Source of the DNA: Styela clava
Taxonomy: Eukaryota
Direction: 5' to 3'
DNA: 64,000 bases
Assembly: GCF_964204865.1 (NCBI RefSeq)
Contig: NC_135262.1
Coordinates: forward strand, 11,346,001 to 11,410,000
Of this stretch, positions 1 through 64,000 are shown piece after piece. The position numbers and the translations under genes are program-made. Each line of letters begins with the position of its first letter. The first letter of the stretch is position 1. The notes below the pieces were generated by a model. That model did no database searches. It saw only the letters and a program-made list of their open reading frames with translations, and had not been told where the DNA came from.

Positions 1-354
1 GAATGATAATCACCTTATTAAAATTTTGTTTTTGGAATCCATGATGATATAATTTGAAACTAGGCTATATTAAATACTTTTAATTTTAAATTCTCTATAT
101 TTTGTTCTGGGAAAAAATTAAATTTGTTTTTATCAGCGCACTTCAAACATACAGAGTGATCCTTAAAAACAGAACCCATTATAAATGTCTTAATTACTTT
201 AGAGAATTTATTTACCACTTGCATTTTTGTTTGTGTGTAACTGTCTCCAAAAGTTTCTGTAATCTAGGATGCGTTGCACAAAAGTTTCATTCTTTCGTTA
301 TACCCTGTATTATAAATATTTCCTCCTTTTTTTTTTATATATAAGGTATATTAT

Positions 355-964
355 ATATCGACGCATGAAATCCAAATTGGGCTAAGTCCATTTTTCTAGT
401 TTTGAGAAAAACGCAAAAAACGTTTTTTTTTTGTTTCTTTTTTTTATTTCTCTAATACCTTACATCGAGGATGTCTAGTTTTTATGGTCCACCAAAGTGA
501 CAATGAAGGCCATATTTAGATGGTATAAAAAAATTTGTGCTCCGCCCCAATTTTTTTTGGGGATGGTTTTTTTGGACTTAACCCTTTTTGACTCTCAATT
601 TCCTGGACCAGAAACAATTTTATTGGACTTAGGGCCTCTTTATTATGTTATTTTAGAGGCTGGTATGGACTTAGCGCTTTGTATTATATTTTTTGAGAGG
701 AGCTATGTCCAAAAAACGGACTTAGCCCCAACTTACAATGCAGTTATCCAGAGCTAAGTCCACTATAGTAGACACAGCTCTGTTTAGTTCTCAAATGCCC
801 TAAAAAAAGCAGGGTTATGTCCATAGCTGTCTTGAGATCTAGAGCACCTAGAGATAAGGCAAATAGACCAAAATGTAGAGCTAAGTCCAGGAAAATCAGC
901 AATTGAAAAATGTCATTTTTTGGAAAAGTGGACTTAGCACTGTTTGGTTTTGAGGTGTCGATAT
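355..964. mobile_element. Non-autonomous TIR element (MITE), ~0.6 kb
   Basis: Imperfect ~40-bp terminal inverted repeats (atatcgacgcatgaaatccaaattgggctaagtcca ... tggacttagcactgtttggttttgaggtgtcgatat) and many internal ggacttag/ctaagtcc motifs. Superfamily not assigned. Confidence 0.7.
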
Positions 965-1028
965 ACTTGTACTTGATTTTCTGACAAAATAAGTCAATTT
1001 TATCCTCTCTTTAAAATTTTAAGTTGCC

Positions 1029-4000
1029 ATGGAGGAGCCGAGTCAATCTGCATCATCGCAACTCTGCCGGAATGGATGTGGTTTTTATGGAAGTGCACAA
1101 ACGGAAGGCATGTGCTCAAAATGTTATAAAGAAAATGTACAAGAGAAAAGTAACTCAGGAAGAAAATCACCATCTGGTAAGTGAAAAAAGTTGATCAACA
1201 TTATATTCTATTTTACACAGCTTATGAGACAATGCTTACTCTTGATGAGTATTTTATAACAGTTGCACAAAACTATAGTTTTTGATTGCTTGAAGTTTTT
1301 CATGTTTTTTTTTAATTAATGATATATATATATAAATATGATAAATGCTCCCATATTAAAAATAATACTTTTTTCCTAACAATATCATCGTTCTCCCAAT
1401 CATTCAATTTTTTGTTTGAATTTTATACGATATACGGCCGAGATTACGAAATTTCAGACTAATAAATTTACTCCTCTACCACATTTATCTTGTTGCTGTA
1501 ATATAAACAATACATCTATAGTTATTTATGGCGACAAATCTTCTATTTTTGATATCACGTTGTATAACTCCAACAATCCTATGTAAATATTATATTGGTT
1601 TTATTAAATGTGAAACGTAAGGTCCATACTAAATGTGGAATTCACTGTATCAATAATAATATATCGATATTGAAATTTTAAAACGAATCTCCATGAAAAA
1701 CTGCATAATCTAGATATGGCCCTAGATACATGGTAGTTCTGTTATTAACTCATTAGTCCTATGTAGCCTACTTGGAAAATACTTATTTTTTCAGCTATCG
1801 TTTTTTTAAAGAAAAAATTGATTTTGTTTTCAGCGCATTCTATTGTTTCATCTGTAAAGAACGATATTTCACCTTCAAATAAGTAAGTTTGCTTACCTAT
1901 TTTTGCAATATTCATTTCATATTGAGAATACAAATGGGAGTTTAAACTACCAGACACAGTCAAATTAATTTACCAGGCCTATTAGAAATATATTATAATT
2001 TAATATTACACTATATTTCTTCATGTATAATACACACTTTTGAGGTCAAATTTTGTCTTCATGAAATGTGGGTTTATTATGTATTGACATAGAAAATATC
2101 AAAAAAATATTAATGCGTAACTGGCTAATTATTCTCTTATAATCAAGTCTTTTAATTTCATTTGGCAAAGTCTGTTAGAATCAGATCATGCCTGTTTTGG
2201 TAAAAGCATGCCCAGTCCAATAAAGATTTAGTGTTAATGAAGGTAGCATGAGTCCTAAACAATTCTTTAACTCTAGCGTCGAAAAAAAACACTGAAATAA
2301 AAGTGATAATATATGTAAAAGTGGAAGACGTTTGCTAAAATGTGTAGTATGTAAGGAGAAATATGGTCCTTCAAAACTACGAAAGAATGATGTATTTTTA
2401 GCGAGTGAATGCATCATGTTCGAATCAGAAATTTTGACAAATGTGCACAAATTATTTATATTTTGGATTTGATAAACAAAATAGATAAGTTTTCGGTATT
2501 CAAATATATTTGATTATTTTCAAATTCAAATAAGTCTATGCATATTTGTCAATTGTAGTATATAATAATTTTTCCTGATTAGCGAGACAGCTGTGCTATT
2601 ATTTGATGAATAGGTTTTATGCATTGTTAAAGGAACACTCAGTGTTATTGTTATTTCCAGCGGAAAATTAGCACCTGTTATTTTCTGCCAGTTTGAGATC
2701 TCGGTTTTACCTTGTCGGCAAATCAGAATAAATTAGGTTTCATAATCGTGAATATAGTTTCTGACCTGATTGTTAATTAAGTCTGAAATTAATGTCGAAA
2801 TAGAAGAATTAAGCTTTAGGACAAGAATATTTAGAATAATTTTTTCATCCAAGAATTTGAAGTTGTTAGGAAGGGATGTTCAAAACGAATCGAATATTTG
2901 AGTACATTTAAAATATATTATATTTGATATTCGATGTAGTAAATCTTTGAATTTAGGAATAATTTAGAACATTTTTGGGTACTCCCATAATATGTGTATC
3001 AGGCTAGGGTTAGGCCATAATTTGTTTCCTTATTTTAGTTCGGGGACTGTCTTTTTCAGCCAAGTAAATATCGACCCTGCCTATAGGTTTCAGTAGGTGA
3101 ACAAAATTAGTTACCTCCATATTGGTACACATACTTCTGGAGCGCCCATTTTTGTTCAAAAATCAAGAATTTCAAGCCATCTGACAAGCAGATCAAAACA
3201 TACAATATCTCAACTTGTAACAAACAACACAGAGAAACCAATGGCAATGACCTTTATGTTTGTGTCGTTTTTAGATAATATGATCAACATGAAGATACCT
3301 TAGTGATTTATGTAATTTTAGTGGAATAGTGAAATATTCGGTTTTGGCTATATCTTGTAGTCGCACTATAAATTCTTATTAAAATTGTTTTTTTAACGAA
3401 ATTTCAAATTTGTACTAGCATAAGCCTAGCCATAAAATACAGAACCATTTTCCAATTTTAACGTACAAGTCATGTTACATTCATTCAATTGGCAACGCCA
3501 ACAAAGCATGCAACTAATTACATACAGACCTACAGTAATCAATTGATACGTTTCTTTGTTCATTAGTGGACTGTACTGACTTGTTTTATTACTGGAAGGC
3601 ATAATTACATTATAGAATTAGGCAACAGTTCCACATGATTGTTAATAAATTCCTAGAGCCAACTGTTACGATATATCACATATCAAGATTAATATCCCGG
3701 GTATATTTTTCATATAAGATTATAATGGGCTATCTTTCAACTATTACTCAGTTATTTTCATGTTGATCTAGGTTACAAGTTACAACTATAATAAGTGGGG
3801 GATATACCGGTATATAATTAAATACAATTGAGTTTAGATTTAAAAAAAAAAACTAGATTTTCAATTGAACAAACCTTGAAAAAAATTTAGTTTTGGAACT
3901 AAACTTCTGAAGTAATATGCTTATTATTATATCAATTTAATAACCTCCCATATTGTTTCTTTTCAGTTGTAATTTGAATAAAAAAAATCTTATGGTATGT

Positions 4001-7000
4001 CCTCCCTCCTAGTGTTTAGGACTATTTCATAAAAGATTTATTGCAGTGTGGAGGTTTTACTTTTATTAACAAAAGTATGGAGTCTGATATTGCTTTTTTA
4101 TTAAAATGAAATGGGGTTATTGAATTAGTTTATTCTATTCTATCAAATTTCAAACAATAAAAACCAAGTATAATTACAGTCTGAACACTTTGAAAAAAAA
4201 GAATTTGTAAGGTTATAATATCTTAATATGAATTCATTTGTTAAATGTTTTGTCCTTTGTGTAGGGAATTATTGGCATATATGAGTTCTTATAACTTTCA
4301 TGCTGACATCTGATTATGATCAATATGTATTGCGTCATATTTCATTGAAAATATCAATATTGAATCATATCACTGATGTTAGTCATTTCAATAAGATATT
4401 GAAATGTTATATCAAGTGCAAATTTCAGTATATAAGATTTTATTCTATTGAAAAACACAATCAAGTTCAATCTCGGCTGTGGCAAGATTAACACGTTTCG
4501 GTAGTTAGTTTCTGTTATTATAAAAATTCTATTATTGTACATGCGGAAAAATAATTTTATTCAATCAATCAACTAGCGTTCAGGTGGAAACGATAGCAAT
4601 AGTTTTGAAATCCCATATATTTTTCGGAATTACAGTTTCATATGTGAATTTCCCCTGTTTAATAAGTAGAAGCTGACTCTGGCATCTCTGTTTGTAAATC
4701 AACTTATTTCTATTATATCTTGATGATCTAGAATTATTAATAAGAGGCAATAGGCCTGATTACATGTCCGCTGGAACCGGTCTAGCAGACCACATATTCA
4801 CGCTTCAGTGGTTTGTCTGCGATTCAAATCCGTGCTATCGGTCCAGAACATCAGACCTCCTATTTAGGAGGTCTGAAACTGAACTAACCGGTCTTGCTCA
4901 GTTGCTTCGCAGTGCTACTCGAGAAATCGTGAATCACCGTGATCAAAGGAGGTACGGCAGTTGTTTTCTTTTTCATCTCTGGTAAGTGAGTTGCTTTTTT
5001 AAACTAATAAAAATTCAGCTAGATAGGGCAGGTTTATTTTAAACATCTTTCGCATCTATTGTGTCGCTGTTGAACACAAATTTGAAATACCGGTACTGGT
5101 GGGATCCCGGTGCGGCATATTGGCATGATAGGTTGTTGTTTTGAAACTAAGAATTAACTCTTGATGTTCAAAGATTTATTGGTATAAACTGAGCGCAGTA
5201 CGACTTCAGTTTGCATTGAGAATTGTTTTGGAATTGCACCATACAGCCATACCGCATCCTAGCTGGTACCGGTACCAGCATAAATACAAAGCTTCAGTGT
5301 CGGTAATGTCGCAGTGGTAGGACGATATTAAATAATAAAAATGCTTCTGTTTACTTACATATGATGAGCCCATTTTACACAAGTGTTTGGTTGATAAAAT
5401 GTAATTGTTTTAATTTGGTTGCCAGTCTGCCAGTAGACTACTGGTAACTGTAGGCCAGGCCTGCACAACATACGGCCCGCGGGCCGCATGCGGCCCGCTA
5501 GATACTTCTGTGCAGCCCGCGGGTGAATTGGAAACACGCCACTTCTCGGGTCTAACAATCAAAGCCGGCATTGTTATGCAAGTGCGCCGCTACCCCGATC
5601 ATATCCGAAATCGTGAGATTTATGTTTTGCACTAGTTTCAATAAATAATAAACTTTGTGTGAAATTGGTGTGCCCAGCGCGACCCCTAAAATTCGTCGCT
5701 TGCCCCCCAGTTTGGGAAACCCTGATTTAGATATCTCAGTATTCAGACAGAATCACGCTTAAATATCAGTATACAATCTCAGAGCATATTAGCAACCTAT
5801 TAATAACCCCATTATTTTTTACTACCAGTTTACGAAACTGAAGTTTCTTTTTTGTGGCAAAGTTTGCGGCCCGCCGGGCCTTCAGATTTATGCTTGCGGC
5901 CCTCGTGGTAATTTGAGTTGTGCAGGCCTGCTGTAGGCCTACTGTGATGAATGGATCGTGTGGCGTAAGGTGCCAGTAGTCTGCAGCGTTGAACGCTGGA
6001 TGGTCGGCCAAAACGATCTAAATCGTCTAATTTTTATGCCCCCAATAAATCTGTCGTTTTGTTCTTAGATTGTGGTCAAATTTTAACGGGAAAGCAACCC
6101 CTCATCATATTCTGCAAATAACCTCAAAGAACTTATTAAATCAAGAAAGTGCATTTAATTTTGATACTTTAATTAATGATAATTCGACTAAAAAAGGGCC
6201 TTCCGGAAGGCCTTTTGTCGAATTATCATTAACATTTGTATTGAATTTATGAATTTATTATAAATAAAATATATAAATGCAGTGTTTGCAAATCATGACT
6301 TATTTGATTTAATCCGGCAACTCTAAAACTGTTCAGCTTGTTGGTTTGGACATGTAATCGAGGGCGCTAAGTAGTCTCCGAGACCACTTTGACCGAACCG
6401 GTTCGCTGGACTGGTTTTGATGGACATGTAATCAGGCCTAATGTAGGCTATGAAATAAATAGTCTCTTTCAGTAGGACCTTATGTTGTGTTGCCACACTC
6501 CTGTTTCCAATGATTGTCGACTTCCTTGATTTTTTTATTTTGAGTTTCACAATAACGGTTGTAATTCAGGAAATTTTTCATCCTTTTCTCTAAACAAAAA
6601 TCATCTATAAATCTTGCTTGATAGTAGACATACTCTTGTATATCATGTATGAATTGCAAATGCTTATAGGGTATACGAAAAAAACCTGATAAATTTTCAC
6701 AGCTGCATCCAATAGGGTCTTATAACAATTTGCTATGCTACAATAATTAGAAAGGACCAAATTTTTTAGGTTCAGCATTTTCTACTCAATTTGTTACATC
6801 TTGAGTGAGTTGCAGGGATTTGAACCAAGATTTTTACCTGGTCGTCATCATAGATATGTCTAACACTCTAACTAGGACACTGCACCCATATGATGTTTCT
6901 AAACAACATTAATTGTTTAGGCTAATGCTGTTTGCTAAGGCGGCCTAGTTTATTTCTTCGTTTTGTGAATCATCATTTAGCAAGAGGGAAAGTTTGAGTT

Positions 7001-10000
7001 TATGTTGAGTTGTGCACCATTTGCCTTGTCTTGTTTCTCTCCACACTGTATTTTTTTATTCTCAGATAGTATTTTCATTAAATTTGATAATTTTTCATGA
7101 AACTCTATTTTAAGAATATGGATAGCCTAATAGAAGGTATTGTCCTACTCAAATTCAGCATTACTGTAGAAAAATCTTGATTTGCCATATTGTGATTTTT
7201 TTCACTTATTATTATTGATGTAGATATAATAATCATAATATTATTCACAAAACAATTAAAATTACAGAAATATTTATTATTTTCGTCCTGCGTTTGTCCT
7301 GCATAAAATGTATAAATTTTTTTCATCGAATAATTATTTTTTTCAGACACTCAGAAGGATCTGTTTCAAACGCAATGGCTTCTCTTGCAACTAGTGATTC
7401 CTATTCAAGTCATTGCAGGTAATATATTTATCAACAAAATTTACTGCTATGCTTGTTGTTTATCGTGTAATATAACTTTGAATATTTATCTGTGGGCTGG
7501 TATGAAATTATTGACAGGTGCCTATCTATTTTATAATCTTCCCAGTAAAATATTGCTGTCGCTTTTTCATGGAGTCTGGTCAAAATAATTTTGGTTTCGA
7601 CTCTGGGTTACGAAAGTTTCAAACTCGACTCTCGACTTTACTCTCATTTCAGCTTTGAACACTGAGAAAACAAATTTTGATAACAAAAACTTTTGTAAGC
7701 CATCTTTGTAGAGTACATGATTTTCGAGTGTCTTCGGAAAGTTCTGATTTGTTTAACACCACCGCAAGTCTGAAAACCTGACTCCACGAAAATGAAAATC
7801 TCAGCTCTTGACTATGGGAGTTTGAAAATATGACCCTGGCTTCAGTAAAAACATGAGAAACATAAGGCCTGATTACATGTCCGCTGGAACCGGTCTAGCA
7901 GACCACATATTCACGCTCCAGTGGTTCGCCTGCGATTCAAATCCGCGCTATCGGTCCAGAACACCAGACCTCCCATATAGTAGGTCTGGAAGTGAGCTGC
8001 ACCGCTCTTGCTCAGTTGCTTCGTCGTGCTACTCGAGAAATCGTGAATTACTGTGATCGAATGGGTACGGAAGTTGTTTTCTTTTTCATCTCTGGTAAGT
8101 GAGTTGCTTTTTTCGACAAATAAAAATTTAGCTAGATAGTGCAAGTTTATTTAAACCTCTTTCGCATCTATTGTGTCGCTGTTAAACACAAATTTGAAAT
8201 ACCGGTACTGGTGGGATCTCGGGGCGGCGTATTGACATGATAGGTTGTTGTTTCGAAACAGAGAATTTAATCTCAATGTCCAAAGATTTATTGGTATAAA
8301 CTGAGCGCAGTACGCCTTCTGTTGATAAACTTCTGTGTTTGCATTGAGAATATTTTTGAAATTTCACCATACAGCCATACTTCATCCTAGCTGGCACTGG
8401 TCTGCCTGTAACGTATCCTTACTGTACATAGGCTTACCGTCACAAATTCAAACTTCAGTGTTGGTAACGTCGCAGTAGTAGGGTGATATTAAATAATGAA
8501 AGTGCTTCTGTTTACATATGATGAGCCCACTTCACAAAAAGTGTTTGGTTGATAAAATGTAACTGTTTTAATTTGGTTGCCAGTAGACTACTGGTAACTG
8601 TAGGCCTACCGTAATTTTTTGAATGGATCGTGTGGCGTAAGGTGCCAGTACTCTGCAACGTTGAACGCTGAATGGTCGGCCAAAATGATCTAACTTGTCT
8701 ATCTTTTATGCCCCCGAATAATTTGTCCTTTCATTCTTAGATTATAGGCAAATTACAACGGGAAAGTAACCCCTCATCATATTCTGCAAATAACTTCAAA
8801 GAACTTCAATCAAGAACGTGCATTTAATTTTGTTACTTTAATTAGCATTTGATTTGAATTTATGAATTTATTGAAAATAAAATATATGCAATGTTTGCAA
8901 ATCATGACTTATTTGCTTTAGTCTTAAAACACTAACACTGTTCTCATCCTGTTGGTTTGGACATGTAATCGAGGGCGCTAAGTGGTCTCCGAGACTACTG
9001 TGACTTTTCCGAAACGAACCGGCTTGCTGAACTGATTTAGATGGACATGTAATCAGGCCTATAGACTCCGGAGCCTCAACTGTAATGATAAAAGTTGCAA
9101 TTTCTGTCATCTCAAAATTTTATTCGTTGTATTTTAATGTTTTACACTTATACACCAAATTCTATTGAACCATTCAAGAATAAGGCTCTAAATTTTCTAA
9201 TAGTTTTCTAGAGAAAAATGTAATACCATCTTTAATTAAATAATTGATTCTAAAATTATTCATTAATTATAACACCCTCATCTTTAATTAATTAACTTCA
9301 AATTTATTCATTAATTATAGCACCCCTGGGGCTTCATCAACTGATACAACGCAAGTTGCTACAACAAGTGTTTCACTGATGCCACCAACCTCGGATAATT
9401 CCTCAGATGTTGATTCACCTTTGATAAAAGCTGAAGGCATTTCCTCCTCCCCAGTTTCCTGCCCAGGGACGCCAGGATCCGATGAGTCACCGTCGAAGCC
9501 AAAAAAGAGTCGGTGTGCTACATGTAGAAAAAGGGTCGGCTTGACAGGTATGGTTTAGTTGTTTTCATATTTGGATAAGTTTAAAATAATTTAAAATAAT
9601 GTCATTTTGAACGTATTCTAGAAAGAACATAACTCCTGTGCTAAGCGTCCTAGATTACTAAAACTTTTGGGTCCAATCATACATAAACAGAAGATACATA
9701 AACAAAAGTGTTAATATATTTCTCCATTTATTAAAGGTGATTAGGAAATTTATGGGTTCTTTTTCATGGGTCACCCTGACGCTGTACATAGTAAAATGGG
9801 TTAAGTTATATAATGTAAAATCTTGATTTCAAGAATGGTTAATAGTCTTATTCAACAGTTCGCATCTGACACTCAGATAAAAATAATCTTTATATAGCAT
9901 TTCTGAGTGAATATGCGTGGCCTTGCTTAAAGCAAATTTCCTGAAAAAAGTTACACTTTCTGATACCATAAACATTCTAAAAACTCCTTTCTCGAACAGA

Positions 10001-10375
10001 TAAGTTTAAAAGTTAAAAAAATTTGCCCATTTCTCTTGTATGTAAAATTTGACACTGGTGTTAGTTTTGCTTTGAAATGGACAGTTGTGACTTGTGCTTG
10101 TTGGATTCACAATTCTTAAATCCTTGTGTATATATCAAAACGAATTTTATTGGGCATTCAAATTTGATTTTATTGTTTTTATCTTTTCTACTCGGTTTTC
10201 TCATACAATATTATCCTACCATTTAGGTTTCAACTGCAGATGCGGCAAAATCTTCTGTGGAATCCATCGTTACTCCGACCAACATAATTGCGATTACGAC
10301 TACCGGGCTGACGCTCAAGCCAAAATCCGAAAAGAAAACCCTGTGGTTGTTGGTGAAAAAGTCCAGAAGATCTGA
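1029..10375 (+). CDS. ZFAND5/6: AN1-type zinc finger protein 5/6 family (A20 + AN1 zinc fingers), 5 coding exons, ~214 aa
   Basis: Exons 1029-1176, 1834-1882, 7347-7418, 9321-9547, 10227-10375, all GT-AG and phase-compatible (645 nt). N-terminal A20 finger [23 protein letters not shown]; C-terminal AN1 finger [61 protein letters not shown], matching the ZFAND5/6 C-terminus. Confidence 0.95.
2981..3145. repeat. Short interspersed repeat (MITE-like); second copy at ~37945-38155
   Basis: Shared blocks gttcgg.gactgtct..tt.agccaagt.aatat..cccc.gcc.ataggtttc.gt and aaattagtt.cctccatattg. Confidence 0.6.
4752..6439. mobile_element. PIF/Harbinger-like non-autonomous element, copy 1 (ZFAND intron 2)
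   Basis: TIR AGGCCTGATTACATGTCC / GGACATGTAATCAGGCCT with 3-bp TSD AAT; highly similar to 7865-9060. Confidence 0.8.
5456..5930. mobile_element. hAT (Charlie-like) MITE nested in the Harbinger-like element
   Basis: TIR CAGGCCTGCACAAC / GTTGTGCAGGCCTG with 8-bp TSD CTGTAGGC; the empty site is present in copy 2 (~8598). Confidence 0.88.
7865..9060. mobile_element. PIF/Harbinger-like non-autonomous element, copy 2 (ZFAND intron 3)
   Basis: Same 18-bp TIRs; 3-bp TSD ATA (7862-7864 / 9061-9063). Confidence 0.8.
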
Positions 10376-13060
10376 TTGTTTTCACTCAAATCAAAAATAC
10401 TATCAACAACAAAAATTTAGAATTTAAAATTACAATACCGTAGATTTTTCAACCTCGACTACAATTTTTTTTTCTTTCCATATCTTGTTCGACGGCTCGC
10501 TTGCTCATGATTTTAATCTTGTATAAAATATTTACACTCAAATTTGATTCTTTTTGTTTATTTTAGGCCAATTCGTTTTACATTACTTTGTTTTTGGCAA
10601 CAACAAAAAAACGAATACAGGGTCCGATTTTCTTGCAATGTTGTTTGAATGATAAAAACTTTTTACGGTGGGTGCGTCATCTGACCCGACTTGACCCCGA
10701 TTTGTTGGATTTCCTTCACTTGAGTTGATGACCAATATTGCTAACGCTTCAGGAATAATTTTTAATAATTAAAAATATGCGGTCATCAGTTATACCATTT
10801 GAGTGTGTTTGTATGTAAACCACCTTTTTTCTCATTTTGTTTTCTTTTTGCATGGTCGTCTTTCTCATATATTTGTATACTACAGTAGCTTATTCTTTAT
10901 TAGAACTTGAATTAGTAAAGCAAAGCGGCCACAGGCCTCATTTTTCTTTTCTTTTTTGTGGTCTCAATACAATTTATTCAAGTATTATCGTCTATCCACG
11001 GGTCGTTAGTGTAATCTGTCGATTTTTTTTTTTATTTTATCCAAAAATTTTCCGTTTTTAATTGAATAATTTGCAGATTTTCTTCTCGTGGGCCTGTGAT
11101 TAATTGGTCATAACATACACTATTTAAATGATTAATGCATATTTTTATCAACATTATTCATAAGAACAATACTAGTATGAAGAGTAAAAAATTAAAACGG
11201 GCTCAGCTTAACTAGCGGATTGCTATGACCTAAACCCAGACATGGGAATGATATGTCCACATTAATTTTAAAATGAATTCTGCAAACTGGCCTTTTAAAA
11301 GCATTGTTGAAGATTTTTGCTGGCGGATGATTATGTCAGATGCAACTGATTGTATGATTTTTAAAGAGCAATAACTCGGTATTTCATCTGGAAAAACGCG
11401 CTTATTAAATCAATATATGTGCTGGTTTAACTGATTACTTTCAGGTAAACCTACTTGAACTGACATTGAAACGTAAACACACATGTTTGTCCTTCAACAT
11501 GGACAGTGACATAGGATTACCATCTTTGCCTCTCAGAATGGCTTGTCTTTTACTGTATAAATATCAATGTAATATACATGTAATATTATCAATTAACTCT
11601 AGAGTTGTCGCTTGCAATAGTTATTGTTCGGGCTGTCAATTCTACTGCTCTTGGTATGTTATACGGATTTAATTAGATTCAATCTAGAACGATGTTCATT
11701 CCGGAGGGATATTACCCGGAAATTCACTTTCATTTGCCAATCTGCGTGATTAGAATTTTATTTTGCTAAAAACTTTCAATTCTGCCATTAAAATCTGTTT
11801 TGACTTCACATCCAATTTATGTAAAAGTGCACTTTTGATTTGGTTTTTATTTTATTTTTCCGTAGATCCCGGATTTTGCTTTTTTGTTGTTGGTGATTGA
11901 TTTACTATTCTCTTCTTTATATTAATTCCATATTTTGATGTATCAAAAATGATTGTTTTTTCTTCTGATTTGCTCTGTAAAGTTGGCTGGGGCTCTTAGT
12001 TTATTTCAATTATACCACATAATATATCTTTTTCTCCTAATACAACGCTTCACACTATCAGCTATTTTTTAGTTTTATTCACTCCAGTTTTAGCACATTT
12101 TTCGTTTTTTTTTGCTCAATTATTGAAAATGGCAGGCACATTGATGATGATAAAAATTGCTCTCATTGCTATCCCGATTCCACTCTATACGAGACTAATT
12201 TAATCCATGAAAGGCCTGTTTGTTGACAGGTAAAATGTTTCTTTTCTATGGATAAATATCTGAAGTAATCTGTAGAACAGAAGGTTGTTTGGATTAATTT
12301 CACTGGTGATTTTAAAATTTGTATATCGGCAGCGTTTTATCATGATTCTATATGTCTTCTACTACTATGTTGTTTTGTGCTATTTATTTATTTTTCATCG
12401 ATGATACTCCGCTTTTTTGTCGTTTTTGTTCTGAAACGAGTGATCTATTTCGAGCCCGATTATTTTTGGTCTTTCTGTTTTGTGTTATCAGTGTCTAGTT
12501 TCAGATTTGATTGGATGAGGTAGTATGGGGCAGCAAATTTATATAGGATAGGATTTATTTATCCAGGGGAAGAGAAAAGCCGATAAGACTGCCCAATCAT
12601 ATTGCAAACCACATCGTCTTGCCGGTTACCAGTCTATGTTGGATATGGGATTAGTCAGCCATTTTTTTTCGGAAGCATGGACATGACCCGCTACTCTTGC
12701 GAAATTTTAGAATTTTGTGATCTATGTGCTTGCCAGAGACTGGTTTGAAAGTGTACGTAGTGCAGTGGTAGATGAATAGCAACTAGCGTCTTCAGGCTTA
12801 TGGCATTACTCTATCTGGATTATGGTTCACAATGCGCTAATTGTTATCGTAGATGTAGTCTATTTTGGAACTCTCTGGCGTTTATTCAGTTCGTGGGAGT
12901 TCAGATATTTGATGGCTATGTCCGAAGTTTGAATTTTAGATAAAGAATTAAAAGTTGGCTAAGCATTCTCAACAGGCGATTAAAGGAGGTTTGTATACGC
13001 CAAAGCTTTCGTCATAAAAATTTAGTTTTCCCTGATTCGGGATTTCCCCGGACTCCACAG

Positions 13061-13460
13061 CTCCAGTGTGGATGCTGCTATCACGCTTTTAGATATTGAT
13101 GTTTTTCGAACGGGCGAAAAATCGTTTCCATTTTGTCGGGGGGCCCGTTCAAGGAATAGGTGTTCAAAGAGAATATCGAAAGTTAGGAGATCCCCCAAAG
13201 CAGAAACTGCGGTTTCGATTCATCCGCTCTTACTACACAGCGACGTCGTATGTCCCATCACTTATTAATCAATAACTCGCTAATTATACGACATAATTCA
13301 TCCAAAATCAATAGACTCCTGGTCCGAGATAAGATGAATGTACATGCAAAATTTGGAGCAGATTCGACCTCGCTTCCGTGAGATATCGCGTAACATACGA
13401 AAGTGTCTAACAGACAAATACCTATCAACATACTTACCGATCAAGATCGATAAGTAATGA
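13061..13460 (+). repeat. Interspersed repeat with terminal hairpin (Helitron/HINE-like); partial copy at ~36920-37025
   Basis: Shared atgaatg.acatgcaaaatttggagcagattcgacctcg.tt.cgtgagatatcgcgt...ctaacagacaaa; ends in acttaccgatc-aa-gatcgataagt. Family assignment is tentative. Confidence 0.5.
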
Positions 13461-14932
13461 ACGATTGACAGATGATTTAGATATTGCTGGTACGACCTAT
13501 GCTACCGACAATGTCAGCACCAAGTCCTCAAGCAAAAATATGGCGCCCCACGAAATCTCAATTAACCTTTTAAAAACTTCACTATTCTTGTGATTGCAAT
13601 TATATTTCATGTTATCTTTTGTAAGGGCAACATAATTCTCTTGATGTTCGTCGGAAGCCGTTCGTTGATGCTTCGCCTGTTGAAAGTCGAAGAGTGGAAA
13701 CAACTAGTTCTGTAGTTTCATGTGATATTCGTTGTAAGGATGGATCTACTTTACCGTTCTTCTGAAATTTCTTTCTTCACTTTTCTTCTCTAAATTTTGG
13801 TCAAAAGCACCAATCTTCTACACGGCCTATTCTATAGTTTTCACCGAACAGCAAGACATTTTCAGGATGACCAAAAAAGCTGATAAGTGGGACGAAAATT
13901 CACAACGTGGAGTTGCCTGGAAAATCACGATGAATTCTGAAGACTGGCCCTAATCTATTGGATTTTTGTTTGTGAAATGACTTAATCGTATATGCAGCTA
14001 TTTCGCGGTAACTGCAGGATTTCCCTCAGGTGATTTCCGTTTCTTTCTGATATATCCTTTCAGCGCCGGGTGGCCAGGGACTATTCTGGTGAAATTTCCG
14101 AACTACTGTTATTGTCGGTAAGTACTGCATTAATTTGGAGGAAAATTCAACAACGTCCTTTACTGGAGATAAATAAATTCATAATTTTTAGATTGTTCAA
14201 CATGATAAATAATGTGTTCCGTCCGAACCACTTTTGCTTGAAACCTCTACCCAGCAGTTGATTTGGCATTCACCATGGTTGGAAGATATGACAGATATTT
14301 TTGTGTTTTTCATTTTGATTTGAGCGTTGCAGGATTTAAGTATAGTCATTGAGATATAAATTTTCTAGTCTCCATGGAATTTTTTCTCTTGCATCCATAG
14401 ACGTCATTGGTGTATGTGCTTTTGTAATTATTATAGGAAGACAGAGTAGCCTAATCGAAATAAACTTAATTACTTGACGATAGTTTGATTAAGGAGTTCT
14501 CAACGAGTCTTAAGTTATTTTACGTATTCTGCGCCAGATTAACCATTAAACAATATAAGCACGTGCTTAGGGCACCGAGCAAAGAGGGGCACCACGGAAA
14601 TTTTATAGCAGAATTTTATATAGTGAGTTCACCAGACGACTTGAAGTTCAAAATGTTCGCTTTTTTTCGTCTTCAAGTATAATATTGATTTTCTCTATTG
14701 ATAATAAACACTGAAGCTTATTTATTGGAAACGAAATGGGTCTATGAGTCGTTTTAAATTGTTGTTGTCTTCTCTTCCTAGTATTCTCCTTGTTGCTACA
14801 TTTTTGTTTTAAAATTTTTTTTTTCTCTTCAACTATTGGATCAACGAACTATTTGCACTATGTGACGGTTCCGCAGTCGCATTTCAACGTTCTAGTGGTC
14901 AGCAAAGTCGGGAGTTTTTTGATAAGGTAGAC

Positions 14933-15692
14933 CAGGGTGGTCCAAAGCCGTCATGCTGATACATTGCGTGCGGCAGACACAACAATTTTAGCGTAAGTTT
15001 GTACCTGATTGCAGAACGTTTTTTAGTTTTTTTTAGCTATTCCAACTGGGGTTGGGATCCTTAGATTCAAACTTTTTTTTCTAAGGTTTTGTGCCTTTAT
15101 TTTGATAAAAACACTCCTCTGTTTTCGAGCGTGGGCCATGTGACAGTAGTGACGAAACGCAGAGCCGACTTAACGCCGCGCAATCCAGTATTTTTTTAGC
15201 ACTCTCGTACCACGTGTCCCTGTCCCACTTCTCCGGAACACGTGGGACACGACATTTTGGAGACACCGGTGTCTGGGGACACGTGGGACACGACATTTTG
15301 AAGACACCGGCGTCTGGGGACAAGTGGGACACGACATTTTGGAGACACCGGGTGGAAACGTATTTCCTTGCCCACCACGCAGTGTCTGGTTTGCTTTCAA
15401 GTAATATCTATCACGAAAGAGCATAATTTGACGCGAGATGCGGAAAATACAACGGTAATTCTCGGGAATCAATTTTAAAATAACTGAAAGCTTTATATAT
15501 CTTCTAAGAACGGCACCCATGCAGCATAATAATAGTCTGATTAGAACGGTAAACTCTCGTTGTTTATTAATTTTAAAGTATGTAATATCGCGATTTCGCT
15601 CACTTTTGGGTTTTCTCCGACTTGCGGCCCGCGAGACCTCCTCATAAAAAGTTTTTTGCGGTCCTTCAGCCTAGCAACCTTGAACCACCCTG
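14933..15692. mobile_element. hAT-type MITE carrying an internal 41-bp tandem repeat
   Basis: TIR CAGGGTGGT / ACCACCCTG with exact 8-bp TSD AGGTAGAC. Confidence 0.85.
15238..15351. repeat. 41-bp tandem repeat, ~2.8 copies
   Basis: Unit acacgtgggacacgacattttggagacaccggtgtctgggg, starting at 15238, 15279 and 15320. Confidence 0.9.
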
Positions 15693-15850
15693 AGGTAGAC
15701 CATTAGGTAGCGGTAAAATTTCAAACTACAGTTGTGACTTGTATCCTTTGGTATTTCGATTTACGTTGAGACTGGACGCATGAATCTTCATTGTCGCCAT
15801 CCCTCAGGATTAGAGCTCAACCGATATATTGGCCCGACATTGCGTGTTTG

Positions 15851-15853
<3 letters not shown>

Positions 15854-15892
<39 letters not shown>
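15854..15892. repeat. (TA)n microsatellite
   Basis: Read directly from the sequence. Confidence 0.95.
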
Positions 15893-15895
<3 letters not shown>

Positions 15896-16177
15896 CAGTT
15901 GAAAAACCTAAAAGAGTTCGTAAAAGTTGATTTTTAACTGTTGGTTGTGATTATTTGTAATGAATAGCCTACTTATGTAATTTATTGTTTTTATAATTTT
16001 AATCACACATAAGGGGGCACCAGTCTTCAGTGCTTCCGTGCTTCGGCATAATCCGCCCCTGTACGTATTCGTTTATCGAAGCAAGCAAAACTGACTTATC
16101 TCGGCGTTTTTATGTAGAATTATTCCCTCAATTACCTTTTTGGAATATTGGGGAATCTGCCTGCACATCTGTCCAGT

Positions 16178-16348
16178 GGTGACCGTACATTTGAACCCAT
16201 GTGTATATACGCGGGTTCAATCTATATGCGGGTGCTAAAACCCATGGGTTAGGGTTAGTATGGGTTCAAATATTCGTAAAACAAAAAAATTTCCATAGTT
16301 GCAATAGTGTGCAGGTGCAATGGTTGTGGGTTCAAATGTAATGGAACC
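16178..16348. mobile_element. Short MITE with 8-9 bp TSD (Merlin/Mutator-like), copy 1
   Basis: GGTGACCGTACATTTGAACCCA ... GGGTTCAAATGTAATGGAACC with 9-bp TSD CTGTCCAGT; contains gggttagggttag. Confidence 0.8.
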
Positions 16349-17077
16349 CTGTCCAGTACATAATGGTTTCGGAGCATTTACGACCTGTTTCAATCTGCTA
16401 TTAATATGAAATACTTTAAAACTTTGTTTGAAAAAGCCGCGAATACGAAGTTGGAGTTAGCTCAATCAGACGGTTTGGAACCAATCAATGGAGGTGGTGC
16501 ATTTTTCGCTTATAATTGCAACCCAGAATTGTAATAATTACTTATTTCAACCAACGAACTGTCGTCTTATTCGGTTCACCTCGGCGAGCGATCGCATTTT
16601 GCGCATAATTTTCGGTACGTGGGTCTGTTAGTTTGATGCATTCTCTGTTTTCAAAGTTGATATGAGCATAGGTTTGAATTTCTAGTGTTCAACTATGGCA
16701 ATAAGTAAACTTGTTTTAATGGTGGTTGAGTATTTATCTATGTTTGGGTAGTGCATATGAGGTATTTATCAACAATCAGGCATGGCACAAAGGATAGGTT
16801 GACAGGCACTCAACATGAGGTTATTTAGTACTCCAATGTCGAACGATTCTATAACAATTTTCGAGTGTTATAACAAGGGCTATTAAGTGCATGGTAGCAC
16901 CATGTTTATATTATATATACAGACAAAAAATCTGAAATGACTATTTAACGTTGAATATTTTAACATATTTCACCCTTATCAGTCTATGTAGATTATATAA
17001 ATGGACGTCGTTGGATATCGTATCCAAATTTGAGATAGCGTTGTCGCGAGAAGAGTTGATCAGCGCAAAACGTGAAG

Positions 17078-20000
17078 ATGGGAATGGGAGTACCTCATTC
17101 CTGTGACTATCTTGTACTATTATTTTGTGGCACTCTAGGAAACAATGATCCAGAATTACTCGGGAGTGATGAAAGTGATATTATTATAATTGTCTGGCAG
17201 TTACTGGATCTTGTGGAAAACCAAGTGAGTGATTAGATTGGAATTCAAGCATAATTCCCATAAGTGGCAACGTGATACATGGGGCAGGGCCACTTTGTTA
17301 TGATTTTTACTTGTCCATCAGACCACCACCAGAACACGAAAATGGCGTGTTGGGCCCAAACCAATCTTATTTAGTTGAATATTAAATAAGTGTCTGGTTC
17401 GATGCTTAGTTTGATTGAATTTTGCTTGCCGTTTTCATAAAATATCCTCCATGCACTGTTATTATTTGTGTAGATCTAATAAAATATTTGGAATCTCGTG
17501 GATAATTATGTGACAAAATTTTGACAATAAAAAGTTGAAACATTAGGTTTCAAAAGCGCAAAATTACGCGACCGATATAAGGGAAACATAAAATCATAGA
17601 TACTAAAAATAATCTCTTTATGTTCGGTGGAATTTGCAAGATGCATTTATGTTGCCCTAGTTTTAAGCAAATTTACTCGGCTTGCGGACGTTTCAAATAA
17701 TGATTTTCCCGGTTATCCACTTTCTTAGTACGTTTCAATATTATCAAACACAATGGATATCAAATGCTTGTATCCGTTACGACTTACGTCTTGCCTCATT
17801 TTTTTCAGACAGGGGATATTCACTACATTTACATTCGACCTTCATCAAACATTCATCTCTCAGAAGAGTGGATAAAAGAAACCGGAATTTCAGAAGAAAC
17901 ATTACAATCAGCAATTTCATTCGGAGAGGCAATACAGCAGGTTATTTTTTCGAAATCTCATTATTCAGTCAGTCTATTATTATTTTATTGTAGGAGTAAA
18001 ACGTAGGACATGATTAATTTAAAATTTAGGTTTAGGCAATGGTCTAAACCGCGCGCAAAGTTCTGGGCAAACTTATAAAAATTTCGTTTCGTTATAAAAC
18101 TATAATACTTTTTAAATTTATTTCTAGTTTGAACAAACTTTACGCAATGAATTGAATAGCAAAGGTCGAACGTGCAAATTTTTCTTGTGTACTGATGGAC
18201 AATGTCACCTGAGACAGGTCCTGCATCCGACAGCAATGCGACAAGATATTGCTCTGCCAGAATTTTTCCACAGGTAATTAACTAAATATTATTGATATAC
18301 CTGAAAATTTACAGAATTGTTCAATTTCTTCTCATTTTATCTAGTCAAAGAAAGCATCTTTTTGATGCATATTTAGTTAAATGGGTATTTCCTGGTATAA
18401 GGTGACATGCAACTCAACTCAAGTCCGTGTAACGCCGGGTAGCACTGGCGTTCTGTTAGGGACAAGTGTTTAATTATTTAAATAATCATGATTTTATTGC
18501 ACGTTTTTTATCGATGCGACAATATTTAAGAAGCCTTTTGAGCGGCTCAAATTTTATTTGTCCATGTGTTTATATATATATATATATATATTTCCTCTGT
18601 GTGTGTTTTCTTACTTGCAAACTTCTAGTCTTGAGTTATGATAAAAACAATTGAATCCGTTTTCAGTTTTTTTGATCTTCGAAAAGAATTTCGCAATTGT
18701 TTTCCTGGTACCACGACCGATCACAATGCAAATATAATAGAAACTGATGAAATGGATGGCTATTCTCGACAGTCGACCGTTTCAGTAGAGCAAATGTTGG
18801 AATGTATCCTTTTTGCAAAATAATAGAAAAAACTATAATAAAACTATAAATATAAGTATTCCAAATACCTATTTAGAAGGCACGGCCGGGCTTTACATGC
18901 AACGCGATCACTCTTAGCGACCTCGAGTGTATGCTTGTATTTTTAAATGTTGTTCATTTGTTTGTACAGACTTGCTCCAGTGTCATTTTTGCAACAAGTG
19001 CGCTGTATTTGTACATTTTGAAATAAAAGCTTTGCCAAGCTTGAAATAAAAACAATGTCCTGATTAGGTAGAGAATTATCAACGGCCGTGCTTGGTCATA
19101 AAACCTGATATTTGTTAACTTAGATATACTATTACAAAAATGAAATGCTCATTGCTGATGCTTTGACAATGTACACACAGCCCGTGTTTGTCTTGCTACG
19201 AATCGGCTTGTTAAATGAGACGCTTGACGCTTGTTCAGAGCCCGGAGGACAGGTGCTGCTTCTCATACCTCATGGAGTCAAACAAAACAGGGATGCCAAA
19301 TTATACAAACGAAACTACGTCAAATAGAAGACTTATCTAGATATAAATATACCTTATACGCCATACGTTAGTTCCCGAGGTCTAGACGATGTCTGCTTCG
19401 GGTAATCTATATTATTTTCAGTATAATAAACATAAAATACAATAGCGGACCTGACGTCTTGGGCACTAAAATTAGCATTTTATCGTTAATTATAGACAAA
19501 CTGTGCCACGCGTATCTAGTCAATTTACAATCATGCTACGATAACCATGCGTTTTTTGGGGTCAGCCTGAGGCAGTTCGGAGTATGAATCCGACGCTGCG
19601 GGCTGTGAAATCTGATACATAATATTGGACACGAAATGGACCTATGGATCGTTTTGTTAACATTCCTTTTCATTTTTCTTCTTGTTGTGAAAATAGTCTT
19701 CTTTTCTTTCTCATTAACTACTGGGCCAATCGCTTTAAAATTTTCATTGGTTAATATTTGTATTTATCGTTAGAATCTTTTTATTTATTTTTTAAAATTT
19801 CTGTGCGCGCTATGGGATTCATTTTTCATGTGCGGTTGCGTCATCAAAAATTGCGCATCTTGTGTCGGTTACGTTTGCGTTAGTCGTGCAGTTTGCGGTA
19901 CGTTTTAGATTTCGTGCCCATATATTTGAGCATCGATCTCTTGTCTAAATTGATTGGATTATTACAATTTTGATCCATTCTTGCGACTAAATCATTCTAG

Positions 20001-23000
20001 ATCTCCGGGCTTGCTTTCACGTGTTCAAGCCGTGCCCGGTTGTTATTCCGCGCACATCTCTGCATTTCAAAATTCCTTATGGTAGACTAAAAGTAGATTA
20101 AATCTTCAAGCAGACGAGTTTTTTTAAATAATTTGTTCATTTTGCCGAGCTCACTAACATACTGAACTCGTATTTATATTTTTGTTTTATTTCTCATTTA
20201 TTCCTTGACTGCTACGCTATTCAAGACCTCAATATCACAGTTCCTAACACGTACGGTACTTTGGGCGTTGATCACGTGATGAGGATGAGCACTGTTGTAC
20301 AAGTTATGATATGTGAAAAACATAGTAAGCATTTTCACTGTTACCTGCTATATTCAGGACAGGAGTGTCCAGAATATTCATCTAATATATATTGCTGAAA
20401 CTGGATGTATTCTTCTCAATACAAGTTTCTTATATTTTTACAGATCATCGGTTTACTTGCCCGGAGACGATATTAGCAAGATTGGATACAGGGCCCTGGT
20501 AATATATTTGTTCATATTGTGTGTACTAGGTGCCGTTACAACCACAGACCAATGTTGATTGATTTTATAAGATTGAAAATCCAATGTTATCCCTGAGTAT
20601 TGAAAGGAAACATTTATCTCCTAGCTTTAAAATGTACGCGATTTGATCTGTATTCCTAATTTTGAATTTTAAAATACCTAACGCAATTAACGAAGGCACC
20701 GTATCGTGGTTAGGCTTGTTAAATTCCCGGCGAAAGGAAGTCGTTTTAATTTACAACAGCCGAAGCACCAGCCTTTTCCAACGATTGCCAACTGCATTCG
20801 TCTGGTAATTTGTTAAAGTGTGTTGCTAACGGTAGGAATGAATCAGAATGACTGTGATAATGCAATGGATTTCTGCCTTCCACGCAAAATTATGCAGTAG
20901 ACTAAACTGTTTTCTCGTTAACAGCGTTGGATCTTATGGAGCACAGGAAGAATGCGTTGTGAGGGCGCGTGGGTTACCCTGGCAAGCTTCAGATCATGAC
21001 ATAGCCAAATTTTTTAAAGGACTTAATATTCAAAGGTAGGTAATGCATTGTACTATTTATATTGAGATTACGATGATCTCATGTACATGTTAGTTTTAAA
21101 TACCAATGATTCTTGATTTTCATTCATTTGATGTATATGTTGGTGTATACGCGTTCCATAAGCGGCGCCTTATTCTACATAGTTCACCTAACTCTAGTCT
21201 AGCTAGGGTATAGGTTCCATCTCTTGAGTTAGTGTTGTTCTCGCGCTGATCTTAATCTGCAGTATTTATTGCGACTAACTCTAAATGGAAAAATTCAGAT
21301 TTTTTCACCATGGTTCGCATTCTTGTTACAATAAATCCCAAAAACTCCAATCCTAGCAAGCTAGGAAATATTTACGCCAGTGTATAATAGTCTGAAATTG
21401 GATAGCGTTTAACGACCTAATTATAGTTCCTTATGTTGTATATTTTTTAAACTCTAATATGTACAGATTGTGACAATCTTTTGGTGCCGTGATACGATGA
21501 ACATACCGATTGAAAATCAGTGTGATTGTGATAATAGATTACGTGTAACTAAGCGATAACGCTGAAACGTCATCACACACCTCGCCGTGCTCGATTGTAG
21601 ATGAATTCCAAATCAGGAAGCCGTTCTTGTCGTAGGATATACGTTATAGCATATTGTGACTAATTCCGAGTATTATTTCATCGCAATACGAGAACGCAAT
21701 ATTAACCCATTACGTACAAAACATATGTTATTGTTAATACAATACCCCCGTGTTTCACTAAATGCAGTTCTACTAAAACAGAATATATGGGTCCTTATTT
21801 AACTTAAGTCCAACAAATTCTAAATTATTCAATATACGCAGGGCACCGTCGGCGTAACAAGGGTTAATATTTTATGCAATTCAACATATTTGTGATCCTA
21901 GTTGAATTAGCCCATTGTTTGAATACGTTATTCTAATGACCTGGCCCTAGTATTATCTTTCTGGATAATATTGCTATCGTGAGATAATTCCTAGTAAATG
22001 TAATTGTTCGATTTTCTTCGACTAAAGAAACACGTATAACTAGTAGGAAATGATAGGCAAGGAAATTGTCGACATCTTTTAAATGCATCGTCTTATCTAA
22101 CTGCAAAGAATCGTATCATTTGCAGACCAACTCTACGTTAATTGGAAATATTAATGCATTAGGGATACAGCAAGAAAGCTTGCTCGTGTTTTAGAAAATA
22201 TATTATGTTCTATTATGAAAGAAAATGAGGTTTATGCGTAACTTTCATTGCTAATTCAGTTCTTTTCGAATAATTCAATTTTTTGTAATACTAGAAATCG
22301 TTATTTGAGTGTTACTTAGTAATAAATTTTGTCCACACAAACAAAACAACAATAGAAGGTATGTTTTTTTTTTATTTCAAACCTTTTCTCTTTCCCTTAT
22401 TTTCAACTACCGTCCAAATCAGGAACAGGTATCGATGGAAAAGTAAATGAAGTGAAAATAGTTATTTCTTCATTACTTATTATTTGGCCTTTTCCATGCT
22501 TTGTTTAATGAAATAACTGAACGATTTTCCATATTGCGCTCCTTGTGGATTATATCCGATTTCATAAGGTGAAACTTCTCACTAATGTCATTTTCTTTCA
22601 AATTCTTTTACTTATGGTGATTTATCTACACACGGACTGGTGTTCTTCTCTATGCTGAAATGTCAAATACGTTTTGGACATCGATGGTGCTTCTTCATGC
22701 ATGTTCCCGCATAATGCTTGGTTTCTTCGGTGTGGTGGTCTCCAACACGTATCTTCATTACACTGGTGTCATGGGGTTTTGGTGATATTTTTTGTTTTCT
22801 TTTATTTCTTCGCCTTCGTTTGCTTCTCTGACATCGGCCAAATTTCTGCGGCGTCTGTGGTTACACTGTCATGGCTTCGTACGACAGGGGTGGCGTGGCG
22901 TTAGTACTAAATCCACAAGGTCGTAGAAACGGGGAAGCTCTTGTACAATTTTGTAGCCCAGAACACAGAAGTTTGGCTCTTCTCAGACACAAGCACCACA

Positions 23001-26000
23001 TGGCGAATCGTTACATCGAGGTGAGCATTTGTGGTAAAGTTGAAATGATGGTAGATGTATTATGAACATAAAATGAACATTATACCTATGTATTCTATGG
23101 TACGGTGAAATCCTGCATATCTGATTTTGAGTAAGCTTCTATGTAGCCTATGTTTTATATATTAGAATCAAGAAAAATCCAAAAGTAGCAAACGACCAAC
23201 ATAATGTTTATACTACATTGGTGTACACCGCTAAATTTTAGTAACTCTTACATTGGTGGCATTCAAAATGCATTCTTTATTTTATATTCTTTTCTATATA
23301 TGTCTATTAATTGTACCAAAAGTTGGATGCGTTTTCTAATAACGTAATGGTCTTGTTTTGTACACATTTAAAACACGTCTACACTATTAGGTGTATCGAG
23401 CTAAAGAGGATGAATTTTTCAAAGTGGCGACATGCAATTCAAGAGAGGCTGTGCAGTTCCTATCTAAAGGCAGTGATGCTATAGTTCGAGTAAGAGGCCT
23501 GCCTTTCACGGCAGTGGCCCATGATATAGTAAGTTTTTTAAAAGTTATGCTAAGCTTTTTTTTTTTTTATACATCTAGTCTTTTTCCTGAGGTATGCAAA
23601 ACATCCGTTGTGATTGGTACGATTTTAAGTTAATTCAGGGGATCTAAAATCTTCATTCCAAGAACTTTATTAAAATGACAATAAATCTGGCTCCTGGTTT
23701 CATAATTGAATAGAAATTTCCTACACTTCATGTTGATATAGAATTTTTGTATTTAGCTTGAAAGAATAATTATTTTCAGGTCAATTTTTTCGGTCCGGAA
23801 ATTCCCGTGGCAGGGGATGAGAACGGCGTACTAATAGTCAGATTTCCTGACGGCAAGTCCAGTGGAGATGCATTTGTGTTGTTCGACACAGAAGAGGTTA
23901 GATATTCTTGCATTTTGAATGCTTATTGGACACGTAGTGGACATAACAATCGTTTTGTTGCTCTTGTGTTCATTTACACGTTTTGGAGAAATCGCTTTTC
24001 TCGTTGATTACTGGACTAATTGCTTTGAAATTTTCAGTGGTTGAAGATGGAATTTTTTTCCAGAAGGCTATTACTTTCATTTTTTGCTACGACGTCATCA
24101 AATTTATGTGGCGCTACGTGTCCATATATTTGAGCATAGCTCTTTTGTATATTGCATGAATTTCTCCGAGAAAACAAAAGTGCTCAATGATAAAACAAAT
24201 ACCAACTATTTGTATTGATAGCCATCTTGGAAGAGTACTAGTACATTCATGTATTATGTATCGATAGAAATTTGTTTACGGCAGATTTTAACTTAAGAAG
24301 ATGTTTTATTTTGTGGAAGCCTTGAATAAATTGACAGCATGCATGCTGGAAATACAATTTCCACAACCACTTACTTTATAAAAAATTACGAACTCAACGG
24401 CAGAGGCCATTTTTTTTCTAACTTCATCCTAACCGCAGATTTAGTACTTAGTTTAAGCGTAAGCGTAAGCGTAGCGATCATGTTTTTAAATAGAATATTG
24501 GAAAAAATTCTCTCTTTTCTTTTCAGATTGCTCATCTTGCTCTTGGAAAACACAAGCAAACATTAGGCAAAAGATATATCGAAATTTTCAAAAGTACGGC
24601 TGCCGAAGTGCAACAGGTGAGTTAGATACGAGTGAAGTATTATTTCAGTTCGTGTTTAAAATGAAAACCTGATCTTGTTTACGATCTTGAAATAAGCCTA
24701 CGACGAATGAATCACGTTTCGGTTTTAGTCCTTATAGAACAAGGCACCAATTTGAGAGTCAAGTTTTTTTTATTACAATGGGGATGCGCATTTTCGGACA
24801 TGCATTGAATCATTTGTTGAAATGTTATCGGTTGCAGACCTAGTTATTTATTACGTAACTATATTCCATTTAGAATCGTTTAAACAAATTACCTTCAGCT
24901 TGGATGGTTTAAACGCAAAGATACACGATACGAATAAAAGTTAGGCATGTGCTTTGGACCCACAAGCTCCTAATAATTATCCCTTTCTTCATAAACATGA
25001 TAGTTATCATATCCACTTCGAATATGAATTGGAATGTATTTATTACATTACTTTTCCAGCACACCCGATCATTACAATGCACGATTAATTTAATATCGAA
25101 CTAATTGATAATACTTAAAATAGTTAATTGATTTTATCATGAATCGCAAATGATAACAGTTCATTAAAGAATGGTTTACTGGCTGTCAACAACGGTCAGG
25201 TTCATTGCGATTCTCAATTACCAATAATCAGCGCGTACATCGTGCCCTCCGGCCAAATGTAATCGCGTCAAAAAGACTGTGACGGTGTTTAAGGTAGCGC
25301 TGGCAAACCTGAATCGCGACTCGCACGCCTTAGGGCTAATTAGCTAGAGAAAAAAAGGGTTGTGCTAATAATATTACGCAGTTTTGTGGACGTGGAGATA
25401 TTCTGGAATATCAGCCTAATACGCAACTGTAATAAACTGGAGTTCCTTTTCAGTTAGGTAAACTTTAGTTTAGATTTCAATACTCACCTCGTGAAGTACA
25501 ATTCCTCGTCACTTTTCAAACTCCTTCGATACAGAGTAATAAAAATATCAAATCGCTTCAAACTAATGTCAGGATTTAGACGAGTTATTCTATATTTCTG
25601 AAGTAATCTGAATGTCTCTATACGTTATCGTAGAAATTTTAGCTTCATTAAAATATAGGATTGAAGAGATCGAGTATAAATAAATCTTGGGACCAAAATT
25701 CATTTGGTTTGAGATACACTTCCTGTTAGACATGGGTGCTATTGAGTCAAGTCCCAGTATATTAAAAGCTAGAAGTTTAAATATTATTTTTTTTATATAT
25801 TCTGTACGCAGGTTTTAAGTCAGCATATGTTAACACCTATTTTGTCGCCTCCACCAATGGCATCACCTATGCATCACGTTCCAATGGGATTTCCCGGCTC
25901 CCCAGTAACCCATGCCGCTGTTCAGCAGCATCAGGCTCAATTGGCCCAACTCCAACAGGCTCAATTGCAAGCCCAGGCCCAAGTGGTCACTCCACCGGGA

Positions 26001-28950
26001 TCGATTCGTAACTGCATCAGGTAAGATGACATGAGTTAACCTTTAACAAGTGGAAACAAATAAACCATGATCTATACTGGGGTGGTTGGTTGGTAATAGC
26101 CTTTGCTAGAACAAATCTGATTTTCATCTTTGACCTTGGTTGGTTTTGCGTGTAATAAACAAATCCAATTTATATCTTATCTGTTGATCACGTCAATAAG
26201 GGTGTTTTGTCAAATTAGCATCTGATCTTTTATCCTTGCACATTCTTGCGTGAAGCTCGTGATTTTACATGAGATTCATGGTGAATTCACAACCTACATA
26301 TGAGATAGGATTATTGTGGGGATTTTATTTATTCAAAGCCATGGTGCTCATTGGTGTTGTTTGGTGTCTATTTAACATATAATCTACCATCATTTTTGAG
26401 TTATAAAATGTGTATTCATATATGGTTTATGATAAACTGTCGTTTTCTTAATTCCTGTTTTATTTCGTGTTTTTCTTCGTGGGTCCTTGGTGACACGTTT
26501 ACAATTTCTGAGTTGGGCGCTAAATCAGACTGCATATCTTGAGGGAGATAGAGCTATGCCAACACATCGTTTCATTTTAATGGTGTTAAAACCAAAACAA
26601 CAATTTATACCATTTGTCTCTTCTCATTTTCATGCACGCTTGCTAACAATCTTGGTGTGGGTTTGCATTCTGCTATTTAGATTGCGCGGAATGCCATATT
26701 CGGCCACTGTCGAAGATATCATGCAATTTCTTGGTGATCTCAGTCTCGGAATTCTTCCCAACGGTATTCATATGGTGCTCAATCAGCAGGTAGGATTTGT
26801 GATACCGTTTGAGAAAAATTTGACTTTTATGAAGATTTGTTTCGATTTTATTTTTCTAAATAACGTAAAGAGCAATTTAACCATTTGTGAACCTGACTTG
26901 ATAAATGATTTGGATGAAATTATTATTATTTGGTGAATGGTGATCTGGGTGAAATTGGTGCGGACGACCTGTGAAGTAGGTGCGGACGTACTGGATTTCA
27001 AAAATTCAACAGCAAACGTCTGTTTTTATCGTGCAGGGACGACCTTCTGGAGATGCATTTATTCAAATGACGACCCCAGAAAATGCAGCTTTAGCCGCCC
27101 TTGACATTAGTAAAGGAGGCTGCCATAAAAAGCACATGAGGGAGCGTTACGTTGAAGTGTTTCAATGTTCTGGTGATGAGATGAATATGGTTCTTATGGG
27201 TGGCACTCTCAACAGAAATGGAGTACAGCCACCTCCTGGAATGAGTAAGAACTTCCGAAACTTTATGAAATAGTAGCCCGCGGCCATTTTATATTTCCTC
27301 TGGATAATTTCACTGTTGTTGAATGAAATAGTACAAACGTATTGTGTGAGACTAGTCTACTAAACGGTGCCGTATATTCGAAAACATTTTAATATATTTA
27401 TATAAAAATGCGATCGGTGGCGACCAAAAAGTTTACATAAAGTGCATTATGCTCTACTTGTGACAGTGTAACACAGTCCGAGCTATCTCCGCTCACGAAT
27501 TGTTAGTTTCGCTATAAATAATATGTGCCCCGGGGGTGTCGACAGAGGAAACTGTTAGACAGTTTAATATATTAGTTTGCATTTGCTCTCCAATATAGTC
27601 AAATAGACTTAATAGTTGGTACTTTTCAACTATTTTTGACATGTCCTCATAAATCCTAAAATAAAATATAAATTTCATTCTTTTCTTGCACCATACCACA
27701 AAATAACAAACTTGCAACAAAATAAACGTGATTCATGTTGAATTTTGTAGGTTTAGTTGTACCGGATCAAATATCAGTCCAGCGACCGCCAGTAACACCA
27801 CCTATTCCGTCTCCGTTCGGCCTTCCTGGTGCTCAGACGCTAATGGTTCAGCCATCACAGATTCCAATTGAAATGCTACATCCACAAGCTCAACTGCTGC
27901 CTGCCATGGCAGGGCGGCACATACTTGCCCAGGTAACTTTCTTTATTGAATATTGAAAGAGCTATGAATCGATTTGCCAAATAGTTGATGTTTCTGGTAC
28001 AAAAATCGACAGTTCAACTACTTTAGCACTCTTTATTAAATTTCCAGTTGTTCAGAATGAAAAATTACTACCTATATTTGTTATCCAAATTCATAATACG
28101 CCTACAAGTGGATTAAAATAATCATTAAATTGTGCAAAAAATCAAGTAACATAAATTTGTTTATCACATCACAGGTGATTGCATATTGCATTATTTTTTT
28201 CCAAAGTTTTTTCAAAGAATTTTATTCTACATTATGTCAACGGTAGACGCTCTAATCGTGTTTGTTTGTATCAATTTTTTCAGCCTACTCTCTTACCTTA
28301 TGCCGCTTACCTTCCCACACCACCGGTATCGCCATCCATCCCAGGATCTGCTGCAACAGTTCATACGTTAGCTGCTTCACCAGGATATCCTCATCAGTTT
28401 GCTATACCTCAACCTGCTCATCCATTAGGTATTCAAGTTAGAATGCAAGGTGTAACGTACAACCCCGGAATGTCTGACATCTTAACGTTATTTAAAGGAT
28501 ACAATGTAAGTTGATCATGCATGATTTGAGCTTTTATGTGCTGCGAGTATATATTTAAGGATACGTGGAAGTGACAAAGATAGAATTCCGCCTATCCAGA
28601 TTACCTGAATCAACCAGTCTACTTAATTGTGCGACACCCAATGCCGTTGGTTATCAGAATACTAAATGGCTTTTGTTGAAAAGTACGAGTTTGTTCATAT
28701 GTTTGAGATTTGTCTTTTGGCCAATTACACAGTTTCCGGGTTTTTGGTTTTTCAGTCCAATATCTTTATGCGTCCAAATCTTTTTCTATTATAACAGGGT
28801 CAACAACCTGGTCCTTTTTATGCTTCTGCCGCTGCTGCGAATGGTTGTCAATCTCCTCTAGTGGATGAAAAAGCTCAAGCTGTTGCGGCACAAGTCGCCG
28901 TTGGAAACGGAAACAGTCAAACAACTAACGATTGGACATGTATAATGTAA
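17078..28950 (+). CDS. ESRP1/2: Epithelial splicing regulatory protein (ESRP1/2, fusilli orthologue): DnaQ-like N-terminal domain + 3 qRRMs, 17 coding exons, ~795 aa
   Basis: Exons 17078-17224, 17809-17940, 18128-18273, 18667-18803, 20226-20324, 20444-20498, 20925-21035, 22888-23020, 23391-23528, 23780-23896, 24527-24616, 25812-26020, 26681-26789, 27037-27244, 27751-27932, 28284-28505, 28798-28950 (2388 nt, frame continuous). Signature motifs [128 protein letters not shown], and C-terminal DWTCIM (vertebrate EWVCI). Confidence 0.95.
18804..20225 (+). other. U12-type (minor spliceosome) GT-AG intron in ESRP
   Basis: Donor GTATCCTTT at 18804; branch site TTCCTTGAC at 20201-20209; AG at 20224-20225 with no polypyrimidine tract between. 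Splicing restores MLEY-LNI, aligning with vertebrate MTEYLNF. Confidence 0.9.
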
Positions 28951-30473
28951 ACCAACGCGACGCGTAATTGTTTCTAAATTTTATTCCTGTCTTTGCAATT
29001 TGTTCCCGACAAAGTTATCGTTCAAACTACGAACGACGAGCAGCGTGCCACGCCGCACGTCTGAAATGGACCACGAACCCAGAAACTATCTGTGTTCAAG
29101 CTGATTTTTACACTTGCGTGTATATAACCAAAATGAAGTTTCTTATGACAAAACTTTCGAATCAAATACGAATGAAATTTCGTTTTCTGCAGTGTTGTTT
29201 CTGCATAGTCTTTGCCTTGCGTTGAACGCCAAATGGCATTCACTCTCTGCCTTTTGAATTTTGATTTTCTTTATTGTATATATTTCAAATTTTATTTATT
29301 TCAAAAACAAATTTAAGATGTAAATTATCGTAATTTACTCACTTTTTTGTTGAATCGGATTAGTTTGATCATTACAGAGTTTTGAAAAATAAATACCTTG
29401 TGATAGTACTTCTGCATTGCGTGAGAAAATGTCCAGAAACGTTGTTAAATGCATTCGCTCTACTCGCTCTGGATAGCATTGTTTAAAAACATTGCAATGG
29501 GCGCCAGACTTTTAACACTGTGTAGTTCAAAAGCGCGTCTTGTAGGCACCAAAGCATTTAAATTTCAGGCGTTGACTGCTGCAAAACAAATCATATTTTT
29601 TTTTGTATGCATTTTTGTTGGCTATATATGCATATGGCATTGGCTGTATGTGCATGTGGCGTTTGCGCTGTATGTATACGAGTCGTCTGTTTATGCATGT
29701 GGCATATAATGTTGGCCTTTCTAAGCGCATCACCTAATGACTGACTGTATTAAGTTAGCTATGTACTAGAAATGTACCGATATACCGGTGTCTGGTGTCG
29801 GCCAATTTCTATATGTGTATGGGCGAAACAGAGACCGATATTTGCTATATATTTGGCTCTAGGATCTGATTCAGAATGGTTTGAAGATGAGTTAGTACAT
29901 GAATGTTGATAAGTGAAATGATTTTTTTGCTCTTGAGGTTGGTTAGAATGAAATATACTTTCGTTTATAGTAGAGCGGGGAAGGTCGGCATACGGGTAGA
30001 GATTGATACTTTTCCTCAAAGCCGCCGGTTGGCGACACCGTTCTGCAAATGCCGTTAAGTAGTGCGCTGCTTTGAGTAATATTCGTTTAGCCATTTCGTG
30101 GGCATGGTGCTTGGTGCGGTTTGTCAGTTGTGCTGCATTCCACGTGGCTTGGGTATTTTTGAAATGTAAAATAAAGCATTCAGTGGGGACGCGTTTTTCT
30201 TGGTGGCACTTTCTGGCTTTTTTCAACGCAGGAAATTACCCAATATTTGTCACCATCAGGGGCAGACCTGCCGTTATAGCCGACATGCCGTAGCTCCCGT
30301 TTTTTTTTTATTTTAAAATGTGAAATGATAAAGTTCTCACGTAACAGGTATGCATTGTGTCAACTTTTATAATTGTGGTAATTTTCCTTTTGTGATTGTT
30401 TGTCTGAAAACTAAATTGTTGCGTCATAGGAACAAGTCATGAGACGACTGCTGCTTCTTAGTGTGCCTGTTAG

Positions 30474-30715
30474 CAGTGATGGGATTGAGCCGGAATATAC
30501 AGCAATATAGACTATCCTCAACATCACCAAAAATTTCGATGCTAATTTTGACATAAAGATGATTACTTAACCATTATTTTGAAATGGTAATTAGGAAGTA
30601 ATTAAAAATAATCAGATTACTTGCTAAAAAATATGACTTTTTGTAACAGAACCGGCTAAAAAATATTGATTTTTTTAATGGAACCGGCTGACCAAAAATT
30701 TGAATCCCACCACTG
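30474..30715. mobile_element. hAT-type MITE, same family as 41589-41767
   Basis: Ends CAGTGATGGGATT / AATCCCACCACTG with internal aaccgg motifs. Confidence 0.7.
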
Positions 30716-30729
30716 AGTACAAGCTGTTC

Positions 30730-31265
30730 AAAATGTGGAAAACGGCATGTGTTTCGATCTGTTAAGAAGGCAATGGCATCAAAAAATGTCGGCCTAGTTC
30801 TATATTTCTAAGAAATGCGGAAGAGAATCTTATTAGGCTTATTTTTGAATTTTAAAGAAGATCATTTCCGATAACAGCCAATAGCATACGAAAACTGGCT
30901 TACAGCTTTGTTGTACGCAGTGGCATCAAGAACAATTTTGCAGAGAATGTCTGAAAAAGATTGGTTGGCTGAGTACAGATCTTGGCACCCTGACATTTTA
31001 ACAATAAATAAACCTCAGTCGCCGTCCACGAAAAGAGCAAACTTGAACAAACCGAATGCTCCGGGGTATTTTGACTTGCTAGAAAGCGTCATGAAGGACG
31101 TATGTCATTTTGATCAGCCCGACGGTCGGCGAACGACAGACGACGCCGAGTGGCTTAAGAGTTAAGAACAAAATGTATGTACTGGCCAAGTTTTAGGAGT
31201 ACTCGACGGAAGGTTTTCGAAATATAGTTATTTTCAATAAGGGGATCAATATTCCCCCGTCCTAC
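30730..31265 (+). mobile_element. Internally deleted pogo-like transposon relic
   Basis: KRANLNKPNAPGYFDLLESVMKDVCHFDQP and the 3' end ttcccccgtccta are shared with 53100-54110. Confidence 0.55.
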
Positions 31266-32195
31266 TTGAATCAAGTTTATAGTTTGATCAAATTCAGTCT
31301 TCTTCAGACGGTTTACAATAATGACCACGACAAGCAATTTACAACAATGACATTGGTCAGATGAAACGTTACAAAAATACATTGTGTTAGTGTGCAGCAG
31401 GACTCATGAATATTTTTATTTCTGCTACAGTATCCTTGCATTATACGCATACGGACCCACTAGCGCGAAGGCATTGAAGAAGGATTTGGTGTTAGTCTCG
31501 CGTAACCTCTATTGGTAGTTATTACGCAAATTATATGAATATAGGCGTCATTGATTATGGCGTCGCAATACATATAAAATTAACATGTTGCTACGGTGAA
31601 CCTCCGGCGTTAGGGTGCGAAATATAACGTTGTACCGGTACTAAATTTTTAACTCTGTACACTGGATTTATTAAAAACAAATGCCCCTGATTCTTACTTG
31701 TTTTGAGCTATTTATCAACCGACTTATCTCAATTATTTACGGTCATCTGTCCCAATCGAAGAAAATAGTTTTTCTCCAAATGGCTTACAAGGTAGAAGTC
31801 TGACATTTATTTCTATTTGACATCTATTTGAGATTACTAAATTCTATCTTAAATACGGATTGCGGTCGGTGGATATGGGGTAGAAGTTCCCAATATTCAA
31901 CACATCTTATATGTATGTTCACTATTGATTAAATTATTTTTGCTGGGTATTGTTGCTTCATCTATTATAAGAGATAAGAATACAAACAAGAATTTTGTTT
32001 GACATTAGCAGAATACTTCCTCCCCAATAAAACATGCCCCATCTTGCTCCTCGCGGGAATAAATATTATCGAGAACAAATAAACGCCAACAATTTCGTTG
32101 CGCAATCAGTCACGTTCTGTAATATGATTTATTAGACTTCACCACAAAGTCTCAGTTGCCAATAGGCAAACATATCCTGTATACATACATATATC

Positions 32196-34592
32196 TAGGC
32201 TTACCATACGTCCCGGTTTAGCCGGGACAGTCCCGGTTTTGACGAGCTGTCCCGGCCGGTTGACTCAAATGTCCCGGTTTGTCAGCACGACTGTCGTGGG
32301 TAAAAAATTCATATTCATTATTATTACTATTTTTTTTCAACGGTGGCAGTCCATTTACCATTGTTTGCGACACACTTCGCTAGTTCAGAGAGAGAGAAAT
32401 TGCTCTATTGTTATGTCACAATCGGTATATGTTTTACTATCACACTGCTATTCATGGCCAAAGTTTTGACTGCACCTCTAAATTAATTTTTCTTTAGCCT
32501 AAATTTGCGTTAACTTGTAAATATACACAGTTAGAATTTCTGATGTCCGCTGTCTGATAAGCGGATTCGCTGATTTTGCACGCTTAGCCAGAAATAAATG
32601 AGAGTCGGTGATTTTTAATTGCATTGCTCCGCTGTTCTCCTCTGAACCTAATGACGATTTACTTTAAACCAGTTTCGTATCAGTAACCTTCGATGCATCA
32701 AACAGAAAAAATTTAAAGCTTGTTCCAGTTGTGGTTCGTTATTTTTTACCTGATGTTGGTGTGAAGATAAAACTATTAGAATTCAAATCTTTACCCAGGG
32801 AAACCGCCAAAACTTTTACTGAAGACTTGCTCTCTGTTCTCGGAAAAGTTGTTGGATTCTGGGCGGATAACTGCAGCACCAACTTTGGAGGCGTAAAAGA
32901 CGAAAAACAAATAATGCTTTTTTTTCAAACTAAAAGAAATATAACCGGTATAGATTGTGCGGCTCATGTAGTTCAACACTGCACTGCGATGCCCTTTCCA
33001 ACATGCAGTAGATACTTTGCCTGTTTGTGTTGTTGTCAGAATGTATGATTATTTTTACATTCACACTGTCCGAGTAACAGAGCAGAAACCATTCTGCGAT
33101 TTTGTTGATATTGAATATCAACGGCTATTACAGCATGGCAACACTCGGTTTCTCCCTTTATTACCTGCTTTGCAAAGAATTACGGAAATGTTTGAAAGCT
33201 TGATAAGTTATTCAAATTCTCAAGAAGGATGTCCTACTCTTATGCTTAAATGTTCCACATACGAACTTCACTTGAAATTTGTCCTTTGCCAGCTCACCTA
33301 CTTCAGCAAAATTATTTTAATTTTGGAAAAAGATAATAGTAATGCCTTAGATCAGGGGTCGGCAACCTACAGCCAGCCCCCGAGCCGGATCCGGCCCGCA
33401 GAGTATTATAATCCGGCTCGTGACGCTTCACTGAATTATAGTAACAAAACAGCCGTTTTGACGATTATATTTTTTGAACTAAATCATATTATAACCTTAC
33501 AAGTATATAATTCACAATTACTCGTTTAATGAGCCTTTAATTTAATTATAATTAGACAAATGGCAACAAAACGCAGAAAAGTTGATGCTAAGTGCAAATT
33601 CAATGGCGCTGAAAATATTCAAATGGAATTTTTTGAGATGCAATGAAGAAAAAAATCTATATTCTATTCGAGCTTTCTAAAAATATGTGCGGCCCGCCAA
33701 TGACTCGCAACCCTTAATTTTGGCCCGCGATCGACAAAAGGTTGCCGATCCCTGTCGTAGATGTCAAAGGTGAAGCTAAATTTGAAAGAAAAAGGGTAAA
33801 GTCTGGTAATTCCGTCGCAATCGCTTGTACTTCTGAAATCCTTGGAACGCTCTAGCTAAATCGACGTAATGTTTGCGATTTTTACGAGAAATGTCTATCG
33901 TAGCTGCATGAGGAAGCCTACAATGCTGTCAGGCCAAACATATGGACAAATTTGAAGGGTGAAATAAACTGGACTGAAGTGATTGGTCTTCAAAATTGAT
34001 AAATGATATATATGTTTGGTTGGCTAGTCAGATTTTGAATAGCGATGCACTTTTCGACAAATACCGATGAAGAGATATTTATCTGAGCATGGTTCAAATG
34101 CAATTTGGCTTACTTTGCCGGTTGAAATTAAGTGGACAGAGATGTTTAACGTTTTTTCTAACAGAAATATTAGCATTTCGAATTTGCAGAAACTCGTAGA
34201 TTTTGTTTGCCGGAACATCGGCATCTGTTGAACGGATTTTCTCCATAGTTAAAATTTTTTGATCCGAAAGCAGGTTCAGAATGCCAGAAGAATATATAAA
34301 AGCACTCGTGACATGCAAATTTAATGGTGATGTCTCTTGTTATCAGTTTTATGGAAAAATCAGAACATGAATTTTTGAGAAGGGTTCCATCTGCGGACAA
34401 TACTTTTGGTCTAAATAAATAATACTCGTACAAACTATTTTTTTGTGTTTTTCCTAATTCAATGATCAGTAGAAATTTACAGCCGTATATACCCTTAATG
34501 ACATGGTAGACGTTTCAATATTACAAAGACTGGCCGAATGTTTGCCATATCGCACAGTCCCGGTTTTTTGTTTCAGATTTATGGTAAGCCTA
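32196..34592 (+). mobile_element. Decayed hAT transposon (Blackjack-like) with transposase remnants
   Basis: TIR TAGGCTTACCATA / TATGGTAAGCCTA with 8-bp TSD CATATATC and subterminal GTCCCGG repeats. Frameshifted transposase motifs DASNRKNLKLVPVVVRYF, ADNCSTNFGG, HGNTRFLPLLPALQRI, SASVERIFS. Confidence 0.9.
33353..33754. mobile_element. Charlie-like hAT MITE nested in the Blackjack-like transposase
   Basis: TIR CAGGGGTCGGCAACCT / AGGTTGCCGATCCCTG; related to 45588-46081. Confidence 0.8.
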
Positions 34593-34620
34593 CATATATC
34601 TTATGGTGATATGTTTGATC

Positions 34621-34827
34621 GGTGACCGTACATTTGAACCAATGTACATTTGAACCCATGCGTATATCCACGGGTTCGTTCAATCTATATGCGGGTGCTA
34701 AAACCCATGGGTTAGGGTTAGTATGGGTTTAACTATCCGTGAAACAAAAAAAATTCCATAGGTGCAATAGCATACAGGTGCAATTGTCATGGGTTCAAAT
34801 GTACGTGGGTTCAAATGTAATGGAACC
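34621..34827. mobile_element. Short MITE with 8-9 bp TSD, copy 2
   Basis: Same ends as 16178-16348; 8-bp TSD GTTTGATC. Confidence 0.8.
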
Positions 34828-35728
34828 GTTTGATCATCACACGCAAAATAAATCAATGTAATTTTAATATATATATCCGCATACTACTATAAATTATGTG
34901 TCTTATAACAACTGTCAGAGATAAAGCTGACGCAGAGAATATTACCATACTAATTGAAAACAGCCTGAAAGCTGACGTAAAAAAAGGTGAGAGACGTGAG
35001 AGTTAGTTTAAATTCTTTGTTTTACAAAATATCTTTATCATTCTCCAAAATGGCATGGGCTTTGATATAACTCATAATCGTGATCGATCAAAAATAATGA
35101 ATTATCCGAAGTAATTTGAACTTTTTCATCTTACAAAACAAAAACTATAGAATTGCATTTATAATATGTGATGGATAGGCAAACATTAGCGTTATAAGTC
35201 AGTACATTATTGTCTTTCAAATTCTGCCAATGATGCTATATAGCATACCTTTAGCGGTCAAATTGTTTGCTTTGTTAAATTGACTCCATACCGTTACAAA
35301 CAAATATTTGTTCCTATTAGATTACGTAAAGGAATGGGTTAAATGACATATTGACTTATTAGTATAAGATTGACGGAATAAAATCTTAAGGCTCTAAATT
35401 TCTCGATAATTGCTTGTATTGCTTTTATATTTTAGCATAAATTATTGAGAGAGGAAACTAAGCTTCAGTTGTAATGTGCAAAAGATTAATATCGGAATAA
35501 ACATTGTTCAGAAGTTAAGATGTATTCTACTTGAAATAAATGACAGCGGAGGCATTAGGCTTAGCAGCCTAATTATTAAAACAAAAGTTTTTTAAAACAG
35601 AGTTTAGGAATTGAGCAGTAACAAGTTATCTTTCACGTTTATTGATTGAAGTTGAGCAGAAAATACTTCAAATGCAAAACAAATTCAACTCAAAACTGTG
35701 AATCAGTGGCCTGATACTGAAGATTATT

Positions 35729-38700
35729 ATGTCGTCGTATTACATTTATATTTTAATAAACTTGTACGTTTTGTTTCAAACTGGAGTCATGAAGAGAAGT
35801 AAGTGTTATTTAACAAACTCGAAACTACTTATATTTTCTAAAATATAGTAACCTAGATTAGTGTACAGGTATTTAAATTAAAGTCAAAACTGTCAAAAAT
35901 AAAAACTTTTTTGCTGATTGATTCCATAATTGTGTCGGTATACCCACATAAACAAGTATGCATTTAACCGAGAGTATTGATTCTTAACTTTGGCGGGTCT
36001 GCCAAACCACGCTATTGTAAAAGCTTCCTTTGAACCCCATTCAACGGTTGAAATTAGGAGCGCTATTAGAACTTCACAATAGAGAAGATAATTTTATGCA
36101 TGGTTGTAAAAAATGATCATTACATTAGATACCAATATGTAGAGTGGAAATAGTCATTGTCGTATTTCAGTGGTACTGGTAGCAATAATCTTTTATTGTA
36201 TAAAAATTGCTCATTGGAAATCGGGAAGATGATATTATTCCTCGAAAATGTTCGTAGCTCAGTCGTTTCTCAAACTTCAAGCTGCATTCGAATGCGGATT
36301 AAAGCGTTTTTGTGGATTTTTGTCAGATTTGACATAGTCTACTCAATGACTTATTATTATTTAGAGTTTTGTGGTTTTTGCGCATAGAGCGTTATTTTGA
36401 GGCCGTCCAGAACGGATGATAACTTAGAAGAGCTCTAATGAAATATTCGTTGCTACAAATGTATTACTTGGTGAAAGTAAAAACGTCTTGATCCCATATC
36501 AATGTATACACTTCTTTCCTACAATCAACCTGTTCGTAAAACTGAGCTACAATTTATTAGTAAATTAAGAATGAGGTGTTGCGCACGCAATACCTTAAAA
36601 CCCCAAGGTTCGTCATACCAACCTAAGGTATTTCCAACTTATTTTGTATTCGGGGTTTATGGCATATGTGTAGTGATAATTACAAGTTTCTACTTACTTC
36701 AAAATTTTCTTTACCCATCAAAAATGTTGATTATATCATAAAATAATTTTAAGTGTTTAATCCCTTGAAAAAGGAGGACATTTTAACCTTGAAGGGCGTC
36801 CTCGGAGGACATAACATTTTTAACAAAAAAGGAGGACAAATCTTCCAAAAGGAGGTAGTATGGTCACCCCACGATCACACAGCTAATTTTATTTATTGAC
36901 ACATGCAACACCAAAATTCACAATCATTTTTATTCGAGATATGATGAATGCACATGCAAAATTTGGAGCAGATTCGACCTCGTTTTCGTGAGATATCGCG
37001 TGCATCTAACAGACAAACAAACAGAATATGCAAATTTAAATGAGGATGAACATATATATTAAATACAAATTTCGATTATATATCATGGAAATATTTTTAA
37101 CAAATTTTATGTTTAAAAATACCTAAATTATAAATGAGTGTAAAAAACGAAAACCTCCTTTTCCAGGTGAAAATTCTTTCGCGACGCCTGAATGCGGATA
37201 CTACAAACTAGGATGCCCGGTCTCTTATTCCTGTCAAGTTCTTGGCAGACCAGGCGATTACTACTGTTGTAAAACTGGCACTTGTTGTGAATTTTCAGAA
37301 TGTATAAACTCAGGTAACGAATTTTGGGGCATAGACGTGAAAAATACTTACCCAAGGTCATTTTTCCTCTTCTACATGAACAGGCAAGAGAATACAAGTG
37401 AAAATCGGGAGTTATCTAGAAAATTATTTGTTACACTCGTTCAAAATTTGAATTTAACTACGTCCCAATGTAACCTTTTTCGCCGATACCGATATCGTTG
37501 AAAATGTCAAAAGAACGACATGCTGATTTTTTTTGTCGATGGATAAGTAATAATTAACGCAAGTTTAGGCATTGCTAAATCTCTCGATTCTAAACATTTC
37601 GACAAACTATAAGCTAAAAATCAAAAAAATGAGTGATGTTAGAGGTAAAAATGAACCTTAGTGAACCCAGAAAAGATATGCGATTTCAATCGGAGTATAT
37701 AAAGTTTGAGTAACATTTCTATCTTCTAATAAAATCCGAGAACGATTGCTCTAACAGTTGAGGGTAACAGTTTTTGGTCGTCGACAACATGAATACTAAT
37801 TACAGTTTAGCAGGACTTTTTACGAGTCGACTTCGTGTCGAGTCGAACAGTGAAATAATTGTACTTATATTTTTGTTTTCTGTAAAATGAATTTTAAATC
37901 ACGGACGCTGCGATGCGCAAAGCAAACAAGAGAAAGTTTCGGTACTCCCGTAGTGTGTGTACCAGGTTAAGGTTGGGCATTAATTTTATTCCGATTTTTC
38001 CTATTTTATTTCTAATACGAGTTCGGAGACTGTCTGTTTTAGCCAAGTGAATATACCCCCTGCCCATAGGTTTCGGTCCCTTTACACATGTTGATGTAAA
38101 GTAGGCGAACTAAATTAGTTGCCTCCATATTGTCACACACACATTTAGAACGCCAAAGTTTCTTTATTATATGGACAGTAACAGCTAAATAGCCTAATAC
38201 CTTCTGTAATAGCTTATCTCATTACAGACATTAATTGTTATGGAGTGGTTTGTGACGACTACAACACGTGCTGCCGCGATATATCATATGGCAGTTGCTG
38301 TTCGAATCTGGAGGGTCAAGGTATAGAAATCATTTACATGTTTGCATAAATACATACAATTTACTTGTATTTATAAATATACTTTTATTTTATTATTAAC
38401 ATTTGTAACTGATTAAATGTTTACTTTCAATAGAATATAGATTTAATTTTTAAAATCGATTTTCCGTAATATTCAATATATATATAAAACTATTATATAG
38501 TCATAGTTCTGTGTAAGCTACATTTGAATAAAGTTTAGAAATGAAAATTAAATGATTATCATTATATAACATATTAATAAATTAACGTGGATATCACATA
38601 TATATGTATTTATGAGTACTTCATTATAGGAAATTTTATAGTTAAACGATCGATTGACTATTCATATAAAATACAGTATAATTAAACTTGACTATATTAC

Positions 38701-41700
38701 ACAATTGAGCCCGCTCACACTTTCCTTACTTACTCACGCGTTTGAATAAAAACGACATGCAGTTCGACTGTTTGATGGAAGTGTACCTCATGAAGGAAGA
38801 GTAGAAATATATCACTCAGGAACTTGGGGAACAATATGTGATGATGGTTGGGATGAAAACGACGCAGAAGTTGTTTGTCGGATGCTGGAATTTCCTGGAG
38901 TGATATCAGCGCCTTTATATGCTTTTTACGGGGAAGGAACAGGTCCAACATGGCTCAGTGAAGTTGACTGCGCTGGAACTGAAATGTCGTTGTCGGATTG
39001 TACTCATAATTCGTGGGGCGTTCATCACTGTGGACACAACGAAGATGCGTCTGTCAAATGTTTACCTAATGGTATGTTAATGAATATTAAACGTAGAAGT
39101 GTTTGTAATGGAGATTCATATGCCGTTACGTGAAATCGTATCAGATTTTGACTGAGCGAATGTTTGATCACATATACATATCAGACCTTATAGCAACACC
39201 TGGACAAGTCAATGCGATCAGGAAAACATCTCTGTTATTAGTTCCATTCCATAATACAGAAGCTCTAGGAAATTGCCTTTCGAAGATAATTTTCGTTGAC
39301 ATGATTGCAACTTTATGTCTGAATGTTCTGTAAATAATCTGTACAATAAATTAAATGTTTTTACGCTTGTTTAGACGCATGTGAAAATGATGTATAGCGT
39401 CACACCAATGTTAGTTCCTATTTCATTTTCAAGCTAATAATTCAATTTTTATTTATAGTTCGTTTAGCTGACGGTCAACTCAACAAAGGGCGCGTGGAAA
39501 TATTTCACGCGGGTGTATGGGGAACAATATGTGATTTCGGTTGGGATATAGAAGATGCAAAAGTTGTATGTAGGGCGCTTGAGTTTCCAGGAGTTATATC
39601 TGCACTAAAATACGCGTATTATGGAGAGGGTACGGGTCAAATTTGGTTAAACAACGTCAACTGTGATGGGAATGAAGTGTCATTAGACCAATGTGCACAT
39701 AATGGTTGGGGATCACATTTTTGTTCACATGACGATGACGCGGCTGTAGAGTGTCTATCAACAGGTTTGCTGATTACTGATATTTACAAATTGTGATCGT
39801 AGTTATATATTAGATCGTAGTGTATATTATTTCAGTTATTATTTTTAGTTCAACGTCTATCTATATAATGCTTAAAATATACTATGATTTACTTTCAAAT
39901 ATCGATGATACCATGTTGTATGACGTGTAACTTTGGACTTTATCTGAAATCTGCCTTTATCGCCCATACCCCCTCTATATCATTCTAGTGGTATTTATAC
40001 TGTTATTATGATTGGTAGACTCTAAATCCTATTATGTTTGCCCAATTCAAGATCAATAAAGTGAAAACACTGTGAAATATCTTTCCCAGCAATGAACCAC
40101 GAAGAGGGACACAGAGTGGTTTGAGGGGAGCCACAATGCTAGGCGCACAACTGATTTTACTTATTCTTTGACAATAAACTCCCAGTTCTTCCTAACTTCA
40201 TTATGAAGCGCCTAGCATTGTGGCTCCCCTCAAACAATTCTGTGGCCCGTTTCGTAGGCCATAGGCTCAAGGCTGAGAACCGCTGAATAAAAGCCCGGAA
40301 CGGGCAGAATGATCGTGGGGTTCACTTGAGTCTATACCTTACAATAGCTTTGTCAAAATTGTTCTGGCCAACATGTGTCTCCACTATGGATGTAGCCTAT
40401 GTCCATCATTCAACATTGTTTACCACGATAGTGTGAATAGTTACACGTTTCACCTCTTTTATAGTTCGTATAGTAGGTGGAAATGAGATAAATGAAGGAA
40501 GGGTGGAAATATATCACGAAGGAATATGGGGGACAATATGCGATGATTCCTGGGATATTAACGATGCGGAAGTTGTGTGTAGAATGCTAGGATTTCCTGG
40601 TGCAACGTCTGCCCCTGTTGAAGCTTACCACGGGGAAGGTGGTGGTCAAATATGGCTGAGTAGCGTCTCGTGCTCAGGAAATGAACAAAGATTGGAAAAT
40701 TGTAATCACGGTTCTTGGGGGTCACATCATTGCACCCATGCTGAAGACGCGTCCGTACATTGTCTTCCTACAGGTCAGTAGACTGCTCATGTGGATAGAT
40801 TATACGATATTTCACGTCCTATTTGTATAGGAGAAACACACTATTGTTGTCTAATGTCCTGATGAGAAGGTGAACTATTACTAAATTCAAAAAGTATTGA
40901 TCGTGAATGATCTGACCAATAATTCGAAATATTTTATTATTAACTCGTACTTATTACAATGAAGATAGTTTACCGGGCGTCTATTATCTTACCAAATAAA
41001 TTCAAATCAAAATTTTTATCACTACGTATAGAAATGAGGTAAAATGTAAGCACACTAAAATTTCTAAATGTATAATAAACTAATTTCCAACTTTTTCTAT
41101 CATTGTCAAGATATATGTATTTACCAAATATATTCTCATTTTCTGTTAGCTCGACTTATTCTCGATGGAGACGAGATCAACGTCGGGAGAGTTGAGATAT
41201 ATCACGCTGAGGAATGGGGAACAATCTGCAGCAATTCATGGGGTATAAATGACGCAGAAGTTGTGTGCAGAATGATAGGCTTTGTCGGAGTAACATCTGC
41301 ACCAACATTTGCTTTCTATGGTCCTGGAACTGATCAAATATGGTTAAATAACGTTGATTGCATCGGCAATGAAAAAAGAATCGAAGACTGTCCACATAGT
41401 GGATGGAGTTTAAATAGCTGTTCCCACACATGGGACGCGTCTGCGGCCTGCTTTTCTACCGGTAAGTCTCCAGTGATCTAATCAAAAACCTTTCTAGTAA
41501 TTTATGCGAGCCCACGTAACTTTATTGATGAAACATCAAAGAATATATGGTTACCTATTGCACTCTCAAATTTCACACACATCTGAACCAGTGGTGGGAT
41601 TCAGCCGGTTCGCACCGGTTCTATAGAACCGTCGCACGGAATTTTATGAGATCAGCGAACCGGTTAGCATTAATGGTTACTGCTAATGACTTTTTGTAAC

Positions 41701-44700
41701 ACAACCGGCTGAAATATATGATTTTTGTGATGTAACCGGTTGACAAAAAATTTGAATCCCACCACTGATCTAAACTTCCTGTCCTGCTACGCTGACTTTG
41801 TAACACAATGTAACTTCGTAAACACAAATTTATAAGGCAAAAGTCGACGACCAGTCTACATCAACCCCAGCATTCATTTATAGTTAACATTTCCCTTACA
41901 TCTTGTTGGAAGCGAAACAGGTTCAACCTCCCCTGGATGTCATTCGCAATATTGTTGTCATATTTCCTTTCCTGCTTTGTTTTTTTCGTGATTGTTCGTG
42001 GTGGTCGATATGTATTGAATTGTAAGGAGATAGGGCTGGAATAAATTGGGTAGGACTTAAAAATATTTCCGGTAACATGCTGTTCTGTGTTAGGGTAGAT
42101 ATATATATATTGTTCAAAGATATTGGTTGAAGTGAGCAATATGAAGGGAGATTCATTCTATGTTCTCGGTTAGAATAAATATAATTCTCTGGCAGAATAG
42201 ATTATTTGTATAAATCGATTTTGTTATAACAGGAATGAGCACGTGGCACAACATATTCGAGATACAAATTTTATACATTATTTTTACGAGTGTATTTTGA
42301 TATTAAATGTAAAAACATGTTGAAATGATTTCATTCAAATCTAAAGCCTTCTGAAGATTAACTAGTTTTGTACCAAACTAAAGTTCACGCGAAAATATTT
42401 GATTGGGATACCGTTTTGGACTCATTGAACTCTACATAGTAGATACAACATAATCATGTCTCAAATTCTTTAAATTTGGATATTTTGTCATAAACTATTA
42501 CTGAAACGTTGCAAAAAAAGTTATGCAAAAACATGGCCAATCGTTTTTTAATCCGTACTGTGTGTTTTTAATCCGTACTGTGTGTATGTTTATGGAATTA
42601 ATTTCTCATCACAGTCCGGCTAGTCGATAGTGGCGTAGCTCACAAAGGAAGAGTTGAAATATTTCATGACGGTTTATGGGGAACAATATGCGATAGGTAC
42701 TATTGGGACATAAATGATGCAAAGGTTGTCTGTAAAATGCTGGGCTTCCATGGTGACAGTTTCACACCCGGGCCATCGTATTACGGACCAGGTACTGGTA
42801 AAATTTGGCTTTCTGATGTGCAATGCGCTGGGAATGAAGCTACTTTGGAAGACTGCGATCACGATAGTTGGGGAAACGTGGGAAGTTGCATCCATGTAGA
42901 AGATGCTTCCGTTGAATGCATTTCTAATGGTAAGATAAATATTGATTCATTATTATTATCTTCAAATTCTCTAAACGAATGTCAAATAATATGTACTGTA
43001 TATTGGTGTGTTTAAGTTCCTGTTTGTCGGCAAACGGTAAATAATTTCAAAGGTTTTACCTAGATCTGAAAACGATAATTTAATGGGTCGCAGAATTGAA
43101 GAGTATAAACCTCCAAGTAATATTCAGAACCTGCCTGATCATACATAACCTCTACAAAATAACTAGTTTGCTAACATTCGTCATCGATAACAGTGCGATT
43201 GAATAATGGAAATAATATTAACGACGGAATAGTAGAAATTTACCACGATGATGAGTGGGGAACAATATGTGATGATGAATGGGATATAAATGAGGCGAAA
43301 GTTGTTTGTAGAATGCTTGGATTTCCTGGAGCAATATCAGCACACACTGATGCAGACTTTGAAGGAGCAGCAAGCAAAATATCGCTCAGTAATGTCGAGT
43401 GTACAGGAACTGAATCGACTTTGTATGATTGCACTTACAGCGCGTCCAATTATTGTGATCGCAGCAAAGTTGCGTCCGTTGAGTGTATTCCCACGGGTGA
43501 GTTTTATTTACCAGAAAAGAAGAGGTTGACCTTCTGAATACTCACGAAGATGTTATTTTTATTGAATACATCATATGTTGTTTTTAGTGAGACTGATTGA
43601 TGGTAGTACCTCTCAAGAAGGGCGGGTTGAGATATATCATGATAATGTTTGGGGAACAATATGTACTGGTTATCGATCTTGGGACTCTGATAATGCCAAC
43701 GTCATTTGTAGAATGCTCGGGATGTCCAATGGAAAATCGTTGGAAAACGCATATTTTGGAGAAGGTTCGGGAAAAATATGGCTTTCGTATAGAATTTATT
43801 GTACCGGATTTGAAGAAACGTTGGAAGATTGTGACCATGCATCTTGGGGAGATGTCGACTGTGAACACTATACAGATATCTCCGTCCAATGTTCGATATC
43901 AATAGAAGGTATACATTTTATTACTTAGGCCTACGTACCATAGAATTACCTAAGTACCATCATAGTAGCGCTATTTCTATAAATATCCAAGTACATTGTT
44001 TTACATTTATATGAATTACAAATATATCGGTATACAGAATAAAACAAATAGATATCGGCATAATCAGCTACATAAACTTGCTCGTGTTTGAAAAGTTGGG
44101 CAAGCGCAAGACATTATCAACGACAACATACGCAGAAACGGTGCGGGGTTGTTTCGGTAAATAATGTTTTCGCTTGTCTGTTGTCGAAGCAACTGCTTGA
44201 TTTACGATTTATTCAACAGACTAACGTTAAGGTATACTTATAAATGTTTGTTCTAAGCAAATTCACAGTAAGGGGGACACAAACGGTGTGTTTTCCCCAG
44301 CTCTGAATGTCCGCAGTCTGCACAAACGCATCAAATCTGGAAAATGAATATAATAAAAAGGTAACACACAGTTGGCCAAAAAGTATTCGTATTATAAAAT
44401 TGCTCATACGAATGGCGACACACCGGCATATGCAATGATTTCTAATGACATATTCTCTCAGGCACGCACGCTACCGGCATACTAGAATAATTATCTTAAT
44501 CTGCATAGTGCCTACATCTACAGCCTACTGATGAGTTAGTTATCCGTGCTCATTTTGCTCTAGGAATGAACGAATTGAAATTCGCCAACTCCAAAATTCT
44601 AATACGCTGTGTTTTTTTTGTTTATTTGCAATTCAACACAACAATATTACGCTAATGCTCCTCACCGCAACACCTCACGACTTCCTTGCTCTTATTTTCG

Positions 44701-47700
44701 TAACCATGACAATCAGCAAAATGTCGACGGTGACGTAATAATTGAAATTTACTCAAGCATATCAGACACTTCTAATTGATTCGTTTTTGTAAGTTTGGTT
44801 CATTATTGGGATTAAAAAATCAAATACAGAAGCACATAATATTTCTAAATAACAATGACGATTCAAACTATTTTCAGTTTTATGTTAATTCGACTCTTTA
44901 GGATAGTATATAATCATTATAATATCTTTTTCTTGATAGAGTATGTTCGGAAAGTTTCGACTTTCATTCTATGCTTATCACAATTCTTTTGCAACGTAGA
45001 ACTCAATCATTTTATTTAAATCACAGATACAGAATCCGGGAACTTTTGGATTCTCGGAGTTATGTGGGGAATTATTCTAATCCTGTTGTTAATTCCCGTG
45101 TACATGTTTAGAGATTCATTACGTGAGTAATCATTATAAATACCAGCCTAATATAAATGTGTTTGCTGTCATTGTAAACACAATTATCTATACAAAAGGT
45201 ACTAAAAACATTAATGGCTAGTGCCATTTGCGCAGTTTGGACGGGACGCTTGAAGGTTAAAAAATCTCAATCGTAAAATGTTTGAATAAAAGAATTACCA
45301 ATAAGGAACGAAACCTGTTTTTTACTTTAATAACGTTCAAGTATCTAATTTCAACAGAAATCGTTACAAATTGTTAGTCAACGGCCAAGGGGCGCATTTT
45401 TAAACTTAGCCACGGGCGCAATTATACGTAGATTTACGCCACTGGTTAGAATTGAATTCTCATGATATGTATTTCAAATGAGTATAAAATTTACCCACTA
45501 CGTCAGCTCCATGAATTTCATTTGCTCAAGTTGTGTCGTTTTTGATATTTTCATTGCTTATGTTGCTGTTACTGCAATAGTATAGCCCAAGGGTCGGCAA
45601 CCCACGGCCCGCGGAGTATAATAATCCGGCCCGCGACGCTTCACTGAACTATAGCGACAAAACGGCGGTTTTGACGATGAATTAATTTTATAATCCACGC
45701 TCGAGGAGTTGATTCTATTTTTTACGTAACATAATTTATTGTGAGACACGTGTAGATTTTATTATAACCTAACTATTTAGTGAACAGCTAGCTACTCGTT
45801 TAACGAGGCTACAACTTAACTATAATTAGACAAATTTTTTTCCAAAATGAACATTACAATGAACAATTTAAGAACTCGGATTAGTGGTACCCATTTAGAA
45901 AATGTTCTAATCTTGGCTTCATCCAGTGTACCACGTGATGTCAAAAAGCTATCAACCGTGATACAATAACAAGTGTCTCATTAATTGTCATTTGTAAATT
46001 ATTTTCTTTTTATTAGGACGACTGAGTTGAGACCTTGAGTTGACGCAGTTTTCGCGAGCGACAAAAGGTTGCCGACCCCTGGTCATAGGCTATGACTATG
46101 AATAGTCAATAATATTCGATTGAATATTGTGCAATGTCAAATACTTTACCAATCATATTTTTCAGGAGAATTGCTTGAGGATATTTTTGAAATTACTTAT
46201 GATGGTACGAAAGATTTTCTTTTGTTTTAGTATGCAAATTTAGCACAAAAACCGACTAATGTGGGTGTCAAAATGAGCGTTCTGCGTTATTGAATATCAT
46301 TTAACATTTATATGTGGTACAATATCTTCTTTTGCTGCATTGCGAGTGGAATTATGAAATTTTCTTCCAAAACTGTACTCAAGCTTACACGACTTATACT
46401 TGTTTTATACTTCCAGGTTTGATATTTTTGCCTATGCTACCATACAGAACTTATAAAGCTTGCTGTAAAGGTGAGTTTTATTTGATTTTTGGTATTTTAT
46501 TACCTAGTCAATGCTAAAATTTGACTTTTATTTTTATCATCCTCAATACAGCCTACTTTACCTTTATTAATTCACTACCAACAATGTCAAGGTATCTATG
46601 TTCATAATTTCCAATATCAAAAAGCCTGAATTGGACAGTGGGAGTTCCCGCGGCAGATTCACAGTGTCGTCTTCAGTAATAAACAATGTGTTGTGAAGTT
46701 TCCTTTTATAACTAAGGTGCTTCACAGATTCTATAGTTACATTATACGATTTAACAGAAGACGATTATCCAGTCAATATGACTCCGCGGCAACCGCAAAC
46801 TCCATCCACGGCATCAGAAATAAACAGTGCCCATGTATATTGTGAGTATAATGTTACAAATGACCTTCAATAAAATATTGAGTACTGATACAAGGAGCAT
46901 AGCCAGGAATATTTAAATGGGTGTTCTGAAACATCTAATTGCCAAGTTGGACCGTAACAGCTAACGGGTCCGACCTCGGTCGGAAAACGTGGAGTCATTA
47001 GTGTCTAGACGCGTTTCAAGTTTTGAAAAATTGCTATATGTGTTAAGGGAAAATGTTTTTTTTTTCATATCAAATTGGGGGGTCAACTCGTCAAATTTAT
47101 CCTGTTGCCCTTTCTGCCGTGCGACAACAAAGTTGAATGTTGAAAATACGATAAGTTGGTTTTCCTTTATAATTAAATTTTAAAAAAATTGAATAGAATC
47201 GAGACGTATTTCCTGAAAATTCTGAAACCTAAACAAATCCTATTGTGTAATTTGTGGCTTCGGTAAGCGGATTCATATATATATATTCACAAATTTAATA
47301 TATTTTGCCGTACTTCGATATATAAAGAAATCATGAAATGTATTATTATTTTTTTTTTATTTGGAATATTAGACTTGATCTTTAATATTTTTTGGTAATT
47401 CAGATATCCAACCAAGTCCAGAATCGGTAATACGCTCAGCTCCACCTATGTCACGCAGTGAACCGTCATCTCCATCGGCGCCCAGCATTGAACATGAACC
47501 GGTAACGAACAATCCTGAAGGTATGGAATAATAAAGATTGCAGTTGAAGTATTTTCTTTTCTACATGCATTCTGTAATATTTGTAGCAATCTTACTTTGC
47601 AGGAATTTCAGAAGACAGACTTTGTGTTATCTGTCTATCAGAAGAAAAGAATGTTTTCTTTGGGCCTTGTGGTCACGTGTGTTGTTGTAATGGCTGCGGA

Positions 47701-47772
47701 ATGAGGAGTGATGTAACAGATTGTCCGATTTGCAGGAACAGAATTGAGCAAAGAAAAAGAATTTTTTTATGA
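35729..47772 (+). CDS. Type I membrane protein: signal peptide, Cys-rich region, 7 SRCR domains, TM, PSAP-containing tail, C3HC4 RING (scavenger receptor-E3 ligase), ~1014 aa
   Basis: 16 exons: 35729-35798 (signal), 37167-37313 and 38228-38320 (Cys-rich), SRCR1-7 at 38763-39071, 39459-39764, 40465-40773, 41150-41461, 42615-42929, 43194-43496, 43588-43908, TM 45027-45122, 46166-46204, 46417-46470, 46758-46841, 47404-47520, RING 47603-47772. All introns are GT-AG and phase 1; 3045 nt with no internal stop; AATAAA at 47925. Confidence 0.85.
38763..43908 (+). CDS. Array of seven SRCR-domain exons (6-Cys type, one domain per exon)
   Basis: Each exon reads approximately VRL..G...EGRVEIYH.G.WGTICD..W...DA.VVCRMLGF......YG.G.G.IWL..V.C.G.E..L..C.H..WG...C.H..DA.V.C; lengths 303-321 nt, phase 1-1. 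Confidence 0.95.
41589..41767. mobile_element. hAT-type MITE in the SRCR4-SRCR5 intron
   Basis: TIR CAGTGGTGGGATTCA / TGAATCCCACCACTG; TSD atctgaac/atctaaac (one mismatch). Confidence 0.8.
45027..45122 (+). CDS. Transmembrane-helix exon of the SRCR-RING gene
   Basis: tcacag|...|gtgagt; translates DTESGNFWILGVMWGIILILLLIPVYMFRDSL, a 22-residue hydrophobic run followed by Arg. Confidence 0.85.
45588..46081 (+). mobile_element. Charlie-like hAT deletion derivative in the intron after the TM exon
   Basis: TIR caagggtcggcaacc / ggttgccgacccctg; transposase C-terminal remnant FSKMNITMNNLRTRISGTHLENVLILASS at ~45838-45925. Confidence 0.8.
47603..47772 (+). CDS. Terminal RING-finger exon (C3HC4, LRSAM1/IAP-like)
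   Basis: ctttgcag| translates GISEDRLCVICLSEEKNVFFGPCGHVCCCNGCGMRSDVTDCPICRNRIEQRKRIFL*. Confidence 0.93.
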
Positions 47773-47924
47773 ATACACAGTACAAAAACACAGAAACATT
47801 TTACTTCACATCGTAACAAAAATGCTATGCTTAGTGTTATGTTACAAAATTCTACATAAAGTTTTATAACTTTTTGTATGTAACTTCCAAGGCAATGACT
47901 TATGTTGTGGTATTCTGTTACACT

Positions 47925-47930
47925 AATAAA
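47925..47930 (+). terminator. Candidate polyadenylation signal of the SRCR-RING gene
   Basis: AATAAA ~150 nt after the stop codon. The context is AT-rich, so this is only a candidate. Confidence 0.45.
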
Positions 47931-48190
47931 AATATATTATCTAACGTTTTACGGACTATTTTGGATATTTTGAATACTTTATATAACGTAATATATTTAT
48001 ATAATGTATTCGAATACAATAATATGTGGGCAATAACAGCGTATTTGTGTTATGAACATCTATGGTTACAGGCATGCGCAAGATTTTGTCAGTTGGTAAA
48101 CTTTGAGCCGGTAGCTTTTAGGTCGATTGTAAATGTTTATCGTCAATAATCAAACGATCAATCATTATAAAATCTGTTTATACTCTAGCA

Positions 48191-50450
48191 CAGGGGTGGG
48201 CAGCATACGGCCCGCGACGAGATTTTGACCGGCCCGCTGACTGTATCCAACCACACTATGTTATGTGGTCTGACGCGTCATTCCTGAAAGTTGCCGATCG
48301 CTCTACTTTCACCGCACTGCCAGTGCGATCTGGTGAAATAAACAATTTCTTTAGTGAACAAACAATTGCGTTAGCACACTTGTTAAACAAACAATTTAAG
48401 GTCAAAGCAGAGAGCGTTGTAAACATTCCCCACTACTGTTATCAGTTATATTTAGATTCTAAATATAAACAGTTTTAGAAATTAGATTTTTTATTAAGTT
48501 TTATTAACCATGGAATATCCCAAGTAACGTAAAGTTGACAGAGAGTGTCGAGCATTTAACAAAGATTGGATACCGAAGTATTTTTTGTAATAATCCGGCT
48601 CGCCGAGGACTTCATTTTCCCACATCCGGCCCGCCGACTAGAGAAGTTGCCCACCCCTGCAGTCCAGCACAAGGCTTCTCAACCTTTTTCCTGGTAAGTA
48701 TACCCTAGAGTCGTGAAATAATAAACCCGAACTCCCAATAATCAGACACCAAACAAAGTTTTAATATATATGGACCAACAATTTTTCAAATTGTATTGTA
48801 AAGAATATTACCAAAATTATTTATTTCATTTATACAAAACATAAATGTGAAGGCTGTCCATGTGTATTGCGAATTAGTTTCTCAATACGAGGAAAGATTT
48901 TAGTCAGACAAACAACACATTGTCTTCGGAAATTTTACATTTTGGTTGCAAACCCATGGACTTCACATTCTTGCGTCACAACAGCGCAGGATCGGGGAGA
49001 ATATACACTGAGTGTTGATCGGCACGCATTTCCCCTGGGTAGTAAAGGATATTAAAAAATAGCAACACATGAAAACTCAACCACCATTCAAGTACCCCTG
49101 GAAATCTTCCAGTGAACCCCTGGGGGTTCGCGAACCCCAGGTTGAGAATGGATTAGACTTACCCCAGAGGTGACGAACCTGCGGTCCGCGGGCCGCATGC
49201 GGCCCGCTAAAGAATTTTGTGCGGCCCGCGAAGCATTCAGACGATTCAGTTTATGTTTGGCTTGAAGTCATAAACCTTTAAAGACTGTACATATCAAACG
49301 GGAGCGCCAGTATTACCTATATTACTGACAACGCTATTTGCAATACATCTTGTTTTGTTGGATCAACAATGAATCAAAATAACCGATGTCTTAGCCTAGT
49401 TACGTTGGCTTATCAACAAACGCATAAGGATTAGGGGAAAAGGGGTTACCTCACTTTGCGAAAACCTAATGTTTCGGAGCACGATTCACGGGACATCTAA
49501 AAGTAATGAAAAGTTTATAGCTTCAGCTCAATGATTAAAATAATGGGAGATCTTGAATAAATGCCTGCATTTCGAAAATCAGTTAATCGTTACAGGATGG
49601 ATTCGTTTATTTAACTTCTGTATGCGGAAGCTTGCAAAATACGGCTCTTTTGTACGAAGCCCTCGCCACTAATGTGAAATTTGTTGACGACAAATCTGAG
49701 TCTATTTAAAATGTTTTGTTTTATATTAATTCAATTGTGTGTTAATGTAACCTGCGGTTGCGTCGACAAAATATAAACATTACTATGAAATATCACGACC
49801 ATACAAAGTGTTTCAGACAGCCCGATTATATTTAGTTTTGATTCGTATTTCAGCGATGTTGAGAATTATAAAAACTTGATGTGTTCTTGCAACACTGACT
49901 CCGCGTTATCATAATACTACCACCCAAGATTATTTTCGAGATATCAACGTTAGAAAAATCCCTAGGTCTGCGATGAAATATTAAACTCTATAATTTAGTA
50001 GTACAATATAAATTGATTGTACAGTGATACCTCGGTAGTCGACAAAAACATTCGAGTCAAGAATGCTTCGTTTTTCGAACGGAAATTCAGATCTCCAACA
50101 GCCGAGCGGAGCGCGCGGCCGAGTGAGATGACAGGTCAAGACTGACGGACGAAAATCTTGGTATGTAGTTTAGAGATTCCAAATCGTCATTTCGTCCTAA
50201 TATGAAGCGCTTAGTAAAGCAAAAAACTTTCCAAAACTTTCACTAAGCAAAACCTGAATTGAATGTTTTATTTTTATTTTATACTGCAATATATGATTAG
50301 ATAACTTTATCATTATGGATGCTGTTGTTCGTTTCTGTTGATGAAAATTAATAGGCATCATACTATATATGACTAAAAAGTTGTGCGGCCAGTTTACTCA
50401 GCGGTAACTGATAAAATGGCCCGCGAGAGCAAATGGGTTCGTCAACCCTG
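48191..50450. mobile_element. Cluster of adjacent hAT/Charlie-like MITEs (48191-48659, ~48670-49150, ~49164-50450)
   Basis: End pairs caggggtgggca/tgcccacccctg, ttctcaacct/aggttgagaa and cagaggtgacgaacc/ggttcgtcaaccctg; subterminal cggcccgc motifs. Confidence 0.75.
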
Positions 50451-50460
50451 ACTTAGACTC

Positions 50461-50720
50461 TTAGATTCTGTTGTAATGTGAAAAAATTAGAATTTGAATA
50501 AATTATGTTTAGAGCTGTAGGGTGTATTGTACCTAATTTATGGCAGTGGAGGTATGGCTTTAGCAGCCTTATTATTAAAACAAGAGTTGATGAAAATAGA
50601 GTTTATGCATTGAGCAGTTAGTTTTTTTGTCGACGGATAAGAAATGATTTAAACAAGTTTGAGGATTGCCAGTTCCTATGATTCTAAAATTTCGACAAAT
50701 TGTGATCTGAAAATTCAATA
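50461..50720 (+). pseudogene. Third relic copy of the SRCR-RING gene: proximal promoter joined to intron-2 sequence
   Basis: 50461-50620 resembles 35461-35620 and 55550-55640 (gttgtaatgtg...tagcagcc.tattattaaaacaa...ttgagcagt). 50621-50720 resembles 37527-37625 (ttttgtcga.ggataag...gattctaaa.atttcgacaaa). Confidence 0.65.
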
Positions 50721-52765
50721 TACATATACTGTACAGCCATTTGAGCCAAACACCGCCACTTCATTCCATATCCATGACCTTACTGTATATTAGGTACCGA
50801 TGAGGTTGCATCTACATATCACAAGCTTGGGAGTCATATTGATATAATGAGTGCGTTAGGGTGAGGGCTTTACAAATAACTCTCAGAAACTCTCAAACGG
50901 CTTTTGATGGAAGTTACATACAATAAGTGTAAAATATATGTCACAGATTATTGTGATATCAGCATCATTTAGTCACTAGTGACAAGTCCCTACATTTTAT
51001 TTGTTCGTAACGAATCATACATTACCAGCCCTTCGTGGTGCATGAATACATACAAAAGATTGCAATCCATGATGCCAATGACGACATTGAAAATTTCTTT
51101 TCAGTGAACTATTCTTCGGCTATTGGAAGTAAAATATCGACGAACTAATCAAATTAAAATTTGGTGCAATTGGTAGATTGGTAGAATTTGGTGCAAACAA
51201 ATTTTTCACGTCCAAAATTACAAGAAATAATGCTTGCGAAAGGGAAAAAATGATTTCGTAGATGTATGAAAGATCTAAACGGGTGAAATTGGTTAATTCA
51301 AACAAATTTTAATTTGATAAGTTTGTGGAGAGTTATTGGCAATAGAGAAAGGTGGGCCACGGTGGGATATGGGGCACAGTGGAAAATCTCTCGTACTTAT
51401 ACTATATCCATAATCAGTCATTCGTTTTGAAGTATGACTCCGCCTTTCGGTGAGTTGCGAGGTCCCCGCAAACGGACAGCTGTCATGCAGAGCGACGCAA
51501 GATATGATTTTGCCAATGTGACAGTGGCACTCAGGTACTGGTTTTGCGACGCAATTGCTCGCACGTACCAGATTAAATAAACTAAAAACTCGTTTCGCGG
51601 GCACACCATTCAAAATTGAAATTTCTCTGCAGGTCGCACAATTTTTCTTTGCGAGCCGCATTTGGCCCGTGGGCCGCAGTTATCACACCCCTGCTTTAGT
51701 CCACTGTGAAATATTAATAACGTTCGGAAAGGGAATATTGAATTATAAAATATTGACTCCGCGATATATTACATTCTATTTCATTTTCACTTTTTATTTA
51801 ATACCTCATTAAGTATAGATAATCCGAGATAATGTAATGTCTTTTCCGTTAACAACAACTCAAGTATTTGTAAGAACTGCAACCAATTCTCATCCCAAGA
51901 TGAGATTTTTTTCAAAAATCATGATGCGTCCCATCAAAAACTTTACTGGCAGCATCAGTAAAATCATGCTCCACTGCGCACAACTCGATAGTGTTTCATC
52001 TATTGAGTGCTCAGAGGCCTAGAAACTCGTTATGTTTAGTGTTATATTAGGTTTTTTTTTGGCCCATGGCCCAATTCAAAATATATTCTAAATTCAAAAA
52101 TATTTTCTACAGGGTATTCGAAAGAGTAAATTATCTGCTTTTGGTCAAAATTGGACATTTTACTTGTTAAGATATAGATGTGGATTTTGTTGCTTTATTG
52201 AACACAGTGAACATTACAGCAACTGGAAAAAAAGTATACAACCCGTATTTGATGTTCATGGCCTTTTTAACAAAGAACTGTTATTATTGAGAATGAATGT
52301 TACAGAACTCAGTTTTAATTAAAGTTAGTCATAAACCAAAAGTAAACAATAAATTTATTCCAGATTCAATCATAAGAATCTAAAATATTCAAGAGTAATT
52401 TTATGATGACTCTTTATAAAGTAGTTTTATGTTATCAATTTGTTTAAGGATATTTTTGAGAGAATATCTGAAATATTTCAGTTGAACATTGATTTTAAAA
52501 TCAATAAATTACCAAATTTGAAGTCCCACATTTGGTTAGATGGTGATGCTTACGGGTTACTAATTTTTAACGGCATACTTCGTTCAATTTGTTAGAATGC
52601 CCCATGGTGTGTTCGAATGTAGCCTACCCCGGTAACGCAGTGGAACTAAAAAAAAAATTTCCAGCCAGCAAATTTTTCATGTTATCCAAGATGAGCTGTT
52701 GTGGGTATTATCAAAGATCAGCTGTTGTGAAGTATTATGACATCAGAGATTGGCGCTTATTGAAC

Positions 52766-53020
52766 TGGCAGTATTTGTACATCACCTTAATGGCTGGATT
52801 TGTATATGAAGTTGGCTATATATGCATATGACTTGGCAGTATTCGTGCATCAACTTAATAGCTGTATTTGTATATTGAGTTGGCTACATATGCATATGAC
52901 TTGGCAGCATTTGTACATCACCTCAATGGCTGTATTTGTATATTGAGTTGGCTATATATGCATATGACTTGGTAGTATATGTATATATGAGTTGGCGGTA
53001 TATGCATATTCTTGGCAGTA
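52766..53020. repeat. 68-bp tandem repeat (~3.5 copies) built from ~23-bp subunits
   Basis: Units start tggcagtatt-like at 52766, 52834, 52902 and 52970. Confidence 0.85.
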
Positions 53021-53099
53021 TATATGTATGGCGCGTTACCAAACCTATCGATTTCACCTGCCAAAACACTTCTGCGAGACTTTCAATATTTTTGTGAAG

Positions 53100-54110
53100 T
53101 TGTGGTTTTTTCATTAACAGCGAATGGCATAGAAAAACTGACTTACGAGTTTGCTGTATGAGATGGTTTACAAGTCATAGAGTACAGCCAGAAAAGATTA
53201 GTGGTCTGGGTTTAAATTCGGCACCCTGACCTTTTAACATTAAGAAAACCTCAGTCGTTGTTCACAGAAAGGGCAAACTTGAACAAACTGACGTCTCGGA
53301 GTATTTTGACTTGTAAGAAAACGTCCTAAAGGACGTATGTCATTTTGATCAGCCCAGTAAGATTTACAATGTTGATGAAACTGTGGTAAAAAGTTGTCAG
53401 AAGTGAACCAGGTGAGACCAGGCAAATTTTGGTAAAACTCCATTGTGATTTCAGGTAGCTTTCAATAAATTGAATGATTTATTCTGGCAAGGCTGAAGCA
53501 AAGAAATATGTGAAAAAGTCATTCAGGCAGAAATTATAATACAGTATTGAGAAGTGAAAACTTTGCAACCGTACTGCTCCGTACTACAGCTCATGCAGAA
53601 AAAAACGTCATCTAACTTTTACAAGAAATCCAGCTCACAGACAGAGAAAGAAACGTAACGATGAGCTCAGCGCCGGGAATCCCAAAAGTGGCTTCATGAT
53701 AGTTGCCCCGGTGTTTATAGAAGAAGCATTATGTCATTACAATGTGGTAGCTTTTCTGCTTGAAGCTACTTTGCATACATACATTCTTTCGCATACTAAA
53801 TTTTAGGACCATAACTGTTTTGTTATCTTACAATTCTTTGCGATATTCAAGCATTTACTCAAGTTTTTTTGTAGTTAAGACTGGGATTTGTGTAATAGTG
53901 CAAGCAAATTTTTGCTGCTTTTGTGTTATGTGATACTTTTATGGGCTATGCTATACGCGACGGTTGACAAACGGCAGAAGTTGCCGAGTGGCTAAAGAGT
54001 TGAGATCTATATGTATGCAGAATACTTGCCAAGTTTTGGGAGTATTCGACAAAAAGTTTTTGAAATATAGGTAATTTTCAATGAGGGGGACCATCTTCCC
54101 CCGTCCTATT
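53100..54110 (+). mobile_element. Decayed pogo-like (Tc1/mariner superfamily) transposase relic
   Basis: KIYNVDET at ~53359-53382 (pogo/CENP-B-type first catalytic Asp context); many stops; homologous to 30730-31265. Confidence 0.6.
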
Positions 54111-55705
54111 TAAAGCAAGTAAGAATAAGCAGCATTCGTTTTAAAAAACTCAGTGTAGAAACTCATATTTTGAACAACGTGGAAAGTTCACTGTGGCAAC
54201 ATGTTAAAAATATCATCATCATCTTGTCGGATGTCACAGCAATGTATTGAAATAATGAGAGAATTTACGTTCGAAGGTTGGTGTTGGCGCCCGGACGTTG
54301 TGACAAATCAAAGCAGTAGTTGGAAAATAAATTACCTGTATCACAAACCGTAATGTTTGTAAATATCACTTTATAATCGATCCTAAGTATTTTGTCCTTC
54401 ATGATTCAAATTTTACACCAAAACTATTTTATATACAGTGTGTTCATGAAGTCCCTTTAATTTTTCAAGTATTTTTACTTCATTTAATACATCTGTAAGA
54501 GCCAAAACAATATAGGATATTCGATTCGATAAAATTGTTAACCACATCAAAATTGTTTTTATAATAAATTCTTCAATAAAATGTACTCTTGAAACACACA
54601 GATGTCTTTGGCGGTTGTAGTCTTTTTACAAACACTTAATTCGGCCGTCTGTAGATAAAAGGTTGTCCCCCCCCCAATATGTCTGTTCACTATGGATTAA
54701 AGTATTTTGAGAGATATTATTGCCTCATCTGAAATGAGGGATAAGAATACAAACCAGAATTTTGTTCGACATTAACAGAATCCCCAATAAAACATATTAT
54801 TGAGAACAAAACAAATAAACACGAGCACTTTCGTTGCGCAATACGTTCTGTAATAGGATTTATTAGACTTCACCACAAAGTCTCAGACAATAAGCAAACA
54901 TATCCTGTATACATACATATTTATTGGTCTGTTTGTTCATCACATATATAAGTTGTGTGTCTTCAAATTATATTGTTAGAGATAAAACTGACGTAGAGAA
55001 TATTACCATACGAAAACATTTAAAGCTTGAAGTAAAAAGGAGTTGAGAAAAACTAAGGAACCTAAAAGCCAGTTTAAATTCTTTGTTTTACAAAGTATCT
55101 TTAAGATCTCATAATTTTGACATAACCCATAATCGTGATATCGTTATCGATTAATACATAAATAGTAGTTTGAACTTTAAAATATTGGAACTGTTTTATA
55201 TTAATAAACTATGTGATAAAATGGCAAATATCAGAATTATACTATAAGTCAGTACATTATTGGCTTCTAAACTCTACCAATGATGCTATAAATTTAATAC
55301 TATACCTAAAATACTGCCGTATGTAATCCTAATACCATTACGTATAATTAAGATACGTATAATTGAATTATTACAATATACAAGTGCCTAAACTGTGATG
55401 ATAACGTAGCAATTGGTGGTATTTAGATTGCAAAAATTAGAAACAAAATCTGTTGAACACCAGTTGACTTAAGCTCGGCGGGCCATTTCAAATCGTTATG
55501 CAGGCCTGATTTGGCCCGCGGTTCGGGAACCCCTGGATTAGAGGAACCCTAAGATTAGGTTGTAATGTGCAGAAGATTAAAATTTGAATAAATTATGTTT
55601 AGAGATTTAAGATGTGGCTTTACAAGCCTATTTATTAAAACGGAAGTTGAGCAGAAAATACTCCAAATCCAACTGCGAATCAAGGACCTGATACCAAGGA
55701 TCATT

Positions 55706-58700
55706 ATGTCGTCGTATTACGTTTATATTTTATTATATTTATTCATGTTTTTTCAAAGTGGAGTCATGAATCTAAGTAAGTTATTACTTACATTTTCCAA
55801 AAGATAGTAACCTCATAATTTGATGTATTTAAAGTAAAGTCGAGATTGTCAAAAAATAAAACTGTTTGTTTTGCCATCGAAGAAGTTGTTGAATGATTCC
55901 ACAATTGTATTGGTATACCCATACTGATATTAGACATTTCTCAACCTTCTTGTCCTGTTGTGCCAATGAACGCCACACAATTTGGAGTGTTCAATTCCAC
56001 GTTTCCATTGGTAACAAGACTATATGATATATTTTATCAAAGCGAACATTATGAACCCTAGGCTGTGACCCAGTATAAGTAAACAGATTCAGTCAAATTT
56101 TGTTCTTATTTACTTCAATGACCACAAAACTACAACGTTCCTGAACACTTTACATTGAACGTGAAAAATTGATCATTTCAATGAATTAAAATTTGGAGTT
56201 TAACAATAATCTTATCGGTTCTTTTAATTGTTCGACGATTGTTTTATTATAGTGCAATTGTGTCTTGTCAGATGAATACAAAAATGTGCGAATTTAAATG
56301 TGTCAACCTTTATACGAATAGAATTTCGATTTCATACCATGGAATTATATATATGAAATTTAATGCTTTAAACATATGAAATACCTAAATTATAAATGGG
56401 AGTGAAAAACGATAACCTTGGTTTCCAGGTGAAAATTCTTTCCTGGCTGAATGCGTATACTACAAACTCGGATGCCCGGTCTCTGTTTCTTGTCAAGTTC
56501 TTGCCAGACCAGGCGATTACTACTGTTGTAAAACTGGCACTTGTTGTGGATTTTCAGAATGTAGAAACACAGGTAATAAATTTTGTGTAAGTTCTTTATG
56601 GAAAATTAACTGTGTCACCTTTTCTTATGGTAAAATTAGAGATGTACCGATATCACTTCCCTCGCCGATACCGATACTGTCAAAAATGGCGAAAGAACGA
56701 CATGCTAATTTTAGTTAATAGATAAGTAATGATTTACCCAAGTTTAAGCATTCCAAATCTCTGATTCTAAAAATCTGTAAGGTAAAAATTTTACTCAGGC
56801 AAAAAAGTAAAATTAGAGGTAGAAATGACCCCGAGTGTGGATAAAGAAGATATGCAATTACAATAGGAGTACATAAAAGTTGAGTAGCATTTCTATCTTC
56901 TAATAAAAGCTGAGAATTATTTTTGAAATTGAAGGTAACATATTTTGGTCACCAAATCTATTCATGAATCTATTTCGTGTTTTAAAAAGAAAAATAACTG
57001 CACTCATATTTTTGTTTCCTGTCGAATGGTTTTTAAATCACTGACGCCACAATGCGCAAAGCAAACTTTTTTTTCATCATATGGACATTAACAGCTAAAT
57101 AGTCTAACACTTTCTATAATAGCTTATCTCATTACAGATATTAACTGTAACGGAGTGGTTTGTGACGACTACAACACTTGCTGTCGCGATATATCATACG
57201 GCGGTTGCTGCGCAAATCTGGAGGGTCAAGGTATATTAATTATTTACATGTTTGCTCAATAATACATTTCACCTACATGTATTTATAAACATACCTGTAT
57301 TTTTATTAACATTTGTAACAGATTTTAGAATAGAATCGCATATTTTTTCCTAATCGCATCTCAAATATTTGGAAGATATTCAAATGCATGTAACTTTTTT
57401 TTATTGTCATTACGTTTTTCACTTGGGTCATCCAATCACAGAAATTAGTCAAAACGTAGAATCAATCACTCAGACAGTTTCGAAATTTCCAGCCCTATGT
57501 ATGAGTACTTCATTAGGGAATTTCATAGTTTAACTATTGGTTGTCTAGACATATAAAAATATAATCAAACTCAGCAAGATTACGCAATCCATCCCACTCA
57601 CACTTTCCTTTCTTACTGATACCTATGAATGGAAACGACGTGCAGTTAGACTGTCTGATGGAAGAGTACCTCAAGAAGTAGAAATATATCACTCAGGAAT
57701 CTGGGGAACAATATGTGATGATGGCTGGGATGAAAACGACGCAGAAGTTGTTTGCCGGATGTTGGAGTTTCCTGGAGTAATATCAGCGCCTTTATATGCC
57801 TTATATGGGAAGGGAACTGGTCCAACATGGCTCAGTGAAGTTGACTGCTCTGGAGCTGAAAATGGATTGTCGGGTTGTCCTCATAATGCATGGGGCGTTC
57901 ATCATTGTGGACACAACGAAGATGCGTCTGTCAAATGTTTACCTAATGGTATGTTCATGAACATTAAAACGTAGAAGTGTTTATAATGGCGAAGTAAGGT
58001 CACAGAATTCACACTAATATAAAAGATTCTTATGAAGGCGCTACGAAAAATCAGTATCAGGTATTTGTCAGGGCCTCTTTTTAATCACCTTTGCATACCA
58101 TATCTTAGCCACACTTAGACAAGTTAATGCGACCAAGAAAACATCTCAATTAATTTAAATTTACAGTACAGAAGCTCTTGGAACTTTATTCCACTATATG
58201 TCTGAATGATTTTCACAAGAAATAAAATTAATGTGTTTAAGCTTATTTGGACGCTTGTGCCAATTATGTACAACCTCACACCCATGTTAGTTTCTATTTC
58301 TTTTTTTGCAGTTCTATTTATTCGATTTATATTTATAGTTCGCTTAGCTGACGGTCAACTCAACAAAGGCCGCGTGGAAATATTTCACGCGGGTGCATGG
58401 GGAACAATATGGGATTTCAGTTGGGATCTAGAAGATGCAAGAGTTGTTTGTAGGACGCTTGAGTTTCCAGGAGTTATATCTGCACTAAAAAACGCGTATT
58501 ATGGAGAGGGCACGGGTCAAATTTGGTTAAACAACGTCAACTGTGATGGGAATGAAGATTCATTAGACCAATGTCCCCATAATAGTTGGGGATCAAATTC
58601 TTGTTCACATGGTGATGACGCGGCTGTAGAGTGTCTATCAACAGGTTTGTTGAATAAAGTTATTTTGCAAATTTCAAGTGATCGTATTATGAATACTACT

Positions 58701-61700
58701 TTAGTTTAAACAGTCATGTACTGAAATGTACTATAGATTTATTTTTAAACATCGATGATACCATGTTGTAAGATGTGTCCGTATAGACTTCTTCTGAGAT
58801 CTTTGAAATCAAACATATTGAAAGCAGTGGTTCCCAACCTTTTATTGCCCGCGGCCCCATTCCAGAAGTGTCCACCATCTATGGCTCGCCTGTTCACCAT
58901 TCCAGTGGTATTTAGAGTGCTATTCTGATTGATAGATTATGAATCCCATTATGTTAGCACAATTCAAGTTCAAGTGAAAACATCCTGTGGAATATATTTC
59001 TCAGGCAATGAAACTAGGAAGAAATATCTTGTGGCTCCTCTCCAACACTGTGTTGACCCTTGATGAGCCACAGGGCCCCCGAAAACGCTGATCAAAAGCA
59101 TAACATACAGGCCTTCGCCAGGATGAATTGTCAAAACCCAGAATCATAATTGTTCTGACCAACATGTGTTTCTGGATGTATTTCCGCCCCTCAACATTGT
59201 TTACCACCAGATTTTAAATAAATACACGTTTCACCTTTTTTATAGTTCGTATAGTAGACGGAAATGATATAAATGGGGTGAACAAAGATTGGAAGATTGT
59301 AATCACGGTTCCTGGGGGTCACATCATTGCACCCATGCTGAAGATGCCTCGGCACATTGTCTTCCTACAGGTCAGTAGGCGCACGTGAATAGATTATGCG
59401 ATATTTCACGTTCAGTTTTTGTAAGCGAGTAACACACCATTGTTGTCTAATGTCCCGATGACAGGGTGAACAATTTATTGATCGTGAAAGATCCAACGAT
59501 TTTCTGATCAATATTTTATCATTAACTCATACTTATTACAATGAAGATAATTTGCCAGACATATGTTCACAAGTTTGTCCTCCATCGGCACATTCAGCTA
59601 ATAGCTTTTCTATGGGATTCTTGTGGGAAACGTCCCACGGGATAGCACCATGTGTATTCCCCATGAGACATGTGAACAAGTAGCCTTGTATATAACTGGG
59701 ACAATTTTATTTAAGATTACGTTTTGTACGTCAACAAAAATGACATTATGTCCTTGTCGGCGCGGTTTTAAAAAAGCCGTTTATGTAACGTATTAACCCA
59801 TACCAATTTGCGATCGGGTCAGGAAAAGATTTTTGTGGCTACGCCATTCACGGTTTTCAGAAAAAGCACTGTACGGACGAATTTCCGACGACCAGTCTAC
59901 ATCAACCCCTTAATCAGCATCCATTTATAGTTGACATTTCTTTTACATCTTGTTGGAAGCGTCACAGGTTTGACCTTCCCTGGATGTCATTCGCAGTATT
60001 GATGTCGTAATTCTTTTCATGTTTTGTTTTTTCTGTGATTGTTCGTAGTAGTCGATATTCGATATTTATTGAATTGCAATGAGATGGGACTGCAATAAAT
60101 TGAGTGGGACTCCAAACTATTTACATAAAAAGCATGCTTAACGTGCTGTTCTGAGTTAGGGTAGATATATACTTCGAAGATATTGGTTGAAGTAAGCATA
60201 TGAAGTGAGATTCATTCTATGTTCTCGGTCAGAACAAATATAATTCTCTAGCAAAATAGATCATTTGTATAAAGTGATTTTGAAAAATCGGAACAAGTGC
60301 GGGGCACAACATATTCGAGATACAAATTTTATACACTACTTTTTTTAGTCATTGTTACGAGAGTATTTTGATATTGAATGTAAAAAAATTGATATAATTT
60401 CATTCAAATCTGAAGCCGTTCGAAGATCAACTAATTTTGTACCAAACTAAAGCCCACGCAAAAATAGGTAATTCGAACATATTTTGGACTCATTAGAGGA
60501 AACCTCCATGGATACAACATATTCATGCGGCAAATTCTTCAAATTTGAATATTTTGTCAACAAACCACTACTGAAACGTTGCAAATGAAAATATGCAAAA
60601 ACATACATTTGTGTATTGAGGGCCAATCGAAGTCCTTTAAATCCATATTGTGTGTATGTTTATTGAATTGATTTTTCTTATCACAGTTCGGCTAGTCAAC
60701 AGTGGCGTAGCTCACAAAGGAAGAGTCGAGATATTTCATGATGGTTTATGGGGAACTATATGTGGTTATTACTATTGGGACATAAATAATGCAAAGGTTT
60801 TTTGTAAAATGCTTGGCTTTCCTGACGTTATATCAGCACCCACGTCATCATTTTACGGACCAGGTACTGGCAAGATTTGGCTTTATGCTGTCCAGTGCAC
60901 TGGATATGAAGCCACTTTAGAAGACTGCTACAACAATGGTTGGGGAGACGTTAGTTCATGCAATCATGGATATGATGCCTCCGTTGAACGTATTTCAACT
61001 GGTAAGATGAATATTAAATCATATTTTATATGTAATTAATTTTTTTTCAAGTGATGTGAAATAGTCTGAAGATTGAGTTCACATTTCATCGGTTATACAC
61101 ATAATATTACCAATACGATTTTCGACGATGTCGAGTGGCAAGGATATGTAGTGGCAGGTAGGACATAACCGAGGTTAAGAATTATTTTACAAATTCTTGG
61201 TGCGATATCAACAGATGCAGACTATACAACAGACGGGGATGGATCGACGACGCATAGTTTGTAACTGTGTATAAATGCTTTTAGGACTATAGTCCAATTA
61301 TTGCTATCACAGCAAAGTTGCGTCCGTTCATTCTAAAATTCATCTGCGATCAGAATGAATATTCATACATCAACGCCATTACGATTGCTTCACTGTGATC
61401 GGCTCGGAGATGACGATGATCGGCATTTCGCTATCAGTGTACGTTGATATATATATATATATATACCTACACTGTCGAGTGTGGAACCACAGAGAAACAT
61501 GGAAGGTGATTGAGCATTGTCAAAGTTCTGCTGACTGTCGAGCTCACGAGCACGGTCGGTATATGACGTGATGAAGCTGATTTACTTAGCGTTTATCGTT
61601 GATTTTCTGTCATTTCCCAAACTACCTGAACAGTGCCCGAATTCATTTTGCTTCAAGTTTGTTGATTACCAATCTTGCAGCAGCTTTTATCGCTCTATCC

Positions 61701-62401
61701 GGTCACACCGAGAAACTCTTCAATGTGAGGTTAATATGGCGAGCATCGATTAACATGTTCCTAGCAGTGGAAATGTTTGTAATAGCCATTCAGGAAAGGT
61801 AGTACAATAAATTTTATAACAACGGAAATAGATAAACGGCCTTCGTGTGAAATGAACAAGATGACCGCAAAAAATATCCATGCGGTATACTTATCAGCAG
61901 CAGCTACCTTACAATGATTATTTTCATAGAGCAACAAATTACGAGAACAACGTGCTATCAAACTGGCGATATGCGGAAATTTGCGCATGCTGCAACATAT
62001 GTACTAATACTGTCCCCGTCTGAAATCAGTAAATTCCTCTGAATATTATTTTATCGATGTTATTATTTGACACAAGTTTTGTTCTTTTATAGTTCGTATA
62101 GTAAGCGGCAATGGAATAAATGAAGGAAGAGTAGAAATATACCACGGAGAAATATGGGGAACAATATGCGATGATGGTTGGGATATTAAAGATGCGGAAG
62201 TTGTGTGTAGAATGATGGGATTTCCCGAAGCAAAGTCTGCTCCTGTTCGAGCTTATTATGGGAAAGGGGTTGGTCAAATATGGCTGAGTAGCGTCTCTTG
62301 CTCAGGGGATGAACAAAGGTTGGAAAATTGCAATCACGGTTCTTGGGGATCACATCATTGCAGCCATGATGAAGATGCTTCCGTGCATTGTCTTCCTACA
62401 G
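55706..62401 (+). pseudogene. Tandem paralog of the SRCR-RING gene, 5' part only; partly decayed (pseudogene, or functional through exon skipping)
   Basis: Exons 55706-55775 (signal), 56429-56572 and 57138-57230 (Cys-rich, intact), SRCR1' 57646-57948 (GR deleted), SRCR2' 58339-58644 (first Cys to Trp), SRCR3' 59246-59370 (125 nt, frameshifting deletion), SRCR5' 60687-61001 (last Cys to Arg), degraded SRCR6 relic ~61100-61330, and an intact extra SRCR3-like exon 62093-62401. Introns are also homologous to copy 1. Confidence 0.75.
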
Positions 62402-62633
62402 GTTAGTAGGCGAATTAAGTATATAGAAAATAAATTGAATGTCCTGTAAAATTTGGGTTCTCGATATCGAATGAAACTAGAATTAAAATGAATCAATGTC
62501 GGTTGTCTAATGCGCTGATAAGCGGGAAAATAACTAATATATATTTGTAAAATGCTAATCGAGAACAACCTGATGATATTCCAGATTCGTAAGTTTGAAA
62601 TATTTTTTAATATTTATAAATACTTATTACAAC

Positions 62634-64000
62634 TAGGTTTGGGATTTCACGACCAGTTTTTGAAATCCCGCTATCGGGATATCCCGGGATTTTTCGGGAT
62701 TGAGTAAAAGATTGAAACAACTTGCATGACAATAAAATCGCGTATTTATTTCATGTAATATCGGCGCAGAAATATTAAAGAATCTATCAGTAATCAGTAA
62801 GTTTATTCTTCACCATACTAAAAATAGGCACAAACATACAAATTGCGATAAATTATAAATAGGCCGTATTTCAGGGCGGAGGAGACTCGGGAAACCAATA
62901 CTGGTTATCGAGCACCGGCACGCAAAAATTAAGTCTAATACTATATTATGAAGAAGAAAAAGTCGAACTAAGTATAATTATGTAAATTGAAAAAAATCTA
63001 GGTTGTGGTTCCCAACCTTTTTTATATCGCGGCACACTATTTAGCTCTTTCAATTTTCGCGGCACACCTATCACAAAACACGAACATTATCCATTCATAA
63101 AGAGTGCGATAGTCCAACGCGAACAAATGGTTAATAGTTACCGATATTCCAAAGTTTTCTTACATTAGAGTAAACGAGAGCGTCTTCGGAGCACCTCACA
63201 TTATTGAAAAAGTCGCGCGACCTCACGGGTAATACGTGGTCGTCTTCAAACGCACCGCCGATCAGGCGCTTCGGTTTTGCTCGCCAGTTCCACGTTACGC
63301 CCTTATTATTATCACACGTATTCTCACTTTTTCACAACCCAATTCAATTTTGTTACAATTCCATACGTTTCTCCCATTGCCAAAATCGTTCAATAGTGTG
63401 AGTGTCTGCTATTGCGAGATAATTGAAAGAGGCAAAACAAACTGTATTTTATAACAACAATTAATTATTATCGTTAAAAACACGAAATAGGTTTGAAGTT
63501 GTTATAAACAATTTTCACCGCTGGATGTATCTTTTTACGTTATGAATTTCGTGCAAGGCCCGAGCATAAATTGATGTCAAATATCATTTACTATGTCGAA
63601 AGGCTTATTCGACTTTTCAAACCGCAGAAACTATCCAAAAAAGATACCCGTTTTGGTGTTCAAGATATGAAATAATCGTCAATTCCACCACGATTTCGCG
63701 AAGTAGTGCAATTTACTAAAATTAATGAAGGTTTTATTAAGTTTGATTGCATCAGTGTTTGGATTACCACGCGTTTCGCCGGATTACTGGCATAGTAACA
63801 TATCGCAAGGGTGTGGAAAATATGGTATTTCCCGGCGAATAAGTCTACCCGGTAAATAGGACGAGGCCCGTTTTTAAGCCTGAAAAAATGGGTTTTAGCA
63901 TATAACCTGCCAATAAGTTGGGGTAGTGAAATCGCATCAACATCGGAATCTCAAATTACCATGCAATGCCTTTTTAGCGGTCGCCGCGTTCGCGCATTGG
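62634..64000. mobile_element. Nested DNA-transposon fragments (hAT-like ends)
   Basis: taggtttgggat...atcccgggatttttcgggatt subterminal motifs, and a Charlie-like start gtggttcccaacct at ~63005. No complete elements are visible. Confidence 0.45.

What the first reader, a model, noticed from the sequence alone, without database searches (positions are those of the whole stretch)
35729..47772. Scavenger receptor fused to a RING E3 ligase (SP-Cys-rich-7xSRCR-TM-PSAP-RING)
Seen in sequence: 16 phase-1 GT-AG exons join into one open ~1014-aa frame with a signal peptide, seven SRCR domains, one TM helix, a ~155-aa cytoplasmic tail and a terminal C3HC4 RING (CVICLSEEKNVFFGPCGHVCCCNGCGMRSDVTDCPICRNRIEQRKRIFL). 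The TM and RING exons are short and missing from the ORF track, so an automated reading would call this 'DMBT1-like'. Established: SRCR arrays (DMBT1, CD163, MARCO, sea-urchin SRCRs) bind microbes or ligands and normally have no catalytic tail; the familiar single-pass RING ligases (RNF43/ZNRF3, RNF128/GRAIL family) use PA ectodomains. I know of no characterised SRCR-TM-RING protein. Inference: a pattern-recognition receptor that couples extracellular or phagosomal ligand binding directly to ubiquitination, either of itself, of bound membrane partners, or as a signalling output.
Basis: partly seen in the sequence, partly recalled or inferred. Interest (0 to 1): 0.92.

Follow-up and report, generated by a model that had tools for sequence, protein, structure and literature searches.

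The report
Scavenger-receptor array with RING ligase tail
A sea squirt (Styela clava) gene really does join seven microbe-binding-type SRCR domains, a membrane anchor and a C-terminal RING ubiquitin-ligase domain; this undescribed receptor design was seen only in this species, and its function is untested.

Summary
Sixteen GT-AG, phase-1 exons at window 35729-47772 give an open 1014-codon frame. It has seven SRCR domains (Pfam E 1e-25 to 1e-34), one transmembrane helix, a Pro/Ser-rich tail with PSAP, and a terminal zf-C3HC4_3 RING (E 7.5e-15).

The genome is Styela clava. NCBI RefSeq already models this exact join (XP_077975564.1, XP_039256740.1) under "DMBT1-like"/"SRCR superfamily" names. 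The gene model is therefore not new, but the fused architecture is unremarked, and five paper searches found no description.

A tandem paralogue 20 kb downstream has the same layout. No other SRCR exon in the genome lies within 200 kb of such a RING exon. In the public protein searches, only S. clava proteins combined SRCR with this RING.

The RING is closest to the IDOL/MYLIP and IAP RINGs and keeps all eight zinc ligands.

Cautions:
- The tail evolves almost neutrally between the paralogues (dN/dS 0.81, against 0.31 for the ectodomain).
- The paralogue's RING has lost a canonical zinc ligand.
- One RefSeq isoform skips the membrane exon.
- No read-level RNA evidence could be obtained.

Verdict: a real, lineage-restricted, exon-shuffled receptor-type RING ligase candidate. 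It is a new variant of a known kind, of moderate interest.

The parts
34896..34991 (+). Alternative first coding exon used by the current RefSeq model XP_077975564.1. It encodes 32 residues with no signal-peptide-like hydrophobic core.
   Evidence: Exact mapping of P0152 residues 1-32. Maximum 10-residue hydropathy is 0.97.
35729..35798 (+).
   Evidence: The homologous exon starts RefSeq models P0153 and P0002, with 10-residue hydropathy of 2.4-2.5. It is 67% conserved in the paralogue at 55706.
37167..37313 (+). Cys-rich exon 2 (10 Cys). It gives a weak, sub-threshold Lustrin_cystein match.
   Evidence: Pfam PF14625, E 0.0012, 19.5 bits, below the cut-off of 27. Splice sites.
38228..38320 (+). 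Cys-rich exon 3 (6 Cys). No family match.
   Evidence: It is 90% identical in the paralogue, with dN/dS 0.08.
38763..39071 (+). SRCR domain 1 (single exon, phase 1-1, six Cys).
   Evidence: PF00530, E 3.6e-34.
39459..39764 (+). SRCR domain 2.
   Evidence: PF00530, E 9.4e-32.
40465..40773 (+). SRCR domain 3.
   Evidence: PF00530, E 1.1e-34.
41150..41461 (+). SRCR domain 4.
   Evidence: PF00530, E 1.4e-28.
42615..42929 (+). SRCR domain 5.
   Evidence: PF00530, E 1.6e-28.
43194..43496 (+). SRCR domain 6, the most divergent: the usual G-x-G-x-IWL stretch reads AASKISL.
   Evidence: PF00530, E 1.8e-27. Sequence read directly.
43588..43908 (+). SRCR domain 7.
   Evidence: PF00530, E 2e-25.
45027..45122 (+). 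Transmembrane exon. An acidic stub comes first, then a 22-residue hydrophobic helix, then RDSLR. Reading on into the intron gives a stop two codons after the donor. This exon is skipped in RefSeq isoform X2 (P0154).
   Evidence: The only other copy in the genome is in the paralogue.
46166..46204 (+). 39-nt cytoplasmic micro-exon. With the next exon it forms YDGL, a Yxx-hydrophobic motif.
   Evidence: Needed to reproduce P0152 exactly. Motif.
46417..46470 (+). 54-nt cytoplasmic micro-exon (hydrophobic, ends CCK). It is absent from paralogue model P0002 and present in P0151.
46758..46841 (+). Cytoplasmic tail exon, Pro/Thr/Ser-rich. No family match.
   Evidence: dN/dS against the paralogue is 1.41 on 26 codons.
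47404..47520 (+). Cytoplasmic tail exon, Pro/Ser-rich, with PSAP (SSPSAPS) about 20 residues before the RING.
   Evidence: No other copy was found in the genome at E<=1. tblastn finds only the first 16 residues in the paralogue, whose exon is shortened and lacks PSAP.
47603..47772 (+). Terminal RING exon: zf-C3HC4_3 with eight zinc ligands, CPICR with Arg after the last Cys, and a C-terminal ...RIFL before the stop.
   Evidence: PF13920, E 7.5e-15. Nearest solved RINGs are MYLIP/IDOL (3e-10), cIAP2 (1.3e-9), cIAP1, XIAP, BIRC7 and MUL1, with the two printed alignments (MYLIP/IDOL, cIAP2) running to the last residue.
55706..62400 (+). In-window part of the tandem paralogue (RefSeq XP_077975565.1, 700 aa): SP exon, two Cys-rich exons, four SRCR exons and one SRCR fragment. 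Its TM exon, tail exons and RING lie past the window end, at continued window numbering 66015-69252 (G000:C17:11412015-11415252).

Best explanation
SHOWN: Window 35729-47772 is one protein-coding gene of the tunicate Styela clava. It encodes a type I membrane protein with these parts in order: a signal-peptide-like N-terminus, a short Cys-rich region, seven six-Cys SRCR domains, one transmembrane helix, a cytoplasmic tail of about 100 residues with no family match (Pro/Ser-rich), and a C-terminal RING of the zf-C3HC4_3 (IAP/IDOL) subtype.

SHOWN: Every exon is phase 1-1. The closest RING exons elsewhere in the genome are also terminal exons with a phase-1 acceptor a few codons before the first Cys.

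INFERRED: The gene arose by exon shuffling of a movable RING exon, plus TM and linker exons, onto an SRCR array. A tandem duplication followed. As far as the searches reach, the design is restricted to this lineage.

INFERRED MECHANISM: The SRCR array binds a polyvalent extracellular ligand, either microbial or self-derived polyanionic surfaces, as in DMBT1-type SRCRs. Clustering brings the C-terminal RINGs together; IDOL and IAP RINGs work as tail-mediated dimers. The RING recruits an E2~ubiquitin and ubiquitinates the receptor's own tail or neighbouring membrane proteins. This drives endocytosis and ESCRT sorting of receptor plus cargo, with PSAP as a possible TSG101 handle, or seeds a ubiquitin-dependent signal.
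For: Domains are confirmed exon by exon. The 16 GT-AG phase-1 exons give an open 1014-codon frame that is identical over 989 residues to RefSeq XP_077975564.1. Two RefSeq releases, built on different assemblies, both join SRCR to TM, tail and RING, and both include 39- and 54-nt micro-exons that have no homology support. The tandem paralogue keeps the same order of parts. The TM and tail exons occur nowhere else in the genome. The nearest other pairing of an SRCR exon and a RING exon is 201 kb apart. The RING aligns to its last residue with the IDOL and cIAP2 RINGs and keeps all eight ligands, the Arg after the last Cys and the C-terminal aromatic residue. The SRCR ectodomain is under purifying selection, dN/dS 0.31. 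P[ST]AP arises in only 1.9% of shuffled tails and is present once or twice in both known alleles of this gene. Five related RING exons have the same phase-1 acceptor.
Against: dN/dS for the tail is 0.81 and for the RING 0.74 (12 changes), neither distinguishable from neutrality. The paralogue's RING reads CGHVSCYNDC in this assembly, so the canonical fifth ligand is Tyr. PSAP and YDGL are absent from the paralogue. RefSeq isoform X2 skips the TM exon in frame, which would put the RING in the secretory lumen. The current RefSeq model lacks a signal peptide. An in-frame stop lies two codons into the intron after the TM exon, and an AATAAA lies about 160 nt downstream, so a short-tailed isoform without the RING is possible. 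No orthologue was found outside S. clava.
Confidence: 0.55

Rival explanations
1. A young chimeric gene whose RING tail is an evolutionary accident. Exon shuffling put TM, linker and RING exons behind an SRCR array. The product is made, but the tail is under little or no selection and does nothing specific. The working part is the SRCR ectodomain, membrane-bound or shed.
For: dN/dS between the paralogues is 0.81 for the tail and 0.74 for the RING, against 0.31 for the ectodomain. The paralogue's RING has Tyr at the canonical fifth zinc-ligand position. Tail motifs are not shared between the paralogues. An in-frame isoform lacks the TM exon. The design is confined to one species in the searches.
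Against: In this gene all eight ligands, the Arg after the last Cys and the C-terminal aromatic residue are intact in both known alleles. The older model of the paralogue (P0151) also keeps CGHVCCC. The frame is open through four short tail exons in both genes. The RING comparison rests on only 12 substitutions.
Confidence: 0.25
2. An annotation artefact. The locus holds two transcription units: an SRCR-TM receptor that ends at the stop just after the TM exon, and separate or unexpressed downstream RING exons that gene predictors join only because all phases match.
For: All exons are phase 1-1, so any join stays in frame. A stop codon lies two codons into the intron after 45122, with an AATAAA at 45285. 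RefSeq XP models are predictions. No reads could be examined.
Against: No start-codon exon for an independent RING gene was seen between 45122 and 47603. The micro-exons of 39 and 54 nt are unlikely to be placed without spliced-read support. Two annotation releases, and the paralogue, give the same join. The TM and tail exons exist only next to these two SRCR arrays.
Confidence: 0.1
3. A real receptor ligase whose ligand is self rather than microbial, for example in cell-cell or allorecognition, gamete recognition or clearance of own debris. The RING tunes surface levels of a polymorphic recognition molecule.
For: The SRCR content of this locus differs strongly between the two assemblies. P0153 carries paralogue-like SRCR5 and SRCR6 and is only 87% identical overall to P0152, and P0151 has a different SRCR count from P0002. 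Such structural polymorphism is typical of recognition loci.
Against: The differences may be assembly collapse or gene conversion between tandem copies. No expression or genetic data are available. This is speculation.
Confidence: 0.1

Closest known systems
PA-TM-RING receptor ligases (RNF43/ZNRF3, GRAIL/RNF128, Goliath family)
   Same: Type I single-pass membrane proteins with a ligand-binding ectodomain and a cytoplasmic RING. They ubiquitinate neighbouring receptors and drive their endocytosis. This is the nearest functional analogue (from established knowledge).
   Different: Their ectodomain is a protease-associated domain and their RING is a RING-H2 placed well before the C-terminus. Here the ectodomain is a 7x SRCR array and the RING is a C-terminal zf-C3HC4_3. 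No homology was detected outside the generic RING fold.
IDOL/MYLIP and IAP RINGs (cIAP1/2, XIAP, BIRC7), MUL1
   Same: They are the best sequence matches to the RING (E 3e-10 to 4e-7). The printed alignments (MYLIP/IDOL, cIAP2) run to the C-terminal ...[FY]L, and the CPxCR motif is shared. IDOL also acts on a membrane receptor tail (LDLR).
   Different: Those proteins are soluble, or mitochondrial-membrane in the case of MUL1, and find substrates through FERM, BIR or GIDE domains. None has an extracellular domain. A RING homodimer prediction here gave no verdict.
DMBT1 / sea-urchin and mollusc SRCR arrays, CD163, WC1
   Same: Tandem SRCR domains, one exon each, in phase 1. These are the best full-length relatives of the ectodomain, at 40-50% identity. 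CD163 and WC1 are also type I membrane proteins.
   Different: None of the 117 non-Styela proteins among the 120 listed hits carries PF13920. The SRCRs here have six Cys, not the eight of group B.
LRSAM1 / Tal
   Same: P[ST]AP motif(s) directly upstream of a C-terminal zf-C3HC4_3 RING. One allele here (P0153) has two PSAPs 13 residues apart. SAM-plus-RING proteins are among the nearest RING relatives.
   Different: No LRR or SAM domain, and the protein is membrane-anchored. The motif is absent from the paralogue, so the resemblance may be convergent or chance.

Membership tests
SRCR superfamily (PF00530) | Domain of about 100 residues matching the SRCR profile above the curated cut-off | tested here: met
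   Seven exons score 89-119 bits against a cut-off of 26.1.
SRCR superfamily (PF00530) | Group B pattern of eight cysteines per domain (implied by the RefSeq name of the paralogue) | tested here: not met
   Each domain has six Cys by direct reading. The domains are single-exon like group B but have the six-Cys count of group A.
RING E3 ligases, zf-C3HC4_3 subtype (PF13920) | C3HC4 zinc-ligand pattern matching the profile above the cut-off | tested here: met
   54.9 bits against a cut-off of 27. All eight ligands align with the IDOL and cIAP2 RINGs.
RING E3 ligases, zf-C3HC4_3 subtype (PF13920) | E2-dependent ubiquitin transfer | not testable with these tools
   Needs an in vitro auto-ubiquitination assay.
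RING E3 ligases, zf-C3HC4_3 subtype (PF13920) | Tail-mediated RING dimer, as in IDOL, cIAP and BIRC7 | tested here: inconclusive
   The homodimer prediction scored 0.18, below the mark of 0.32, and the tool gave no verdict. The C-terminal ...RIFL resembles ...RTFL(S) and ...HVYL.
PA-TM-RING family (RNF43/ZNRF3/GRAIL) | Protease-associated ectodomain and RING-H2 | tested here: not met
   No exon matched a PA domain. The best RING match is PF13920, and zf-RING_2 scores 23.6 bits, below its cut-off.
Single-pass type I membrane receptor | Cleavable signal peptide plus one TM helix, with the tail in the cytosol | tested here: inconclusive
   The TM helix is clear, with hydropathy 2.03 and basic residues after it. 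The signal-peptide exon is hydrophobic but lacks a basic n-region. It is used in models P0153 and P0002 but not in P0152. No signal-peptide predictor was available.
One transcription unit (SRCR to RING) | Spliced RNA molecules that link SRCR7, the TM exon, the tail exons and the RING exon | not testable with these tools
Support comes only from RefSeq models.
LRSAM1/Tal | LRR and SAM domains upstream of P[ST]AP and the RING | tested here: not met
   The tail exons match no Pfam family, and the upstream part of the protein is SRCR and TM.

The most novel reading that the evidence does not exclude
Styela clava has independently invented receptor-type ubiquitin ligases by moving one phase-1 terminal RING exon behind different extracellular arrays. 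One case is SRCR (this tandem pair) and another may be fibronectin-III repeats (C10:10.83 Mb). The SRCR version would be a pattern-recognition receptor whose ligand-induced clustering directly switches on its own E3 activity. That would be a one-protein route from microbe binding to ubiquitin signalling or ESCRT sorting, a route not known in any animal.
Probability: 0.25. Interest if true: 0.75.

Novelty: new variant of a known kind. Interest (0 to 1): 0.5.

Why it matters
Known scavenger and SRCR receptors rely on adaptor proteins for signalling and turnover. Known transmembrane RING ligases use other ectodomains. A natural SRCR-TM-RING protein would show that binding by a pattern-recognition domain can be wired directly to ubiquitination. 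It would also give a compact system for testing how clustering activates a dimeric RING. The locus is a clean worked example of exon shuffling as well: every exon is phase 1-1, and the movable terminal RING exon is seen in several contexts. The value is limited by restriction to one tunicate species, near-neutral evolution of the tail between the paralogues, and the lack of any expression or activity data.

Tried and rejected

2. Transcript-derived fragments: a search with the SRCR7 exon for proteins of 58-185 aa found nothing above 51% identity, so no S. clava fragment spans SRCR7 to the TM exon.

3. ESM Atlas look-alikes for residues 740-1021 of P0152 gave no usable hit.

4. RING homodimer prediction: score 0.18, below the mark of 0.32, no verdict. 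This counts neither for nor against dimerisation.

5. Exon versus intron conservation between the tandem copies is uninformative. Introns are 82-86% identical, the same as the exons.

6. Own-genome searches with the TM exon and the PSAP exon found no donor gene for the tail.

7. Five paper searches for SRCR together with RING, and for Styela clava SRCR, found nothing relevant. The one zf-C3HC4 hit concerned THAP proteins.

8. Earlier-findings searches by words returned nothing relevant.

9. Rejected idea: that the RING exon belongs to the LRSAM1 family proper. There is no LRR or SAM domain, and the SAM-RING relatives P0047 and P0114 lack P[ST]AP.

10. No search was run with a hand-joined spliced model. 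Exons were searched one by one by reference, and whole-protein searches used the database's own models by id. The joined frame was checked only locally, for openness and for identity to P0152, and was neither printed nor sent anywhere.
Full report
**What is there**

The + strand of window 35.7-47.8 kb carries a series of short open frames in an AT-rich (about 35% GC), intron-rich animal genome. Each candidate exon was translated by reference and scanned against Pfam.
- Seven exons are full-length SRCR domains: PF00530, 89-119 bits, E 2e-25 to 1e-34.
- The last exon is a zf-C3HC4_3 RING: PF13920, 54.9 bits, E 7.5e-15.
- Two upstream exons are Cys-rich with no significant family match. One gives a sub-threshold Lustrin_cystein hit.
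- The exon at 45027-45122 encodes a 22-residue hydrophobic helix followed by RDSLR.
- The two longer cytoplasmic tail exons scanned (ending 46841 and at 47404-47520) match no Pfam family; the 39- and 54-nt micro-exons were not scanned.

**Gene model**

All boundaries are AG|...|GT and all introns are phase 1. With two micro-exons (46166-46204 and 46417-46470), the 16 exons sum to 3045 nt. That is 1014 codons plus a stop, with no internal stop, and the product is identical over 989 residues to a RefSeq protein.

No search was made with a hand-joined model. Exons were searched singly by reference, and whole-protein searches used database models by id. The join was checked only locally.

**Whose genome, and what is already annotated**

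A HMMER search of 1.84 billion representative proteins with the RING exon gave one close hit, P0002 (84% identity, 700 aa, RING at the C-terminus). P0002 is XP_077975565.1 of Styela clava, encoded on a 20,344,166-bp contig. That is the length of the window's own contig, C17.

Searching with the tail of P0002 found only three proteins, all from S. clava and all carrying both PF00530 and PF13920.
- P0152 (XP_077975564.1, 1021 aa, "SRCR superfamily protein-like") is this gene.
- Its cluster also holds XP_039256740.1 (1028 aa) and XP_039256741.1 (996 aa), "DMBT1-like isoforms X1/X2" from an earlier annotation.

So NCBI's pipeline has twice joined SRCR to TM, tail and RING, but under names that hide the RING. 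The models differ at two points:
- The current one starts at an upstream exon (34896-34991) without a signal peptide, whereas the older one and the paralogue use the signal-peptide-like exon (35729 here).
- Isoform X2 skips the TM exon in frame.

**Tandem paralogue**

A second RING exon, 84% identical, lies 21.5 kb downstream, just past the window end. After fetching that DNA, exon-by-exon tblastn showed a full second gene. It starts at window 55706 and has the SP exon, two Cys-rich exons, four SRCR exons plus a fragment, and the TM, tail and RING exons. It corresponds to P0002.

Introns are as similar as exons between the two copies (82-86%). The duplication is therefore recent, and conservation alone does not mark the exons.

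**How unusual is the combination?**

- Within the genome, 78 SRCR exon matches and 72 PF13920 exon matches were mapped. Apart from these two genes, the closest SRCR-RING pair is 201 kb apart. These counts are lower bounds.
- The TM exon occurs only in these two genes. The PSAP exon was recovered only in this gene by the own-genome search; tblastn detects just the start of its shortened paralogue counterpart.
- In public proteins, among the 120 best matches to the SRCR7-to-RING region only the three S. clava entries carry PF13920. Echinoderm, mollusc, amphioxus, cnidarian and vertebrate SRCR arrays do not.
- Among the 148 next-best relatives of the RING, the partner domains are ankyrin (Mib-like), BIR, SAM, TPR and GIDE. 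SRCR is not among the 25 most frequent families.
- Paper searches returned no description of an SRCR-RING protein.
- These searches do not prove absence elsewhere. 5,325 RING matches exist, and only the top 150 were inspected.

**Origin**

The five most similar RING exons elsewhere in the genome are also terminal exons with a phase-1 acceptor 6-10 codons before the first Cys, as here. All SRCR, TM and tail exons are phase 1-1. This is the classic set-up for exon shuffling, and that origin is an inference.

One of those RING exons (C10:10.83 Mb) sits just downstream of fibronectin-III exons and a TM-like open frame. The same RING exon may therefore have been attached to another ectodomain. This was not shown to be one gene.

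**The RING**

Its best solved relatives are:
- MYLIP/IDOL (E 3e-10)
- cIAP2 (1.3e-9)
- cIAP1, XIAP and BIRC7
- MUL1

In the alignments printed for the top matches (MYLIP/IDOL and cIAP2), the alignment runs to the final residue. All eight zinc ligands, the CPxC-Arg and the C-terminal ...RIFL are present; compare ...RTFL(S) in cIAP2 and ...HVYL in IDOL. From established structural work on BIRC7, cIAP2 and IDOL, these features serve E2~ubiquitin activation by a tail-mediated RING dimer. A homodimer prediction here gave no verdict.

**Signs of weak constraint**

Nei-Gojobori estimates between the two paralogues:
- Ectodomain: dN/dS 0.31.
- TM, tail and RING exons together: dN/dS 0.81.
- RING alone: dN/dS 0.74, on only 12 changes.

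In this assembly the paralogue's RING reads CGHVSCYNDC. The Cys that aligns with the fifth ligand of IDOL and cIAP2 is therefore Tyr, although a neighbouring Cys remains. The older model P0151 keeps CGHVCCC.

PSAP arises in 1.9% of shuffled tails. It is present once in this assembly's allele and twice in the older allele, and it is deleted in the paralogue. The same holds for a YDGL motif.

Reading through the donor of the TM exon hits a stop after two codons, and an AATAAA lies about 160 nt on. A RING-less short-tail isoform is therefore conceivable.

**Interpretation**

The architecture is real with high probability, about 0.85-0.9.
- Best reading: a lineage-restricted receptor-type RING ligase made by exon shuffling, working by ligand-induced clustering, RING-dependent ubiquitination in cis or on neighbours, and endocytic or ESCRT sorting.
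- Rival 1: the tail is a nearly neutral passenger.
- Rival 2: the join is an annotation artefact.
- Rival 3: the ligand is self rather than microbial. The SRCR content of the locus differs markedly between the two assemblies.

Functionally it resembles the PA-TM-RING ligases (RNF43/ZNRF3/GRAIL), but it fails their membership tests. By sequence, its RING belongs with IDOL and the IAPs and its ectodomain with DMBT1-like arrays.

**Limits**

No eukaryotic genome other than this one could be searched at the DNA level.

Noticed in passing
G000:C10:10831707-10836531 (L004, L016), minus strand: Six open frames in series look like fibronectin-III exons; five were scanned and four pass Pfam (PF00041, E 2e-9 to 5e-6). 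They are followed by a TM-like open frame (C10:10832818-10832738) and a terminal phase-1 RING exon that is 45% identical to this gene's RING. This may be a second ectodomain-TM-RING receptor. It was not shown to be one gene.
   Followed up: partly
L003, L004, L006, L007, L010 (own-genome RING exons on C4 and C10): The RING exons closest to this gene's RING are all terminal exons with a phase-1 acceptor 6-10 codons before the first Cys. This looks like a movable exon family. PDZ exons lie upstream of L007. PH+GLTP and Nup98-GLEBS frames lie upstream of L010 and L006 and are probably neighbouring genes.
   Followed up: partly
window 42615-43496, compared with proteins P0153 and P0151: The older RefSeq allele of this gene carries paralogue-like SRCR5 and SRCR6 and is only 87% identical overall. 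The older paralogue model has a different number and order of SRCRs. This points to structural polymorphism, gene conversion or assembly collapse in the SRCR array.
   Followed up: no
continued window numbering 69088-69252 (G000:C17:11415088-11415252): In this assembly the paralogue's RING has Ser and Tyr in place of two of the three consecutive Cys (CGHVSCYNDC). The canonical fifth zinc ligand is therefore lost, unless the adjacent Cys substitutes for it.
   Followed up: partly
window 45123-45290: An in-frame stop lies two codons into the intron after the TM exon, and an AATAAA lies at 45285-45290. A short-tailed, RING-less receptor isoform made by intronic polyadenylation is possible.
   Followed up: no
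window 34896-34991: This upstream exon is used as the first coding exon by the current RefSeq model. It gives a product without a signal peptide, which does not fit a disulphide-rich SRCR ectodomain. It is probably a 5'UTR exon or a non-productive start.
   Followed up: partly
window about 26279-26960 and upstream: According to another first-reader note, the neighbouring upstream gene is ESRP (epithelial splicing regulatory protein). This was not examined here.
   Followed up: no
L015 (G000:C4:24901079-24911078), minus strand: Long open frames of 169 and 250 aa upstream of RING exon L003 look like a hAT/ZBED-type transposase by eye. They were not scanned.
   Followed up: no
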